A DNA stretch of 64,000 nucleotides, taken from contig CAJOND010000030.1 in the NCBI GenBank assembly GCA_905236675.1, positions 26,061-90,060 of the forward strand. The letters are read 5' to 3'. Both the position numbers and the translations under genes were made by a program. Positions 1 to 64,000 of the stretch are shown here, in pieces. The DNA comes from Candidatus Rifleibacteriota bacterium. GTDB taxonomy: Bacteria; Muiribacteriota; Ozemobacteria; Ozemobacterales; Ozemobacteraceae. Position 1 is the first letter of the stretch. Each line of letters begins with the position of its first letter. The notes below the pieces were generated by a model. The model was not told where the DNA came from. It saw nothing but the letters and a program-made list of their open reading frames with translations, and made no database searches.

Positions 1-32
1 ACAAAACCAAAACTGGTTTTGCACCCTTTTAT

Positions 33-2015
33 ATGTATTTTTTGGTAAGTTTCGTTAACTTTGTTTTCTTTATTTTTCCTAATTTACAAATAGACCCATT
101 ATATGTTGCTGGTATTTTGCCCATTATAATAGTGTGGTTGACTTCAATCGGCTTAATCTTTTCTATATATAAATTATCAAACAATAAGATATTGACTCTT
201 TTTGTGGCTTTAGGAATGATGCCTGGTTTTGCTGTTGAAACAGTATCGGGCTTTTTAAACATAGATTATGATTATTTAATAAGCTTTTTTATCTGGTCTT
301 GGATATTTTTCGGTGCTTTTTATATAAAGAGAGAGAATAATACTTACGTTTATCTTGGTTCAGTAGTAACGGCTTTGTTTATATCTACTTGGAATGGTTC
401 TCCTTTCTTTTATTTTTTTGTTACAACTTATGCATTTGTTCTATGGTTATTTAACACCAAAGATAATTCTTCATATCTGACTTACTCTTCTATAACAATG
501 CTTATAGGTAGCGTAGTAGCCATGATTTTTGTCCCTAGAAACGAAGAAACTATAAAATCTTTTATCAATTGTAATGTCGGGAGATATTCATATATTCAAG
601 GGGTATTTGTTTTTATAGGAGCCATTTTTATTGCTTTTTTGAATTATATAAAAAAGTCAAAAAAAACGAGATTGTTCGGCTTATCTTTATTAGCTCTGGT
701 TGTGATTATTTTAACTTTTTTATTTCATGATACTTTGTTTCAAGCTTCGGGTATTATTTTCCAAAAAGATCCTGTTCATGCCACTATAGGTGAACTTGAC
801 TATGGAGTAGAATTTAGAAATATCTATTTAGATGCTTTGAAAGGCTTTCTTTTCAGATTCGGTCCTTGTCTTATATTTTTCCCTGTAAGTTTATTATTGT
901 TCCCATCATTCTCTAAGCAGAAAGAAATAAAATTTATACTAGACTGGCTTTTATTATTTCTGGTTCTATCACTTTTCTATCAAATTAGGTATTATAGATG
1001 GATGGGTTGCGGTTATGGTTTGATAATAGGAATTAGCAGCTGGTGTTTTTGGGAAATGATTAAAAAGTTTTCTGTTAATCTTAGCCATTCATTTCAAAGA
1101 ACCGCTATTTGTATTCTGCCTTTTCTTTGGTTAGGAATAACTGTTAATTATGCTTGTATAAAAATACATACTAATTTAAAGAAAGATGAAATAACTCTTT
1201 ATAATTGGATAAAAGATAATACCCCTGAAACATCTGGCTATTCAGATGATAAAGATCCAGAATATGGGGTGCTAGCATACTGGGATGATGGAAATAAATT
1301 ATCTTTTTATACCAAAAGACCTGTGGTTGTAAGCAATTCATTATGGGGCTATAAGACTATGGCATGTATTTTCTCTTCTGAGAACGAGAAAGAAGCTTAT
1401 GAGCTATGTAAAAAATATGGAGTAAGATATACAGTCATAGCTCCATCAAGGCAAGTAGAGGATGAAAAAAATAGTATTTTACGTTATTGGCCTCTTTTTA
1501 AGAATATGCCTGAAACTTCTGAATATAAGCTTTATTATGGTGAATTGCCACAGAGGGATTCTTTTGATTTCTTTTTCTTTTGGTTAAGAGATAACATGGG
1601 GTTGACTCCAATGGGAGAATTCGGTAATAGCAGTCATTTCAGGCTGGTTTTTGCTAACGAGAATGATGGTAGAACCATTTCAAAATATTTTGTATTTCAA
1701 ACTGTTAAAGGGGCTGTTTGTAAATTTAAGGCTTTAGCAGGAGCGAAGGTTTCTCTTTCAATGGAATTTAATGTTGGTGAAATAGCATTTATATATAAAT
1801 CAGAAAAGACTGCTAACGAAGATGGAGTTTGTGAGTTTGTTCTGCCATACAGCAATGGCTATGATAGTGGAAATATAACAACAGATCCTTTCTATAAGGT
1901 TTCTATAGAAGAGACTGACGGGCAAAAAAGATTAGCCAAGCTTATCCTCACTGATAGTGATGTTGTAAATGGGCATGAAGTAGACTTAGCAAAATCCTTA
2001 GAGTATTTAGAATAA
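33..2015 (+). CDS. STT3/AglB/PglB-family oligosaccharyltransferase-like membrane protein; may start upstream of the window
   Basis: The N-terminal two thirds is multi-TM and the C-terminal part is soluble. LAYWDDGNKLSF aligns with the WWDYG catalytic motif. RPVVVSNSLWGYKTMACIFSSENEKEAYELCKKYGVRYTVIAP parallels the STT3 segment after WWDYG (R-T-x-LVDNNTWNN ... E-KAYEIMR-LDV-YVLV). NIDYDY is a candidate DxD motif. The frame is open from nt 3, with no start codon between nt 3 and nt 33. Confidence 0.6.
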   Translation: MYFLVSFVNFVFFIFPNLQIDPLYVAGILPIIIVWLTSIGLIFSIYKLSNNKILTLFVALGMMPGFAVETVSGFLNIDYDYLISFFIWSWIFFGAFYIKRENNTYVYLGSVVTALFISTWNGSPFFYFFVTTYAFVLWLFNTKDNSSYLTYSSITMLIGSVVAMIFVPRNEETIKSFINCNVGRYSYIQGVFVFIGAIFIAFLNYIKKSKKTRLFGLSLLALVVIILTFLFHDTLFQASGIIFQKDPVHATIGELDYGVEFRNIYLDALKGFLFRFGPCLIFFPVSLLLFPSFSKQKEIKFILDWLLLFLVLSLFYQIRYYRWMGCGYGLIIGISSWCFWEMIKKFSVNLSHSFQRTAICILPFLWLGITVNYACIKIHTNLKKDEITLYNWIKDNTPETSGYSDDKDPEYGVLAYWDDGNKLSFYTKRPVVVSNSLWGYKTMACIFSSENEKEAYELCKKYGVRYTVIAPSRQVEDEKNSILRYWPLFKNMPETSEYKLYYGELPQRDSFDFFFFWLRDNMGLTPMGEFGNSSHFRLVFANENDGRTISKYFVFQTVKGAVCKFKALAGAKVSLSMEFNVGEIAFIYKSEKTANEDGVCEFVLPYSNGYDSGNITTDPFYKVSIEETDGQKRLAKLILTDSDVVNGHEVDLAKSLEYLE

Positions 2016-2074
2016 TCTATTACCTCTTTATTGTAAAGAAAAGGATTTAGAGCATCTAACCTTATTTCTCTCTG

Positions 2075-3913
2075 CTAATTAACCAAAAGGTTGTTTATCC
2101 ACTTCTTAATGGCTATAGTAGAAGTTGCAGGCCTGCTTAAGCTCTCTGTAAATTCAAAATTCTCCGATTGGAAAAATAGGGTTTCTCTATTAAGAATGCC
2201 AATACTTCTAGGTATATAATTTGACGATAATAGGTTCTGTCCAATTTGTTCCTGTGGTATTTCAAGGCCAAGCAAATAGCAAAGGGTAGGGGCAATATCT
2301 AATTGACAACTTTGAGCTTGTGGATTTAGGTCTTTAAACATGTTTTTTTGCTTTGAATAAAAAATCAGAGGTAATTTACCTAGTTGAAAATGATTGTCTG
2401 ATTTTACTAATTCTGTATGCTCGTAGCCTAATGGCGGGTAATGATCGGCTGTAATTATTATAAGAGTTTTATCATCTATTAAAGAAGAGGATTCACACCT
2501 GTTTATGAAGTTTTTTATCTGTTTATCAGCATCATAGATAGCTTTGACTATCTTGCTAGGATGTGATTTAACCGACTCTGGCTGATCAGGAGCATTGACA
2601 ATACTTTCTGAAACAGGTTGATGCTGATTTAATAGCTTGATTATCATTAAAGAACATCTATTTTTTTCATCAGAAAGAATGTTGTAAGCTTTATCATAAA
2701 GTATATTATCTTCATAACCCCAAACGTAACCTTCAGGCTCAGGATAAGATTTTGCTAAATCTTCATAACCAATAAGATTAGAAAAGCCAAATATATTCCT
2801 TACTGCTATTTCTTCGTTGCCGTAAGCTCTGCTAGAGCCTCTTAAAAACCAAGTAGAGCCAGATTCTTTTTGTTCAAGCATAGAAGCAAGATTGTAGTTT
2901 TGTCGGCTATGATTGCTTGCATTGAATGGTATTTTACTTCCAAGCAAAGCATTAAAGCCTTGAAGACTAGGAAAATCAGAAGTATAAAAGTTGCTGGAAT
3001 AAGGATAATTGTTTACTAAATAATCAAAATAGGGTGAAGCTGCTTGTGGAATATCAGGGTTAAATGCATGAATATATTCTAAGGCAAATGATTCTAGAAC
3101 AATCATTATTACTTTGTTGAACTTTACATTGTTATCTGAATCGGATTTTGCTGGTATAAGACCGTTTTGTTCAAGAAAAGTCTTCTCTTTATCTGTATAA
3201 GGCTTAAAACTAATATTATTCTGGACAATAGGTCGGTTTACAATAAATGCATATAAAGAACCTTTAGAAAGATTTTTCAGAATAGTATTTTTCCCTATAT
3301 TTTTATAGTATTCACCTCCGAATACTAATTCTTTGTCTCCGTATTGGGTTTTCGCAGTAGTAAAGCTCAAATTATGGGTAAAGAATGAAGCAAAGAAAGT
3401 AAATATACATATTGAAACCAGAGGTTTAAAAAAGAAAGGTTCTGAATATTTATCTCTTTTAATACTATAATAGAAGGAGATTACTAATATACATACAAAG
3501 ATTAATAGCCATAATAGGCTTGTTCCCATATTCCCGATATAACCTTTTGTAGAGTTTGTATTGATGAACTGAAGCACAACCCAGTTAAATCGTTCTAGGG
3601 TTGCTCTGAAATACAAAAAGTCAAGTATAGGCAAAAATAAAAGAATATGAAGAAGTATCAATGATATTTTTTTTAGCGCTGGAAGTAACCAGCAGAAAAA
3701 AGCTAAAATTAAAGCAATTAATGAGAATATAAATAAATCGTGGTTACAGCCGCCAAAAAAAGCAAGATAATATCGCCAGTCATGGCTTAAAAAGCTTTTA
3801 TAAAAGAAGATGGCATTATTTAATATTACTATTATGAAAAATAGTATAAAAGGTAAAAAGATTCCTGAGTGGTAAAAAGCATATAAGTAAGAGTTATTTT
3901 TTGTTTTCTTCAT
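2075..3913 (-). CDS. LtaS/MdoB-type membrane phosphoglycerol/phosphoethanolamine transferase (alkaline-phosphatase/sulfatase superfamily)
   Basis: About 5-6 N-terminal TM helices are followed by a sulfatase-fold domain with VIMIVLESFALEY and IIITADHYPP motifs typical of the LTA synthase family. Confidence 0.7.
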   Translation of the reverse strand: MKKTKNNSYLYAFYHSGIFLPFILFFIIVILNNAIFFYKSFLSHDWRYYLAFFGGCNHDLFIFSLIALILAFFCWLLPALKKISLILLHILLFLPILDFLYFRATLERFNWVVLQFINTNSTKGYIGNMGTSLLWLLIFVCILVISFYYSIKRDKYSEPFFFKPLVSICIFTFFASFFTHNLSFTTAKTQYGDKELVFGGEYYKNIGKNTILKNLSKGSLYAFIVNRPIVQNNISFKPYTDKEKTFLEQNGLIPAKSDSDNNVKFNKVIMIVLESFALEYIHAFNPDIPQAASPYFDYLVNNYPYSSNFYTSDFPSLQGFNALLGSKIPFNASNHSRQNYNLASMLEQKESGSTWFLRGSSRAYGNEEIAVRNIFGFSNLIGYEDLAKSYPEPEGYVWGYEDNILYDKAYNILSDEKNRCSLMIIKLLNQHQPVSESIVNAPDQPESVKSHPSKIVKAIYDADKQIKNFINRCESSSLIDDKTLIIITADHYPPLGYEHTELVKSDNHFQLGKLPLIFYSKQKNMFKDLNPQAQSCQLDIAPTLCYLLGLEIPQEQIGQNLLSSNYIPRSIGILNRETLFFQSENFEFTESLSRPATSTIAIKKWINNLLVN

Positions 3914-4241
3914 CTTTTTGTTGTTTAAGCAAAGCTATTTCTTGAGTTAACGTTTTTATCTGATCGCTTTGCTTGCTTATTACCACGGAAAATTGGATTA
4001 ATACTAGAGTTATAGCAATAATTAACAATAAGAAAAGCATTGCTGGAGGATAAGCAATATCTATAGATTTTGCAATATAGTCTAAGGCTTTTCTCCAACA
4101 TGAAAAAAATAGAAACAAGCAGCCAAATATCAACCATATAATTGCATAAGCTTCTTTTAAAAGCTTTTTTCTTATTAGCTCTATAATTGCTATTAGAAAT
4201 AATAAACTTCCAATAATTGATATGATTTGTATAGACTGCAT
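3894..4241 (-). CDS. small 4-TM membrane protein, DUF2304-like
   Basis: 115 aa. The N-terminus IISIIGSLLFLIAIIELIRKKLLKEAYAIIWL resembles DUF2304, a family usually found next to glycosyltransferases. It overlaps the downstream LtaS-like gene by 20 nt. Confidence 0.5.
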   Translation of the reverse strand: MQSIQIISIIGSLLFLIAIIELIRKKLLKEAYAIIWLIFGCLFLFFSCWRKALDYIAKSIDIAYPPAMLFLLLIIAITLVLIQFSVVISKQSDQIKTLTQEIALLKQQKDEENKK

Positions 4242-4254
4242 AATTCTATTTTCT

Positions 4255-4313
4255 GTTAGTTACTTTTATTTAAAAAGTAACTAACATTGATTAAAGTATT
4301 TATAATAAATACT
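4255..4313 (-). terminator. two adjacent hairpins just downstream of the ddh stop (candidate terminator or regulatory structure)
   Basis: 4255-4285 is a perfect 13-bp inverted repeat gttagttactttt/aaaagtaactaac with a 5-nt loop. 4295-4313 has an 8-bp stem agtattta/taaatact. Neither is followed by a clear U-tract on either strand. Confidence 0.35.
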
Positions 4314-4314
4314 A

Positions 4315-5217
4315 TTAAATTAGTGCTTTTATCAAGCTTTCTTTTGAACCTTGCAAATAATCCATGGGTGGTATTTCTGGCATTACATAACAGCCTGGTT
4401 TTTGTTTTACTATTGCACGAGCACAGGCTACCATTATCTGACCAGTTAATGCTGGATTATTTATAGTCATTTCAAATTTGAAACGCTGACTCTGAGTAAT
4501 ACCTGAAACTCCTTTTCGTTCCATCAAAACGCCATGTCCCATGTCCTTACATTCATCTATTGAATTAACAGGAATAACATGGAGTTCATCATGAGCAAAG
4601 TAGGAATCGGCTTTAAGTTCATCATAAATCTTTTCTGCGGTATAACCTTTTTCTAATTCAACGTATACCATTCGGCTATGAATTCCAGCTCCACAAGGAA
4701 TAGTCATTGATAAAGCGTTTTTGACCCCTTTTTTGGAACGTGCTACGACAGAATGACCCATACTCATACCAGGACCAAAATTTGTATAGGTTAGTCCTTT
4801 AGGTGCCATTGCCATCATAAGTGTTCTTACTACGGAATCAGAACCTGGGTCCCAGCCAGCTGCTGTAACTGATGCAACACCGTGTTTTTTAGCTAGTTCG
4901 TCTAATTTTTCATGTAAATCATAAATGTCAGTGTGAATGTCAAAACAATCTACTGTAAAAATACCTTTAGATAAGTATATTGGTGCTAATTCAGGAACAC
5001 TTCTTGATGGTCCGCAAAGAATTGCTACATCAACTTTCCCTAATTCATCAATATCTGAAACCACATTAACATTTGAAAGTTCTGGAGGGGTATTTTTTAA
5101 AGATTTTGCTCTTCTCACTACACCGGCTAATTCCATGTCAGTAGAAGCATTTACTGCTTCTACTGTAAAACGACCAACATTACCATAACCTATAACTGCA
5201 ATTTTAAGTTTCTTCAT
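4315..5217 (-). CDS. ddh: meso-diaminopimelate D-dehydrogenase
   Basis: Rossmann N-terminus KIAVIGYGNVGR. GWDPG and FGPGMSMGHS motifs and the 300-aa length match Corynebacterium/Bacteroides-type Ddh. Confidence 0.85.
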   Translation of the reverse strand: MKKLKIAVIGYGNVGRFTVEAVNASTDMELAGVVRRAKSLKNTPPELSNVNVVSDIDELGKVDVAILCGPSRSVPELAPIYLSKGIFTVDCFDIHTDIYDLHEKLDELAKKHGVASVTAAGWDPGSDSVVRTLMMAMAPKGLTYTNFGPGMSMGHSVVARSKKGVKNALSMTIPCGAGIHSRMVYVELEKGYTAEKIYDELKADSYFAHDELHVIPVNSIDECKDMGHGVLMERKGVSGITQSQRFKFEMTINNPALTGQIMVACARAIVKQKPGCYVMPEIPPMDYLQGSKESLIKALI

Positions 5218-5312
5218 ATAATCTCCTTTAGAAAAATCAGCATAAAAATACCATAATTCATTTTTTAGTAAAAGAATATTAATGTAAAGAGAAGGAAGTT
5301 TTAGGGTGGGTA

Positions 5313-5340
5313 TTACAAAATCAAATTTTTGTGTTATAAT
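5313..5340 (+). promoter_or_regulatory. candidate sigma-70 promoter with extended -10
   Basis: TTACAA, a 16-nt spacer, then TGtTATAAT ending 8 nt before the ATG at 5349. This would imply a leaderless or near-leaderless mRNA. No SD is visible. Confidence 0.35.
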
Positions 5341-5348
5341 ACTTTTCT

Positions 5349-5768
5349 ATGTTAACAGTTGAAACTTTTGAACAAACAGTCATAATCGAGAAGAAGCCTA
5401 CAGCACTTTGTTTTACTGCAAGCTGGTGCTTACCAAGTCAAACTCAGATAAAAGAGTTGGAAGAAATAAGAGGCAAATACGAAGACAAATTTTTAATAGA
5501 AATTCATGATGTTGATCAGTCTAAAGAATTGGCCAAGTCTCTTAAAGTGAACAATCTGCCAACTACTTTATTCTTTGCCGAAGGTGAATTGCAAGAACAG
5601 AATTGTTTATATGGTTACCAAGATAAAACTATGTTGACAGATAGTTTTGAATGTACTTTATGGGAAATGGAAAATAAAAGTTCTGCCAATAAATATGTCT
5701 GGTGGATAATAGGGGCACTAGCATTAGTAGCAATAGCCTTAATTGTTTATTCAAATTATTATCATTAA
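5349..5768 (+). CDS. thioredoxin-fold protein with monothiol WCLPS site and C-terminal TM anchor
   Basis: FTASWCLPSQ occupies the place of WCGPC, with the second Cys replaced by Ser. The C-terminal helix is YVWWIIGALALVAIALIVY. Confidence 0.6.
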   Translation: MLTVETFEQTVIIEKKPTALCFTASWCLPSQTQIKELEEIRGKYEDKFLIEIHDVDQSKELAKSLKVNNLPTTLFFAEGELQEQNCLYGYQDKTMLTDSFECTLWEMENKSSANKYVWWIIGALALVAIALIVYSNYYH

Positions 5769-5930
5769 AAAAATTTTGTATCCATTTTTGATTTTTTAAG
5801 TTTGAAATGATTAAAAATTAATCTTTTTTTGTTTATCTTTGTTTGTTTTCGTCAAAATAATTATTCTAAAAAAAATATCAACTCCTGCCGAAAAGTTTGA
5901 TGGATTTGTTTGCCTCCTTATTTTTTCAGG

Positions 5931-5960
5931 CCGGAGAAAAAGTTTCTCCGGTATTTTTTT
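5931..5960 (+). terminator. rho-independent terminator-like hairpin
   Basis: CCGGAGAA-aaagt-TTCTCCGG (8-bp stem) is followed by tattttttt. It lies 160 nt after the thioredoxin-like stop and 30 nt before the udk P-loop codons. Confidence 0.5.
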
Positions 5961-5997
5961 GTCAATTTTATTCTTTTAAAATAAAAAAAAATGGTAT

Positions 5998-6639
5998 ATT
6001 ATAGGTATAAGTGGATTATCAGGTTCCGGTAAAAGTAGTGTTACAAGGGCAGTTCTCGAACGTTTCCCGGGGAAAATCAGTTACCTTGAACACGATATGT
6101 ATTATTATGCCAAAAAGGATAGGCCGGTTATTCAGAACTTTGACCATCCGAGCGCATTGGAAACAAGTCTTTTGATAAAACATATCAATGACCTGCGCAG
6201 TGGCAAATCAGTAGAACGCCCGATCTATGATTTCAAAGTCAGTGATAGAAGCGATAAAACAGTTAGAGTAGACCCAAAACCCATCTTGATTGTTGAAGGT
6301 TTACTATTATTTAACATTCCAGAAATAATGCCTCTTCTTGATTTGAGAATCTTTGTTGACGTTCCTCTCGATGTAGCTATTATAAGAAGAATAAAACGCG
6401 ACCATGTTGAAAGAGGCAGATCGGTTCAAAGTATTATAACTCAGTATGAAAGCACTGTTCGTGATGCCGCAATACATCTGGTTCAACCATCAAGATATCT
6501 TGCAGATCTTATTATTCCGCAAGGTGCAAACAATCTTGCTGCCTTAGAAGTTCTCTACGGGAAAATAAGAGATCTGCTTGGCAGTAAAAACCCTGACGGT
6601 TTTATTAGAAGTTCAGAAAATGATGATGAGGAATATTAA
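5998..6639 (+). CDS. udk: uridine kinase; start codon unresolved
   Basis: Strong similarity to E. coli Udk: NFDHPSA, ILIVEGLLLF, RIKRDHVERGRS, IIPQG. The P-loop GISGLSGSGKSS is encoded at 6004-6039, upstream of the first in-frame ATG at 6097. The frame is closed by TAA at 5977. The ATG at 5991 is out of frame by one base. Confidence 0.8.
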   Translation: MIGISGLSGSGKSSVTRAVLERFPGKISYLEHDMYYYAKKDRPVIQNFDHPSALETSLLIKHINDLRSGKSVERPIYDFKVSDRSDKTVRVDPKPILIVEGLLLFNIPEIMPLLDLRIFVDVPLDVAIIRRIKRDHVERGRSVQSIITQYESTVRDAAIHLVQPSRYLADLIIPQGANNLAALEVLYGKIRDLLGSKNPDGFIRSSENDDEEY

Positions 6640-6831
6640 ACCTATTGTTGGTGTTTAATATTCCTTTTTATTCTATCTTATTTTAAAATAAAATATTTGC
6701 TTTATGCTTCAAGTGGTAAGCTAGCCATCTAATCAGTCTGAATTTTCGTCTAATGTTTACCTCTTGAAAAATGAAGTATTTTTTTCCTTTTATCAAATAT
6801 TTTTAATCTTCCATCTTATAGAAGAATGTAC

Positions 6832-6859
6832 TTGCACAAAGAAATAAGTGTGCTATAAT
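6832..6859 (+). promoter_or_regulatory. candidate sigma-70 promoter with extended -10 for the FHA/kinase/phosphatase operon
   Basis: TTGCAC, a 16-nt spacer, then TGcTATAAT. GGAGA SD at 6882-6886 and ATG at 6893. Confidence 0.5.
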
Positions 6860-6892
6860 GCTCATACTTGAAGTTTAACTTGGAGATATATA

Positions 6893-8080
6893 ATGACAGA
6901 AGAAAACAATAGCGCCAAAACCGTTTATAGAAGAGTAGTCATACCAGAAGAAGCAAAAAAGAAATTTTTAGTAGGTAATACTCCTCCTTTCTTAGGAAAG
7001 ACTTTTGAATTAACTCCTGGAACAATTTTTAGTATTGGTCGTGAAGAAGGAAAGACCTTACAGTTACCTAGCAGCATGGTTTCTCGTAATCATGCTAAGG
7101 TAGAACTTCAAGATGGCAGATGTATTCTCACTGATACAGATAGTTCTAATGGTACTTTTGCCAATGGTGAAAGACTCCCTGCTAATGAACCATATTTACT
7201 TACTCACCGCGATGTTATAAAATTTGATACTTATGAATTTATTTATGTTGATACGGCTGTTGGAGATATTTGGCAGACCTTAAAACCTCTTTCTAGAGAA
7301 GGTTCTCAAATAGTTTCTTTTTATAGCCCAAAAGGTGGAACAGGAATTACTACAATAATAGTAAATCTTGCTCATTATCTTAGCACTAAGGCAGAAAAGA
7401 AAGTAATAATAGTAGACTTAGATCTTAGATTTGGAGATGTTTTAACTTTTCTAAAAGGTAAACCTGGTCAGACTATTATTGAAGCTATTGGTGAAAGTGA
7501 TATTACTCCAGAAAATATTCAGAAATTTATTCATAAAGGTAGTGATTTTGATTATCTCGCTGCTCCAAAGAAAACAGAACTTGCCGAATTAATTAATCCA
7601 AATCATGTTAAGAGTATACTTTGGAGTCTAGAAGCCAATTATGACTTTGTTCTTGTTGATTTGCAGGCAGTTATAGATGATATAACCATTAATACCTGGG
7701 AACTATCCAACCTGATTTATCTAGTTGGACAACCAGAAATAGGTCATCTAATTGCGGCTAAACGTGTAATAGAAATTATGAATCAGTTTAAATATCCTGA
7801 TTCTAAATTCAAAGTTATTATGAATAAAGTCGGTCGTAACGGGGCTATACCAGCAGAAGAAATCAATGGCTTCCTAAAGAGAGAAACTATTACTCTACCA
7901 TATGCCCCAGATGATGCAATTTTAACATCTAATGCAGGTGAATTACTTCTTTCTCAAAAGCCTTCCTCGCCTTTAAGTGTTGGTATTGCTAATCTAGCTA
8001 GAACAATGATTGGAGAAGAAGTGGTTGTTCAACAAGATGGTGGTATTTTTGCTAAGTTAAAGTCACTTCTTGGAATGTAA
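6893..8080 (+). CDS. FHA domain fused to a TadZ/CpaE-like (MinD/ParA superfamily) ATPase domain with degenerate Walker A
   Basis: FHA core: GREEGKTLQLPSSMVSRNHAKVELQDGRCILTDTDSSNGTFANGERL. ATPase part: IVSFYSPKGGTGITTIIVNLA then VIIVDLDLRFGD. The Walker A reads KGGTGIT, with Ile where GK[ST] has Lys. Confidence 0.75.
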   Translation: MTEENNSAKTVYRRVVIPEEAKKKFLVGNTPPFLGKTFELTPGTIFSIGREEGKTLQLPSSMVSRNHAKVELQDGRCILTDTDSSNGTFANGERLPANEPYLLTHRDVIKFDTYEFIYVDTAVGDIWQTLKPLSREGSQIVSFYSPKGGTGITTIIVNLAHYLSTKAEKKVIIVDLDLRFGDVLTFLKGKPGQTIIEAIGESDITPENIQKFIHKGSDFDYLAAPKKTELAELINPNHVKSILWSLEANYDFVLVDLQAVIDDITINTWELSNLIYLVGQPEIGHLIAAKRVIEIMNQFKYPDSKFKVIMNKVGRNGAIPAEEINGFLKRETITLPYAPDDAILTSNAGELLLSQKPSSPLSVGIANLARTMIGEEVVVQQDGGIFAKLKSLLGM

Positions 8081-8095
8081 TAGAGGGTACTAACT

Positions 8096-9961
8096 GTGTC
8101 TGAAGACTTTTCAATGAAACGAGCTGGTAACTACACCCTTGTTCGTAAGCTTGGTGATGGAGGCTTTGCAACTGTTTATCTAGCACAGCATACTGTATTA
8201 GAAAAAAAAGCAGCTGTAAAGCTTCTATTAGGAGAATGGGTCGAAGAAGAAGATGTAGTTACTAGATTTTTCGATGAAGCTCGTACTATGGAAAGTGTCA
8301 GTGAGCATCCGAACATAGTCAAAATAATAGATATTGCAACCAAGGAAAAATGTCAGGAAGAGGGTTTGCCTCCGTATTTCATAATGGAATACCTTGAAGG
8401 TAAGTCCTTGGAAGACTTGATGAAATCTACTGATGGCTTTACATTAGAGCAAATAGTGAAAATAATGGACTGTGCTCTATCTGCTTTACAGTTCTGTCAT
8501 GATCATGGTGTGGTTCATCGTGATATAAAACCTAGTAACTTTATGATGGACGCAGATGGCAATGTTAAGCTCACAGATTTTGGAATAGCAAAAGCAGCAG
8601 AAAATACAAGCAAAACTGGTGAAGGTTTAACCTTAGGTTCAACAGATTATATGTCGCCTGAACAGGCTTTAGGTAAACGAGATTTAGACTATCGTTCTGA
8701 TATATATTCTCTAGGAGTGACTTTATATCAGTTAGTATGTGATAGATTACCTTTTATTGCCGACAGTGCGAATGCTGTTGCTTTGAAGCATATACAAGAA
8801 AAACCAATTCCACCAATAGAAATTAATGCTGGAGTCCCTAGAAGGCTAAATAATATAATCCTGAAAGCTATGGAAAAAGAGCGTGAACATCGCTTTCAGT
8901 CATGTAATGAAATGCGGGAAGAGCTCGACAAGCTTTTAGATCCTAATGCCGAAGATGTTCCAGAAGAGCCAAAAGGAAATAAAACAGGGGTAAGAACAGG
9001 GGTAAAAACTGCTACTTTCGACTTGAGTAATATTAAACCAGAAAATGGCGATGATGAATTCAGTCGTGATGATTATGATATTACGACTAACTATACAGGA
9101 ATGACTACTCGAAAGCTGGTTAAAAAGCCTCCAGTAGTGTTAGTTGGATTCATACGGGTAACACTTATCATAGCTATTGCTTCAATCTTCTTTTTATCGA
9201 TGTTTTATCTCTATGGAAAATATACGAATGTACATTTAAAAATTTCTAGCTCGCCTTCTGGGGCAAAAATATATATAAACAAAAATCTTGTTGGAACTTC
9301 GCCAATTGAGCTAGATATAGCTCCTGCTCAGTATCTGATTTCTTTCAATTATGAAGGATATGAACAGAAAAATAATGCATATGTCGGGGAGTCTGGCAAG
9401 CCCTTAGAAGTTTCAGTAAAACTTAAAAAAATAGATAATGAAGGAAAAGCCAAATTAAAAACAGAATTAGAAGAATTAAGTAAAGCTGTTGCTAACTTAG
9501 AGAAAACAGCTAATAGTAAGTCTAAAAAAGACCAGGCGAACCATGCAAAGTTTGAAGAAGAAGCTTTAAATTATTATAATTCTATTTATCAATTATTTGA
9601 AAATCATGATTATGATTTTGATTATGGTTTGTCATATTTAAAGGCTAGTAAAGAACTCAATAAACTAGAAGAAGCAAAAAATAATATTACTTCTTTGATT
9701 TCTAAAGGTAAAAATACTTCTGAAATGCATTGTTTATTAAGTTATTTCTATAAGGAACTTGGCGATAAAGATAACTATAGACAAGAACTAGAAACTGCTT
9801 ATTCCGTGCCCGAAGGTTCCAATAATAAAGATGTTCTAAATGCTTTTGGACAATATTTCTTAGAAACAGGCGAAATAGAATTTGCTAAACAATATTTAGA
9901 ATTATCACTGTTTTTGTATCCTGATCAGCCAGATATAAAAGCTAAAAAAGAAAAGCTTTAA
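8096..9961 (+). CDS. Hanks-type Ser/Thr protein kinase with TM helix, PEGA-like domain and TPR-like C-terminal region
   Basis: VAVK-type lysine (AAVKLL), HRDIKPSNFMM, DFGIAKA, SPEQ. TM helix VTLIIAIASIFFLSMFYLY. PEGA-like segment SSSPSGAKIYINKNLVGTSPIELD. The start is GTG at 8096; an alternative ATG is at 8114. Confidence 0.9.
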   Translation: MSEDFSMKRAGNYTLVRKLGDGGFATVYLAQHTVLEKKAAVKLLLGEWVEEEDVVTRFFDEARTMESVSEHPNIVKIIDIATKEKCQEEGLPPYFIMEYLEGKSLEDLMKSTDGFTLEQIVKIMDCALSALQFCHDHGVVHRDIKPSNFMMDADGNVKLTDFGIAKAAENTSKTGEGLTLGSTDYMSPEQALGKRDLDYRSDIYSLGVTLYQLVCDRLPFIADSANAVALKHIQEKPIPPIEINAGVPRRLNNIILKAMEKEREHRFQSCNEMREELDKLLDPNAEDVPEEPKGNKTGVRTGVKTATFDLSNIKPENGDDEFSRDDYDITTNYTGMTTRKLVKKPPVVLVGFIRVTLIIAIASIFFLSMFYLYGKYTNVHLKISSSPSGAKIYINKNLVGTSPIELDIAPAQYLISFNYEGYEQKNNAYVGESGKPLEVSVKLKKIDNEGKAKLKTELEELSKAVANLEKTANSKSKKDQANHAKFEEEALNYYNSIYQLFENHDYDFDYGLSYLKASKELNKLEEAKNNITSLISKGKNTSEMHCLLSYFYKELGDKDNYRQELETAYSVPEGSNNKDVLNAFGQYFLETGEIEFAKQYLELSLFLYPDQPDIKAKKEKL

Positions 9962-9982
9962 AAAGAAAGGAGCAGAGAGAAA

Positions 9983-10864
9983 ATGCGTTATTCATTTTAT
10001 GGTGAAACCAATGTTGGAAAAGTTCGAGATCACAATGAAGATGCTTTTTTGACCTCGGATAAACATTCTTTTGGAATGGTTTCAGATGGAATGGGTGGGT
10101 TAGCTGCAGGTGAAGTTGCATCTCAAATAGTTAAGGACTCAGTAAACTCTGCTTTTGAAACAGCTGAATCTGGGACCGCATTATCTAGAATTGTAAATGA
10201 TGCTATTACAATTGCTAATACCAATGTTAGAAAGGCTCAAAAAGATAAGCCCGAAGCCAGCGGAATGGGATGCACTTGTGTTCTATTAGCTTTTCGTAAG
10301 AAAGAGTATTGTTTAGGTTATGTTGGAGACAGTCGCATTTATAGATATAGAGATAACCAGCTTCAACAACTGACTGTTGATCATTCATATGTTGAAGAGC
10401 TTTTTCAAAGAGGTTTAATTAGTGCTGATGAAAAAAGCACACATCCGTATAAAAATTCTATTACCAGATATGTTGGTCATGAGGATATCATCAAGGTAGA
10501 TGTATCTTCTGGGCCATTAAAACCCGGTGACAGATTTGTTTTGTGTTCAGATGGTTTGCATGGGGAAGTTACAGATACACAAATAGCTGGTGTTCTCCGT
10601 GACAATATGAATCCTAAGGATTGTGTTGAAAAACTTATACAGATGGCTTTAGAACACGGCGGTAAAGATAATGTTTCTGTCGTAGTTGCTTCTGTTGAAA
10701 ATGACTTGGATGAATTATCTTCTGGACAATTAAGTGGAGAAATAGTTCATAAGAAAAATTCAAAGAAAAAAGGTCTTTTACAAAAGTTCTTAGGTCTCTT
10801 TATCGATGAAGATGATGAAGATGACAATAATGACAATAAAAAAAGCCCATTAAAAAATAATTAA
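9983..10864 (+). CDS. PP2C-family Ser/Thr phosphatase
   Basis: NEDAF, SDGMGG, GDSRIY, LCSDGL and GGKDNVSV motifs. The tail is acidic and lysine-rich. Confidence 0.9.
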   Translation: MRYSFYGETNVGKVRDHNEDAFLTSDKHSFGMVSDGMGGLAAGEVASQIVKDSVNSAFETAESGTALSRIVNDAITIANTNVRKAQKDKPEASGMGCTCVLLAFRKKEYCLGYVGDSRIYRYRDNQLQQLTVDHSYVEELFQRGLISADEKSTHPYKNSITRYVGHEDIIKVDVSSGPLKPGDRFVLCSDGLHGEVTDTQIAGVLRDNMNPKDCVEKLIQMALEHGGKDNVSVVVASVENDLDELSSGQLSGEIVHKKNSKKKGLLQKFLGLFIDEDDEDDNNDNKKSPLKNN

Positions 10865-10895
10865 TTTCTTTAATGGGCCATGTTTTGAAAATATA

Positions 10896-12116
10896 TTAGC
10901 CTAATCCAAATACTTCTTTAAATAGTGCAAACATACTCCAGGTTCCGTTATCTGTATTTTCGCCAGCTATGCTTGCACATATTTGTCTTACAGAAGCAAG
11001 AATACCAGAGCCGTCACTTCCTTTAGAAAGAACAAAAGGAACACCTTTGTTTACTGATGGAACAACTATTTCGCCTGCAGACGGTATAAAATAGCTTATT
11101 GCATAACGTAAAGATTTTTCTACTTTTGAGGGTTCTAAGCCTAGTGATTTAAAAGCTCTATTAAGTATGACTTTTACTTTTTCGCGTGGAATTTTTAATC
11201 TTTGGAATAAATCTAATAATACTTTGGTATTTTTTATGAAAGTTAATTCCATTGTCATAACTAACATAATCAGATTACTTATGTCTAAAATTTTCAATTC
11301 CAAATCTGTTAATTGATTATGAGTGTCTATAATAATAAAATCGTAGTGAGGTTTTAATAAATCAATTATTCTTTCAACCAGTTCTGGTCTAATTGTTTCA
11401 GCATGTTCTGGTAATGAAGGTGGAAGAAGTACTTTTAACCCGGAAGGTTGATGAATAGTCAATTGTTCTTCTATATGAGATAATTTAAGGGATTTTTTGT
11501 TTACAAGTTTATGAATATTTTTATCATTGTTTAAACCTAAAAGAATTGCCTGGTCGCCAAAAGCTAAGTTTAAATCCATTAATACAACTCGTTTTTTCCA
11601 AAATCTGGCTAGCATCGTTGCCACATTAGCAGATATTACAGATTTCCCCGCACCTCCTTTAACATTAAAGAAAGTGATTACACGAGCTGGCTGCCCTTTG
11701 TCACCTGTTTCTTCCAATAAAAGGTTGGCTCTGCGAGAATATAAATCTCTGGATTCTTTTGCAAAACCTTGATATAGACCGATTAATCTTAAGTAAACTT
11801 CTTTTGGTATATAGACGAGTCTTAATTCCTGGTAACCAATCAATGTAGCTAATGATTTGGTCCCATTTAATATTTCTACTTCACCATAAACATCACCTGG
11901 ATCTAAATTGAATAAAGTCTTTTTTTCTCCACCATAGTTTTTTAAAACGGAGAGTTGCCCTTCGACAACTAGTATTAAATCTTTAACTTCTTCTTTTTCT
12001 ATTAGAATAGTCGTTCCAGATGTATATTGCTGAACACGGCATTGTTTACTAAGTTTTTCTAATTCACGTGTTGGTAATGTACTGAAAAAAGAAAAATTTT
12101 TTAGGTTTATTATCAT
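10896..12116 (-). CDS. cyclic-nucleotide-binding domain fused to a TadZ/CpaE-like ATPase
   Basis: The N-terminal cNMP-binding fold reads FSTLPTRELEKL...GDVYGEVEILNG. ATPase part: ITFFNVKGGAGKSVISANVA then VVLMDLNLAFGD. I prefer the ATG at 12116, preceded by GGGGGA, over the TTG at 12128 used in the track. Confidence 0.75.
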   Translation of the reverse strand: MIINLKNFSFFSTLPTRELEKLSKQCRVQQYTSGTTILIEKEEVKDLILVVEGQLSVLKNYGGEKKTLFNLDPGDVYGEVEILNGTKSLATLIGYQELRLVYIPKEVYLRLIGLYQGFAKESRDLYSRRANLLLEETGDKGQPARVITFFNVKGGAGKSVISANVATMLARFWKKRVVLMDLNLAFGDQAILLGLNNDKNIHKLVNKKSLKLSHIEEQLTIHQPSGLKVLLPPSLPEHAETIRPELVERIIDLLKPHYDFIIIDTHNQLTDLELKILDISNLIMLVMTMELTFIKNTKVLLDLFQRLKIPREKVKVILNRAFKSLGLEPSKVEKSLRYAISYFIPSAGEIVVPSVNKGVPFVLSKGSDGSGILASVRQICASIAGENTDNGTWSMFALFKEVFGLG

Positions 12117-12288
12117 AAATTCCCCCAAAGAGCTACGTAATTATATTTTACACAATAATTTTCTTCTTATCAATGAATTTTGATTTTACAGTTATAAAAT
12201 ATTATTAAAATGCTTTTTTTATTTAAAAAAGGTAAACTTTTATATAAAAATAGGGTATCATTATAAGCAATGTATAGGGGGAAATTTT

Positions 12289-13575
12289 ATGTACAAACAT
12301 ACCAATCTTTTGTTGGCAGTTTGGGTGGCTACATTTATGCTGGTCAATCCAATCTTTGCTAATTCTCCGTTTGATGTAAATACTTCTGTTAAAGACTCTA
12401 CATTATCAGTTGGAACTTCTGATTCAAGTGAATCAATAGTTTCCATTTCTTCTGAGTCAGATGAATCTACAACAAAAATGAGTGGTGTTGTTACGGCAGA
12501 AGCATTGAATATTCGTTCAGCTCCATGGGGCGATATAATTGGTACCTACAAAAAAGGTGATAAAATAGAAATATTAGGCACTTTAGGAGATTGGTACAAA
12601 GTAGAATATAACGGAAAAACTGGTTACGTTCATGGTAACTGGGTTACTACACCGAATAAAAAAGGTCAGACAAAAGCTAAATATGGCGTTGTTAGTAACT
12701 GTTATTGGCTGAATGTAAGAAGAACTCCATCTGGGGATATTTTAACTCAGTTTAAGAGTGGTCAGCAGGTTTATATTCTAGGTGAAGTCGGTGATTGGTA
12801 TAAAATTAAATATAATGGAAATGAAGCTTTTGTTTCTAAGAAATATATAGATTTGACAGATTCTGCTTCTTCCGGTTCAACTACTACTAATAATAGTAGT
12901 AATTCTAGTTTCGAATCATTCACGGGCTACGTTAATGCTACTGCTTTAAATGTTAGAGATGGTGAATGGGGAACAATTGTTGGAAGTCTTTATAAAGGTG
13001 ATGCAGTAAAAGTAATCGGAAAGAGCGGAGATTGGTATCTTGTTGAATTTAATGGTAAAACAAGATACGTATCTGCAAATTATATCTATAATTCAAAAGT
13101 TTCTGATGATTCTCCAACTAGTTCACAAAGCACTAGTAATGCTATTTCTGCAGGTAATGGTACTTTACAGCAAAAGATAGTTTCTTCTGCCAGATCATTA
13201 GTAGGAAGCACTAATTTTAGAACTTCTGATGTAAGCGGTGGACGATTGGCCTGTGCTAAGGTTGCAACTACTGCTTTAAAGAATGCTGGTGCTTTAGATA
13301 GAGTTTACTTGAATTGTCGTGATTCTGTTAAAGCATTAAAAGCAAAAGGCTGGGTAGAAGTTACTCCACCACCTTATCAGGAAGGTGACGTTATTACTTG
13401 GAAAACATACGATTATACTGGTGATGGTATTAAAGATGAAGATACACATATTGGTATTATTCTTAAAGATGGCAATACTTATAAAGCTATGAATAACTCT
13501 TCTTCTTTAAGAACTCCTCGTATTACAAACATTAATATTGCACCAGTTTCAAGAGTTCTAAGAAAAGTTAATTGA
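12289..13575 (+). CDS. secreted protein with three SH3b domains and a C-terminal Cys/His papain-like (NlpC/P60- or CHAP-type) putative cell-wall hydrolase domain
   Basis: Signal peptide. Three repeats of ALNIR...GDWYKVEYNGKTGYV type. C-terminal GGRLACAKVATTALKNAG ... DTHIGIIL. Confidence 0.6.
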   Translation: MYKHTNLLLAVWVATFMLVNPIFANSPFDVNTSVKDSTLSVGTSDSSESIVSISSESDESTTKMSGVVTAEALNIRSAPWGDIIGTYKKGDKIEILGTLGDWYKVEYNGKTGYVHGNWVTTPNKKGQTKAKYGVVSNCYWLNVRRTPSGDILTQFKSGQQVYILGEVGDWYKIKYNGNEAFVSKKYIDLTDSASSGSTTTNNSSNSSFESFTGYVNATALNVRDGEWGTIVGSLYKGDAVKVIGKSGDWYLVEFNGKTRYVSANYIYNSKVSDDSPTSSQSTSNAISAGNGTLQQKIVSSARSLVGSTNFRTSDVSGGRLACAKVATTALKNAGALDRVYLNCRDSVKALKAKGWVEVTPPPYQEGDVITWKTYDYTGDGIKDEDTHIGIILKDGNTYKAMNNSSSLRTPRITNINIAPVSRVLRKVN

Positions 13576-13583
13576 GGTAATAG

Positions 13584-14570
13584 ATGAAATCATTTTCTCT
13601 TTTATATGTTGCTGCTTTTCTGGGTCTGGCAAGTCTTTGCCAGGCTCAGACCTGGAATTTAAATTATGGAAACGAAGAAGGCAAAGTTGCCTTTTATAAC
13701 AGTAAAAGTGACCCTAATTTTGCAGAGGACTCCCCCTATGGTCCGATGGCATTTAGGGTTATAGACGATAAATTATGGGTTTTGGATTCCATAGTTGGAA
13801 AACTAGTCTGTTTTGATAAAAATGGCAAAGTATTAAAATCTATTATTGTTCCTAATTTAGAAGGTTTTAAACTTCTTGAGGACTTTGCTTTGTCTGGTGA
13901 TGATAAAAATAATCCGGAAGCTGTATGGATAGCAAATGCTGCAGATTGTATTGTTAGAAAAATATCTATTTCTGACGGTAAAGTTCTTGCAGAAGTTGGC
14001 GGGAATGAAAATGTATCCGGGAAAATATTACAGGTTAGCCAGTTGGAAGTTGATGCTGGTGGGCGTTTGTATATTGCGGATATAGCAAGAAATACTTTGT
14101 CTGTTTTTACTTCTACAGGTTCATTTTTACGAGAATATCCGTGGCAGTCGTCTGGATTTTTTGTAGATAAAAATGCAAATCTTCATTTGCTTCATTATCT
14201 TGATAATACTGGTTATTTCCATAGGATTTACTCGACGAAAGGTCAACTTATAAAGAATGTGCACTTGGGTCTGGTAAATAATACCAATGTTAAGCTGTTA
14301 AAAGTTGAAGAAGATGGATCCGTTATTTTATCAATGATTCCCAAAGAAGGGTTCAAAGGGGTAATGCTTTTATATAAAATAGATAAAATGGGAATTATTA
14401 GAGAAAAACTGGAATATGTTCCTCCTTCTACCATGAATAGAGATATTTGTCTTGATGGAGATAATATTTTTCTTGCAGAGGCCAATTTTGAAACAGCTCC
14501 TAATACAAAATTTGTTATAAAACCTCTGAAATGGGATAAAAAGTCCTCCTTTAATGATGGGGCAAAGTAA
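13584..14570 (+). CDS. secreted beta-propeller-like (NHL-like) protein
   Basis: Signal peptide LGLASLCQAQ. NHL-like strands such as GRLYIADIARNTLSVFTSTGSF. Confidence 0.5.
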   Translation: MKSFSLLYVAAFLGLASLCQAQTWNLNYGNEEGKVAFYNSKSDPNFAEDSPYGPMAFRVIDDKLWVLDSIVGKLVCFDKNGKVLKSIIVPNLEGFKLLEDFALSGDDKNNPEAVWIANAADCIVRKISISDGKVLAEVGGNENVSGKILQVSQLEVDAGGRLYIADIARNTLSVFTSTGSFLREYPWQSSGFFVDKNANLHLLHYLDNTGYFHRIYSTKGQLIKNVHLGLVNNTNVKLLKVEEDGSVILSMIPKEGFKGVMLLYKIDKMGIIREKLEYVPPSTMNRDICLDGDNIFLAEANFETAPNTKFVIKPLKWDKKSSFNDGAK

Positions 14571-14591
14571 AACTGACCCAAGGAAATAAAA

Positions 14592-15431
14592 ATGAAACAA
14601 AGAATTAAAACTATACTGTTTTTATTGTTATTTTTAATAAGTTTAACATCTTCTGTCACTGCTTTGGAGATTAAATCAGAATCGATTACCAAAATACCAG
14701 ATGATATTTCTGCAAATATAATTGGTATGCGTGTATATAAAGAATTAGCTTATATAATGAACGCTAATGGCAAATATATAATAATTAATCTGACAGATGG
14801 CGATATTTCAAGTTTTAAAATTGACAGTGCTAATAAAATCCTTGATTTTGATGTAGTCTTAGGAAAAATTATATATTTAGATGATCAAGGAATGCTAGGT
14901 GGTCATGCGTTTCCAAAATGGTCAAAAGGACCTTATAAAGATGTCTGTCAAATAGAAGCCTGTGACCAGGGATTAATTCTTTCTGGTGGTAACAATTCAT
15001 ATTTTTTATCTAAAAATGCTACTACAAGTATAGAGTTACCTGAAATTAATTTTGCATTACCAGTAAATAATGGTTTTATCTGGTCTATGTCATTAGATAA
15101 AGAAAAACATTGGCAAGCTAACCTTTACGATTGTTTTGGAAATCTGATGGGTAATGTTTATAAATTCAGCGAATATTTTGAACCTACTAATATTGAAATC
15201 GGTCCTAATGGTATTGAAGGTGAAATGCTTATTTCTGCAACAGAAGGAGCAGTAAGAACTCTTGCTCTTATAGGTAATAACGGAAGAATGTTCTGGAAAA
15301 TTAATGGACCTCAGAAAGTTTGTGCTAGAGATGTAGGCTTTGATCAGATGGATGATTTGATTGTTTTAGATAGAAATACTGATGGAGATATAGTTATATC
15401 AAGATGGAAATTTACTATTCCAGAAGGCTGA
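14592..15431 (+). CDS. secreted protein of unknown function
   Basis: Signal peptide. The ORF is tightly spaced within the operon. No motif recognised. Confidence 0.6.
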   Translation: MKQRIKTILFLLLFLISLTSSVTALEIKSESITKIPDDISANIIGMRVYKELAYIMNANGKYIIINLTDGDISSFKIDSANKILDFDVVLGKIIYLDDQGMLGGHAFPKWSKGPYKDVCQIEACDQGLILSGGNNSYFLSKNATTSIELPEINFALPVNNGFIWSMSLDKEKHWQANLYDCFGNLMGNVYKFSEYFEPTNIEIGPNGIEGEMLISATEGAVRTLALIGNNGRMFWKINGPQKVCARDVGFDQMDDLIVLDRNTDGDIVISRWKFTIPEG

Positions 15432-15449
15432 TTTTAATTACTAATTTCT

Positions 15450-16130
15450 ATGAGTAATGCTGAATTGAGATTGTTTCTGGTTTTTAAGGTAAAAAATGAT
15501 TTTATAATAAAAAGAAAAACAGGTTTTACCTTAATGGAAATAATGATTGTAATTATTGTTATTGCTATTCTTGCCTCCATTGCTGGGCCAATGATTGGCA
15601 ACATAACAGATCAAGGACGTTCTTCTGCAACAAAGACGAAGTTAGATACTTTAAAGCAGGCTTTGATTAAGTATAACAGTGATATTGGTCGTTTCCCTAG
15701 TATGAGTGCTGATGTTACAGATGTTAGGGCTTTTTGCCAAGATAGAGTAATGAATCTTGAAGGTAGAACTGACAATAAATACAATGTTTTAATTAGCAAT
15801 AATAATGTTGAAGTCAACATGAATAATTACGAAAAAAGATGGAATGGTCCTTATATGGATTCTGACCCTTCAGATTTTATGTATGATTCATGGGGTAATC
15901 CTATTTGGTATATAAGGTATTATAAAAATTTATATTTATGGTCAGCAGGGGCTGATGGAGAATTCTATAAGAAAGGTAAATTCTATAATGCTGATTGTGC
16001 TTTTAGGCAACAGTCTAATGAGGAAAACGAACTCTGTGATGATATATTAATATCAGTTTATAGATTTAAAAAAGCAGCTCCAGAAGATAAGTCAATGGAA
16101 CAGACCCCTCCTCCTAAAATACACTTATAA
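15450..16130 (+). CDS. GspG-like type II secretion/type IV pilus major pseudopilin
   Basis: Prepilin motif KTGFTLMEIMIVIIVIAILASIAGP. GspG-like TKTKLDTLKQALIKYNSDIGRFPS and DSWGNPIWY. The leader is unusually long (24 aa) if the ATG at 15450 is used. Confidence 0.75.
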   Translation: MSNAELRLFLVFKVKNDFIIKRKTGFTLMEIMIVIIVIAILASIAGPMIGNITDQGRSSATKTKLDTLKQALIKYNSDIGRFPSMSADVTDVRAFCQDRVMNLEGRTDNKYNVLISNNNVEVNMNNYEKRWNGPYMDSDPSDFMYDSWGNPIWYIRYYKNLYLWSAGADGEFYKKGKFYNADCAFRQQSNEENELCDDILISVYRFKKAAPEDKSMEQTPPPKIHL

Positions 16131-16137
16131 TCTACTA

Positions 16138-17940
16138 TTATTCTTCATCTGGTTTTAGAACAGCCATAAAAGCTTTTTGTGGTATTTCAACATTCCCGAC
16201 CATTTTCATACGCTTTTTCCCTTCTTTTTGTTTTTCAAGAAGTTTGCGTTTTCTTGTAATGTCACCACCGTAACATTTTGCTAGAACGTCTTTTCTAACT
16301 GGAGCTATATTTTCTCTGGCTATAATTTTAGCTCCTATTGCCGCTTGCAATGGAATTTGGAACTGGTGGCGAGGAATTAGTTTTCGTAATTTAGTGATAA
16401 CGTTTCTGCCTCTATATTCTGCTTTGTCTTTATGACAGAGAAAAGAAAGTGCATCAACCTTATCTCCATTTACTAGTATTTCTACACGAGCAATATTGGA
16501 TGCTCTATACCCTATATTTTCATAATCTAACGATGCATAACCTCTAGTTCTGCTTTTAAGTTTATCATAAAAATCTACAATTATTTCTGAAAGTGGCAAA
16601 TCAAAAGAGATTGAAACACGATTTTCAGAAATAAATTCCATTGTATCCATTACACCACGTCGTTCTTTTGCCAGTTCCATAATTGTGCCTATAAATTCCT
16701 TAGGCATAAATATAGTGGCATGAACAAAAGGTTCGCGTATTTCTTCTATTTTAGTTAAATCAGGAAGTTTTGAAGGTGAATCAATTTCGATCACTGATCC
16801 ATCTACAAGTTTAATCTGGTATATAACGTTTGGGGCAGTTGTTACTAAATCTAGGTCATATTCTCTTTCGAGGCGTTCTTGTATGATTTCCATATGAAGT
16901 AGGCCCAAGAAACCGCATCTGAAGCCAAAGCCTAAAGCCAATGAATTTTCAGGGAAATAAGAAAGGCTGGCATCATTCAAAGTAAGTTTTTCTAGGGCTG
17001 TTCTTAAATCATTGAATGCGTTGGTTTCAACAGGATACAGACCACAGAAAACCATTTGTTTGGCTTTTTGGAAACCAGGTATAGCTTCAACATCTTTGAA
17101 TTTTTCCAAGACAACAGTATCGCCGATGTGAACCTGTCTCATTTCTTTAATGGTTGCATCGAAAAAGCCGACTTTACCTGTTTCAAGCTGGTCAGTCAAT
17201 GTCATTTTGGGTGTGAAAACGCCAGTTTCAATGACTTCAAAGCTACCTTCAGTTTCTTTGAATTTAACTTTATCGCCTTTTTTGATGCAGCCGTCTATGA
17301 GGCGTATATAAACAATAACACCTTTGTATGAGTCGTAAACAGCGTCAAAAATAAGTGCTCTTAAAGGTTTTTCTTCTTCTCCTTTAGGTGCAGGTATTCT
17401 TGCGACTATAGCTTCTAGTAGTTCTGGAACTCCGGTTCCTTCTTTTGCCGAAACTAATAAAGCTTCAGAGCAATCTACCCCTATTAGGTTTTCAATTTCT
17501 TCTTTAACTTTATCTGGGTCGGAAGAAGGTAAATCTATTTTATTTATTACAGGAATAATTTCTAAGTCATTAGCTATGGCAAGGGTTGCATTAGCCATTG
17601 TTTGTGCTTCAACTCCTTGTGTTGCATCTACAACAAGGAGAGCACCTTCACAAGCTGCTATTGAACGAGAAACTTCGTATGAAAAATCTACATGGCCTGG
17701 TGTGTCAATAAGATTCAAGCAATATTCTTGCCCATCTTTAGCTGTGTAGTTCATTCTGACTGCTTGAGCCTTGATTGTAATACCACGTTCTTTTTCAAGA
17801 TCCATGGAATCAAGAAGCTGGTCTTTCATTTCACGTTTGCTGACAGTGGAAGTAAACTCAATTAAACGGTCCGCCAAGGTTGATTTACCATGGTCTATAT
17901 GTGCGACGATACAAAAATTGCGTATTTTATTCAGTGACAA
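16138..17940 (-). CDS. lepA: translation elongation factor 4
   Basis: [32 protein letters not shown] and the conserved LepA C-terminal domain. 600 aa. Confidence 0.97.
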
Positions 17941-17971
17941 GAGTTTACTCCTAATTATTCATTATAATATT

Positions 17972-19363
17972 TTATTCTTTGACTCTAGCTATTAATCTTA
18001 GGAAAACTAATTTCAATATCCATCCTAATATTACAATACCTATAAAAATAAATACTATGCTTACTGTTCCAACTATTATAGGTCTGTTTTTTTCCCAGAA
18101 AATTGCGTCAAGCTTTTGCGGTATATTAACATCATCTGGTTTATAACTCAAGACCATTCTATAGTAATCTTCGGCTTTATCATAATCACCTTTCTTAAAC
18201 GATTGGTCACCAAAATAATATAAAGCATTAACCTTTAAATCTAAAGCTTGTTCATTTCTTGGTTGTAACTGTAAAACTCTTTCAACATTAGTCATTACAG
18301 CGGACCAATCTTCTGAACGTGCAAGAGCTTTTGCTTCTTTCAGTAAAAGAGTAGTGGGGCCGGCAGTAAAAAACTGAATTCTGCTATTTCCTGAATCTGA
18401 AACGATTAAAGCTTCATCTTGAGTTAAATATAGACCTCTTGGTAAATTTAATTTGCCAGGAGCAGAACCTTTAGAACTATGAGAATCATAATATTTCCCA
18501 TCTCTAGTGATTTCTACTACTCTGTTATTCTTGGTATCAGAAATCATCAAATGGCTGTCAGGACCTTGAGCAATAAAAGAAGGATTGTTCAAAAAGCCTT
18601 TTTCTCTTCCTGGTTTATCTTTGCCACCACCATAACGCCAGCGAATACTACCGTCGGATATATTCCAGCAGACAATTTGATGATAATTAGGATAAGTGAC
18701 AATTAAATCACCATCTTGTGACCAGAAGACTCCTCGAGGTTCTAAGTTTCTGAAACCTCCTTTTTCAGTTTGTTCCTGATATATTATGTCTTTTATACAA
18801 TTACCTTCTATATCTAGAATCTGAACACGTCGGTTTCTAAATTCTGCTACAGCTAATCTATTTTGGTCGTCTATGTCAATATCCATAGGCATCCAGAACT
18901 GTCCCAGTTTTTTCCCACTACTTCCAATAGTTTTCTTTATTTGCCCAGTAGGGTAATCAACTACTAGAATTTGGTCACTGTTCATCAGAGTTACATAAAG
19001 TAAACCTTCACTATCAAAGGCTAAACCAACAGGCTTTCTAAAATTAGTATTCTGTTGTTTATTAGTATTAGCTGTTTTATTATCTGGTGAAGCAATAAGA
19101 GCGTCGTTTTTAGGTTTTGGCGGAGGAATAAGTCTTACGAAGTTGCCTTCCGGGGTGAAGACCTGTAAACGATTATTGTTTGTATCTGCAATAATATAGT
19201 TGCCGTCGGGGGCAGGAACTATGTCTTCTGGTTGATTGAATTCCATCTCTGCTTTCCCTTCAAAACCCTTTGTGTGGAAGACAGAGAAATCTAGGCTTGC
19301 TTCAAGAATCCCAGGATGTAAAAAAAGAACTGAAAGCAACAATACTAAAGAAAAACGCTTCAT
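17972..19363 (-). CDS. NHL-repeat beta-propeller protein with TPR-like segment and C-terminal TM anchor
   Basis: Signal peptide. Repeated NNRLQVF/NRRVQIL/NNRVVEI/NSRIQFF NHL signatures. TPR-like region. C-terminal helix IIVGTVSIVFIFIGIVILGWIL. Confidence 0.7.
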   Translation of the reverse strand: MKRFSLVLLLSVLFLHPGILEASLDFSVFHTKGFEGKAEMEFNQPEDIVPAPDGNYIIADTNNNRLQVFTPEGNFVRLIPPPKPKNDALIASPDNKTANTNKQQNTNFRKPVGLAFDSEGLLYVTLMNSDQILVVDYPTGQIKKTIGSSGKKLGQFWMPMDIDIDDQNRLAVAEFRNRRVQILDIEGNCIKDIIYQEQTEKGGFRNLEPRGVFWSQDGDLIVTYPNYHQIVCWNISDGSIRWRYGGGKDKPGREKGFLNNPSFIAQGPDSHLMISDTKNNRVVEITRDGKYYDSHSSKGSAPGKLNLPRGLYLTQDEALIVSDSGNSRIQFFTAGPTTLLLKEAKALARSEDWSAVMTNVERVLQLQPRNEQALDLKVNALYYFGDQSFKKGDYDKAEDYYRMVLSYKPDDVNIPQKLDAIFWEKNRPIIVGTVSIVFIFIGIVILGWILKLVFLRLIARVKE

Positions 19364-19364
19364 A

Positions 19365-20714
19365 TCAATTGTTTCTTTCTTCTATACGATTGAAAGTCAA
19401 ATAATTATCTTTGCTTAAACGTTCTTCTTTTGTTTTTCCATCAGCTAAAGTAATTGTTCGGTAGGCTTCAACAGTATAACCGTCAACACCTGGATGAACT
19501 ATTTTAACTTCACCTGATTTAAGTTTATTGTTAATTCTTTTTTCTGTTTTAAATGGTTTTTTTACTTCATTGCGAGTATAAAGTTCTATTGATTCAAAAG
19601 GCTTATTTTCGGCATAAATAGAGACTTCAACCCAACCTTTTCCCGAAGTGCTTGTGATTAAAATAGGCTCATTTAAACCATTTGTAAACTTAAAGTCTTT
19701 ATAACCCCAGGCAACTGCAGCATCCAGACCACGTTGAGCATATTCAATCCCATCATATATGGAATGGTTGTGACGTTCGTTAATTTTTGCTCCGCTAAGG
19801 AGAACTGCACGATAAAGAGTAGTACTGACCTGACAGATTCCACCACCTAGACCTGGAATTACTCTGCCTTGAGATATAACGCCAGCTTCTTTAAAACCGT
19901 TTTTCTTGCTTCTTTCGCCAACAACTTTATTAAAGCTGAATTTTCCATTTGGAGGAATTATTAAACCGTTTATTTTTTGTGAAGCAATTGCTAGATTAAC
20001 GTTTCTTGCATCATCGTCAACATGACCAGGATGATTGGTTCTGAACTTAGCTAGTAATGTTTTAAAGCCCATTTCATTCATTTTTCCTGAAAACCCTTCA
20101 TTTTTTTTAGTAACAACTTTCACATCTATTTTTTGAAAATTATTTGCAGCAGTATTTGATTGAATACTTTGTTCTAATGCAGCAAGAGTCTTCTTTTTAT
20201 CAACTTCTAAACCAGAATCATTTCCAACAATTTTATCAAACATGCTATCTGTTTTTATTACTTTTGCAGAGGAAGGCTTTTCGTTTGGAAGCTTTATTTC
20301 ATCAATAAGACTTTTGGCTAAATCCCCGTCTGCTGTTATTCCAACAATTTGAGCAGGTTGATTACCTTTTTCTACCTTAGTGATTTCATATAAAGGAACT
20401 TCCTTTTTTGATATTTCTTTATTGTCATCATCAAAGAAAGACACTAAGACCTGTTTCTTTTCTTTTGTTGTTTTAGTTTCTGGCTCTGCTTGTGTTTCAG
20501 AATTAGAGGCAGAAACAGTATTAAATATTGCACTGGATGGTGTTTCTGTAGTAGTTTCTGATACTGTGGTCTTAGCGGAAGGTGTATTTTTACTAGTAGT
20601 ATTCGTTTCTACATTAGGTTCTTTTTTACTTTGCAAAAAAACAATGCTTACAAAAAAAACACCTAGAAATACAGTCAATGCCGCAACAAACAAGGGCGAC
20701 TTAAAAAACTTCAT
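19365..20714 (-). CDS. VanW-family protein with C-terminal G5-like domain
   Basis: N-terminal TM helix. VanW core GGGICQVSTTLYRA. The C-terminal part VKIVHPGVDGYTVEAYR is G5-like. Confidence 0.75.
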   Translation of the reverse strand: MKFFKSPLFVAALTVFLGVFFVSIVFLQSKKEPNVETNTTSKNTPSAKTTVSETTTETPSSAIFNTVSASNSETQAEPETKTTKEKKQVLVSFFDDDNKEISKKEVPLYEITKVEKGNQPAQIVGITADGDLAKSLIDEIKLPNEKPSSAKVIKTDSMFDKIVGNDSGLEVDKKKTLAALEQSIQSNTAANNFQKIDVKVVTKKNEGFSGKMNEMGFKTLLAKFRTNHPGHVDDDARNVNLAIASQKINGLIIPPNGKFSFNKVVGERSKKNGFKEAGVISQGRVIPGLGGGICQVSTTLYRAVLLSGAKINERHNHSIYDGIEYAQRGLDAAVAWGYKDFKFTNGLNEPILITSTSGKGWVEVSIYAENKPFESIELYTRNEVKKPFKTEKRINNKLKSGEVKIVHPGVDGYTVEAYRTITLADGKTKEERLSKDNYLTFNRIEERNN

Positions 20715-20735
20715 TTGTCTACGCTCCTATAAAAA

Positions 20736-21746
20736 TCAGTCTGTTTCTGCTTTTAAAGCTCGTCCCATTAAACTTTGAACTGCAGTTTTAACAGGATGAT
20801 CTTCAAATAGTATTCTATATAACTCTTCGGTAATTGGGAGCTGAAGTTTTAATTTTTTACCCCATTCATTTGCAATTTTTGTTGTTTCGACTCCTTCTAC
20901 TACCATTTTCATAGATTGGGTAAATTCTTTTAAGGTACTGCCATTTGCCATAGCTGCACCAAGTCTATGATTTCTAGAAAGAATGGAGTTGGAAGTGGTC
21001 ATCAGGTCACCTAATCCTGTTAGGCCGTAAAATGTTTGAGTTTGGCCACCTAAGGCAGTGCCTAATTTTACTAATTCGTGCAAACTTCTTGTTAAATAAG
21101 CTGCTTTGCAGTTATCACCTAATTCAAGTCCGTCAACGATGCCTGCACCTATCGCATAAATATTTTTTAAAGTTCCACCTAGTTCAACTCCAGTGCGGTC
21201 GTTTTGACTATAAACTCTAAAATAACTGGTTGATAGGCATTTCTGCAAAGTTTTTGCTAAATCTTCATCTGGGGATGCTATAACACAGGCTCCTAATTTT
21301 TGTTTTGCAACTTCATCAGCAATATTAGGTCCAGACAAGCAAGCTATATGGTCTTTTTTAGAGTCTGGTTCTATATTTAATATTTCGCAGAGCATTTGTG
21401 AAATTCTTCTGCCTGTTCCGCGTTCAAAACCTTTTGCAACATTAGCAATGCCTTTTAAATTGCGTAAACTTTCTTTGTGTGGTTCTAAGGTGTCTTTTAT
21501 AAAACCAGATGGAATAGATATTAAAGCTAATTCAGAAGCATTTATTGCTTCATCCATATTATTTGTGCAAACTAAGGTAGGATTTATTTCTAAATGAGAT
21601 ACAAAATAGGGATTATGTCTATCGGTGTTAATTCCAGCAACTACTTCTGGTTCTCTAGCCCAGAGCATTACTTCATGACCATTATTGCTAAGAAGGTTAG
21701 CTAAAGTTGTTCCCCATGATCCAGCACCAATAACAGCAAATTTCAT
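20736..21746 (-). CDS. gpsA: NAD(P)H-dependent glycerol-3-phosphate dehydrogenase
   Basis: MKFAVIGAGSWGTTLA, GTLKNIYAIGAG and the conserved C-terminal domain. Confidence 0.95.
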   Translation of the reverse strand: MKFAVIGAGSWGTTLANLLSNNGHEVMLWAREPEVVAGINTDRHNPYFVSHLEINPTLVCTNNMDEAINASELALISIPSGFIKDTLEPHKESLRNLKGIANVAKGFERGTGRRISQMLCEILNIEPDSKKDHIACLSGPNIADEVAKQKLGACVIASPDEDLAKTLQKCLSTSYFRVYSQNDRTGVELGGTLKNIYAIGAGIVDGLELGDNCKAAYLTRSLHELVKLGTALGGQTQTFYGLTGLGDLMTTSNSILSRNHRLGAAMANGSTLKEFTQSMKMVVEGVETTKIANEWGKKLKLQLPITEELYRILFEDHPVKTAVQSLMGRALKAETD

Positions 21747-21983
21747 TTGTTTCCCTCCATATCTAATTTTCTTTAGATTTGATTTGCTTAATCTTTTTAT
21801 AATTTTTAAGCATTATAAAATTTGTACCAAATTTTATCAAGAGGGAAAAGGAATGAACCAAAGCAAACGCATTAAATATTATTATTTTTTCAAAACGAAG
21901 TCCATCTAGTAAAGAAAATTAATGATTTGCCCTTATGTTGAATGACCAGAGAAAATTCTTTAGGTTAGTGTAGATAATTTGTT

Positions 21984-24392
21984 TTAGAATTCATCATATT
22001 CTTCTTCCGTGGCACCAAGATCTTCCCAAGATAAGACTATATAACTGGTAAGTTCTAATGGGTCGTTGCCGTAGTTATCTAAAAATGGTAGGGTATCATC
22101 GTATATTTTGCGTCTTGTAGGGGGATAATAAGTATTTCCTGTGTTAGTTGGATGTTTTACAACATCAGGATTTAATCTAAGATTTGTTTCCGAACCAAAT
22201 GTTCTGTGTAAAAATCCTGAAGTAGTCGTACACCATGGGGTAACATATTTACTTGTTAATGATGAGTATCCAATTTCGTCATAATATTTTTCTACATCAG
22301 GACCTGCATAACAGGTATTGGCTTGAACACCGTATGATATAAACATTCCATTTGTTGTCATTTCGGGGTAGCATAAATATCCATATCCTTCTTCTTTAAT
22401 AGTTTTACTACCATAACTATTTCCAGTCATTTTATCTCTTAGATTAAACAGAAGTTTATAAATTCCCTGAGTAGGTTTACCTAATCCATGTGGTTCATCA
22501 CTAGATGATTCTATCGCCATTGCGGAAGCACTAGGTTTCCCTTTTATACCTTCTTCTTCAAAGTCTTTAACATAAAGTTTCCATGTTTCTTCTGTTAATT
22601 TTTCTAAAGCTTCGTCATTGAATTTACCTTCATCAGAATACCCATTATAAACATCCGCTAATTTAGTAATTAATTCTTCTGAATTGGCAATTTTAAAATC
22701 ATTAGTGAAAGAGGATATATTTGCTTTAAAAGCATCTAGTGAGGAAGAAGCAGTTATTGTCATAAATTGACAATCATTAGGATCAAATACTTTTTTGGCT
22801 TCATTTTCATCTGCTGTATCACTAATAGCTTTTGCTAATTCATATTTCAAATAAGGATATAATTCGTTTTCAAAGCAATCAACAGGACTTCTATGGTCAA
22901 AAACAATTCTTTCTTTTGCTATTATTGTAGCTGCAACATGGTGTTTCTGCCCTTCTGGCAAATCTTTATCTTTTTTAAATAGATTTAAAGAATCTTCACA
23001 ATAATCTATTGAATTTAAAGCATTTTCTCCAGATTTATAAATCTGTGGAAAACCATATCTTTCTTCAATGCCATTTTCTTTGTGACCAGCTTGATTAAAA
23101 TCACCAGCTATAAACACATTTTTTTCACTGACAATTCTAATATCTTTTGGAGGATTTCCTTTTATTACTATATCTTTATCTGAATATATATAGCCATTAG
23201 AAGGTAAATCATTAACGTTAACTTTGCTTTCATGGATGCTATTTCCAAAATCAAGATAAACTACATCGATAGTGGTTTCTGATTTACCGCTAACTCCATC
23301 TATAAAACCCTTATGAATACAATATTGTGCGATATAAGGACTAGTGTTAAATCCACCTTTTTGTGCTTCGTCTTTATATTCTTTAAAATCTCTAGCCATG
23401 GACTCAGGATCTATATTCACACCATCATTTCTATCTTTTATCCATGGTTTAAGATCTTCTGGAATAGTTGGTTTAGTATCTTTTAACGATTGTGGGAACT
23501 CTCCATATTTTTCAGCATCAGAACTTGAATATCCACTATGTCCTGTAGGAAAAGATGAATTTGGCTGAATAGTTAACGATTTTTCTACACCAGTTTTACT
23601 TTTAAAATTTGCATCGATATCGCTATAAAAATATATCCAACCTTTTCCACTAAGAATAGCATTAATATTATTTAATTCTTGAGTTGTACCATGCGAAGCA
23701 CTATTATGTGCACTATTCATTATTCGGCTTATTTCAATTCCTTTATCTCCATATAAATGACCTACAGAAAAAACATTTTTCCCAGAACTATCATTGGTTT
23801 GACCATAAATTAGAGATAGAACTCCACCATCATACATCAAAAATTCTCTTGTCGGATAACGTCTGTTTATTACTGCTATAATTCTTCGAACAACATTATC
23901 ATAAATACCTAAGGATTCTATTTTTACATAAGCTTTGCTTTCATCTATTGCAGGAGTGTTCGGATTATCATCATAAGGTATAGAACCAACTCTAATTTTA
24001 AACTCACCATCTCCTAGTCTACCAGAAAGAGTACCTTGACCGCTGTCATTATCTATCATAAAACCATGATCAGATTTGTGATAGATATTACTGGTATTTT
24101 CTTCCAGATTATTTTCCCAGGAAACTTCTCCGTCCCAATCTAACGATTTTTCAGAGGGGTTCAACTTTACTTCATGAGTAGCAAATGTTGCATTTCTTTG
24201 AAGTTGGGCTAAAGCAATTTCTAGACCGGCTTCTGCTAAGGCAAAAGCTTTGACCTTTTTACTTTCCTGAATAATTGTTTGAGTACGATATTGTGAAAAA
24301 GAAAAGACGGCAATAATTATTATCATTAATATTGTTCCTAAACCTATTGCAGTTATGATTGCAGAACCTTTTTTATTTATATGGTCAATCAT
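21984..24392 (-). CDS. PilX_N/GspK-like minor pseudopilin with about 700-aa C-terminal extension
   Basis: N-terminus KGSAIITAIGLGTILMIIIIAVFSF...ALAEAGLEIALAQL matches the PilX N-terminal pattern. It is the last gene of a three-gene pseudopilin operon. Its start overlaps the upstream stop. Confidence 0.6.
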   Translation of the reverse strand: MIDHINKKGSAIITAIGLGTILMIIIIAVFSFSQYRTQTIIQESKKVKAFALAEAGLEIALAQLQRNATFATHEVKLNPSEKSLDWDGEVSWENNLEENTSNIYHKSDHGFMIDNDSGQGTLSGRLGDGEFKIRVGSIPYDDNPNTPAIDESKAYVKIESLGIYDNVVRRIIAVINRRYPTREFLMYDGGVLSLIYGQTNDSSGKNVFSVGHLYGDKGIEISRIMNSAHNSASHGTTQELNNINAILSGKGWIYFYSDIDANFKSKTGVEKSLTIQPNSSFPTGHSGYSSSDAEKYGEFPQSLKDTKPTIPEDLKPWIKDRNDGVNIDPESMARDFKEYKDEAQKGGFNTSPYIAQYCIHKGFIDGVSGKSETTIDVVYLDFGNSIHESKVNVNDLPSNGYIYSDKDIVIKGNPPKDIRIVSEKNVFIAGDFNQAGHKENGIEERYGFPQIYKSGENALNSIDYCEDSLNLFKKDKDLPEGQKHHVAATIIAKERIVFDHRSPVDCFENELYPYLKYELAKAISDTADENEAKKVFDPNDCQFMTITASSSLDAFKANISSFTNDFKIANSEELITKLADVYNGYSDEGKFNDEALEKLTEETWKLYVKDFEEEGIKGKPSASAMAIESSSDEPHGLGKPTQGIYKLLFNLRDKMTGNSYGSKTIKEEGYGYLCYPEMTTNGMFISYGVQANTCYAGPDVEKYYDEIGYSSLTSKYVTPWCTTTSGFLHRTFGSETNLRLNPDVVKHPTNTGNTYYPPTRRKIYDDTLPFLDNYGNDPLELTSYIVLSWEDLGATEEEYDEF

Positions 24393-25045
24393 TATTCAGG
24401 CATTGCTCCCCTTTCTTTAACACTAATAACACATTCATTAGTATACTTATCGCTTTCTGTATGACCTATTTTTATTTTTATATAGGTATTGCCTTGACGA
24501 ATAGCATCTGGATCTTCTTTTTTATAAAAAATACATTCATCTATAGCATGAAGTACTTCATAATCTTTTTTTTCTTCAACATATTTTTTTTCATTAATAT
24601 AAACCATAAATCTTCTAAGATTCCATTTCCCGGGAACATCCTCGCAAGGCACTACATAATAAGTTATATCATTGGTTGAATAATTTACTTCGTCATCAGG
24701 AATTTCATCTGGTTTTCTAGAAAAATCATAATTGAGTTTGATTAATTGCAATTTATTTTCTGATTCATCAATAGGATCTGATTCTGTTGTTGTTAATTCT
24801 TCAATTTGGGACTCAGTTAAAACAGGAGGATAGGAAGCAATAGAATTGGCTTCTCTTATGTCGTTTGTTATTCTTATCAGCGTTTTATCTAACTCATCGT
24901 TAATGACATGGTTTTCCAGTATTTCTTTAGCATTTTTTCGGCTAGCAGAATAAACATGCCATATTGCTGTTAAAATCAACGACATAATTATTAAACCAAC
25001 CATTAATTCAACAACAGTAAAGCCCTTCCTATGCATGAATATCAC
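24392..25045 (-). CDS. minor pseudopilin (GspJ/PilW-like size)
   Basis: Prepilin N-terminus HRKGFTVVELMVGLIIMSLILTAIW. 217 aa. 4-nt overlap with the upstream gene. Confidence 0.75.
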   Translation of the reverse strand: MIFMHRKGFTVVELMVGLIIMSLILTAIWHVYSASRKNAKEILENHVINDELDKTLIRITNDIREANSIASYPPVLTESQIEELTTTESDPIDESENKLQLIKLNYDFSRKPDEIPDDEVNYSTNDITYYVVPCEDVPGKWNLRRFMVYINEKKYVEEKKDYEVLHAIDECIFYKKEDPDAIRQGNTYIKIKIGHTESDKYTNECVISVKERGAMPE

Positions 25046-25524
25046 CTCGGAGAAAGAATAGTATGAATATCTAGGTGATGTTCTTTCCCATCTTTCCCTT
25101 TGTATTCAATACGATATTTAAAAGCATATATTTTGGGAATAGCTTCCGAACCTGAATTTATGCTAGAAATAGAGTCTATGCTAGTATATTTTTTATCTCT
25201 AGAAATTTTATAGGTGATTCCATTCATTTCATAGGTATTATATTCGTTATCTTCTTCGTTTTGAAGCTTATATTCAAAAGTCTTCTTATATTCCTCAGTA
25301 TTTGATTGGTATCTATCTGAGTCAAGCATATTAAATGGGAAAGATTTCGCTATTTCGAGCATTTTATTAGCAAGAAAAGCAGCTTGAGAGTGGTCTCTTG
25401 TGGCTGTAACTGTTTGAGTCTGACTAATAACAACATTTAAAGAAGGAATTAAGATTAGTGCCAATAATATGACACCAATCATTACTTCAACTAAAGATAC
25501 TGCTTTTTTATTATTTATACTCAT
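25042..25524 (-). CDS. minor pseudopilin (GspI-like size)
   Basis: N-terminus NKKAVSLVEVMIGVILLALILIPS, a prepilin-like hydrophobic helix with Glu at +5. 160 aa. Confidence 0.65.
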   Translation of the reverse strand: MSINNKKAVSLVEVMIGVILLALILIPSLNVVISQTQTVTATRDHSQAAFLANKMLEIAKSFPFNMLDSDRYQSNTEEYKKTFEYKLQNEEDNEYNTYEMNGITYKISRDKKYTSIDSISSINSGSEAIPKIYAFKYRIEYKGKDGKEHHLDIHTILSPR

Positions 25525-25525
25525 A

Positions 25526-26788
25526 TTAATCAGGATATATTAAGAATTCTTTTCGAGATTGAGCAAATCCATTTAATGTTTGCTGAGTAGATGAATAAAT
25601 TTGCATTAAAGGTTTGTTTGAGGTTATAGATTCTCTTACCATTGCAGAACCAGCTAAGGAATCTATTGCTTCTGCAGCAGCCTGATTCTGTAACGGAATT
25701 CTATCAGGATAAAGTTCAAAAAGAGTTTTTAGTATGGCTGTTCCTGTAAGAAATGGATCAAATATGTTTTTTTGTGTTATTACTATTTCTATACCACTTG
25801 TAGTTTGACCAGAATATAGACCATAGTATGGCTTTTCTTGAGCAGAAATAAATCTAACTCCAGGAAGATTGTATTCTTCAAGTTTTTCCGTAAGTATTTC
25901 ACCGTCTATCCAAGGTGCTAGAATATAATGGAATGGTCTGTTTGTTCCAACACCAGTTGAAAATACCCCAATTTCTCCAATGAATCCAGTTGCTGCATAA
26001 TATAGAGGAGTAGTTGGTTCAGGTATAAAATCGGAAGGTGGAACCCAGTGTAATCCGGTATCAGAATAAGTCATACTTCTTCTATAACCTTCCATACCTA
26101 TTATTGTAAGGTTAGCTCCTAAGCCAAATACTTTATTAAAATAAAGAGCGAGCTCGGCTATAGTCATACCATAAGTAAGGGGTATTGGATATACCCCGAA
26201 TCTACTTCTCAAAGATACTTCCAATACAGGCCCTGATAGTAATTTTCCACCGATAGGGTTAGGTCTATCTAGTAGGATTACTGGTAGCTGAACTTCTCTT
26301 GCAACATCAAGGAGTTGAGCCATTAGTGTGACATATTTATAATATCTTATTCCAATATCTTGAAAGTCTATAACTATGACATCTATATTGTTGAATAATT
26401 TTGCAGCAGGTTTTTGGAGCGGATCAAGTATTTCTACTACTTTAGCATTAGTTAGAGCGTCAAATTTCCCTTCACTTTCAGCTTTTCCAGGAATAGATTC
26501 ACGAAAAAAATGATCTCCGGTGATTATTAGTTTTATTTCGGCGGCCTTAGCAAGTCGGTCGACTGTATGAAGAAGATTAGCGTCTAAAGCTGATTTTGAA
26601 GTAAGAACGGCTAATCTCTTTCCTTTAACTAATGTTGGATGTTGAGTGGCTAAAACATCAATTCCTACTTTGACAGCAGCGAAACTTGGAATGGTTAGGA
26701 TAATCAATAATGCAACTATTATTGATATTTTAAAATTATACAATTGTCTCATAATATATATTCTAATTAAAAATAGGCATTGTTTCAA
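25526..26788 (-). CDS. DUF1343 family protein (NamZ-like exo-beta-N-acetylmuramidase), secreted
   Basis: VGIDVL...GKRLAVLTSKSALD, ILLDRPNPIGG and other DUF1343-like blocks. The likely true start is the ATG at 26752, which gives a signal peptide MRQLYNFKISIIVALLIILTIPSFA. Confidence 0.6.
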   Translation of the reverse strand: MKQCLFLIRIYIMRQLYNFKISIIVALLIILTIPSFAAVKVGIDVLATQHPTLVKGKRLAVLTSKSALDANLLHTVDRLAKAAEIKLIITGDHFFRESIPGKAESEGKFDALTNAKVVEILDPLQKPAAKLFNNIDVIVIDFQDIGIRYYKYVTLMAQLLDVAREVQLPVILLDRPNPIGGKLLSGPVLEVSLRSRFGVYPIPLTYGMTIAELALYFNKVFGLGANLTIIGMEGYRRSMTYSDTGLHWVPPSDFIPEPTTPLYYAATGFIGEIGVFSTGVGTNRPFHYILAPWIDGEILTEKLEEYNLPGVRFISAQEKPYYGLYSGQTTSGIEIVITQKNIFDPFLTGTAILKTLFELYPDRIPLQNQAAAEAIDSLAGSAMVRESITSNKPLMQIYSSTQQTLNGFAQSRKEFLIYPD

Positions 26789-26905
26789 GTTATATTAACA
26801 AATCTATACATTAAAGCTAAATAATATACGAAAATAAAAATCTATTTGTTTCATTAAAAATGTTAAGACAGTAGTCGATAAAAAAGAAAATTTTGTTAAT
26901 TAACT

Positions 26906-28204
26906 ATGAAAGCATTTTTTAAAACAATTATTATATGTATGGCTGATTCGGTTATTTTTGCTCAGCCATATGATTTGCTTTTCCCGACAGACGAAAGCCC
27001 AGATTCGCTTACCAGAGAAGTTCGTGATTTGCACGACATAGAAAGAGATCTTGCTCTAGAAAAAATGACAAGAGAACCTAATAAGGTTGATGCATATATT
27101 GAACTTGCTGATTTAAGAAGAAGACAAGGAAAATTACAAGAAGCAAAACGATTCTATGAAATGGCCTTAAAGATTTCTCCTGACAACTATTTGGCAAATC
27201 AAGGTTTAATGCAGACTCATTATTTGTTAGGTGAATTTCAAGAAGCTAGAAATAGGATGGATAATGTTATTCAGCTTAATCCTCTATCATTAGAAGAAAA
27301 AAGTGAATTTAACCGCTATCGTCAAAGACTTCAAGATGAAGCTAGAGTAGGGGTTAGTGTTTATGAAGATGATAGGAATTTAAGTGAAATAATGTACTTT
27401 GCAGAAATGAATTTTCATAGTTCCGAATATAGAAAATTAAAAACTAATTTAAGATATGAAGGATGGAATTTCGAAGACAATGTTCAAAAACAGCATGTGG
27501 ATGTCTTCCTCGGCAGTATGTATTATGAATTTGATGATAATACAAATATTACGGGCACTTTTGCACCCGAGATGTTTGATAAAAATAAGAATTTAAACGG
27601 TTTTTCATTTGAAGGAAGTGCTGGAACAGATAATTTAAAGATTGCTTTAAAATTAGGTCGAAATGGTTTTAGAGAAAATCTTTTTACTATTCAGAATAGG
27701 TATTCAGAAGACAATGCATCAATTTGTCTGTTTGGGGATTTACATCCTAGAACTAGATTAATTCAGAATATTTCGCTATCTGAAATTTCTGATGACAATA
27801 GTAAAAGACGTTATGATACTGAGATTATTCATAGCATTTTCAAGAAAAAAGCACCATTTATGACTGCATCTATAAGATTTTATCAATCCAGTTATGAATT
27901 TCAGACCGATACAGATGGAAACTTTTTAAATTATTGGGCTCCTTCTGACTATAAAGGTGGAGAATTGACGTTATCCTGGGAACGTTCAGTAGGTTCTAAA
28001 TGGTGGTGGGGATTAGATGCTAAATATACTTATAATAGATACCGTTTTGATACAGATGAAGATGTAGATGATAGCGGAGCTGGTGCAACTTTGTTTGTTA
28101 ATTACAAGTTACCAGGTGGAGATATTTATGCTTCTTTAGGAGATCGTATAAACAGTTATTTTAGAGAAAGAAGATTCGATCTTCAAGGTTCGTTTAGCTT
28201 TTAA
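26906..28204 (+). CDS. TPR-containing outer-membrane beta-barrel protein
   Basis: Signal peptide and N-terminal TPRs. The C-terminal half has alternating amphipathic strands and ends in the aromatic residue F (LQGSFSF), typical of OMPs. Confidence 0.55.
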   Translation: MKAFFKTIIICMADSVIFAQPYDLLFPTDESPDSLTREVRDLHDIERDLALEKMTREPNKVDAYIELADLRRRQGKLQEAKRFYEMALKISPDNYLANQGLMQTHYLLGEFQEARNRMDNVIQLNPLSLEEKSEFNRYRQRLQDEARVGVSVYEDDRNLSEIMYFAEMNFHSSEYRKLKTNLRYEGWNFEDNVQKQHVDVFLGSMYYEFDDNTNITGTFAPEMFDKNKNLNGFSFEGSAGTDNLKIALKLGRNGFRENLFTIQNRYSEDNASICLFGDLHPRTRLIQNISLSEISDDNSKRRYDTEIIHSIFKKKAPFMTASIRFYQSSYEFQTDTDGNFLNYWAPSDYKGGELTLSWERSVGSKWWWGLDAKYTYNRYRFDTDEDVDDSGAGATLFVNYKLPGGDIYASLGDRINSYFRERRFDLQGSFSF

Positions 28205-28216
28205 ATTTATTAACAT

Positions 28217-28259
28217 AAAAAAACAGCCTAGACTTAAAGACTAGGCTGTTTTTTTTTTT
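28217..28259. terminator. bidirectional rho-independent terminator
   Basis: A-run, CAGCCTAG, loop, CTAGGCTG, then an 11-T run, lying between convergent genes. Confidence 0.8.
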
Positions 28260-28272
28260 CTAATAATAGATG

Positions 28273-29265
28273 TTACTGACGTGGTGCGTTTGCATCTCCG
28301 CCTTTTTGTTCTTGGAACTGTTTAGCTCTTTCTTCAAGTTTTGCTTTAATTTCAGCAACTTTTGCTGCTGGAATGTTAAGATTTAACTTAATAGTAGTGC
28401 CTTCATTTGTAGCAGTAAGCATATTTACAGCTTCTTGAACTTCTGGCAACTGAGCAGAAAACATTTTTATCATTGCTATATAACCGTTAACTGAAGTCAT
28501 AACAGTATTAACGTTTTCAGCACTGTCTACTTCTGCATTCAGATTGAAGATCATATTGTCATCATTGCTGAAATCGAAGAAGAAAGAGTTGATATTAGCA
28601 AGTGCTGCTGCATTAGGATTCTGAGCACATTTAGCTTTGAATGAAGCAGGAAGTAAACCAGCACCGCTCAAAGTTGCTTTAGAATTAACTTTACCAAGAA
28701 TACCTACAAATGCTTTATTGGTTTCAATAGTTTTTCCTTTGCCCATGTTTATAGCTTTAACAGCATCAACACCAGACTGGCTTCCGACAACAACATATTG
28801 ATTGTTTAAGAACATACCGTATCCATCTTTGCCGTTCTTTGGAACAACACAGTTATAACCGTCTACTACTGTTACATTAACGTCTTTAGTTGCACCTTCA
28901 TCTTCTTTTATAACTTTAACGATTTTTTCAATATCGAATTTACCTTCGATTAAAGCTCCGCCGAGAGCTTCCTGACCTTCAACAGCTTTACCAGAAGAGA
29001 AAAGAGTAATATTGGAAATATCTGTCAATGGATCGAAACCAGATTTTGTTTTTAATTCTTCATAGGTCTTCTTCTGATCTGGTTGTTTTTCAAAACTATC
29101 TTTAATCTGTTTTTGAACTTCTGGCATTGCTAGGATTTTTGATACATTTACTTGAAGAATGAAATCGGTATCTTCAGGTATCATTTTAGTAATGTCAGCA
29201 GCAAAAAGAGCTTGACCAGTAATAGCTACAGCAATAGCAGCAGTTAGCATTAATTTTTTAAACAT
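28273..29265 (-). CDS. secreted protein of unknown function, tandem paralogue A
   Basis: Signal peptide ending FAAD. It shares GFDPLTDI, GKFDIEK and VVVG blocks with the adjacent gene. Confidence 0.7.
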   Translation of the reverse strand: MFKKLMLTAAIAVAITGQALFAADITKMIPEDTDFILQVNVSKILAMPEVQKQIKDSFEKQPDQKKTYEELKTKSGFDPLTDISNITLFSSGKAVEGQEALGGALIEGKFDIEKIVKVIKEDEGATKDVNVTVVDGYNCVVPKNGKDGYGMFLNNQYVVVGSQSGVDAVKAINMGKGKTIETNKAFVGILGKVNSKATLSGAGLLPASFKAKCAQNPNAAALANINSFFFDFSNDDNMIFNLNAEVDSAENVNTVMTSVNGYIAMIKMFSAQLPEVQEAVNMLTATNEGTTIKLNLNIPAAKVAEIKAKLEERAKQFQEQKGGDANAPRQ

Positions 29266-29340
29266 TATTGAAATTTCTCCCTAAATTTATTTTTCTAATA
29301 ATATGTAATAATAACTTCCCAAAACAATTGTTGTCAAGAA

Positions 29341-30303
29341 TTACTTCTTTTCTTCTTTTTTGTTAATATGGCCTTTTGATTCTATTAATTTATCAATAGA
29401 TTCCTGTGTAACTAAAGAAGAAATCTTGGCTGTCAAGCCTTCAGAGGTTGCTTTATAATTCTTTGCAAAATCAACCAATACTCCATAAGGAGCTTTTGTA
29501 GTATTAAGAACTTCACCAAATTGTTTTAGTAATTTTGAAACAGCTTCCATATCTGTCTTAGGTGCAAAATAACCATTAACATTGATGTCAATATCTTTTG
29601 TTTTGGTTAAATCAAGACTTAAGTATTGAATAGTGCTTAGAGGTTTAGCATTTTCATTGGAGGCAATATACTGTCTGAGTTCTTCAGGTAAAGTAGCAGC
29701 AAGTGCTAAGGTTGCATTTTGATTTAGGTTTGTAATAACATTAGAAAAATCTTTATTGTTTTTTATACTTGCAATTTTACCTAATTTTACAGCTTTTGCA
29801 TTTGCAACTCCAATTACAGTTCCAACAACTACTGTGTTTTTGTCGAAGAAAATCATTTTAGAGTTACCTTTATCACTAACAAAAGTGATAGTAGTAAAAT
29901 TATCTTCTGTTGAAACTAGAATGTTACTTGCATTTTCTTTTTTGCTATTTATTGATTCAATAGTTTTATCAATATCAAATTTACCATCGACTGCAAAAGC
30001 TATATTAGAATTAGCCATATTGGTCCTTTGTATTTTTTCTAATGGCATGAATAATACTAAGGAATTTATATCTGTCAAAGGATCAAAACCGGTTGCTTTA
30101 ACCTGTTCAATATAATCATTTCCCTGTTGATTAATTAATTCTTGAACCTTGGTTTTAATTTCAGGTATAGAAACAATCTGTTGAATATTTGCACGAATTA
30201 CTAGACCAGCATCGTTTGGAACAAAGTCTAACAAATCAGCAGCAAAGGTTTGTGGAAGAGCAAAAAGGATAAAAACAACCAATAATAAAAATTTCTTAAA
30301 CAT
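29341..30303 (-). CDS. secreted protein of unknown function, tandem paralogue B
   Basis: Same architecture and motifs as 28273-29265: MFKK..., FAAD, GFDPLTDI, GKFDIDK. Confidence 0.7.
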   Translation of the reverse strand: MFKKFLLLVVFILFALPQTFAADLLDFVPNDAGLVIRANIQQIVSIPEIKTKVQELINQQGNDYIEQVKATGFDPLTDINSLVLFMPLEKIQRTNMANSNIAFAVDGKFDIDKTIESINSKKENASNILVSTEDNFTTITFVSDKGNSKMIFFDKNTVVVGTVIGVANAKAVKLGKIASIKNNKDFSNVITNLNQNATLALAATLPEELRQYIASNENAKPLSTIQYLSLDLTKTKDIDINVNGYFAPKTDMEAVSKLLKQFGEVLNTTKAPYGVLVDFAKNYKATSEGLTAKISSLVTQESIDKLIESKGHINKKEEKK

Positions 30304-30394
30304 TAGTCCTCCTATTTAATAGAGAAAAGGTTCTAACTCGTACACGAAAATATTCTAACTATATTTTTTGAGTTAGTCAAGAAATTCCAACAAT

Positions 30395-30424
30395 TTGCAC
30401 GAACAAGTTAGTCTGTGGTAAAAT
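30395..30424 (+). promoter_or_regulatory. candidate sigma-70 promoter for accB-like/accC/xseAB/ispA
   Basis: TTGCAC, an 18-nt spacer, then TGgTAAAAT (extended -10). Confidence 0.35.
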
Positions 30425-30456
30425 AAGGTTTCATAAAAAATTTTAGGATTACAAAT

Positions 30457-30915
30457 ATGGAAATAAGTCAGCTCAAGCAAATCTATCAGTTAATGTCTAA
30501 CAATGATTTTGATGAAATAGAACTTCGTCTTGGTGAAAACGACAGAGTTAAAATGACTCGTTCTAACATTTCATCTAATAAATCTACAAAAACAGAAAAT
30601 ATAAAATTAACTGAAACCATTATACCAAATACTCAGACTACAGATTCAAATAATGACTCAACTAAAACTGAAATTTTTTCAGAACTTGTTGGGGTTTTCC
30701 AGTTTATGGATGAAGATGAAACTTTCTTCCCTAAAGTTGGTGATGAAGTAGCTATGGGAGAAAAACTTGGCAAGATTTTAAGTCTAAATTCTACCAAAGA
30801 AATAAAGTCACCTATAGATGGACGTATTAGTGAAATAGCCGTTAAGAAAGACGATATAGTTGATTATGGTCGTCTTCTGTTTGTTATTGAAGATTTGTCT
30901 TCTACCAAGGCTTAA
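30457..30915 (+). CDS. accB: biotin carboxyl carrier protein homologue lacking the canonical biotinyl-lysine
   Basis: BCCP-like N-terminus, SELVGVFQ (compare SPMVGTFY) and C-terminal DYGRLLFVIE (compare FDEPLVVIE). It sits directly upstream of accC. The E-A-M-K-M position reads L-S-L-N-S. Confidence 0.7.
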   Translation: MEISQLKQIYQLMSNNDFDEIELRLGENDRVKMTRSNISSNKSTKTENIKLTETIIPNTQTTDSNNDSTKTEIFSELVGVFQFMDEDETFFPKVGDEVAMGEKLGKILSLNSTKEIKSPIDGRISEIAVKKDDIVDYGRLLFVIEDLSSTKA

Positions 30916-30933
30916 TACCAGGAGAACTTTTTA

Positions 30934-32343
30934 ATGATTTCTAAAATACTTGTTGCCAACCGTGGCGAAATTGCAGTTAGAATTATAAGAACTTGCAAAA
31001 GCCTTGATATACGAACAGTAGCTATTTATTCAGAAGCAGACAAAGATGCTCTTCATGTTAAAATGGCTGATGAAGCTTATTGTATTGGACCAGCCCGTCC
31101 TGACCTTTCTTATTTAAATATGGAAGCAATTTTGACTGTTGCTCAAATGACCGAATGTGATGCTATCCATCCAGGCTATGGTTTTTTGTCTGAAAATCCT
31201 GAATTTGCAGAAAAAACAGAACAGTTTGGCTGTGTATTCATTGGTCCCAACTACAAAGCGATAAGATTGCTAGGGCAAAAGTCGGTTGCAAGAGATATTA
31301 TGAAAAAAGCTGGGATTCCTGTAATGCCAGGTTCTGATTCCTGTATTTCTTCTCCTGAAGAAGGTGCTAAAATTGCGGACGAAATTGGTTATCCTGTATT
31401 GATTAAAGCAACTTCTGGCGGTGGTGGAAAAGGCATGAGATTAGTTGAAAAGCCTGAAGATTTTATTAAGCTTTGTCAGACTGCTCAGGCTGAAGCTGCT
31501 AGTGCTTTTGGCGATGATCGGGTATATGTCGAAAAATATATGCTTAATCCTCGTCATATTGAAGTTCAGATTGTTGCTGATCAATGGGGCAGGGTGTTTG
31601 CTTTGGGTGTAAGAGAATGTTCAATTCAAAGAAGACATCAGAAATTATTAGAAGAATCTTCTTCTGTGGCTCTTACTCCTGAACTTCGTAACCAGATTGC
31701 TGAGACAGCTCTTAAAGTAGTTAGAACCATTAATAATGGTAAAGATGGAGTTATTTACCATAATCTCGGAACTGTTGAATTTTTATTAGACGAAGATGGT
31801 CATTTCTTTTTTATGGAAATGAACACCAGATTGCAGGTTGAACATCCTGTTACAGAAATGACTTGTGGTGGCTACGATTTAGTTGCTCTTCAAATTGCAG
31901 ACGCAATGAAGGAAGAACCACTTCCTCTTGAAAACGAAATATTAGACACCCATGGCTGGGCTATAGAATGCCGCATTAATGCAGAAGATCCAACCTCTTC
32001 ATTTGTTCCGTCACCAGGCACTATAGAAAAATACATAGCTCCAGGTGGCTTGAATGTTAGATTAGATACAGCTGTCTATGCTGGTTATAAGATTCCAACA
32101 ATGTATGATACCATGATTGGTAAGCTTATTACTTGGGGTAATAACCGTGATGAAGCTATATCCAGAATGATTGTAGCACTAGATGAGTTCGAAATTCAGG
32201 GCGTTGAAAATACTATTTCATTCCATAAATATATTTTGAATAACAGAGACTTCTATAATGGCAAGTTTTCTACAGCTTTTGTAGAAAATCATTATGATGA
32301 CTATCTTAATAAAATAAAGTCAGCATCAAAAAAGAAAGATTAA
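30934..32343 (+). CDS. accC: biotin carboxylase
   Basis: KILVANRGEIAVRIIR, GGGGKGMR, EMNTRLQVEHPVTE. 469 aa. Confidence 0.95.
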   Translation: MISKILVANRGEIAVRIIRTCKSLDIRTVAIYSEADKDALHVKMADEAYCIGPARPDLSYLNMEAILTVAQMTECDAIHPGYGFLSENPEFAEKTEQFGCVFIGPNYKAIRLLGQKSVARDIMKKAGIPVMPGSDSCISSPEEGAKIADEIGYPVLIKATSGGGGKGMRLVEKPEDFIKLCQTAQAEAASAFGDDRVYVEKYMLNPRHIEVQIVADQWGRVFALGVRECSIQRRHQKLLEESSSVALTPELRNQIAETALKVVRTINNGKDGVIYHNLGTVEFLLDEDGHFFFMEMNTRLQVEHPVTEMTCGGYDLVALQIADAMKEEPLPLENEILDTHGWAIECRINAEDPTSSFVPSPGTIEKYIAPGGLNVRLDTAVYAGYKIPTMYDTMIGKLITWGNNRDEAISRMIVALDEFEIQGVENTISFHKYILNNRDFYNGKFSTAFVENHYDDYLNKIKSASKKKD

Positions 32344-32349
32344 GTAATA

Positions 32350-33579
32350 ATGAACTTGCTTAAACCTGCAGTTCCTTTTCCTATAAAGGTATTATCAGTT
32401 GAAGATCTTACAAAGCATATCAAAGATGTTGTGGAAAACGACAAACTTTTGTCAGCTGTATGGGTTCAAGGGGAAATATCAAATCTTGTAAAAGCTGCTT
32501 CAGGACATTGCTACTTTACGTTAAAAGATGATAAAGCTGTTCTAAAAGCCTGTTTATGGGCAGGCAACAGAAGATATATCACAACTAACTTCAAAAATGG
32601 CGATTTGGTCATGGTTTATGGAAGTATATCCTTATATGCTCCTAGAGGTGAGTATCAGATTGTTGTTACCGATTTAAGACCAGCAGGAATCGGTGCTCTT
32701 TATGAAGCATACGAAAAGTTGAAAAACAAACTTCAGGCAGAAGGACTTTTCGATGCCGAAAGGAAAATGCCTTTGCCTTTCCTGCCAAAAGGTGTGGGAG
32801 TTGTTACTTCCTCAACTGGTGCTGTAATTAAAGATATTTACAGGGTTATCAGGCGTCGTTTTAGAAATATGCCTATTTATCTGGTTCCTGTAAAAGTTCA
32901 GGGTGAAGGAGCGGCAAAAGAAATAGTTACAGGAATTGAACGCCTCAATGCTGATTCTAGAGTTGATGTAATTATTGTTGCTCGAGGTGGTGGAAGTTTG
33001 GAAGATCTTTGGGCTTTCAATGAAGAACCTGTTGCGAGAGCTATCAGCGACTCTAAAAAGCCGGTAATTTCTGCTGTCGGTCATGAAACAGATACTACAA
33101 TTGCTGATTTAGTAGCAGATAAACGAGCTGCAACACCTTCTGTAGCAGGTGAGTTAGTTGTTCCTGTAAAAGACGATTTAATAGAACTTATTAGACATAA
33201 AACTCAAAGATTAAGTAGAACTATAAAAAGTATTCTGACTATTCAAAAACAAAGATTTGAAAAATGTGCTCAATGCAGGTTTCTCGTGAAACCTTCTCTT
33301 CTTGTCGCAGAACGCCGAAATAATGTCATGAATCTAACAAGAGAATTGGATATTAATTTCAAATCTTTTATTGATAATGCTAAACACCGTTTTGATCTTC
33401 TGAATGCAAGATTTATTGCATTAGATCCGAAAGTCCTATTAAAGCGTGGCTATATTATGGCTATGGATGAAAAGGGGAAGGTTGTAACATCAGTAAAGAA
33501 GCTTAAAAAGGGTTTGCCCTTGAGGCTGGGCTTCGCAGATGGCTATGCCGGAGTCACTGTAGAGGAAATTGAAAGGTGA
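32350..33579 (+). CDS. xseA: exodeoxyribonuclease VII large subunit
   Basis: N-terminal OB fold VWVQGEISNL...GHCYFTLKD, catalytic core VIIVARGGGSLEDLWAFNEE, AVGHETD. Confidence 0.93.
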   Translation: MNLLKPAVPFPIKVLSVEDLTKHIKDVVENDKLLSAVWVQGEISNLVKAASGHCYFTLKDDKAVLKACLWAGNRRYITTNFKNGDLVMVYGSISLYAPRGEYQIVVTDLRPAGIGALYEAYEKLKNKLQAEGLFDAERKMPLPFLPKGVGVVTSSTGAVIKDIYRVIRRRFRNMPIYLVPVKVQGEGAAKEIVTGIERLNADSRVDVIIVARGGGSLEDLWAFNEEPVARAISDSKKPVISAVGHETDTTIADLVADKRAATPSVAGELVVPVKDDLIELIRHKTQRLSRTIKSILTIQKQRFEKCAQCRFLVKPSLLVAERRNNVMNLTRELDINFKSFIDNAKHRFDLLNARFIALDPKVLLKRGYIMAMDEKGKVVTSVKKLKKGLPLRLGFADGYAGVTVEEIER

Positions 33580-33597
33580 AAGAAGGAGTAATGAAAT

Positions 33598-33888
33598 ATG
33601 CCGCAGTATACTGCTAAAGAAATTGCAAAAATCATTGCAATGAGCAAAGAAGATATAGAAAAATTAGATTACGAAACAGCTATGGCTAAATTAGAAATAG
33701 TTGTTGATGCTTTAGAACAGGAAGGAACTTCCTTAGAATATGGTTTGCAGTTATATTCTGTCGGAACAGCTCTTTCTAAAAAATGTAGTGCTGATTTAGA
33801 CAGCGCGGAAGAAAAAATGTTACAGCTTCTTGGAACTATTCAAAACCCTGCTGAACAGTCTTTTGATCCGGAAAAAGATGGTAGATGA
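33598..33888 (+). CDS. xseB: exodeoxyribonuclease VII small subunit
   Basis: 96 aa. YETAMAKLEIVVDALE pattern. Located immediately after xseA. Confidence 0.85.
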   Translation: MPQYTAKEIAKIIAMSKEDIEKLDYETAMAKLEIVVDALEQEGTSLEYGLQLYSVGTALSKKCSADLDSAEEKMLQLLGTIQNPAEQSFDPEKDGR

Positions 33889-33891
33889 GAT

Positions 33892-34800
33892 ATGGAACAG
33901 GAATTAATCAAAAAGTTTTTGGCAAAACTCTCTTCAATAGCAGAAAAAGTTGACAAGTATCTTGATAAATGGCTTCCTCAAAAAGATGAAGAACATTCAG
34001 CTAATCTTAATGAAGCTATGAGATATTCTGTTATGGCAGGTGGAAAGCGTATTAGACCAGCTTTGACCGTATTAGTAGCTGAAGGATTGGGTTTCAAAAA
34101 TGAAGCTGTCTATAGAGCAGGCTGTGCTTATGAACTTTATCATTCTGCTAGCTTAATTCATGATGATTTGCCTTGCATGGATGATGATGATTTAAGACGA
34201 GGTAAACCTACAAATCATAAGGTTTTTGGTGAAGCAACCGCTGTTTTGGCTGGGGATTGTCTGATGCTCATGCCTTATGAATGGTTTAGCAAGCTTTCTG
34301 AATATGGGGTTTCAAACGATAAGATAGTTAAAATTATGAATATCGCTAATGAAGCTTTTACTTATCGCGGTGTCATTGGCGGGCAAATGCTTGATTTGCT
34401 TTACGAAAACCATAAAGTTGACCAGAAAACTCTAGAACACATTCATATGGGGAAAACTGCTGCGTTACTTTGTGCCCCAATTTTAACAGGTGCTGTGCTT
34501 GCTGATGCTACTGACGAAGAATTGAAATGTTTGAAGACCTATTCCCAGAAAATTGGTCTTTTATTTCAAATAGTAGATGATATACTTGATATTGAAAGCG
34601 ATGCTGTGACTCTTGGCAAAAATACCGGTCGTGATATAGCTCTTGGCAAATCTACTTATCCTGCTTTATTGGGATTAGACGGCGCAAAAGAATACGCAAA
34701 AAAAACTTGTGATGAAGCTATTAAGGCTATTGAGCCTTTGGGCGACCGTTTGACAGATTTGAAAGCATTGGCTTTATACCTTTTGAAAAGAAAATCTTGA
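33892..34800 (+). CDS. ispA: short-chain polyprenyl (farnesyl/geranylgeranyl) diphosphate synthase
   Basis: First Asp-rich motif LIHDDLPCMDDDDLRRGKP and second motif FQIVDDILD. Shows the classic xseB-ispA synteny. Ala, not an aromatic residue, lies five residues before the first motif. Confidence 0.9.
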   Translation: MEQELIKKFLAKLSSIAEKVDKYLDKWLPQKDEEHSANLNEAMRYSVMAGGKRIRPALTVLVAEGLGFKNEAVYRAGCAYELYHSASLIHDDLPCMDDDDLRRGKPTNHKVFGEATAVLAGDCLMLMPYEWFSKLSEYGVSNDKIVKIMNIANEAFTYRGVIGGQMLDLLYENHKVDQKTLEHIHMGKTAALLCAPILTGAVLADATDEELKCLKTYSQKIGLLFQIVDDILDIESDAVTLGKNTGRDIALGKSTYPALLGLDGAKEYAKKTCDEAIKAIEPLGDRLTDLKALALYLLKRKS

Positions 34801-34817
34801 TTATTTCCTGAAAAATA

Positions 34818-35327
34818 ATGGATGGAAAAGTCTTAAATGAAAACAAAAATAAAATAAGAGCTATAGCAGTAACAGGAATAATGCTTGCTATAACTGTTGC
34901 TCTGCAGGCTGTTAATTTACCAAATATTGTTACTGGCGTGATTGTTAATAGTATTTTTGTTTTTATTTTTTTTTATGTAGGCTTAAAATCCGCTATGACT
35001 TTATGTTTGTTAAGTCCTTTATTTGGTTTCGTTACAGGTCATTTGCCTGCTATAATGTATCCTGTTTTACCAATAATAGCTGTCGGTAATTGTTTTTTGA
35101 TTCTAGTTTTATCAAATTTAAAGAATAGTTCGACTTGGGCAAAAATATTACTACCATCTTTTATAAAAGCTTTGATTATTGGACTTGGCGGAAAGCTGAT
35201 GGTTCATCTTTTTGTTCCAGATAAGATTCATGATTTTTGGATTTTTAGTGTTTTGGAAATTCAGTTTTTTACTGCTGGGTTAGGTATATGGCTTGGTCAG
35301 AAACTAAGAACTGATGTCATTAAATAG
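34818..35327 (+). CDS. small polytopic membrane protein, possibly an ECF-transporter S component
   Basis: 169 aa with 5-6 TM helices. The assignment rests on size and topology only. Confidence 0.3.
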   Translation: MDGKVLNENKNKIRAIAVTGIMLAITVALQAVNLPNIVTGVIVNSIFVFIFFYVGLKSAMTLCLLSPLFGFVTGHLPAIMYPVLPIIAVGNCFLILVLSNLKNSSTWAKILLPSFIKALIIGLGGKLMVHLFVPDKIHDFWIFSVLEIQFFTAGLGIWLGQKLRTDVIK

Positions 35328-35399
35328 ACAAATCTAAACAATTAAAACTATGTTATAATATAATAAATAATTATAAATAGTATTATATATTTGGGGAAA

Positions 35400-36206
35400 A
35401 TGATAAAAAAATCATTAAAAGAAGAATTCTATTTCTTGTTAAGTTATAAAGCTGAAATAGAAGATGACAGAATATCTTTGCCATTTAACGATTATAATTA
35501 TTTTTATAATCATAATCGTTATGGGATGTTTGTTTTTGGATTTTTTTTTATTCTTGTATGTAATAAATATACTTTTTATCTTTTTCTTAAACTAATACAG
35601 TTTCTTATAAAGATTTCTGGAAGTTATAGTGATATTATTATGCCTGTGTTTGCGTTTTTATTTGGAATTTCTCCTATTATTTTAGCCATTCTTATAAAAA
35701 TTTTTAATACTGAAAGTGTGTATGAGAAATATTTTTATTTAAAAAAAGTCTTTGATTTAAAAAATAATATACTTTATACGGAACATTGTTCTTGGGGAAA
35801 AATTAAAAAATATGATTATATAGATTTTAAAGACATATTAATCTTTTGTAATAATGTTTTACCTAAGAAATATTTACCCTTTGTAAAAGGGAAAAGAATC
35901 GATATTAATGAAATAGCCATAAATCCTAATACAAATCTTTTTCATGAATACTGGTTAAGCTTTTTGTTGAAAAATGGAACATTGATTGATTTTTTGAAAT
36001 TAGGCTATTCGGTGAACGAACACAAAATTAGCATAAAATTTGCAAAAGCTCTTGGACAATATTTGAGCAAAGAATATAGTTTATGTGATGATAATAGTAA
36101 ATTTATTCTGGTTTACTCCCCTGATAGTGATGATGATTCTCACTATTCATTAAAAGAGCATATGATAACCGAGGATGATTTGGATGAAAATGAGGAAGAT
36201 CAGTAG
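35400..36206 (+). CDS. membrane protein of unknown function with acidic C-terminus
   Basis: Two central TM helices and a C-terminal DDLDENEEDQ. Very AT-rich. I prefer the ATG at 35400 to the TTG at 35391. Confidence 0.6.
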   Translation: MIKKSLKEEFYFLLSYKAEIEDDRISLPFNDYNYFYNHNRYGMFVFGFFFILVCNKYTFYLFLKLIQFLIKISGSYSDIIMPVFAFLFGISPIILAILIKIFNTESVYEKYFYLKKVFDLKNNILYTEHCSWGKIKKYDYIDFKDILIFCNNVLPKKYLPFVKGKRIDINEIAINPNTNLFHEYWLSFLLKNGTLIDFLKLGYSVNEHKISIKFAKALGQYLSKEYSLCDDNSKFILVYSPDSDDDSHYSLKEHMITEDDLDENEEDQ

Positions 36207-36345
36207 TCTGATATGAAATTCTTAGCAACTGTAGCTGGTTCAATCATTGCTATAATAATTATTCTTTTAATGAAATAAATACGTCTATATTTATGTTATA
36301 TTATTTGAAAATATAGTTTATCAAAATAAGGAAATATATCAAAAA

Positions 36346-37278
36346 ATGAAAAAAAGTATAATTTGTTTGACTTTTATTTTTTTTATGAATAATGCTGTTT
36401 TCTCAGGAACGGTTGGAGGAGAACGACCGGATAGAAGCCCAAGTTGGGTGGGTTCTGTGGTTAATAAAATTGAAGATATTATTATAAAGAAAGCTAAGGA
36501 AGCTGTTAAAACAGAAAAAAAACTGGAGAATGCAAGTTCTAAAAAACCTTGGTATGGTGGAAAATCTGAAAAAAAGAAACTGGAAAGGCAGTTAGAATCA
36601 GAAGAAAATGAACTGAAAAATTGTCTTTCTTCTAGACCTACCAATAGTAAATCGAATTATGAAAAGCATATAGTAAAAACTAGAGAAGAAGCTTATAACG
36701 ACTCAAATAGACCAAATAATGAAGTAATTGAACTTACTTTTTCCTTAGAAAACATTAATACTATAATTAAGAAATATGAAGAACGTGTTACAAGGAATCC
36801 TAGCAATTATGATATTGCTATAGAATATTATGAAACCTACTTAATCTGTTTAAAATGTTTGATTGATATGCATAATGAGTTTATTTCAAGTGCTGCAAAT
36901 GATTATCCTAGAATGATTGCAGATAATAAAGATAAAATAAAGAATCAGATCGCAGAAATAAATAAAGAATTGCCAAACAAAAAAGATTCTGAAAATGTAG
37001 AACTTCTAAAGAGCAATAAGCAATATCTTGAAACTTTGTTAACAGCATTAGATGAAGCAAAAGTCACTCTTTCTCTTCAGAAAAAATGGGCTGAAGACAA
37101 TCTTCCAAAATTAGAAGAAAGAAGAAAGACTACAGAAACCACTTTAAATACTGCAAGAATTACAAAAGATGTATCTGGATTAGTTACTGGAATCAAAGCA
37201 AAATTTGAAAGTTTACAGGTTTCAATGCCTCCTCTGATTATGTTCAAATTAGATGAAAGCAAGCTTAAATCTAAGTGA
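36346..37278 (+). CDS. secreted, predominantly alpha-helical/coiled-coil protein of unknown function
   Basis: Signal peptide IICLTFIFFMNNAVFSG. Lys/Glu-rich helical sequence. No motif recognised. Confidence 0.6.
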   Translation: MKKSIICLTFIFFMNNAVFSGTVGGERPDRSPSWVGSVVNKIEDIIIKKAKEAVKTEKKLENASSKKPWYGGKSEKKKLERQLESEENELKNCLSSRPTNSKSNYEKHIVKTREEAYNDSNRPNNEVIELTFSLENINTIIKKYEERVTRNPSNYDIAIEYYETYLICLKCLIDMHNEFISSAANDYPRMIADNKDKIKNQIAEINKELPNKKDSENVELLKSNKQYLETLLTALDEAKVTLSLQKKWAEDNLPKLEERRKTTETTLNTARITKDVSGLVTGIKAKFESLQVSMPPLIMFKLDESKLKSK

Positions 37279-37327
37279 TAAAGATAGGTTGTTAATAATT
37301 AAAAATCTTTTATAATAAGGTACATCG

Positions 37328-38011
37328 ATGAAAAATGCTGCTATAATAGTTGCTGGTGGATTAGGACACCGCATGAATTCGAGTCTCCCTAAGCAATTTA
37401 TGCTACTGCATAAAAAACCTGTTTTGCAGTGGAGTCTTGAATGTTTCAATAATGTTCAATCTGTAAAAAAGATTATTTTGGTTTTGCCCGAAGATTGGAT
37501 GGATGAAGGTAAAAAATACTTAAAGAATTTCAAACCAGTTAAAGATTTTTCTATAACTATAGGTGGAAAATTACGTCAGGATTCAGTTTATAATGGTTTA
37601 AAACTGGTTACTGATGATTTTGATTTTGTGGCTGTTCACGATGCTGCTAGACCTGGCATCACTCCAGAATTGGTAGACGAAGGATTCAAAAAGGCTCAAG
37701 AGAAAGGCAATGCTATTTTTGCTATACCTTCTTACGATACTTTGGCTGTTGTCGAAGATGGAGTGATTGTAGATAATGCTGATAGAAACAAAATTTACAG
37801 AGTTCAAACGCCTCAGATTTTTGGTTATAAAGTTTTAAAAAAAGCTCTAGAAAAAGCTATTGTAGAAAAGATTGTAGGAACTGATGAGGCTACTTTGGTT
37901 CGAAAATTAGGTAATAAGGTTTACATAATACTTGGAACTGAAAAGATTGTTAAAATTACAACAATAGAAGATTTAGAAAAAGCAGAATTATTATTTACAG
38001 AAGGAAATTAA
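37328..38011 (+). CDS. ispD: 2-C-methyl-D-erythritol 4-phosphate cytidylyltransferase
   Basis: AAIIVAGGLGHRMNSSLPKQF, VAVHDAARP, RVQTPQIF. Confidence 0.92.
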   Translation: MKNAAIIVAGGLGHRMNSSLPKQFMLLHKKPVLQWSLECFNNVQSVKKIILVLPEDWMDEGKKYLKNFKPVKDFSITIGGKLRQDSVYNGLKLVTDDFDFVAVHDAARPGITPELVDEGFKKAQEKGNAIFAIPSYDTLAVVEDGVIVDNADRNKIYRVQTPQIFGYKVLKKALEKAIVEKIVGTDEATLVRKLGNKVYIILGTEKIVKITTIEDLEKAELLFTEGN

Positions 38012-38012
38012 C

Positions 38013-38885
38013 ATGAAAAAAACTCTTATTGTACAAGCTCCGGCAAAGATAAATATTGGCTTATGGGTTAAAAATAGACGTCAAGATGGTTTTCATGATT
38101 TAGAAACTATTTTTCAAACCATATCTTTAACGGATAACATAATTTTACATGAGGGTTTTGAACCTGGAATCAGGATAATTTGTGACAACAAGAATGTACC
38201 AACGGGTGAAGATAATATAGCTTTTAGAGCTGCGAGAATTTTTTTGAAAAAATATGGTATTGAACCAGCTTTAGATATAAAAATAGAAAAAAGAATACCT
38301 ATGGCTGCAGGATTGGCTGGTGGTAGTACAGATGCTGCAACTGTTTTGACTGGGTTAGCAAAATTATATGAACGAACGGTTACTCCTGCTGAATTTATGG
38401 AAATGGCAGCATTTTTAGGTTCGGATGTACCGTTCTTGATTAAAGGAGGTTTGGCTAGAGGATCTGGCCGTGGTGAAAAGCTTGAGTTTTATGATATGCC
38501 TAGAAATCAGATAATTGTTGTGGTTGTTATGCCAAATGATGTTTCTGTTTCTACTAAATGGTGTTACGATAATTATACTCCAGGAAACAATGAAATTAAG
38601 TCTAGAAGTTTTGAAATGATTCTTGAAGCTTATCAAAAATGTGATTTTGAAAGTTTAAAAAAGGTTGTTTTTAATGATTTGGAATCTGTTACTTTGCAAC
38701 GGTATCCTTTGATTCAGCGTATTAAGGAACTTTTATCCAGTACAGGGGATGGCGTTGTTCTAATGTCCGGCAGCGGTCCTTCTGTATTTGGTCTTTTTGA
38801 TGATAAAAGAAAGGCTCTTAATGCTGTTACTGCTTTAAGGGGTGTACCTGCTCAGATTTTCGTAGAAAGAATATGTAAGAAATAG
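38013..38885 (+). CDS. ispE: 4-diphosphocytidyl-2-C-methyl-D-erythritol kinase
   Basis: APAKINIGL and the GHMP kinase motif PMAAGLAGGSTDAA. It starts 2 nt after the ispD stop. Confidence 0.92.
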   Translation: MKKTLIVQAPAKINIGLWVKNRRQDGFHDLETIFQTISLTDNIILHEGFEPGIRIICDNKNVPTGEDNIAFRAARIFLKKYGIEPALDIKIEKRIPMAAGLAGGSTDAATVLTGLAKLYERTVTPAEFMEMAAFLGSDVPFLIKGGLARGSGRGEKLEFYDMPRNQIIVVVVMPNDVSVSTKWCYDNYTPGNNEIKSRSFEMILEAYQKCDFESLKKVVFNDLESVTLQRYPLIQRIKELLSSTGDGVVLMSGSGPSVFGLFDDKRKALNAVTALRGVPAQIFVERICKK

Positions 38886-38976
38886 GAATAAAATTTGAAG
38901 GTGTTTTTTTGTTTAAGATTTATACTGATTGTGTACACAGCAAAAATCTCAAAGAATAAAAATTATCTAGACAAAA

Positions 38977-39008
38977 GAAAAATTCCCCTGTATGAGGGGA
39001 ATTTTTTC
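38977..39008 (+). terminator. rho-independent terminator after ispE
   Basis: AAAAATTCCCC-tgtatga-GGGGAATTTTTT. Confidence 0.75.
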
Positions 39009-39171
39009 TTTGAAAAAATTCCTTCCTTAGGGGAAATTTTACCCAATACAGTGAATTTTGTTTGTTTTTTGTTATTAATATTCGAATAAAGATTGTCTGA
39101 AAATGAGTGAATCTCTTTGTTAATCATGCTTTACAATTGTCTTAATAATTTTAAAAAAAAAAGTTGCATTT

Positions 39172-39187
39172 TGGCATTACATTTGCA
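39172..39187 (+). promoter_or_regulatory. sigma-54 (-24/-12) promoter upstream of the first Flp pilin gene
   Basis: TGGCATtacatTTGCA against the consensus TGGCAC-N5-TTGCA/T. The GG (39173) to GC (39185) spacing is exactly 12 nt. It lies 46 nt upstream of the ATG at 39233. Confidence 0.65.
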
Positions 39188-39232
39188 ATAATAAATGTTG
39201 TCGTAAGACAAAAAATTTCAGGAGGAATTAAT

Positions 39233-39406
39233 ATGAATCGTTTCTTTAGAGAAGAAGAAGGACAAGGTCTAGTAGAATATGCTCTTATCATTGGTTTGAT
39301 CGCAATCGTAGCTATTGCTGCTCTTACATCAGCTGGTAAAAGCGTAAGCGGTCTCTTTGGTAATATCACCAATGAACTCAATACTGCTAATACTCCTTCT
39401 AACTAA
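39233..39406 (+). CDS. Flp/Fap-family (Tad-type, type IVc) pilin
   Basis: 57 aa. AGGAGG SD 7 nt upstream. Flp motif G/QGLVEY followed by the hydrophobic helix ALIIGLIAIVAIAALT. The 80-aa track ORF from 39164 is an upstream extension with no support. Confidence 0.85.
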   Translation: MNRFFREEEGQGLVEYALIIGLIAIVAIAALTSAGKSVSGLFGNITNELNTANTPSN

Positions 39407-39425
39407 TAACTAATTATTGAACGGC

Positions 39426-39455
39426 AAAAAAGGCAGGCTATGCCTGCCTTTTTTG
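39426..39455 (+). terminator. rho-independent terminator between the two flp genes
   Basis: A-run, GGCAGGC-tat-GCCTGCC, then TTTTTT. Confidence 0.75.
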
Positions 39456-39487
39456 TTATAAATCTGCAAAAAGAAAGAATAATAACA

Positions 39488-39667
39488 ATGAAAAAAAGAA
39501 TGAGAAAATCGGGTCAGGGTTTGGTAGAGTATGCTTTAATTATTGGATTGGTTGCTATTGTTGCAATTGCAACATTAACAAGCTGTTCACAAGCATTAAA
39601 AAGTTTCTATTTAGATACTATACCTAATGCATTAAACACTATACCAAATAGTAGCTCGAGCAATTAA
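39488..39667 (+). CDS. Flp/Fap-family pilin, second copy
   Basis: 59 aa. MKKRMRKSG/QGLVEYALIIGLVAIVAIATLT. Confidence 0.8.
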   Translation: MKKRMRKSGQGLVEYALIIGLVAIVAIATLTSCSQALKSFYLDTIPNALNTIPNSSSSN

Positions 39668-39940
39668 GTATTTCCTTCAATAAAACCAAATCTGAACGCT
39701 AATTTATAATGATAAAAACTGTATTATTTTAGATTAGTTTATAGTTCGAATTTTCTTATTATCTTTGTACAAGTAAACATTATTTAATTTAGATAGTAAC
39801 TTATATTTTTTATTTATAGAATTAATATTTCATTAACAATCTTATTTTTCATTAAAAAGCAATAGATCTGATATAAGTTTTTTTTAGTCATAATTAACAT
39901 ATTTTTCGGTTTCTAATTACTAATTAATTTATTCTCCCTA

Positions 39941-39969
39941 TTGACACATAGAAATATTCGTACTAATAT
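39941..39969 (+). promoter_or_regulatory. candidate sigma-70 promoter
   Basis: Perfect TTGACA, a 17-nt spacer, then TAATAT. GGGGAG SD and TTG start at 40000. Confidence 0.5.
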
Positions 39970-39999
39970 CAAAACATACTTTTTTGGGGAGAAATAGAC

Positions 40000-40944
40000 T
40001 TGAAAAAAACAAAGATTATATCATTTTTTGTTATATTATTAGCTGTTGTCGCATTAGGGGTCTTCATGGGAAACATTATGTTCAACCTATTGGAGGGTGG
40101 AAAAAGTTCGCAAAATACTAATACCCCATCTGCTTCATCAGGAACAGAAAATAAACAAGGTACCGTTAAAATTTTATATGGAGATAGTGATACTCCCCAA
40201 AATAATGAAGCAACAGAATTTCAGCAAAACTTAAATTATGCTTCTTCAGCTAATGCTATTCCATTGCATAACCAATCAGAAAGCTCTGAAAAATTAGTAA
40301 CCGCATCTAATACACCAAAGACAACTAATGAAAATCTTGTTTTTTCACCAACAGGTCCTCGATGGTTTGCTTATGCAAGCACAAACGGTTTAAATGTCAG
40401 AGAAACCCCAGATAAAAAAGGTAAGTTTATGTTTAAGGTTGCTAAAGGAACTAGAGGGGTAGTAAAAGAAAAGAAAGATGGCTGGACCTATATTCAATGG
40501 GATTTTAATAAGAAAAAAGGTTGGTCTATAGATGATTATTTAGTTCAGGGACCAGCTAATATTATAGAAAACTTAGTGAATAAAAATACTGACACTAAAA
40601 TAGAAAATATAAAAACTGAGCAGCTTACCCAGGCAAACATAGAAAAAGAAATAGAACAGAGTAAAACAATTATTGGTGTAGCTAGACCTGCTTCATTAAC
40701 AGAAACTGTAATGACTTATACTAATGGTAAAGATTTACCTCAAAAAGCTACTATTGCTGCTCCAAATGTTGCAAATATAAGAGAACAACCAACTACAAAA
40801 AGTCTGTTGCTTATCAAATTACCAAAGGGAACCGTAGTTGGAGTTAAGGGCGTTAAACAAGTAGATAAATATCAATGGTTTGAAATAACCTTCAGTAACG
40901 GAACTAAAAGCGGTTGGACTAGAGAAGACAATTTAAAATTCTAA
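40000..40944 (+). CDS. membrane-anchored protein with two SH3b domains
   Basis: N-terminal TM helix IISFFVILLAVVALGVFMG. Two SH3_3-like segments: GLNVRETPDKKG...GWTYIQW and ANIREQPTTKS...YQWFEITF. Confidence 0.65.
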   Translation: MKKTKIISFFVILLAVVALGVFMGNIMFNLLEGGKSSQNTNTPSASSGTENKQGTVKILYGDSDTPQNNEATEFQQNLNYASSANAIPLHNQSESSEKLVTASNTPKTTNENLVFSPTGPRWFAYASTNGLNVRETPDKKGKFMFKVAKGTRGVVKEKKDGWTYIQWDFNKKKGWSIDDYLVQGPANIIENLVNKNTDTKIENIKTEQLTQANIEKEIEQSKTIIGVARPASLTETVMTYTNGKDLPQKATIAAPNVANIREQPTTKSLLLIKLPKGTVVGVKGVKQVDKYQWFEITFSNGTKSGWTREDNLKF

Positions 40945-40947
40945 AAG

Positions 40948-41808
40948 TCAATTAGTTTTTGTTTCTCTTATTATTGTAGGAAATGAGTCAACTTTTTTGA
41001 TTCTATTTCCACAAAAGGGGCAAAATCTAATTCTTTCCACTGTAAGTGCACGGCAACTAGAACATATTAAAAGTGTTCCTTCTGGTGGTAAATCATGTTT
41101 TAATGCTTCTATCCAAATTTCATAAATAATGAATATAAGCACAGAAATAAGTGAAATAATAAGTCCGCTTAAAGAAATTATGGAAAATCCATTGCATCTT
41201 GTTATTAAAAAATCAAATATTCCATGTAAAATTGATGAAATAAGTAGGCCAAGATTCAAAAAAATAGCTGTTTTACCAGGAGATTTTGGTAAATTAAAAG
41301 CTATTGAGGAGTAATATCCACAAATGCTTGCAAATGCTAGATGAGCAACAGAATTAACTATAATCCTTGGTAATACAATTGAAGCTCCATAAATATAGTA
41401 ATATTGCAGGTTTTCTAAAAATGAAAAAGATAACGCACAGCCAGCAAAACTCATAAATACAAATGTTGGTCGAAAGCCATCCGTTCTATTGAAACAACAG
41501 ACAATATGAGCTCCAAGAGCTTTAAATCCTTCTTCAACAAAGCCAACTATTCCAATGCTAGCTATTAAAATAATATACCATTCACGAGTCGAGTATAAAA
41601 AATCATGTATCTGGCCACCTAAATAGATCCCAATAGGAATATATATGAGTTTGACAAAAAAGACAGCTAGAACACCAAATATAATTCCATTCCAGAAAGC
41701 TTTGCTAAGATTATTATCAAGCCAGTGCTTCTTTGCAAGAGTATAAAAGAAAGCTATAGGAGAGACTAGAATTATAGAAAAAACAATATCGTCAAAAGTA
41801 GAAAACAA
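40948..41808 (-). CDS. PrsW-family intramembrane metalloprotease with C-terminal zinc ribbon
   Basis: Polytopic. GFVEEGFKALG (the EExxK motif) and SILHGIFDF (HxxxD). C-terminal CSSC...CPFC. Confidence 0.7.
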   Translation of the reverse strand: MFSTFDDIVFSIILVSPIAFFYTLAKKHWLDNNLSKAFWNGIIFGVLAVFFVKLIYIPIGIYLGGQIHDFLYSTREWYIILIASIGIVGFVEEGFKALGAHIVCCFNRTDGFRPTFVFMSFAGCALSFSFLENLQYYYIYGASIVLPRIIVNSVAHLAFASICGYYSSIAFNLPKSPGKTAIFLNLGLLISSILHGIFDFLITRCNGFSIISLSGLIISLISVLIFIIYEIWIEALKHDLPPEGTLLICSSCRALTVERIRFCPFCGNRIKKVDSFPTIIRETKTN

Positions 41809-41814
41809 GATGGA

Positions 41815-43467
41815 CTATTCCCTTAAGAAGTTAGCTTGATAAATACATTTTCCTGTTTTTTTACCAACATGAAAAACAAATCCTGAACAATCGGAATTCC
41901 AAACAGGTCGGAAGCTTTCATATATTCCGGGGAAGCTAAGGATTTCTTCTTTTTTTGATTTTAGGTCTTGTAATACAATAACATTTTTGCTTCCTCCTTC
42001 ATTTAATGAACGAGTATAAGCAAGAATTTTATTGTCTGGTGAAATGTCAGCCATCCAATTCCTTGAATTGTTAGTTACAAGCGCAGTTGGTTCTCCTAAT
42101 GGATCTATATCTACTTTCATAATATGAGATATTTTCATATTTTCTATTATTCTTGTAAATATTATGCTTTTACCATCAGGGGTCCATCTAGGTTCTCTAT
42201 CATTAACGTTTCCTTTTGTTATTTGGGTAACTTTTTTATTATTGAAAATGTCTAGAGTATAGATTCTATTTTTGCCGTCGCCTCTATTAGATACAAATGC
42301 AATTTTTTTCCCATCGGGTGAAATACAAGGCATCATGTTTTTGCTATTACCAGATGTTAGAGCCATACTGTTTTTGCTCTTTCTGTCGTATAAGAAAATC
42401 TGTTCAGGTGGCTGACTGTCGCTGGAAAAAATTATCATGTTGGAATCCGGGGTTAGTTCAGGGGTCCAAACATTACCTTTCCATTCAAAAACTCTTGTGG
42501 CTTTAGCTTTTTCTGATGGTGATTTTATGAAACACTGAAAAGTTGGTTTCCCTTTATAATCAATTCTATCAGAAGCAAAAACCAGTTCATTCCCTTTCTT
42601 GGATTTAAAACCATGATAGCTGTTTCTATCTGAAACTTCTAATAAAGATACATTTTTGTAAACGAGATTCCCACGTGGGAACAAATCTGAGTCTGGGATG
42701 ACTTGAGAAGTTTCTGTAAATGAGGCTGTTTCACCAATGGGTTCAACAACTTCTGTAGAACCGTTGTCAAATTCTTCTACAATCACTACTTCATCAGTTT
42801 TAGGTTTTTCAACTTCGCTACTATTGGCAGAGTTTGTTGCAATTAAATCAGGTGTCTTTGTATTAGATGGTTCTGATTGGCTAGAAGCTGATTTATTAAT
42901 ATTATTTGTTGAAACAGAAGCTATTTCGTTTTTATTAACTTCATGTGTATTTTCGTTAGCTTTAACTAATTCTTTTGTTTCATTACTTTGAATATTGTTT
43001 ATATCTTTATTTTGATTTTCGGTATTGTTAGGTTTTATATTTTCGTCAGAAATAACTTTATCTTTGATTTCTGTTTGTTTTACATAATTTTCAGGAATAG
43101 GTTCAGCATTTTCTAAATCTTCTTTTTCAGAATACAAAGATATAGAATTATTTGATGAACTGTCGTTATACTGCATTTTAACTTCAATATTAGGTGAAAT
43201 CGTATTAGAGGCTATTATATCAGGCTTGTTTTCACTAGGTTTATTTTCAAATTTATCTATTAAGTTGTTAAGAATAGAATGTTTCCACACTTCACCTTTG
43301 AACACATAAGTGTCAAATAAACTTCCTACAAAAGCTCCCGATAGAAAAATAAAAAGACCTAATAACATTCTTTTATGACGTCTTTGTCTTCTTTTTTGTG
43401 GAGTATCGCAATCTGGACAGTTGATTTCACGCCCTGGTAATTTTTTGCCACACCTAAAACAATACAT
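41815..43467 (-). CDS. zinc-ribbon, TM helix, low-complexity linker and TolB-like (PD40) beta-propeller protein
   Basis: N-terminal YCFRCGKKLPGREINCPDCDTP. TM helix MLLGLFIFLSGAFVGSLF. Asn/Ser/Glu-rich linker. PD40 repeats: ISPDGKKIAFVSNR, WTPDGKSIIFTR, ISPDNKILAYTRS. Confidence 0.7.
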   Translation of the reverse strand: MYCFRCGKKLPGREINCPDCDTPQKRRQRRHKRMLLGLFIFLSGAFVGSLFDTYVFKGEVWKHSILNNLIDKFENKPSENKPDIIASNTISPNIEVKMQYNDSSSNNSISLYSEKEDLENAEPIPENYVKQTEIKDKVISDENIKPNNTENQNKDINNIQSNETKELVKANENTHEVNKNEIASVSTNNINKSASSQSEPSNTKTPDLIATNSANSSEVEKPKTDEVVIVEEFDNGSTEVVEPIGETASFTETSQVIPDSDLFPRGNLVYKNVSLLEVSDRNSYHGFKSKKGNELVFASDRIDYKGKPTFQCFIKSPSEKAKATRVFEWKGNVWTPELTPDSNMIIFSSDSQPPEQIFLYDRKSKNSMALTSGNSKNMMPCISPDGKKIAFVSNRGDGKNRIYTLDIFNNKKVTQITKGNVNDREPRWTPDGKSIIFTRIIENMKISHIMKVDIDPLGEPTALVTNNSRNWMADISPDNKILAYTRSLNEGGSKNVIVLQDLKSKKEEILSFPGIYESFRPVWNSDCSGFVFHVGKKTGKCIYQANFLRE

Positions 43468-43533
43468 TGTTGTCTCCTTAATATAATGCGTAAATATTAT
43501 ACCTTAATAGAGTAATAAAGTAAAATAACTAAT

Positions 43534-43715
43534 TTCCACCTTCCATCTTCAGTTTTCAACTTTCAACTTTCAACTTTCAACTTTCAACTCTTAATTCTTA
43601 ATTCTTATCTCTTATCCCTTATCTCTCATTTCTCAGCTCTCCTGCTCTCAACTCTCAACTCTAAACTCTAAATTCTCAATTCTCAATTTTCAATTTTCAT
43701 CTTCTATCTTCCTAG
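43534..43715 (+). repeat. array of 26 in-phase heptanucleotide units with drifting consensus
   Basis: In order: ttccacc, ttccatc, ttcagtt, ttcaact x5, cttaatt x2, cttatct, cttatcc, cttatct, ctcattt, ctcagct, ctcctgc, tctcaac x2, tctaaac, tctaaat, tctcaat x2, tttcaat, tttcatc, ttctatc, ttcctag. There are no indels across 182 bp and only 4 G on the plus strand. Confidence 0.9.
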
Positions 43716-43737
43716 TCTAAGTTAGGCTCATCCTAAC

Positions 43738-43766
43738 TTGTACAAAGGGAAAAAATATAATATAAT
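43738..43766 (+). promoter_or_regulatory. candidate sigma-70 promoter for nagZ
   Basis: TTGTAC, a 17-nt spacer, then a perfect TATAAT ending 29 nt before the ATG at 43796. Confidence 0.55.
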
Positions 43767-43795
43767 GAAAAATAAAAAAACGAGGCAAATCATAT

Positions 43796-45337
43796 ATGAA
43801 CAAAAAAGATATAGGTAAGCTGTTTGTAATTGGTTATCAAGGCGAAGATCCATCTGATGAATTCCTTTCATTTGTTGAAGAATGGGGAATTGGCGGTGTG
43901 ATTGTTTTCGCAAGGAATTTAGCTGATCCTTTAAAACTTCCTAAAGTTTTGAAAAAAATAGAGGAAGCTTCTCAGAATAAAGTGTTTACAGCCATAGATC
44001 AAGAGGGTGGTCTAGTCTTAAGAATATTAAGCCATGGAAGCTTATTTCCATCTGCAATGGCATTAGCTGCAAGTGAAAGTGTTGAATTAACTCAGAAAAC
44101 TTATGAAGCAATTGGCGAAGAAATGTTGAGTTTGGGTTTGAATTGGAACCTTGCACCGGTGTTAGATATAAATCATCCTAGCAACCCTGGTATTGGAGCT
44201 AGATCTTTTGGTGATACTCCTGAATTAGTTGCTAAATTTGGTATTGCTGCAATTAAAGGTCTTCAATCCGCTGGTGTGATGGCTTGTGCAAAACATTTCC
44301 CAGGGAAGGGAGAAGCAAAAAAAGATTCTCATTTAACTTTGCCAACTATTCCATATGATCAGGAAAGACTTCGTTCTATAGAACTCTTCCCGTTTATTAA
44401 AGCAATAAAAAATGATGTTGCTTCAATAATGACATCCCATGTATTTTTCCCTGCTTTTGAAAAAACAACTAATTTACCTATTACTTTATCTAAAGCAGTT
44501 TTAACAGATTTGTTACGAAAAGAACTGAAATTTAACGGACTTATAATTACGGATGACTTAGAAATGGGTGCTATTACCGAATCATTTGGAATAGCTCAGG
44601 CGGCCCTTCGTTCTTTTCTGGCAGGTGCTGACCAACTTTTGATATGTCATACTCTAGAACAGCAAAAATTAGCTGCTGAAACTCTATTTAATAGTGTGGA
44701 AAAAGATTCAAATGCTGCCATAAGATTGGAAGAGAGTCTGGAAAGAATAAAAATAGCAAGATCTAAATTAGTTGCTTCTAGCAATAATTCTAAAGATATT
44801 GATTCTTTAAAGAAAAAACATGAAACATTAATAGATGAAGTGTCTGAAAGATCTATAAAGTTTTTATCTGTAGATTCAAAAGATTATCCGGTTAAAGATT
44901 CACATGAAACACTTTTTGTTTTACCTAAAATTTCTTCATTAGTTCAGGTTGAAGAAGAACATAAAGATAACAGCCTTGCAAATCTTATTAAGTCAGATTT
45001 CTCCAATTGTATGACATTAGTTTATGAACCTAAGGCTAGTAGCAAAGATATAATAGATAGTGTTAAAGAGAAAAATGCCAGACAGGTTGTTTTTATGACC
45101 TATAACGGTCATTTATTCAAGGAACAAATAGAGGCCGCAAGAAAAATCTCTGAGTTTGTTCAAAGTATTATAATTATTGCTTTAAGAAATCCATATGATA
45201 TTTTTGAATGTGATTTTTCTAATACAAAAGGAGCAACTTTTGGCTTTAGAACTCCAGCTATTAAAGCATTATTAAATGTTTTAAAGGGTATAAAACAACC
45301 TGTTAAAGGTAATTGGCCAATAAAAACAATCTGTTAA
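43796..45337 (+). CDS. nagZ: beta-N-acetylhexosaminidase (GH3) with extra C-terminal domain
   Basis: IDQEGGLV, KHFPGKGEAKKDSH, LIITDDLEMGA. 513 aa. Confidence 0.88.
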   Translation: MNKKDIGKLFVIGYQGEDPSDEFLSFVEEWGIGGVIVFARNLADPLKLPKVLKKIEEASQNKVFTAIDQEGGLVLRILSHGSLFPSAMALAASESVELTQKTYEAIGEEMLSLGLNWNLAPVLDINHPSNPGIGARSFGDTPELVAKFGIAAIKGLQSAGVMACAKHFPGKGEAKKDSHLTLPTIPYDQERLRSIELFPFIKAIKNDVASIMTSHVFFPAFEKTTNLPITLSKAVLTDLLRKELKFNGLIITDDLEMGAITESFGIAQAALRSFLAGADQLLICHTLEQQKLAAETLFNSVEKDSNAAIRLEESLERIKIARSKLVASSNNSKDIDSLKKKHETLIDEVSERSIKFLSVDSKDYPVKDSHETLFVLPKISSLVQVEEEHKDNSLANLIKSDFSNCMTLVYEPKASSKDIIDSVKEKNARQVVFMTYNGHLFKEQIEAARKISEFVQSIIIIALRNPYDIFECDFSNTKGATFGFRTPAIKALLNVLKGIKQPVKGNWPIKTIC

Positions 45338-45404
45338 AACCCTTTATTTGTTTTAAAGAATTATTTAGCGATAGAAATTTAATTAGTTTTTACCTTAATG
45401 AATA

Positions 45405-45438
45405 ATAAAAAAAGCTCGCTATAAGCGAGCTTTTTTTA
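45405..45438. terminator. bidirectional rho-independent terminator
   Basis: A-run, AGCTCGCT-ata-AGCGAGCT, then TTTTTTT, lying between convergent nagZ and the platform gene. Confidence 0.8.
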
Positions 45439-45450
45439 TTAAGCTTATTA

Positions 45451-46656
45451 TTAGTTAACGTTAACCAATTTAAGCATTGGCATGAAAACTGCCATAACGA
45501 TACCACCGATTACAACCCCTAATACAACGATAACTAACGGTTCGATTACTGATGTAAGACCTTTAACCGCTGTATCTACTTCTGTATCATAGAAGTCTGC
45601 AATCTTTGTTAACATCTTGTCGAGTTCACCTGTTTCTTCTCCAACTGCAATCATTTGAACAACCATTGGAGGGAAAACGCCTGAGCTTTTTAGAGGTTCG
45701 GCGATTGATTCACCTTCTCTAATGGATATACGAGTTTTGTCAACGGCGTCTGCTATAACACAGTTACCTGCTGTCTGAGAAGTAACTTCAAGTGCTTGCA
45801 AAATCGGAACACCTGAAGAAATCAAAGTACCAAGTGTTCTTGTAAATTTTGCAACAGCAACCTTTCTCATCATCATACCAAGATTTGGAATTTTAAGAAT
45901 ATTTGTATCCCAAATTCTTGAACCTGTTTTGGTTTGGAAGAACTTCCAAATTAAAAGAGGAATAAGGACGATAGCAGGAATAACAACAAACCACCAACCT
46001 ACCATGAAGTCTGATACAGCAAGTAATATGGTCGTTGCCATTGGAAGTTCAATATTCATACCTAAGAAGATTTCTTTGAACTGTGGCAAAACGAACATAA
46101 CCAATGCAACAACTACCAAGAACGCAATCCCGAATACGACTACCGGGTAAGTCATTGCACCTTTAATTTTTGCTTTCAAAGCTTCAGAACTTTCAAGGTA
46201 TTCTGCAAGTCTATCAAGAATAACGTCAAGAATACCACCGATTTCTCCAGCTTTTACAAGAGAACAGAAAAGATTATTAAATACTTTAGGGTGCTTTTCT
46301 AGTGCTTTTGAGAAAGTCGCACCACCTTCAACGTCTGTTCTTATCTGGCTGATGATTCTTTTAAAAGTAGGATTTTCAGCTTGTGACTGAAGAATTGTTA
46401 GACATCTTACTAGAGGAACACCAGAACCGATCATTGTTGCAAATTGTCTTGCAAAAATACTGACTTCCTGTGAACTTACACCTCTGGTAAAGAGTGCGAA
46501 ACCGCCACCGCCACCGCCTTTCTTTTCGGTAATATTTATTACAAAGAAACCTTTTTCACGAAGTTTGCTAATACAAGCTTCTTTGTTTTCACATTCCATT
46601 TCGGAAGTGACGATTTTACCATCCCAGTTTTTGGCTTTATATGAGAATGTCGCCAT
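45451..46656 (-). CDS. type IV pilus/type II secretion inner-membrane platform protein (PilC/GspF family)
   Basis: 401 aa. Duplicated GspF domains (SGVPLVRCL... and SGVPILQAL...). N-terminus FSYKAKNWDGKIV, typical of the family. Confidence 0.9.
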   Translation of the reverse strand: MATFSYKAKNWDGKIVTSEMECENKEACISKLREKGFFVINITEKKGGGGGGFALFTRGVSSQEVSIFARQFATMIGSGVPLVRCLTILQSQAENPTFKRIISQIRTDVEGGATFSKALEKHPKVFNNLFCSLVKAGEIGGILDVILDRLAEYLESSEALKAKIKGAMTYPVVVFGIAFLVVVALVMFVLPQFKEIFLGMNIELPMATTILLAVSDFMVGWWFVVIPAIVLIPLLIWKFFQTKTGSRIWDTNILKIPNLGMMMRKVAVAKFTRTLGTLISSGVPILQALEVTSQTAGNCVIADAVDKTRISIREGESIAEPLKSSGVFPPMVVQMIAVGEETGELDKMLTKIADFYDTEVDTAVKGLTSVIEPLVIVVLGVVIGGIVMAVFMPMLKLVNVN

Positions 46657-46913
46657 AAAACTAAACTCCTAATTTCAAATATTTAAAAATTCTAATTAAA
46701 TAAATAGAGTTGCAAAAACAACAATTAATTTAGATATTGTATCACATAATTAGCTAGAATGATACATTATTATCTTAAATTAACTTTTTTAAAAATAAAT
46801 GCAAGTAAAAAATAAAGATTTTAAGAAAATTTTATCATAAAATATTAATCTTGATAAGATATTCACTATTAAAAAAGTAGACTTTAAAAAAAAGTTAAGC
46901 TACCATATCTTTC

Positions 46914-49238
46914 ATGAAAACTTTGGTATTTGCTGAAAAACCTTCTGTTGGTAAAGATATTGCTCGTATTTTAGGTGCTACTAATAGGGGCGATGGTTTT
47001 TTAGAAGGAAAAGATTATATTGTAACCTGGGGTTTTGGTCATTTAGTTTCAATTGGTCATCCCGAAGTTCAGAATCCAAGCTGGAAGAATTGGAGTATGA
47101 ATATTTTGCCAATGATTCCAAAAGAATGGAAGTGTGTTGTACTACCAGCTTCGAAAGAACAATTTGATAAGGTGGCTAAACTATTTAACAGGTCCGATGT
47201 GGATACCCTTATAAATGCGGCTGATGCTGGAAGAGAAGGGGAATTGATTTTCAGACTGGTATATAATCAGTGCGGTTGTAAAAAATCCTTTAAGCGTTTA
47301 TGGATTTCAAGTATGACCGACGAAGCAATAAAAACAGGTTTTAAAGACTTAAAGCCTGGAGAAAACTATGATAACCTTGCAAAAGCAGCAGTTTGTAGAA
47401 GCAGAGCTGATTGGTTGGTTGGAATGAACTTAACTAGGGCCTATACTAAAAAGCTTAATACTATGTTTACTTTGGGCCGTGTGCAGACACCAACTCTTGC
47501 AATGGTTGTGAACAGACATAAAGAAATAATTAGTTTTGTTCCAAAAGACTATTGGGAAGTGGAAGCCGTATTTGATAATTTTTCTGCAATATGGTTCAAT
47601 CCTGATGCAGACGAATATCCTACAAGAATAGATTCCTTAGAAAAGGCTACTCAATTATCAGAAAATTTGAAAGATAAAATTGCTACAATAAGTTCTGTTA
47701 AAAAGACAGCGAAAAAGCAATTTCCACCATCATTATATGATTTAACTACTCTTCAGAGAGATGCAAACTCTAGATATTCTATGACTGCGGCAGATACCCT
47801 TTCGACGCTTCAAGGTCTTTATGAAAAAAGGAAAGTTGTAACTTATCCTAGAACAGATAGCCGTTATCTGTCTGACGATATTTTCCCAACTATAGAAAAA
47901 AGATTAGCTTCTCTTCCTCCAGAATATTCTGGTTTCCTTGATTATTTAAGAAATAATAGACCTAAAAAAGATAAGCGTATATTCAATAATGCAAAAGTTT
48001 CAGACCATCATGCTGTAATTCCAACTGAAAAACCTGTAAAAGACATGGCTGGGTGGTCTAGTGCAGAGAAAAAAATATATGACTTGGTAGTAAGAAGGTT
48101 TATTGCGGTTTTTTATCCTGATCATCAATATTTATCAACTACTATAGTTGCTAAAATTGGAGAAGACAACTTCAAGGCTACTGGTAAAGTCGTTACAGAT
48201 GAAGGTTGGAGAATTCTTTATCCTAAAAAGACAGTTAATACCAATACAACTGCTAATGAAAAATCATCTGATTCAAATTCTGAGGATGAAGAAAATATAC
48301 AGACACTTCCAGAATTAAAAAAAGGTGATAATGAAAAGGTTGTGAATTCTAATCTTCTTACTAAAAAGACAAAACCTCCTCTTGCCTATACGGAAGCAAC
48401 ACTTTTGCAGTCTATGGAAACAGCTGGCAAAATGGTCGAAGACGAGGAACTTAGAGATGCTATGAAAGATGGAGGGTTAGGTACTCCTGCAACAAGAGCT
48501 GAAATAATAGAAAAGCTTATAAAAGTTGGTTATATGTACCGTGACAAAAAGAAGCTTGTTCCAACAGAAAAGGGAATCAATATAATTGATAATGCTGAAG
48601 AAGAAATTAAAAGCCCGGATTTGACCGGGAAATGGGAAAAGCGTCTCGCTGATATTTCTCATGGAAAAGATAATGACAAAGACTTTATGAATGCGATTTC
48701 CGAATATGTAACTACGGTGGTTGCAAAAATTAAAACCTCTAATAAACTTAGAGATTTGGCTTCTGCTATAAATAATACTTATGGCGGATGGAAGAAACAA
48801 AAAGATGATAAGGGTGAAAAAACTTTAAATAGTGAAACGGAAGAAAAAGTTTTGCGAGTTTCGAAACCTGTAAAAGCTATAGTTAAACATAAACTAAAAG
48901 CAGATGATTCGAATAAATCTAATGTTTCTTCTGCAAAGCCTTTGACAAGAGAAATAATTGCTCCTTGCCCTGCTTGTGGAATAGGGGGTATAATAGAAGG
49001 ACAGCGTGGTTTTGGTTGTAACAGATACAAAGAAGGCTGCCATTATGTCGTATGGAAGGAAATGTATGGAAAAAAGCTTTCTCAAAGTGCAATTAAAGCT
49101 TTGATAGATGGAAAACAAACTCGTGTGATGAGTGGTTTTAAGCTGGATGACGGAACTATAGTTTCAGGCAGACTTAGAATGAAAGAAGATAAAAGTGGGA
49201 TTGAACTCGTTTGGGTTGCAAGTCCAGGTCAAAAATAA
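46914..49238 (+). CDS. topB: DNA topoisomerase III with C-terminal zinc-finger region
   Basis: Toprim N-terminus MKTLVFAEKPSVGKDIARILG, TWGFGHLV, and the active-site region YPRTDSRYL. C-terminal CPACG...GCNRYKEGCHY. Confidence 0.9.
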   Translation: MKTLVFAEKPSVGKDIARILGATNRGDGFLEGKDYIVTWGFGHLVSIGHPEVQNPSWKNWSMNILPMIPKEWKCVVLPASKEQFDKVAKLFNRSDVDTLINAADAGREGELIFRLVYNQCGCKKSFKRLWISSMTDEAIKTGFKDLKPGENYDNLAKAAVCRSRADWLVGMNLTRAYTKKLNTMFTLGRVQTPTLAMVVNRHKEIISFVPKDYWEVEAVFDNFSAIWFNPDADEYPTRIDSLEKATQLSENLKDKIATISSVKKTAKKQFPPSLYDLTTLQRDANSRYSMTAADTLSTLQGLYEKRKVVTYPRTDSRYLSDDIFPTIEKRLASLPPEYSGFLDYLRNNRPKKDKRIFNNAKVSDHHAVIPTEKPVKDMAGWSSAEKKIYDLVVRRFIAVFYPDHQYLSTTIVAKIGEDNFKATGKVVTDEGWRILYPKKTVNTNTTANEKSSDSNSEDEENIQTLPELKKGDNEKVVNSNLLTKKTKPPLAYTEATLLQSMETAGKMVEDEELRDAMKDGGLGTPATRAEIIEKLIKVGYMYRDKKKLVPTEKGINIIDNAEEEIKSPDLTGKWEKRLADISHGKDNDKDFMNAISEYVTTVVAKIKTSNKLRDLASAINNTYGGWKKQKDDKGEKTLNSETEEKVLRVSKPVKAIVKHKLKADDSNKSNVSSAKPLTREIIAPCPACGIGGIIEGQRGFGCNRYKEGCHYVVWKEMYGKKLSQSAIKALIDGKQTRVMSGFKLDDGTIVSGRLRMKEDKSGIELVWVASPGQK

Positions 49239-49240
49239 AA

Positions 49241-51424
49241 ATGGATCAAGTATTTAGAATAATAGTATATATATTAGCTGCTAATATTGCATATTTAATC
49301 TTTTCTCTAATAAGACAAGGTTTTAAGCACTATTCAAATTATATTGCCGAACTCTTTACCCTTATGATGGGAAGTTTATGGTTATTAAATCAGGATATAA
49401 ATCCTGGATGGGTTTTACTTTTATCTGTTATAGGAATTATTGTTTTTATAGTTTTACCAGTTATTTTACAGGGTAAAATAGATTCCCTGATGGCTGAAAA
49501 CCGTTATGATGAAATAAAGTCATTTGCTACTCTTAAATCAGCTATTGCGTGGAGCAGTCCTAATTCTCATTTGAAAGATATGGCTGATATTGCTTATAAC
49601 TATGCAGAAAGCCCTGTTAAGATGGTTGAGGAATTAAAAAAACTTTTAGGTCAGGGTGAGCCTTATGATAGCATGACCAGACTTTTTCTAGGGATGATTC
49701 ATTTTAATAGAAGAAACTTCAATGAACTAATTAATGACTTAAGAATTCCAGATAAAAAATTTGAAGAACAAAGTTTTGAAGAATTACTATATCTAGTTAG
49801 AGCGTATTTGGAAACTACAAGATATGATGAAGCAGTCGAAGCTCAGATAGCATTAGAAAAAAAGGCTAATGAAAATTGTGACAATAAGGTAGAACGTAGA
49901 AACAATACTATTATTAATAGGTTCGTTTTTTATGCCTTTATGGGTTGGAAAGACGAATACAATGATTTTCTGAGTTCTAATGAAAAAGGTGTTGATTTAC
50001 TTCCTCAAGATTTAAGAGATTTTTGGAAAGGTGTCAGCTATTTTTATTCTGGTCTATATGACGAAGGCGAAAAACAGATGAAAGAAGTCATAGCTTCTAT
50101 TCATGAAGATGACTTTGTGGTGAGAGAATTCATGCAGAAGCGTCTATACGATATGTTAGAACATAAAGTATTCTTTGATAAACATGTTTTACCTAAATTA
50201 AAAGAATTACACGAAAAGTATAATAAAGAAATTACTGACTTGGTAAAAGATAATGATAAAAGCATTGTAGAAGTAAAGCCCAAGAAGTTTGTTACAGAAA
50301 TACTATCTTTTGCAATATTGGTTATTTCTGTGATTTTCATAGTTGTTTTTAATGTTGAAGACTCTGTTGAATTGATAAATATGGGAGCAGCCAGTTCTGT
50401 TCTTGTTAAATACGGCGAATACTTCAGATTAGTTAGCTATATTTTCGTTCATATGGGATTCTTGCATTTATTTATGAATTTAATAGCTCTTAGATATTTC
50501 GGTCCTCCTGTAGAAAGCATAGCAGGGTGGGGAGCTTTTCTGTTTATTTTCTTGATTAGTGGTATTGGTGGCGGGGCTTTATCCTGTTACTTTGGTACTA
50601 AATTGACGATTGGTGCCTCTGGCGGTGTTTTAGGTTTGCTAACTGCTGGAATTGTATTTGAATTATTTAAAACAAAAGATTCCCCATCCTTTTCTAATCA
50701 ATCAAATATTTTTAATCTTGTTTTTATATTAATAATTAACGTTGTTTATGGGGTTTGGGAAAAAGGGATAGATAATTATGCCCATCTTGGAGGTATTATA
50801 GCTGGAGCATTAGCTGGTTTACTTTTTGTTTTCTTTATTAATAAAAGAGCTTTAAGGATTCTAGCAAATTCTATTGCTTTAGTTATTTGTGTTGGAATAT
50901 TAGGATATGCTTCTTATTGGCATATCAGTTCTTTTATTGCAAATGATTTTTATCCTTCAAAAGTGAGTGGTTATAAAGAGTGTAATATTGCCTCAACAAC
51001 ATTCAAGGTTGAAGCTCCATTAGAATGGAGCCTTGATAAAGATAACAATTCTCCTAATGGAATTAGTTTTAATGGTCCTTTTAATGAAAAGATTATCGTT
51101 AATATATCTTTTAATGTTCAATCGAAAGAAGAATATTTAAAACAATTAATTGATAGAAGCAATAAAGAGATAGAAGAACTAAGTGGCTTTGAATTGAATT
51201 CGGTTTCTGGACCTACAAAGGTTTCTTTCAGAGATAATACATACAAAATTGTATGGAAAATAAAAATTAGTGGTAGAGATGTGTCTATTGTAGATTTTGT
51301 TGTATTTGATAGCTTCTTTAATGAAAATGTTTGGGTTTACAAAGTTGAATATGCTTTAATTTCAAAACATATAAATCGTTATGATTCAATAATGGAACAT
51401 ATGGTTTCTTCCTTGAAACTTTGA
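49241..51424 (+). CDS. rhomboid-family intramembrane serine protease with N-terminal TM/TPR-like module and C-terminal extracytoplasmic domain
   Basis: Rhomboid core: YFRLVSYIFVHMGFLHLFMNL, catalytic GASGGVLGLL, YAHLGGIIAG. I prefer the ATG at 49241 (3 nt after the topB stop) to the track start at 49211, which overlaps topB. Confidence 0.8.
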   Translation: MDQVFRIIVYILAANIAYLIFSLIRQGFKHYSNYIAELFTLMMGSLWLLNQDINPGWVLLLSVIGIIVFIVLPVILQGKIDSLMAENRYDEIKSFATLKSAIAWSSPNSHLKDMADIAYNYAESPVKMVEELKKLLGQGEPYDSMTRLFLGMIHFNRRNFNELINDLRIPDKKFEEQSFEELLYLVRAYLETTRYDEAVEAQIALEKKANENCDNKVERRNNTIINRFVFYAFMGWKDEYNDFLSSNEKGVDLLPQDLRDFWKGVSYFYSGLYDEGEKQMKEVIASIHEDDFVVREFMQKRLYDMLEHKVFFDKHVLPKLKELHEKYNKEITDLVKDNDKSIVEVKPKKFVTEILSFAILVISVIFIVVFNVEDSVELINMGAASSVLVKYGEYFRLVSYIFVHMGFLHLFMNLIALRYFGPPVESIAGWGAFLFIFLISGIGGGALSCYFGTKLTIGASGGVLGLLTAGIVFELFKTKDSPSFSNQSNIFNLVFILIINVVYGVWEKGIDNYAHLGGIIAGALAGLLFVFFINKRALRILANSIALVICVGILGYASYWHISSFIANDFYPSKVSGYKECNIASTTFKVEAPLEWSLDKDNNSPNGISFNGPFNEKIIVNISFNVQSKEEYLKQLIDRSNKEIEELSGFELNSVSGPTKVSFRDNTYKIVWKIKISGRDVSIVDFVVFDSFFNENVWVYKVEYALISKHINRYDSIMEHMVSSLKL

Positions 51425-51565
51425 AATAGATTTTTCAACAATCTTCTCTCTAATTATACCTATGCCAATAGTAAAAAAATCTTTTTTTTGCGTACCCTCT
51501 TGCAAATGATTGATAAAAGAGATAAATTCCTTTTAATAGAAAAATAATAAGGGGGCTTTTATTTA

Positions 51566-52261
51566 ATGATAAAACGAATCAAATTTCTTGCTGTTACAGC
51601 AATGTTGTCTTTACCTGTAAGTTTAATTGCAGCTGAAAATAGTTGGTATAATCCAAAAAGTTGGTTTAATAAAGACAATAAAAACACTTCTACTACTGTG
51701 ACTGGTAATGTTGATTCCTTTAAAGATCAGGTTATTTTCAAAACTCTTGATGGTCAGACTCTTCTTCTGATTGGTAAAAAAGCTAGCAAAGTTGGCGAAT
51801 GTGGAACTGATGCAAAAATACGTGTTTTCGGTAATGTTTATAAACCTTCTGATAAATATCCTACTGGTGCTCTACAAGTAAGAAATTATAGGGTTTTAGA
51901 AGAAGGAACTAAAGCAGAAGAAGCAACAAATACTTCTAAAACATCTGAAGTTACAGAAGAACCAACTCCAGAACCATATGAAGAACCAACTTTAGAAGCA
52001 GCTCCTGAAGTTGTAGATGAAACACCAACTGAAATTGTTGCAACTCCAGAAGAAGACAACACAATTATAGAAGCTGTTGAAGAAGAAACAGAAACTAAGG
52101 CAGTTAAAACTTACGTTGTTCAGTCTGGTGACACATTAGGCAAGATTAGTTCTAAAATTTTTGGTACTACTACAAAGTGGAAAAAAATAGCTGAAGCTAA
52201 CAACATAACTAATCCAAAACACTTAAAAGTCGGTATGACTCTTAAGGTGCCAGAATTATAA
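51566..52261 (+). CDS. secreted LysM-domain protein
   Basis: Signal peptide. Pro/Glu/Thr-rich linker. C-terminal LysM YVVQSGDTLGKISSKIFGTTTKWKKIAEANNI...LKVGMTLKVP. Confidence 0.8.
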   Translation: MIKRIKFLAVTAMLSLPVSLIAAENSWYNPKSWFNKDNKNTSTTVTGNVDSFKDQVIFKTLDGQTLLLIGKKASKVGECGTDAKIRVFGNVYKPSDKYPTGALQVRNYRVLEEGTKAEEATNTSKTSEVTEEPTPEPYEEPTLEAAPEVVDETPTEIVATPEEDNTIIEAVEEETETKAVKTYVVQSGDTLGKISSKIFGTTTKWKKIAEANNITNPKHLKVGMTLKVPEL

Positions 52262-52272
52262 TTTAAAAAATA

Positions 52273-52959
52273 ATGAAAAGACAAAGATTGTTGATTATTC
52301 AAATATACTGTCTTTGTCTTTTTTTTGTTATTCATTTTATTTATTCTTCATTTGGACAAGTAAACAGTGTAGAGACCAAACCAGATTCTATTTGCGTAAA
52401 AGAGGAAGATGTAAATGGAAGTGGGCAGTATCCTTATAATTTCAGACTAATAGATAATTGTCTTGCAGCTGGCGGGAGTCTTTTTAATCCAGTATCTAAA
52501 AATAATACAGATGAAAAAGTCCGTGAATACATTCGTTTCTTAAAAAGAATGGGAATTACTTCTTTAATGCTTTTGCATGTTCCATTGAAGAAAGATTCTT
52601 TAACTTCACGGCTAGAGGCTTGCTGTGAAAAAGAAGGTATGGAATTAATAAAAATGAGAATGAATGCGGAAGAATTGCCTACGCCAGAGCAGACAGATTA
52701 TTTAATGAAGGCAATAGCTTCTGGAAGTTATGTTCATTGTATGTGGGGTTGTGATAGAACTGGTGCTATAATAGGTAAGTATCTTAGAAAGAAAGGTTAT
52801 TCTGGTCAGCATGCTTTTGAGGCTATAATCAATAAAGGAACCCATGCTGGTAAACTTGGTGGTTTTAAACGAAAATCAGGGAACAAGAACCTTCTTTTAT
52901 ATTTTTGGCCAGAGGTTCAATATGAAAATCCAGAAATATATAGTGAATTCTCGAAATAA
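52273..52959 (+). CDS. secreted or membrane-anchored Cys-based (CX5R) protein tyrosine/dual-specificity phosphatase-like protein
   Basis: N-terminal hydrophobic segment. Signature VHCMWGCDRTGAIIG equals HCX5R(T). Confidence 0.65.
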   Translation: MKRQRLLIIQIYCLCLFFVIHFIYSSFGQVNSVETKPDSICVKEEDVNGSGQYPYNFRLIDNCLAAGGSLFNPVSKNNTDEKVREYIRFLKRMGITSLMLLHVPLKKDSLTSRLEACCEKEGMELIKMRMNAEELPTPEQTDYLMKAIASGSYVHCMWGCDRTGAIIGKYLRKKGYSGQHAFEAIINKGTHAGKLGGFKRKSGNKNLLLYFWPEVQYENPEIYSEFSK

Positions 52960-52994
52960 ATATTAAAGTAAAATTCGACTATTGAGATTATTGT

Positions 52995-54998
52995 CTATTC
53001 TTCTATTTCTTCAACGATCTCTTCGACAATTTCTACTTCAGGTTCTTCAAATATTTCTTCTATTACTTCTTCTTCTTCTATTTCTTCAATAATCTCTTCG
53101 ACTATTTCTTCTTGAGGTTCTTCCTCTATCTCTTCAATAACTTCTTCAACTATTTCCTCTTGAACTAATTCTTTGTTTTTATCAATATTGTCATAATTTT
53201 CATTTTGTTCGTAGCTTTTAGGGGTTTCAGTATTGACTTCACCTAAGTTATTTGCAATATCGTTCTGAGCTTCTTTTGTTTCCATGATTAAGTTATCAAA
53301 AAAACTATAAGTTTTATTTGGATTATTATTGGTTACTTCATCAGGTTTTGGTTCTAAATAATCTGTCTTACTTTCATTATCATTATATTTGCTATTTTCA
53401 TTTTCAGTTATATTGTCTTCTGTTTTTTCAGGTTTATTTAATTCTTCATTTTCATTGTTTTCTATATTTGTTGGATTATTATTGTTGTTGATGTCATGGT
53501 CATCATTATTTTGAAGTAATTCTTCTATATTAATGTCGTCTTGATTGTTTTCGTTTTCATTACTTTCTTCAGTATTATTGTCGGTATTAGTAGAATCAGA
53601 AATCGGTTTTTTCTTAGATTTTATTTTTTTAATTATAACTATTGCTGTAATGATTACTAAAACTATAGAAACAATAATAATTATTATTGTTGTTAAACCA
53701 TTCATTTTTTTAGAAAGTTCTAAGGTTTCTTTTAACGGTTTCCCTGATTTTAGAGCTTTTTCCAGATAATCTTTAGCTTTTTTGGTGTCTTTTTTTCTTT
53801 TGTCATAATAGAAATAATAAGCCATTCCTAAGTTTCCTTCTTGGCTATTTTTATCCTTTGTTAATATCTCTTCAGCTACTCTTTTTATTTGATTGCTATT
53901 AGGATTATTGTTTAACATTACTAATAGCTTTATTTTCAGATAATCAATATTGTTATCTAATTTATTATTGTTATTAATTAATTCATTTGCTTCACTATAT
54001 TTTTTTTCAGCATATAGTTTTCGTAATTGTTCAATTATTTCTTTACTATCTAGATTATTACCTTTTTCTTCTTCATTTTCGTTTTCATCTTCATCTTCAT
54101 CTTCGTCTTCGCCTTCACCTTCTTCTTCATTTCCCTCTTCGTCTACCTTTTTCTTTTCTTTTTCCTTCACATTTATATTATTGTTATCATTTACTTTTTC
54201 TTCTTCTTCTTCTTCTACATCTTCGCTTTCATTCTCATTTTCATCTTCATCTTCATCTTTATTCATATCTTTTTTAACTTCAACGTTTTTCTTTTCTTTA
54301 TTGTTGTTTTTACTATTTATTCCTTTATCTAAGTTTTGTTGCCAATAATCTAATATTGTGTTTGAAAAAAGTTTTGAAAAGGATAGATTATCCTGTATTC
54401 CATTGCTCCAACTAATAATAAAAGGAAGGTTCCTGAAAAAGTTATATAAACTATAAACTTTTATTGGAGTGATTTTTTTATTAGAATTAGCGTCAGAGGG
54501 CTTTGTTGATTTATTATTCTTTGTTATATCATTTGGGGTTTTATTTGGATTGATTTTGGCGTTATTAATTTTTGGAGAATCATTTTTTACTTTAGATTCT
54601 AATGCTTTTTTCTCAGTATTTTTTGAACTTCCTTTTAGGGTTGACTCATTTATTGAGTTAGAAGATAAATTTGTTTTCTGGGGAGAATTTATTTTAGGTT
54701 TGGAAACATTGGCATTTGTTTTTGGTATACTGCTTGTTTTTTCTTTTTTCTCTGAATAGTTAATATTTTTTTTTGAAGATCTAATATCAATATTATCTGA
54801 ATAATTGTTATCCCTTATAATTATTATTGGTGATGGCTTTTGGGGTGGGATTACTATTGTTTTTATATCCTTGTCTACGTGATAATCAACTTCTGGTGAT
54901 TCAAGATTACGTAGAATTTCATCTATATCATTAGCATAAATACTAGTTGAAACAGATATAAAAATTAGAAATGATAAAAATAAATAAAATCTTTTCAC
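52995..54998 (-). CDS. highly acidic low-complexity membrane protein with Sel1/TPR-like segment
   Basis: Signal-like N-terminus. Long Asn/Lys/Ser-rich and Glu/Asp-rich tracts ([11 protein letters not shown]). TPR-like block. TM helix [23 protein letters not shown]-terminal ([14 protein letters not shown])n. GTG start in a GTGA overlap with the rnhA stop. Confidence 0.6.
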
Positions 54999-55450
54999 TG
55001 GTCTTTTATTTCTTTAGAGAATTTCATACGTGCTTCAACTGCTAATTTATCACATCTTTCATTTTCAGGATGGCCTGCATGACCTTTAATCCAAAACCAT
55101 GAAAGTTCATGCTTTTTAGATAAATTAAGCAGTCTTTCCCAGAGTTCCTTGTTTTTTACAGGTTTTTTATTTGCTGTTTTCCAGCCATTATTGAGCCAGG
55201 AAGTAAGCCAGTTTTTTAAAAATGCATCACATACGTATTTGCTGTCTGTGGTTATCTTCACTTTACAAGGTTCTTTCAGACTCTCTAATGCATTTATAAC
55301 AGCTAGCAGCTCCATTCTGTTATTTGTTGTTTCCGGTTCACCGCCTGAAAGCTCCTTTTCAATACCTTTAAATCTTAGGATAGAACCCCATCCACCAGGT
55401 CCTGGATTTCCGCTGCAAGCTCCATCACTAAATACATCTACTTCTTTCAT
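54995..55450 (-). CDS. rnhA: ribonuclease HI
   Basis: [44 protein letters not shown]. The ATG at 55450 forms an ATGA overlap with the upstream stop. The track start at 55462 is also possible. Confidence 0.92.
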
Positions 55451-58400
55451 TTTACGCTCCATATTTCATTAAAGGTACTATCGGAATTTTCACCTCCAGA
55501 AATAACTATCTTAGAATCAAATGTAATCACTTGATGGTTGCTTCTGGCTTTAAAATTATTGTTATATGGCATTTGAATCCAATTGGAACCATTATTTGTT
55601 GCATAAATCTTAGAAAGGTATGAAGGATTGCCGACAGAACCTGTTTGTCCACTTATCAACCAGATTCTGTCATTATAAACAGTTGCTCCGGCACCATAAA
55701 ATGGAGTGATTCCAATATTATCAGATTTTTTTGACCAATTTGTGTTTTTATCTTTGAACAGAACTAATTCATTTAACGCAATTTCATTATTGTTACTATC
55801 TTTTCCATACCCACCCAGGACAAAAATACTTTCATAGTTATTGTCTTCAACGTCTTTAAATACTAGTACAGAAGCTTTTTTTCTTGGAATATCTATTTTT
55901 GATCTATCATCCCATGTTATTCCATCAGAAGAAGACCATATATCTCCTACTAAGCCATCTGGACTTTCACCAAGCATAACCCATAATTTCCCATTATAGG
56001 AAATCATATTGTGATAGGCTCTTCTTGAAAATAAGGTTTCATTAACATAATTAGAAGTTTCTCTATCATTTGAAACTTTTATCCAGTTTATTCCATCAGA
56101 TGAATTCCATACATCGTTTAAATATGTAACTCCGCTTATATCATCAATTTTAATACCGCCAGAAACCCATATTTTGTTATTGAACACCGTACAACTGTGA
56201 CCAAATCTTGCACCAAAATCAGCATTAGATGTTATTTTTGTCCATGTTTCTCCATTTGTGGACTTACATATGTCTCCTAGTGGGGAACCAGTATTGTCTT
56301 TACCGCCTATTATCCATAAGGCGTTGTTAAAGACAATCATAGAATGGTCGGTTCTTGGAATGACTGTTGTATCGTTTTCATTTTGAGCAAAAAGATTGTT
56401 CCAGTTATTTCCTTCATTTACTTCTGTTTTAAAACTCCATGAACTGTTTCCGGTTGGATGAGTTCCGTTTGCATCATAGTAGTCATCTGTAATCTCAACG
56501 TTGTACTGAGTTCCATATGCCAGAGATGCTAGGGGCTTGAAAATCATTTTGTTTCCATCCCATCTGAAATACCCCTCTATAGAAACATTACTATTGCTTT
56601 TTTTTAAACTGAATGCTTGTTCAGCAGAATTCTTATTGACTGCTTTGTTAAAAACTACAATTATTTCACTGTCTGTTGCTACTGAATTTGAGCCAGATTT
56701 TGGCTGACAGTTATTTAAAACAACTTTTGGAATAAGAATAGTTCTAAAACTAGAATTCTGAGGGTTAGCTATTGCTATTGATTCTGAATCTATAACACTC
56801 TCTTTGATAATGGTTCTTATATATGTGTATTCTGCCCAATTTTCAGAATTTGTTATTATCAGCTTCTGGCTTGAATTTTCCCATCTAAAACTTAGGTTAG
56901 AACTAGGATTAACTTCAATAGCTCCTTCTGTTACATTTTCGTTCATAGGTTTGCTGAATGTAATTTCTATGGATTTATCTAAGGCTATTTCGGTTGCTTG
57001 ATTAGTTGGGTTTATTGAAAGAACTATAGGACTTAAAATAGTTTTAAATCTTAATGAGAATTCTTCTTTTAATTGCTGGTTCTCATTATCTTGGGCATTT
57101 TTGCTTATGTTTATTATATAGGAAGTATTAGGTTGCCAGCCTTTGTTGGCTGTGATATTCAAAGTTTTGCCATTAATCCAATTTGTAGAGAACCCTTGAG
57201 ACAACGTAGGCGAAATAGAAATTGAATTAATTACACTAGTCTGATTCATAACCTTAGAAAAATTAATGGTTATGATTTGATTAGGATAAATATTTTCAGA
57301 ATAAGATTCTGGAGAGACACTTATTATTCCAGGTTTTTCTGTATTAGTGTCAGTATTGGTTCCTGTTTCACTGCCGGTGCCAGTGTTCGTGTTAGTCCCA
57401 GTTCCACTATTTGTGTTTGTATCAGTCGAACTGCCAGTGTTCGTTTCTGTTCCGCTGCCAGTATCAGTTGCAGTGTTAGTGTTAGTTCCAGTTCCACTAT
57501 TTGTGTTTGTACTGGTAGAACTACTGGTGTTTGTTTCTGTTCCGCTGCCAGTATCAGTTACAGTGTTAGTTCCAGTTCCACTGCTTGTGTTTGTACTGGT
57601 AGAACTACTGGTGTTTGTTTCTGTTCCGCTGCCAGTATCAGTTACAGTGTTAGTTCCAGTTCCACTGCTTGTGTTTGTACTAGTCGAACTGCCAGTGTTC
57701 GTTTCTGTTCCTGATGGCTTAGGAGTTCCAAATATTAACACAAAATCATTTTCTAACGATAAATAATCAGATTTAGCCGTTTTATTTATTGTCAGAGTAT
57801 AGGTTTGAAAATCTTCAAATTGACAGCTCAATGTAAGTATTTTGTTATTGTTTGACCATTTCTTTACTATTTTCCCTTTAACTTTTGGATTAATAGTTAA
57901 AGCTGAATCAATAGAAGAAGTGTCCATTTCTTGAGAAAACTCAATTATAATTTTTGAATTTGTTTCTATAATTGGTGTATTAACCTGATTTTGCGGTTCT
58001 GTCTTTATTACATATGGAGCAACAGGTTCTTCTATTTGTTCACTATCTTCAATTCCTTCTATAAACGAGACTCTTTTCTGACTGATATAACAGTAATTGG
58101 TTTCAGGATCAGTATATTCGGCAACTAGAATAATAAAATCCGGTACATCGTCTAGCCCGTATTCTTTAAATTCTAATGTAAGAGAATAAGTGGCTAGATT
58201 TGAAGATATATCTGGTTGAGGTAATGAAGAAAGATTTATTTCATAACTATTTGTTGCGGTCAGAGTTTTCGAATCGTATATGATCGGAAAATTAACTCTA
58301 CCAAAAATTTTAAGGCTATATTTCCCTGCAGAATGATAAGGAGCAGTGATTTTTATATCAAGATTATTCTTGAAATTTCCGTTTTTCCCATTGGTTGCTA

Positions 58401-59049
58401 AAGATGTGGGAGCGGTTATTACTGGAGATTTTTCAATAGGGCTGATATTTTTCCCTTTGACTAAAAGCCAATCTGAAAATGAATAGGTCTGAAAGCTTAA
58501 AAAGGTTTTATTATATTGGTTAGGTGCCTGTAAATACCATTTGTTATTTTTTCTTTTAGCGGCATAATAACTATGTAAAGGATAATCGTTATTGTGATTA
58601 AATATAAGCGTTGCAGGATTTGCCAGTAGCATTGGTTTCTTATTTTTATTGATTAGTTCTATTGAATAAAAATAATTTGAAACTTCATCGTAATCATTTG
58701 TAAGATTGGTAATGTTTGCCCTATAATTTCCAAAAATTGGTTTTGATGGTTGTGATATCAGTTTTTTTAATTCTATCTTGGAAGAAGAGTCATTTATTGG
58801 AGTTTGTGATACCGAAATATACCCATCTTCACAAGAACCTTGAGTTATTTCTAAGCTAAATTCACCAAAATTATTATTAATTATATCTTTAGATGATATT
58901 TCTCGGTTATTTATAAGGCTTTTGGGACTTTCACCCTGTTTTAATTCTGTTATTCCATTATTATGGTCGAAAAAACAGCCTATGGAATTTAGAGAAATAA
59001 AAGAAAGTATAAAAAATATACTAGATAATAAAAAAATTTTTTTTTTCAT
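55447..59049 (-). CDS. 1200-aa surface protein: N-terminal domain, several SbsA/Big_5-type Ig-like domains, Thr/Ser/Gly/Asn repeat linker, C-terminal six-blade Kelch propeller
   Basis: Signal peptide with a possible lipobox (NSIGC). Ig-like modules of the form P..V....P......V....I.I.FS..M. Kelch blades: [74 protein letters not shown]. Confidence 0.7.
57361..57708 (-). repeat. four tandem 84-90 nt repeats inside the Kelch protein gene
   Basis: Units lie at 57361-57450, 57451-57540, 57541-57624 and 57625-57708. The last three are near-identical. They encode [28 protein letters not shown]-type units. Confidence 0.9.
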
Positions 59050-59052
59050 TTT

Positions 59053-59859
59053 TTATTGTCCATTTATCCTTTTTTTGTGCTCTTCAAGGTGTTCTTGGCA
59101 AAAAGCTACTCCATTTTCACCACATTCTTTGCAAACACAATATCTGAAGGTTAATTCAGGGTTAGAAACATCTGTTTTCCCGCAAACAGAGCATTTGTGT
59201 CGATAATCTTTTTGGGGAGAAGCTGCTTTTTCAAAAGAAGCTTTTCTAAGTTTTTGTTGTCTACTTTGTTTGATTCCACGTAATGCAGGTATAACAAAAA
59301 ACAGCAAATAATTTGCAAAAGACAGTATAATAGCAATTTTTGCATTAATAGGAAGAATAAACAGTGTATATATTACCCCCAAAGCTGAAATAATGGCTAA
59401 ATATTTGATTTTAATTGGGATAATAAACATGAAAAGCATTTCTTCATCTGGATACAAAGAGGCATAGCCGAAAAATAGAGATAAATACATCGGATAACTG
59501 TCTATTCTCATGTCGGGGACTAACATTGAAGCTATGCACATAAACATAGCTCCTAATACATAGTATAATGTAAATTTAAAGGAGCCGATGGCTTCTTCTA
59601 TGCCTTTACCACAGGTAACGATGATCAATAGCTCGAAAATCAAAAAAAAGGGACTTCTACTGATCGGAATTAATAGAAAAGTAAAAATTCTCCAAATTTC
59701 ACCTTTCATTATCTGTGACCATCTTAGAGTAAGGTAACTTATAAGCGATGGATTTGATTGGGATAAAAAGAACACAACTAACATTAAACCAGCAATATAA
59801 AAGATTAAATTATACAAAGTGAATTTTTCTAGTTTATTTTGAAGTTTATTTTTATCCAT
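59053..59859 (-). CDS. rhomboid-like polytopic membrane protein lacking recognisable catalytic Ser/His, with C-terminal Cys-rich zinc-ribbon
   Basis: GEIWRIFTFLLIP resembles the rhomboid WR-motif helix but lacks the His. GYASLYP stands where GxSG is expected. No AHxGG-type His is present. C-terminal CSVCG...CVCKECG...FCQEH. Confidence 0.45.
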   Translation of the reverse strand: MDKNKLQNKLEKFTLYNLIFYIAGLMLVVFFLSQSNPSLISYLTLRWSQIMKGEIWRIFTFLLIPISRSPFFLIFELLIIVTCGKGIEEAIGSFKFTLYYVLGAMFMCIASMLVPDMRIDSYPMYLSLFFGYASLYPDEEMLFMFIIPIKIKYLAIISALGVIYTLFILPINAKIAIILSFANYLLFFVIPALRGIKQSRQQKLRKASFEKAASPQKDYRHKCSVCGKTDVSNPELTFRYCVCKECGENGVAFCQEHLEEHKKRINGQ

Positions 59860-59867
59860 ATTGATTA

Positions 59868-62477
59868 TTATTGAGATATTTTTGAAAGTTTTACACCTGT
59901 AGAAAGAAGAATATTATTTGGGTTGGATTTTGTCGGGATACAAGTTACATTAACTTTATCTCCTACAGAGATGCCTTTTGCAGCTTTTTCCTTAAAATTA
60001 ACCAAGAATTCTTGATTGTCAGTTGATTTTATAAGAATCTTGGATTCAGAAAAAACCTGAGTGACAGTAGCAGTAACGGTGCAAGATTTATTCATTCTTA
60101 TTTTACTTGATGATTTATTGGATTTCCTTGAGGGACCTCTTTCGCTCGAAGGTCTGTTATTTTTATAATCTGAAGGAGATTTGGTATGCACTGGATTATA
60201 TATACGGTATATAATTCCAATCAATATAACTAAGATACTCGCGCCTATAATAATCCACCATATATAATCTTTTGAATCTTTGGCTGAATCTTTGTCTTTT
60301 TTCTTAGAATTTTCGTTTGCTATTTTATTTGTTAGCTTTTTAACATTTTCAACAGAATAAGGTTTATCTTCAATTTCTTCTGGGTTTTGGAAAACGTCTA
60401 TCTCTTCTAAATTGCTTTTGATTTTAGGTATTGTAGCTAAAATTTCTTCTAGTTCATTTCTTGCTTGAGAAACTACCATTTCAAGGTTTGGATCTGTTGT
60501 TATTACGCTTATTTTGTCTAGCATTGTTAATATAACAGGGTCAGGATTGCTTAACAAAACAGCTGTTATTTGTTTAGCTACCAAATCATATTTTTCCTTA
60601 AGTAAAGCATTTATCAGTATTTTATAAACAGATTCGAATGGACATAAAGCAAGACAACTTATTGCATAGGAACGATGATTCTGGTCATCTGATGAAATAA
60701 GCTTTTCAAGAGCCTGTATTGATTTTTCAGGATTAACTTTAAGACCAAAACGTATCGCCCTGACTCTTATATTGGTATCACTTGAAAGCAGTAAATCTGA
60801 TAATTTATCTTTGATTACATCTGGGGCAACTTTTTCTAGAATTTTAAACCCGGCAGTTTTTATTTTGATATTATCTTCATAAAGAGCTTGAATACCCAAA
60901 TTTTTAATTTTAATAGTTGGAGAAAGTCTTAAAAGAGTATTTAAAGCTTCTACTCTTATGGGAACAGGAGTAGATGTGTTTTCAGCTAATTCAGTAACCT
61001 CAGATTTTTCTGTGAGGAATTGCTGCATATCCATTTGTTTTAAATACTGGACCTTAGATTTATTCTCGTCTATAGGTTTCTGATCTATCTGGTTATTCTT
61101 ATTGGATTCAGGTATTTCTGTAAGTTCAGGCAAAGTTGAATTTGAATCATCAAAATTCGTTTCTACTGATGCTTTTGTTTCTGTTTCAACTGATTTTTTC
61201 TCTTGAATAATATCTGGTTTTTTATTTGTTTTTAAAGGAACTGAAAACTTTTTATCGTCTGCTGAATTAAAAATGCTTTCGATGTTTGGAAGAATTAAAT
61301 TATCGTTTAGATTATCTGTTGTTAAGCGTTGATAAACATCTTCTGTCTGTGGGTTAACAGATAGGTGTTCAATAAATTCTGCAACATCCGGAATGTTTTT
61401 GTTTTTTTCCAGCCAATTAATTATACCTTCTCTTTTTTCGCCTGTAGTTGTACATAGCTGGATTTCCAAGTCGTTTAAAAACTTTTTAAGTCTTTCTTTT
61501 TTCCATGTAGCTACAAGTGCTTGTGGGGTTGCTTCTTTGGCTGGTAAAACTCTTGCTGTAGTTATTGCTACCGAAATAATATTAAATATAGAAGTAACAG
61601 GTTTTCGTTGACTTGGTGGTAAGGTTTCCAGAACGTCTAAAATTCTAAGGGCTAGCTCTAGTGAAGGGTTCGAAGCTAATACTGTAGCACAGGCTTTGAA
61701 TACATCGGCGTCCTTTTCCTCTGGTAATAGGGCGACAATATAACTCTTTACCCTGTCAAATGGGAACAGGAAGCTGATTTCTAAAGCGGCTAATCGGTCT
61801 TCAGGATGGGTTGAAGCTAATAAACGTAAAAAATGTCTTTCTGCTTCAGTCTGGTCAATTTTTTGAAGAACCATTACAGCTCTAGAACGAACTAATGCTT
61901 CCTTACTTGCCAATAAATAAGGCAATACAGGTATAAGCATTTTAGTGTCTATCTTTTCAGCTGCGCTTATGTAAGGCAAAGTCAAAGTGTTGTGATGTGT
62001 TCGTAAATAGTCAACTATAAAATCTGCATCTTTAGAATTACCAAATTTACCTAAGAACACACCTACAGATGGTAATAAAGCTTCTGGAATTTCTTTGGGG
62101 TGATTTCTTACATAATCTAACAGAATGACTGCTTTCTCATTTGCGGCTGATAAAAAATCATAGGTCGTCAAATTCTTTGGATCTAATTGTTCTATTGAAG
62201 TATTGGCAGGATTATACCCTTCAACAAGAACCTCATTGGTTAGATTAGGGTTATATGATTCTATTTTTTTCTCTAATTTCTGAGTAATCTTTGTAATAGC
62301 CTGAGAAATAAAAAATGATTCTTCTCTATCGCTTTTTGTGGCAAGAGCAGAAAGAGCTATAAGGGCAGCTTGAGAACTCCCAACTCTAGTCAGCTTAACA
62401 ATAGCTTGAATTCTTAAGCTTCTCTTATCAGAGTTAAGTTGTTCGATTAGTTCTTGCTCTTTGTTTACGTCAGACAA
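59868..62477 (-). CDS. HEAT/armadillo-like repeat protein with one TM helix and a small C-terminal beta-rich domain
   Basis: Repeated helical pairs of the PBS-lyase HEAT type (RIQAIVKLTRVGS..., RSRAVMVLQKI..., RVRAIRFGLKV...). TM helix YIWWIIIGASILVILIGIIYRIY. Confidence 0.55.
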   Translation of the reverse strand: MSDVNKEQELIEQLNSDKRSLRIQAIVKLTRVGSSQAALIALSALATKSDREESFFISQAITKITQKLEKKIESYNPNLTNEVLVEGYNPANTSIEQLDPKNLTTYDFLSAANEKAVILLDYVRNHPKEIPEALLPSVGVFLGKFGNSKDADFIVDYLRTHHNTLTLPYISAAEKIDTKMLIPVLPYLLASKEALVRSRAVMVLQKIDQTEAERHFLRLLASTHPEDRLAALEISFLFPFDRVKSYIVALLPEEKDADVFKACATVLASNPSLELALRILDVLETLPPSQRKPVTSIFNIISVAITTARVLPAKEATPQALVATWKKERLKKFLNDLEIQLCTTTGEKREGIINWLEKNKNIPDVAEFIEHLSVNPQTEDVYQRLTTDNLNDNLILPNIESIFNSADDKKFSVPLKTNKKPDIIQEKKSVETETKASVETNFDDSNSTLPELTEIPESNKNNQIDQKPIDENKSKVQYLKQMDMQQFLTEKSEVTELAENTSTPVPIRVEALNTLLRLSPTIKIKNLGIQALYEDNIKIKTAGFKILEKVAPDVIKDKLSDLLLSSDTNIRVRAIRFGLKVNPEKSIQALEKLISSDDQNHRSYAISCLALCPFESVYKILINALLKEKYDLVAKQITAVLLSNPDPVILTMLDKISVITTDPNLEMVVSQARNELEEILATIPKIKSNLEEIDVFQNPEEIEDKPYSVENVKKLTNKIANENSKKKDKDSAKDSKDYIWWIIIGASILVILIGIIYRIYNPVHTKSPSDYKNNRPSSERGPSRKSNKSSSKIRMNKSCTVTATVTQVFSESKILIKSTDNQEFLVNFKEKAAKGISVGDKVNVTCIPTKSNPNNILLSTGVKLSKISQ

Positions 62478-62551
62478 AATTATACCCCTAAAAATTCTCT
62501 AATACTATTTTAAATACTTGTCTTTTACTTTGCAAGCTTTTGTTGTTGAAG

Positions 62552-64000
62552 TTATTGGTCTAATGACATACGAGGTCTGGAACTTAAAACAGATGAGTTA
62601 TGCTTTGATACTTTTTCTTTAACAATATGGGGTGTGATGAAAATAATTAATTCAGTTCTGTTTTCTTGAGTTGTTCTGCTTTGGAATAACTTGCCTATTC
62701 CTGGTAAATTCCCTAGAATCGGAACTTTATTTATTGATTCACTTTTATCTGTCTTTATCATACCACCAATAACAATAGTGTGATTATTTTTACATATAAC
62801 CTGAGTTTTTGCACTTCTATTACTAAGGTTTGGTGTGGAGTTACCACCTAATGTTGTATATCCAAGAACACTTGATATGGTAGGTTCTATATCAAGAAAT
62901 ACTTCATCATTACCTGTAACTGATGGAGTTACAACTAATGAAATGTTAGCATCAGCTTGTGATACTGTGTTAGAAACCTGACCTCCTTCACTAACTGTTG
63001 AAGCAGAGATATATGAAATTGCCTGTCCGACTGTTATATTTGCTTCACGATTGTTTAGCGTTGTAATAACAGGATTACTTAATACCTTAGCAAATGAGCC
63101 AGTATTTAACATTGATAAGACAGCTGTAAACTGATTGACATCAAGACTACCAAATCTGAAAACACCTGTTCCACCAGTAGAAGAAGATGGAGCAATAGTA
63201 GCTTCAAATATATTTGAATCAGTCATTCCTGCAACAGGGATGTTCTTTTGCCAGTTTATTCCCATCTGTTCTTCTTTGCCTTTGTCTATTTCGTAAATGT
63301 GAGCGTCTATTGTTACTTGAATAGGGGGAACATCTAATTTGTCAATTAGTTCTCTTATGCGGTCAAGATTAGTTGATGTGTCAGTAATGATCATCATATC
63401 CATACGGCCAGTTGTGTTTCCACCACCAGCTGCACCTGCTTGAGAGGCGGCACTTGATGAAAAATTCTTGATTTTAGCACCTTCTGACAACATCTGAATT
63501 GCTTCGTTTATTGTTGATGCATCTGCATAGTTTAGATAAAAGACTTCGGTAACTGGTCTGGAGGTAATTTCTAATCCTGTTTCCTGAACATCTATTTGAG
63601 GAAGCATATTTTCTATTTCTGTAAGCTTTGCCAAAGTGTCTGTAACAATTATAGAATTGGTTCTACTATCTATTTCAGAAGTACCTTTGCTAGAAAGCAA
63701 ACGAGCTATCATAGGCTGTATTTCAACTGCGTTTGTGTGCAGAATACTAAAAATCTTTGTAAAAGTAGGAGCATCGCTAGCTTGAAATATTCTTAGTATT
63801 TTTCCTTCCCATGAAAAAGATAAATCATAGTTGACAAGTATAGTATTAAAAGCTTCTTCCATAGTAACATCATTAAATAATACGGTAATGGATTTACCAC
63901 TAACACCATTACCAAGCATAAGATTTATATTTATTATTCTTGCCAAGGATCTTAGGGCATCAGCAACATCAGTTTGTCTGAAATCCAGAGATTTTATTCT
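62552..64000 (-). CDS. secretin (PilQ/GspD family), N-terminus beyond the window edge
   Basis: C-terminal secretin domain VPILGNLPGIGKLFQSRTTQENRTELIIFITPHIV. The frame stays open past the TTG at 63946 to nt 64000 and reads RKISLDFRQTDVADALRSLARI, an N0-domain consensus. Confidence 0.9.
   Translation of the reverse strand, partial: RIKSLDFRQTDVADALRSLARIININLMLGNGVSGKSITVLFNDVTMEEAFNTILVNYDLSFSWEGKILRIFQASDAPTFTKIFSILHTNAVEIQPMIARLLSSKGTSEIDSRTNSIIVTDTLAKLTEIENMLPQIDVQETGLEITSRPVTEVFYLNYADASTINEAIQMLSEGAKIKNFSSSAASQAGAAGGGNTTGRMDMMIITDTSTNLDRIRELIDKLDVPPIQVTIDAHIYEIDKGKEEQMGINWQKNIPVAGMTDSNIFEATIAPSSSTGGTGVFRFGSLDVNQFTAVLSMLNTGSFAKVLSNPVITTLNNREANITVGQAISYISASTVSEGGQVSNTVSQADANISLVVTPSVTGNDEVFLDIEPTISSVLGYTTLGGNSTPNLSNRSAKTQVICKNNHTIVIGGMIKTDKSESINKVPILGNLPGIGKLFQSRTTQENRTELIIFITPHIVKEKVSKHNSSVLSSRPRMSLDQ

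What the first reader, a model, noticed from the sequence alone, without database searches (positions are those of the whole stretch)
6893..12128. Kinase/phosphatase cassette flanked by two TadZ/CpaE-like ATPases carrying FHA and cyclic-nucleotide-binding sensor domains
Four adjacent genes form this cassette:
- 6893-8080: an FHA domain fused to a MinD/ParA-superfamily domain.
- 8096-9961: a Hanks Ser/Thr kinase with TM helix, PEGA-like and TPR-like ectodomain.
- 9983-10864: a PP2C phosphatase.
- 10896-12116 (convergent): a cNMP-binding domain fused to a second MinD/ParA-type domain.

Both ATPase domains carry KGGxG followed by (V/I)(I/L)xDL(D/N)LxFGD, the pattern I associate with the Tad-pilus positioning protein TadZ/CpaE. 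Canonical TadZ/CpaE has a degenerate receiver domain at its N-terminus. Here that position is taken by a phospho-threonine reader in one protein and a cyclic-nucleotide sensor in the other.

This suggests a filament-machinery positioning or licensing module driven by Ser/Thr phosphorylation and cNMP rather than two-component signalling. No tadA/tadB/tadC/tadV/rcpA genes are adjacent. The only Tad-type substrates in the window are two Flp pilins 27 kb away.
Basis: partly seen in the sequence, partly recalled or inferred. Interest (0 to 1): 0.75.

Follow-up and report, generated by a model that had tools for sequence, protein, structure and literature searches.

The report
Kinase-wired TadZ-like positioning ATPase pair
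An uncultured bacterial phylum (Riflebacteria) keeps a gene cassette in which two pilus-positioning-type (TadZ-like) ATPases have swapped their usual receiver domain for a phospho-threonine reader or a cyclic-nucleotide-type fold and sit beside a Ser/Thr kinase and phosphatase; what they position is unknown, and no nearby gene ties them to Tad pili.

Summary
All four genes exist at the stated coordinates and every domain call passes its curated threshold. The organism is a member of Candidatus Riflebacteria. The cassette is conserved across that phylum down to about 45-50% identity.

The TadZ/CpaE affinity is supported. Profiles of both ATPase families score TadZ proteins from canonical Tad loci at 175-208 bits, MinD at 36-75 and ParA at 19-40. 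They also share the DL(D/N)LxFG(D/N) signature.

Three things change the picture:
- The FHA-ATPase family has lost the P-loop lysine in 83 of 83 members, which is a TadZ-like trait. The CNB-ATPase family keeps it.
- The "cNMP sensor" lacks the phosphate-binding arginine in 31 of 31 members, so cAMP/cGMP sensing is doubtful.
- Both proteins end in conserved MinD-like amphipathic tails.

No Tad machinery gene lies near the cassette in 7 loci, or near Flp genes in 5 Riflebacteria loci. Related sensor-swapped TadZ-like ATPases elsewhere sit beside PP2C, STAS or SpoIIE genes, not Tad loci.

Best reading: a membrane-peripheral positioning or scaffolding switch gated by Ser/Thr phosphorylation, derived from TadZ, with unknown cargo. 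It is a new variant of a known kind.

The parts
6893..8080 (+). FHA-TadZ-like ATPase, 395 aa. FHA is at about aa 24-120 (nt 6962-7252). A flexible linker follows. The A/D ATPase core is aa 139-373 (nt 7307-8011). Walker A is KGGTGIT (nt 7331-7351), which lacks the P-loop Lys. The C-terminal amphipathic tail is GGIFAKLKSLLGM (nt about 8045-8077).
   Evidence: Pfam FHA 61.6 and AAA_31 45.7 bits. The pThr-binding residues G49/R50, S64/H67 and N86/G87 are invariant in 33 homologues. Walker A is KGG[TSAV]G[ILV][ST] in 83/83 family members. The AF2 model has pLDDT 82.9 with a terminal helix at 385-392 on a disordered tether. The family HMM scores Tad-locus TadZ at 175-178 bits and MinD at 44-75.
8096..9961 (+). 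Membrane Hanks-type Ser/Thr kinase, 621 aa. Kinase domain aa 13-268, Thr-rich juxtamembrane segment aa 269-344, one TM helix at about aa 345-375 (nt 9128-9220), an extracytoplasmic PEGA domain aa 380-445, and a helical, weakly TPR-like C-terminus.
   Evidence: Pkinase 174.6 and PEGA 40.8 bits. G-loop, K42, HRDIKPSN, DFG and SPE motifs are present, with a hydrophobic window at 341-375. It lies 15 nt after the preceding gene, which implies an operon.
9983..10864 (+). PP2C-family Ser/Thr phosphatase (Stp1/IreP type), 293 aa, with a basic-amphipathic then acidic C-terminal tail (KKKGLLQKFLGLF...DEDDEDD).
   Evidence: NCBIfam Stp1_PP2C_phos 239.4 bits, above the 230 cut-off. PP2C_2 62.1 bits. Tail sequence. 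It lies 21 nt after the kinase gene.
10844..10879 (.). 14-bp-stem hairpin with flanking T/A runs between the convergent PP2C and CNB-ATPase genes. It is a likely bidirectional terminator separating two transcription units.
   Evidence: Terminator-like site from the consensus scan; sequence.
10896..12116 (-). CNB-fold-TadZ-like ATPase, 406 aa from the ATG at 12116 (an upstream TTG at 12128 is possible). The CNB domain is aa 1-133 (nt 11718-12116), with a non-canonical phosphate-binding cassette YGEVEILNGTKSLAT (nt 11844-11888). The ATPase core is aa about 145-383 (nt 10968-11684) with an intact Walker A, KGGAGKS. The C-terminal amphipathic tail is WSMFALFKEVFGLG.
   Evidence: cNMP_binding 43.9 and AAA_31 46.1 bits. 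The PBC Arg position is A/S/C/T/V in 31/31 members. KGGAGKS occurs in 85/88 members. The CNB fold has TM 0.7-0.8 to PKA/PKG CNB domains. The family HMM scores Tad-locus TadZ at 180-208 bits and MinD at 36-63. It clusters with L006/L007-type TadZ, excluding MinD, in 67% of bootstraps.
12289..15431 (+). Conserved neighbour trio, divergently transcribed from the CNB-ATPase. It comprises a secreted 3xSH3b protein with a CwpFM/EntFM-like C-terminal domain (12289-13575), a beta-propeller-like secreted protein (13584-14570) and an unknown 279-aa secreted protein (14592-15431). A functional link to the cassette is not shown.
   Evidence: SH3_3 124 bits. EntFM_CwpFM 127 bits over aa 53-414, below threshold. 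The same trio lies next to the CNB-ATPase in L001, L004, L005 and L021 but not in L003 or L022.

Best explanation
This is a signalling-plus-positioning module conserved across Candidatus Riflebacteria. Its core is a three-gene operon: FHA-ATPase, transmembrane Hanks kinase, PP2C phosphatase. A paralogous CNB-ATPase is usually encoded convergently next to it.

Shown:
- Both ATPases are ParA/MinD-superfamily proteins whose closest relatives are TadZ/CpaE proteins of canonical Tad loci.
- The N-terminal receiver domain of those relatives has been replaced by an FHA domain with an intact pThr pocket, or by a CNB fold lacking the phosphate-binding Arg.
- Each ATPase ends in a conserved MinD-like amphipathic tail.
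- The FHA-ATPase has lost the P-loop lysine throughout its family. The CNB-ATPase keeps a complete deviant Walker A.

Inferred mechanism:
1. The kinase senses an envelope cue through its PEGA/helical ectodomain and phosphorylates Thr residues, either on its own Thr-rich juxtamembrane segment or on a partner.
2. The FHA-ATPase docks on that pThr at the membrane.
3. PP2C reverses the mark.
4. The hydrolysis-impaired FHA-ATPase acts as a nucleotide-dependent scaffold, in the way TadZ does.
5. It may pair with the catalytically competent CNB-ATPase in a sandwich dimer. The CNB domain responds to a ligand other than canonical cAMP/cGMP, or to none.

The cargo that is placed or licensed is unknown. 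A type IV filament machine and cell-wall or division machinery are the two main candidates.
For: - Domains and thresholds.
- Phylum-wide conservation: about 83 and about 88 clusters at 90% identity, all with the same architectures and all named Riflebacteria where named.
- Synteny. At least 25 homologue pairs sit on contigs of identical length.
- TadZ affinity:
  - Reciprocal HMM scores.
  - The nearest non-family homologues sit between the secretin and TadA genes of full Tad loci.
  - A shared DL(D/N)LxFG(D/N) motif.
  - 5 of 9 context-verified TadZ also lack the P-loop Lys.
- FHA pocket residues are invariant.
- Walker A statistics.
- Conserved amphipathic tails, with a hydrophobic moment like that of the MinD membrane-targeting sequences. 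Model with a tethered terminal helix.
- The kinase is catalytically complete and has one TM helix.
- Tight operon spacing and a separating hairpin.
- A wider pattern points the same way:
  - Multi-FHA-ATPases (KGGVGTT) overlap a PP2C gene.
  - CNB-ATPases of the P0227 type sit in STAS/REC-SpoIIE units.
  - A canonical-PBC CNB-ATPase has PP2C and a kinase within 10 kb.
Against: - No experiment exists for any member.
- The FHA family's deep phylogenetic position is unresolved. Fold comparison cannot separate TadZ from MinD, FlhG or Soj, and solved TadZ 3FKQ is not among the top hits.
- The heterodimer idea has no direct support here; no multimer prediction was possible.
- In one lineage the CNB-ATPase is unlinked from the operon. 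In another, two metabolic genes are inserted.
- The cargo is unidentified.
- The membrane-binding role of the tails is inferred from sequence only.
Confidence: 0.6

Rival explanations
1. The two proteins are the TadZ/CpaE equivalents of a genetically dispersed Tad (Flp) pilus or other type IV filament machine. They position or license it in response to Ser/Thr phosphorylation and a small ligand instead of a two-component input.
For: - Their closest relatives are bona fide TadZ in Tad loci.
- Flp-type pilins exist in the window and in other Riflebacteria.
- Type IV filament parts are scattered through the window: pseudopilins, a GspF/PilC homologue and a secretin that scores 110 bits against an RcpA profile. 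Dispersed Tad systems are documented in Bdellovibrio, where an ARD-less TadZ is recruited by another protein (bioRxiv 10.64898/2026.07.08.737194).
- FHA proteins accompany the Myxococcus Kil Tad-like machine (PMC8460266).
- One Riflebacteria paralogue lies 2.3 kb from two Flp genes.
Against: - No TadA/B/C/V/RcpC lies in 7 cassette loci or 5 Flp loci.
- The Flp adjacency of the third paralogue is not conserved in its relatives, whereas a STAS gene is.
- Pseudopilin genes occur roughly every 13 kb in this window, so proximity is expected by chance.
- Whether the genome encodes a Tad ATPase at all could not be determined.
Confidence: 0.27
2. The module regulates cell-envelope growth or division-site placement. 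It would be analogous to the actinobacterial PknB/PstP/FhaA/FhaB system together with the CpaE-like Ssd protein. The ATPases would act as MinD-like membrane-bound spatial regulators.
For: - The kinase and phosphatase score best against the Stk1/PknB and Stp1 models.
- The FHA domain hits FhaB/FipA and GarA/OdhI models.
- The recurrent neighbours are a CwpFM-like SH3b peptidase-like protein, NamZ, a Mur ligase and a class A PBP.
- Both ATPases carry MinD-type C-terminal tails.
- A CpaE homologue in mycobacteria has been discussed as a septum-site protein (NCBIfam TIGR03815 name; PMC10482377).
Against: - The peptidoglycan-gene neighbourhood is seen mainly in closely related genomes and is lost in L002 and L022, so it may be inherited gene order.
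- The kinase has PEGA, not PASTA.
- No minC/minE or fts genes are adjacent.
- The MinD models score far below threshold: 65 and 69 bits against a cut-off of 213.
Confidence: 0.25
3. The 'four-gene cassette' is really two independent units. One is the FHA-ATPase/kinase/PP2C operon. The other is the CNB-ATPase with the divergently transcribed SH3b trio. Their adjacency reflects shared ancestry of paralogues, not joint function.
For: - The two units are transcribed convergently, with a strong hairpin between them.
- The CNB-ATPase is on a different contig in GCA_015232575.1 and is separated by PGI and glyoxalase genes in L021.
- It is paired with the SH3b trio in 5 loci.
Against: - The two families share the same phyletic range and are linked in at least 25 contig pairs across 45-90% identity.
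- They are contiguous in L022, where the SH3b trio is absent.
- Their Walker A states are complementary, one lacking the P-loop Lys and one complete, which suggests partnership.
Confidence: 0.2
4. It is an anti-phage defence system built around a Ser/Thr kinase.
For: The kinase domain matches the PADLOC PD-T4-6 and Mad6 kinase models at 239-311 bits and NCBIfam MADS6 at 179 bits, below the 460 cut-off.
Against: - These are generic Hanks-kinase similarities.
- The other three proteins give only 19-37-bit hits.
- The cassette sits in conserved chromosomal synteny with housekeeping genes across a phylum, which is unlike a defence island.
Confidence: 0.03

Closest known systems
TadZ/CpaE, the ParA/MinD-family positioning ATPase of Tad (Flp) pili
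   Same: - It is the closest ATPase-domain relative by profile scores.
- The Walker A-like motif K/RGGxGxS/T is shared, including frequent loss of the P-loop Lys.
- The DL(D/N)LxFG(D/N) motif is shared.
- Total length is similar, about 400 aa, with an N-terminal regulatory domain of about 130 aa.
- Some Tad-locus TadZ also end in MinD-like tails (GRIFSLFTGG).
   Different: - The N-terminal (atypical) receiver domain is replaced by FHA or by a CNB fold.
- The genes are not in a tad locus in any genome examined.
- They are paired with a Hanks kinase and PP2C instead.
MinD (and FlhG/FleN), membrane-binding A/D ATPases
   Same: The fold is the same (TM 0.73-0.86). There is a C-terminal amphipathic tail on a flexible tether. 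The CNB-ATPase has a full deviant Walker A.
   Different: - Profile scores are more than 100 bits below those for TadZ.
- The MinD equivalog models are far below threshold.
- No MinC/MinE or flagellar partners are adjacent.
- Neither family groups with MinD in bootstraps (2-4%).
Bdellovibrio TadZA with RomR (bioRxiv 10.64898/2026.07.08.737194)
   Same: It is a precedent for a TadZ module that lacks the ARD, receives spatial information through a different interaction module, and belongs to a genetically dispersed Tad system with FHA, TPR and PilZ regulators nearby.
   Different: There, TadZ is fused to TadA and recruited by a polarity protein. Here, the sensor domains are fused to stand-alone TadZ-like ATPases, and no TadA is known.
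Actinobacterial PknB/PstP/FhaA/FhaB cluster and the CpaE-like Ssd (Rv3660c)
   Same: The logic of Hanks kinase, PP2C and FHA reader encoded together is the same. A CpaE-like ATPase has also been discussed outside pilus assembly (PMC10482377).
   Different: In that system the FHA domain and the ATPase are separate proteins. The kinase ectodomain here is PEGA, not PASTA. The phylum is unrelated.
Trypanosomatid PKA regulatory subunit CNB domains (PMC10959531, PMC6440977)
   Same: The CNB fold lacks the phosphate-binding-cassette Arg. Those structures appear among the structural hits (6FLO, 6H4G, 6HYQ). They bind nucleosides rather than cAMP.
   Different: They are eukaryotic kinase regulators. 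The ligand of the Riflebacteria domain is unknown.
PDB 3EA0, 'ParA family ATPase' from Chlorobium tepidum
   Same: It is the best solved relative of both ATPase domains by sequence (75.7 and 64.5 bits) and by structure (TM 0.87).
   Different: It is an uncharacterised structural-genomics entry of 245 residues with no sensor domain. Its genomic context was not examined.

Membership tests
TadZ/CpaE | ATPase domain most similar to TadZ/CpaE among ParA/MinD subfamilies | tested here: met
   Family HMMs score Tad-locus TadZ at 175-208 bits, MinD at 36-75 and ParA at 19-40. The best annotated plasmid hits are TadZ inside Tad loci. The tree supports this for the CNB family (67%) and is unresolved for the FHA family.
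TadZ/CpaE | Walker A-like motif K/RGGxGxS/T (consensus quoted in bioRxiv 10.64898/2026.07.08.737194) | tested here: met
   KGGTGIT and KGGAGKS in the window proteins; family-wide statistics.
TadZ/CpaE | N-terminal (atypical) receiver domain | tested here: not met
   There is no Response_reg hit. FHA occupies aa 24-120 and CNB occupies aa 1-133.
TadZ/CpaE | Encoded in a tad/cpa locus next to tadA/cpaF | tested here: not met
   0 of 7 cassette loci contain TadA/B/C/V/RcpC within 10 kb.
TadZ/CpaE | Polar localisation, and requirement for Flp pilus assembly | not testable with these tools
   This needs genetics and microscopy in an uncultured phylum or a heterologous host.
MinD | Passes the curated MinD equivalog models | tested here: not met
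   TIGR01968 gives 65.2 and 69.3 bits against a cut-off of 212.9. True TadZ give similar sub-threshold scores.
MinD | Deviant Walker A KGGxxK[ST] with both lysines | tested here: inconclusive
   Met by the CNB-ATPase (KGGAGKS). Not met by the FHA-ATPase, which has I/L/V in place of the P-loop Lys in 83/83 members.
MinD | C-terminal amphipathic membrane-targeting helix | tested here: met
   The tails GGIF[SAG]KL[KR]SxLG[FLM] and TW[NS]MF[SA]xx[KR][ED]V[FL]G are conserved, with hydrophobic moments comparable to MinD tails. A predicted terminal helix is seen in the models. Function is inferred, not shown.
MinD | minC/minE partners | tested here: not met
   None is present in the window or in the flanks of the homologous loci.
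FHA phosphothreonine-binding domain | Pfam threshold, plus the conserved Gly-Arg, Ser-x-x-His and Asn-Gly pocket residues | tested here: met
   61.6 bits against a cut-off of 20.7. G49, R50, S64, H67, N86 and G87 are invariant in 33 homologues.
Cyclic-nucleotide-binding (CNB) domain | Pfam threshold and CNB fold | tested here: met
   43.9 bits against a cut-off of 27.5. TM is 0.7-0.8 to PKA/PKG CNB domains.
Cyclic-nucleotide-binding (CNB) domain | Phosphate-binding-cassette arginine that contacts the cyclic phosphate (PKA RI-alpha R209, CRP R82; established knowledge) | tested here: not met
   The aligned position is Ser in the window protein and A/S/C/T/V in 31/31 homologues. The register was checked against PKA sequences. 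A distant homologue, P0233, keeps GTPRTAT.
Hanks-type Ser/Thr kinase with Stp1-type PP2C | Catalytic motifs and curated thresholds | tested here: met
   Pkinase 174.6 bits with all motifs present. Stp1_PP2C_phos 239.4 bits, above the 230 cut-off.
Anti-phage defence systems (PADLOC) | Specific matches of several components to one system | tested here: not met
   Only generic kinase-domain matches were found. The other proteins score at most 37 bits.

The most novel reading that the evidence does not exclude
The FHA-ATPase (a nucleotide-binding pseudo-ATPase that keeps its signature lysine) and the CNB-ATPase (catalytically complete) form an asymmetric, membrane-bound heterodimer. A transmembrane Ser/Thr kinase and a PP2C switch its assembly on and off through pThr-FHA docking. 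This would be a Ser/Thr-phosphorylation-driven spatial-organisation system that evolved from TadZ and works independently of Tad pili. It would belong to a wider, undescribed class of sensor-swapped TadZ-like ATPases (multi-FHA, CNB with STAS/SpoIIE) found in several lineages.
Probability: 0.3. Interest if true: 0.75.

Novelty: new variant of a known kind. Interest (0 to 1): 0.55.

Why it matters
ParA/MinD ATPases are the main known way bacteria place large machines and organelles, and their inputs are usually partner proteins or two-component-type receivers.

A phylum-wide family in which the receiver slot of a TadZ-type ATPase is filled by a phospho-threonine reader and hard-wired to a Hanks kinase and PP2C would show that eukaryote-like Ser/Thr signalling can directly gate spatial organisation.

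The paired loss and retention of the P-loop lysine, and the arginine-less CNB domain, give concrete and testable biochemical predictions. The multi-FHA and STAS-linked relatives suggest a broader class that current annotation lumps under 'CpaE', 'MinD-like' or 'AAA family ATPase'.

It also cautions against inferring Tad pili from 'CpaE' annotations.

Tried and rejected
1. A first NJ tree on a poorly trimmed alignment (394 columns) was uninformative and was discarded. A first bootstrap run timed out.
2. Structural search cannot separate the A/D subfamilies. 3EA0, MinD, FlhG, FleN and Soj all score alike, and TadZ 3FKQ is absent from the top hits.
3. NCBIfam has no Gram-negative TadZ model. The 'MinD top hit' was shown to be uninformative because true TadZ behave the same way.
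4. I looked for Tad machinery around Flp genes of Riflebacteria genomes, using home-made TadA, TadB/C, TadV, RcpC, RcpA and TadE profiles. None was found.
5. I followed the one Flp-adjacent TadZ-like paralogue (L026). The adjacency did not recur in its relatives.
6. I tested whether clusters flanking the cassette in L021 and L022 match the window's secretin/HEAT cluster. The only hit was a weak HEAT match.
7. Defence-system membership was rejected.
8. Literature searches for FHA- or CNB-fused TadZ/CpaE and for Riflebacteria cell biology found nothing specific. Xu et al. 2012 (PMC3272108) is not held.
9. Rfam found no RNA element in the window.
10. The C-terminal domain of the SH3b neighbour has no solved relative by sequence.

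Full report
**What is there**

- 6893-8080(+), 395 aa.
- 8096-9961(+), 621 aa, GTG start.
- 9983-10864(+), 293 aa.
- 10896-12128(-).

Every domain assignment passes its curated threshold:
- FHA 61.6 bits and AAA_31 45.7 bits in protein 1.
- Pkinase 174.6 and PEGA 40.8 in protein 2.
- PP2C_2 62.1 and the NCBIfam Stp1/IreP equivalog 239.4 against a cut-off of 230 in protein 3.
- cNMP_binding 43.9 and AAA_31 46.1 in protein 4.

The kinase has all Hanks catalytic motifs, a Thr-rich juxtamembrane stretch and one TM helix. The first three genes are 15 and 21 nt apart, which indicates an operon. A 14-bp-stem hairpin at 10844-10879 separates them from the convergent fourth gene.

**Whose genome, and is the arrangement conserved**

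Homologues that carry names are all from Candidatus Riflebacteria/Rifleibacteriota, including Ozemobacteraceae. Each ATPase belongs to a tight family of about 83 and about 88 clusters (90% identity clusters). These families span 43-92% and 54-90% identity to the window proteins, and the domain architecture never varies.

The gene order FHA-ATPase, kinase, PP2C, then the convergent CNB-ATPase recurs in:
- a complete 5.2-Mb genome (L001);
- Ozemobacter sibiricus (L004/L005);
- a 51%-identity lineage (L022);
- a 48%-identity lineage with two inserted metabolic genes (L021).

At least 25 homologue pairs of the two families sit on contigs of identical length. In GCA_015232575.1 only the three-gene operon is kept, and the CNB-ATPase lies on another contig. 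The robust core is therefore the operon. The CNB-ATPase is a usually linked paralogue: 26% identity to the FHA-ATPase over the whole ATPase domain, E 1e-25.

**Are the ATPases TadZ/CpaE-like**

Yes, by several independent tests.

1. *Nearest relatives and their context.* Outside their own families, the best hits are REC+AAA_31 proteins of about 400-440 aa. They share 35-44% identity with the CNB-ATPase and 27-31% with the FHA-ATPase. Three that I examined sit between the secretin and TadA genes of complete Tad loci, in the order Flp, A24 peptidase, TadE, Tad, RcpC, secretin, TadZ, TadA, TadB, TadC.
2. *Annotated records.* Against annotated plasmids and chromids, the top hits of both ATPase domains are again TadZ inside Tad loci. 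Paraburkholderia gives E 9e-27 and 3e-15; Burkholderia gives 1e-13. MinD reaches only 1e-8 to 5e-5.
3. *Reciprocal profiles.* I built profiles from 81 and 82 family ATPase domains.

| Target | FHA-family profile (bits) | CNB-family profile (bits) |
|---|---|---|
| Tad-locus TadZ (L006/L007 type; CNB column also L008) | 175-178 | 180-208 |
| The other Riflebacteria family | 130-140 | 90-124 |
| MinD | 44-75 | 36-63 |
| ParA | 24-40 | 19-35 |

It is absent from MinD (DxDIGLRNLD) and from ParA.
5. *Tree.* A bootstrapped NJ tree on 247 columns gives:
   - MinD monophyletic in 100% of replicates.
   - The CNB family grouping with L006/L007-type TadZ, excluding MinD, in 67%.
   - The FHA family joining TadZ in 11% and MinD in 2%, which leaves it unresolved.

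Two methods could not discriminate. Fold comparison gives 3EA0 TM 0.87 and MinD, FlhG, FleN and Soj TM 0.73-0.86. NCBIfam has no TadZ model, and genuine TadZ also give sub-threshold MinD hits.

**New details that change the picture**

(a) *Walker A.* In the FHA-ATPase family the Walker A is KGG[TSAV]G[ILV][ST] in 83 of 83 members. The canonical P-loop lysine is always hydrophobic, while the signature lysine is kept. The CNB-ATPase family keeps KGGAGKS in 85 of 88 members. Loss of this lysine is itself TadZ-like: 5 of 9 context-verified TadZ here lack it, and the published TadZ consensus is K/RGGxGxS/T (bioRxiv 10.64898/2026.07.08.737194).

(b) *FHA pocket.* The pThr-binding residues are invariant: G49-R50, S64/H67 and N86-G87.

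(c) *CNB domain.* The fold is genuine, with TM 0.7-0.8 to PKA/PKG CNB domains. Its phosphate-binding cassette reads YGEVEILNGT-x-x-LAT. The position aligned to the cyclic-phosphate-binding Arg of PKA and CRP is A/S/C/T/V in 31 of 31 members. Trypanosomatid PKA regulatory subunits lack the same Arg and bind nucleosides instead of cAMP (PMC10959531, PMC6440977), and they are among the structural hits. 'Cyclic-nucleotide sensor' is therefore not a safe description.

(d) *C-terminal tails.* Both families end in strongly conserved amphipathic tails, GGIFSKLKSxLGF and TWNMFSLxKEVFGL. Their hydrophobic moment is like that of MinD membrane-targeting sequences. In the model the tail forms a short helix on a disordered tether. 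Two Tad-locus TadZ have similar tails. The PP2C also carries KKKGLLQKFLGLF near its end.

All four proteins are thus predicted to act at the cytoplasmic face of the membrane.

**Is it about Tad pili**

Context does not say so.
- I built TadA, TadB/C, TadV, RcpC, RcpA and TadE profiles from the verified Tad loci. With them I found none of these within 10 kb of the cassette in 7 loci.
- I found none near Flp genes in 5 Riflebacteria or related loci fetched with the window's Flp pilin.
- Only the window's secretin at 62552-63946 matches the RcpA profile. A PilB/GspE-type ATPase in L021 matches TadA weakly.
- One genome has a third paralogue, a CNB-fused ATPase with a degenerate Walker A, 2.3 kb from two Flp genes. 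In its relatives the conserved neighbours are a STAS protein and a REC-SpoIIE phosphatase, not Flp.

The neighbours that recur around the cassette in the Ozemobacter-like genomes relate to the cell wall: a 3xSH3b protein resembling the peptidase CwpFM, NamZ, a Mur ligase and a class A PBP. A nucleotide cyclase lies nearby in Ozemobacter. These are lost in more divergent genomes, so they may reflect inherited gene order. Whether Riflebacteria encode a Tad ATPase anywhere could not be determined with the tools at hand.

**A wider class**

An exhaustive search of 1.84 billion representatives found several related groups:
- *Multi-FHA-ATPases.* These are 518-849 aa, share about 25-29% identity over FHA plus ATPase, have Walker A KGGVGTT and end in basic amphipathic tails. 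One overlaps a PP2C gene and lies next to a chemotaxis cluster.
- *CNB-fused ATPases with an FHA-family-like ATPase domain.* P0227 and P0230 have KGG[VA]GCT and the tail GGIFSKIRAFF. They sit in STAS/SpoIIE units.
- *A distant full-length homologue of the CNB-ATPase.* P0233 has a canonical PBC (GTPRTAT) and an intact Walker A. A PP2C and a kinase lie within 10 kb of it.

None of these is in a Tad locus. The common denominator is Ser/Thr-phospho signalling. I found no paper describing any of these architectures. Automated names are 'FHA domain-containing protein', 'MinD-like ATPase', 'CpaE family ATPase' or 'AAA family ATPase'.

**Most likely mechanism**

*Shown:* the domain composition, motif states, conservation and TadZ affinity described above.

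*Inferred:*
1. The kinase senses an envelope signal through its PEGA/helical ectodomain and phosphorylates Thr residues on itself or on a partner.
2. The FHA-ATPase is recruited to that pThr at the membrane.
3. PP2C resets the system.
4. The lysine-less FHA-ATPase behaves as a slow or non-hydrolysing, nucleotide-dependent scaffold, as proposed for TadZ.
5. It may form an asymmetric sandwich dimer with the catalytically complete CNB-ATPase. The CNB domain of that partner responds to a non-cNMP ligand or serves as an interaction module.

My estimates for the cargo are about 27% for a type IV filament machine and about 25% for cell-wall or division machinery. The rest is open.

**Verdict**

This is not a member of TadZ/CpaE in the strict sense, because it has no receiver domain and no tad locus. 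It is a TadZ-derived variant with swapped sensor domains and a Ser/Thr-kinase input, conserved across a candidate phylum and part of a broader uncharacterised class. Novelty: new variant of a known kind. Interest: moderate to good (0.55), limited by the unknown cargo and the lack of any experimental handle in an uncultured phylum.

Noticed in passing
L026:6502-7689(-) and L026:7757-10418 (GCA_015232575.1, JADFZL010000001.1): A third TadZ-like paralogue occurs in a Riflebacterium. It has cNMP_binding + AAA_31, a degenerate Walker A (SPKDGSGRTT) and an FHA-family-type tail (GGIFSKIKSFFG). It lies beside a STAS gene, an unknown 495-aa gene and two Flp pilin genes. Relatives (P0227; L105-L107) keep the STAS gene and a convergent REC-SpoIIE phosphatase, but not the Flp genes.
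   Followed up: yes
window 39164-39406 and 39440-39667: Two tandem Flp-type pilin genes carry the G/xxxxEY motif (GQGLVEYALIIGL). They sit between ispE and an SH3b protein, with no Tad machinery nearby. Their Pfam Flp_Fap scores are just under the cut-off (31.7 and 25 against 32.2). A GspF/PilC-type platform gene lies 6 kb downstream (45451-46656, -).
   Followed up: partly
window 52995-63946 (- strand): This cluster holds a short secretin (464 aa; Secretin + Secretin_N; 110 bits against an RcpA profile), an 869-aa HEAT-repeat protein, an unknown 268-aa protein, a 1200-aa Big_5/Kelch protein and an unknown 667-aa protein. It may be an atypical type IV filament or secretion cluster. The secretin's upstream region runs off the window.
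   Followed up: partly
window 15450-16130, 24392-25045, 25042-25524, 21984-24392: Several prepilin-type N-methylation-motif (pseudopilin) genes are scattered through the window. One is GspG-like. Two lie beside an 802-aa protein with no Pfam match. Their density, roughly one per 13 kb, means that proximity of any gene to a pseudopilin is weak evidence.
   Followed up: no
window 6097-6639 (+), upstream to about 5985: The uridine kinase ORF as listed lacks its P-loop. The P-loop (GISGLSGSGKSS) lies in the same frame upstream of the first ATG/GTG/TTG, so the gene probably starts at a non-canonical codon.
   Followed up: partly
window 33-2015 (+): A 660-aa protein matches the archaeal-type oligosaccharyltransferase AglB core and peripheral domains. 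This is an unusual find in a bacterium and hints at protein N-glycosylation. A sulfatase-family (LTA-synthase-like) membrane protein follows on the opposite strand.
   Followed up: no
window 9983-10864, C-terminus (aa 255-293): The PP2C phosphatase ends in a basic amphipathic stretch (KKKGLLQKFLGLF) followed by an acidic tail (DEDDEDDNNDN). It resembles a MinD-type membrane-targeting sequence, which suggests a peripheral membrane phosphatase rather than the TM-anchored PstP type.
   Followed up: no
L024:7115-10331; proteins P0220-P0229, P0243, P0272: A separate family of 518-849-aa proteins carries 2-3 FHA domains fused to a TadZ-like ATPase. Their Walker A is KGGVGTT and they end in basic amphipathic tails. 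In L024 the gene overlaps an upstream PP2C gene and adjoins a CheA/W/B/R cluster. They are uncharacterised.
   Followed up: partly
L006:8001-9329 and L007:8001-9326: The Tad-locus TadZ proteins closest to the window ATPases carry strongly scoring CheY-like receiver domains (about 88 bits) rather than 'degenerate' ones. They keep KGGVGKT and end in MinD-like tails (GRIFSLFTGG). L007 is from a Bacillota MAG whose Tad locus includes a secretin.
   Followed up: no
window 49211-51424 and 52273-52959: A rhomboid protease carries an N-terminal extension of about 400 aa (737 aa in total). A DSP-PTPase-like phosphatase (228 aa) is also present. Both are additional signalling or processing proteins of unknown role.
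   Followed up: no
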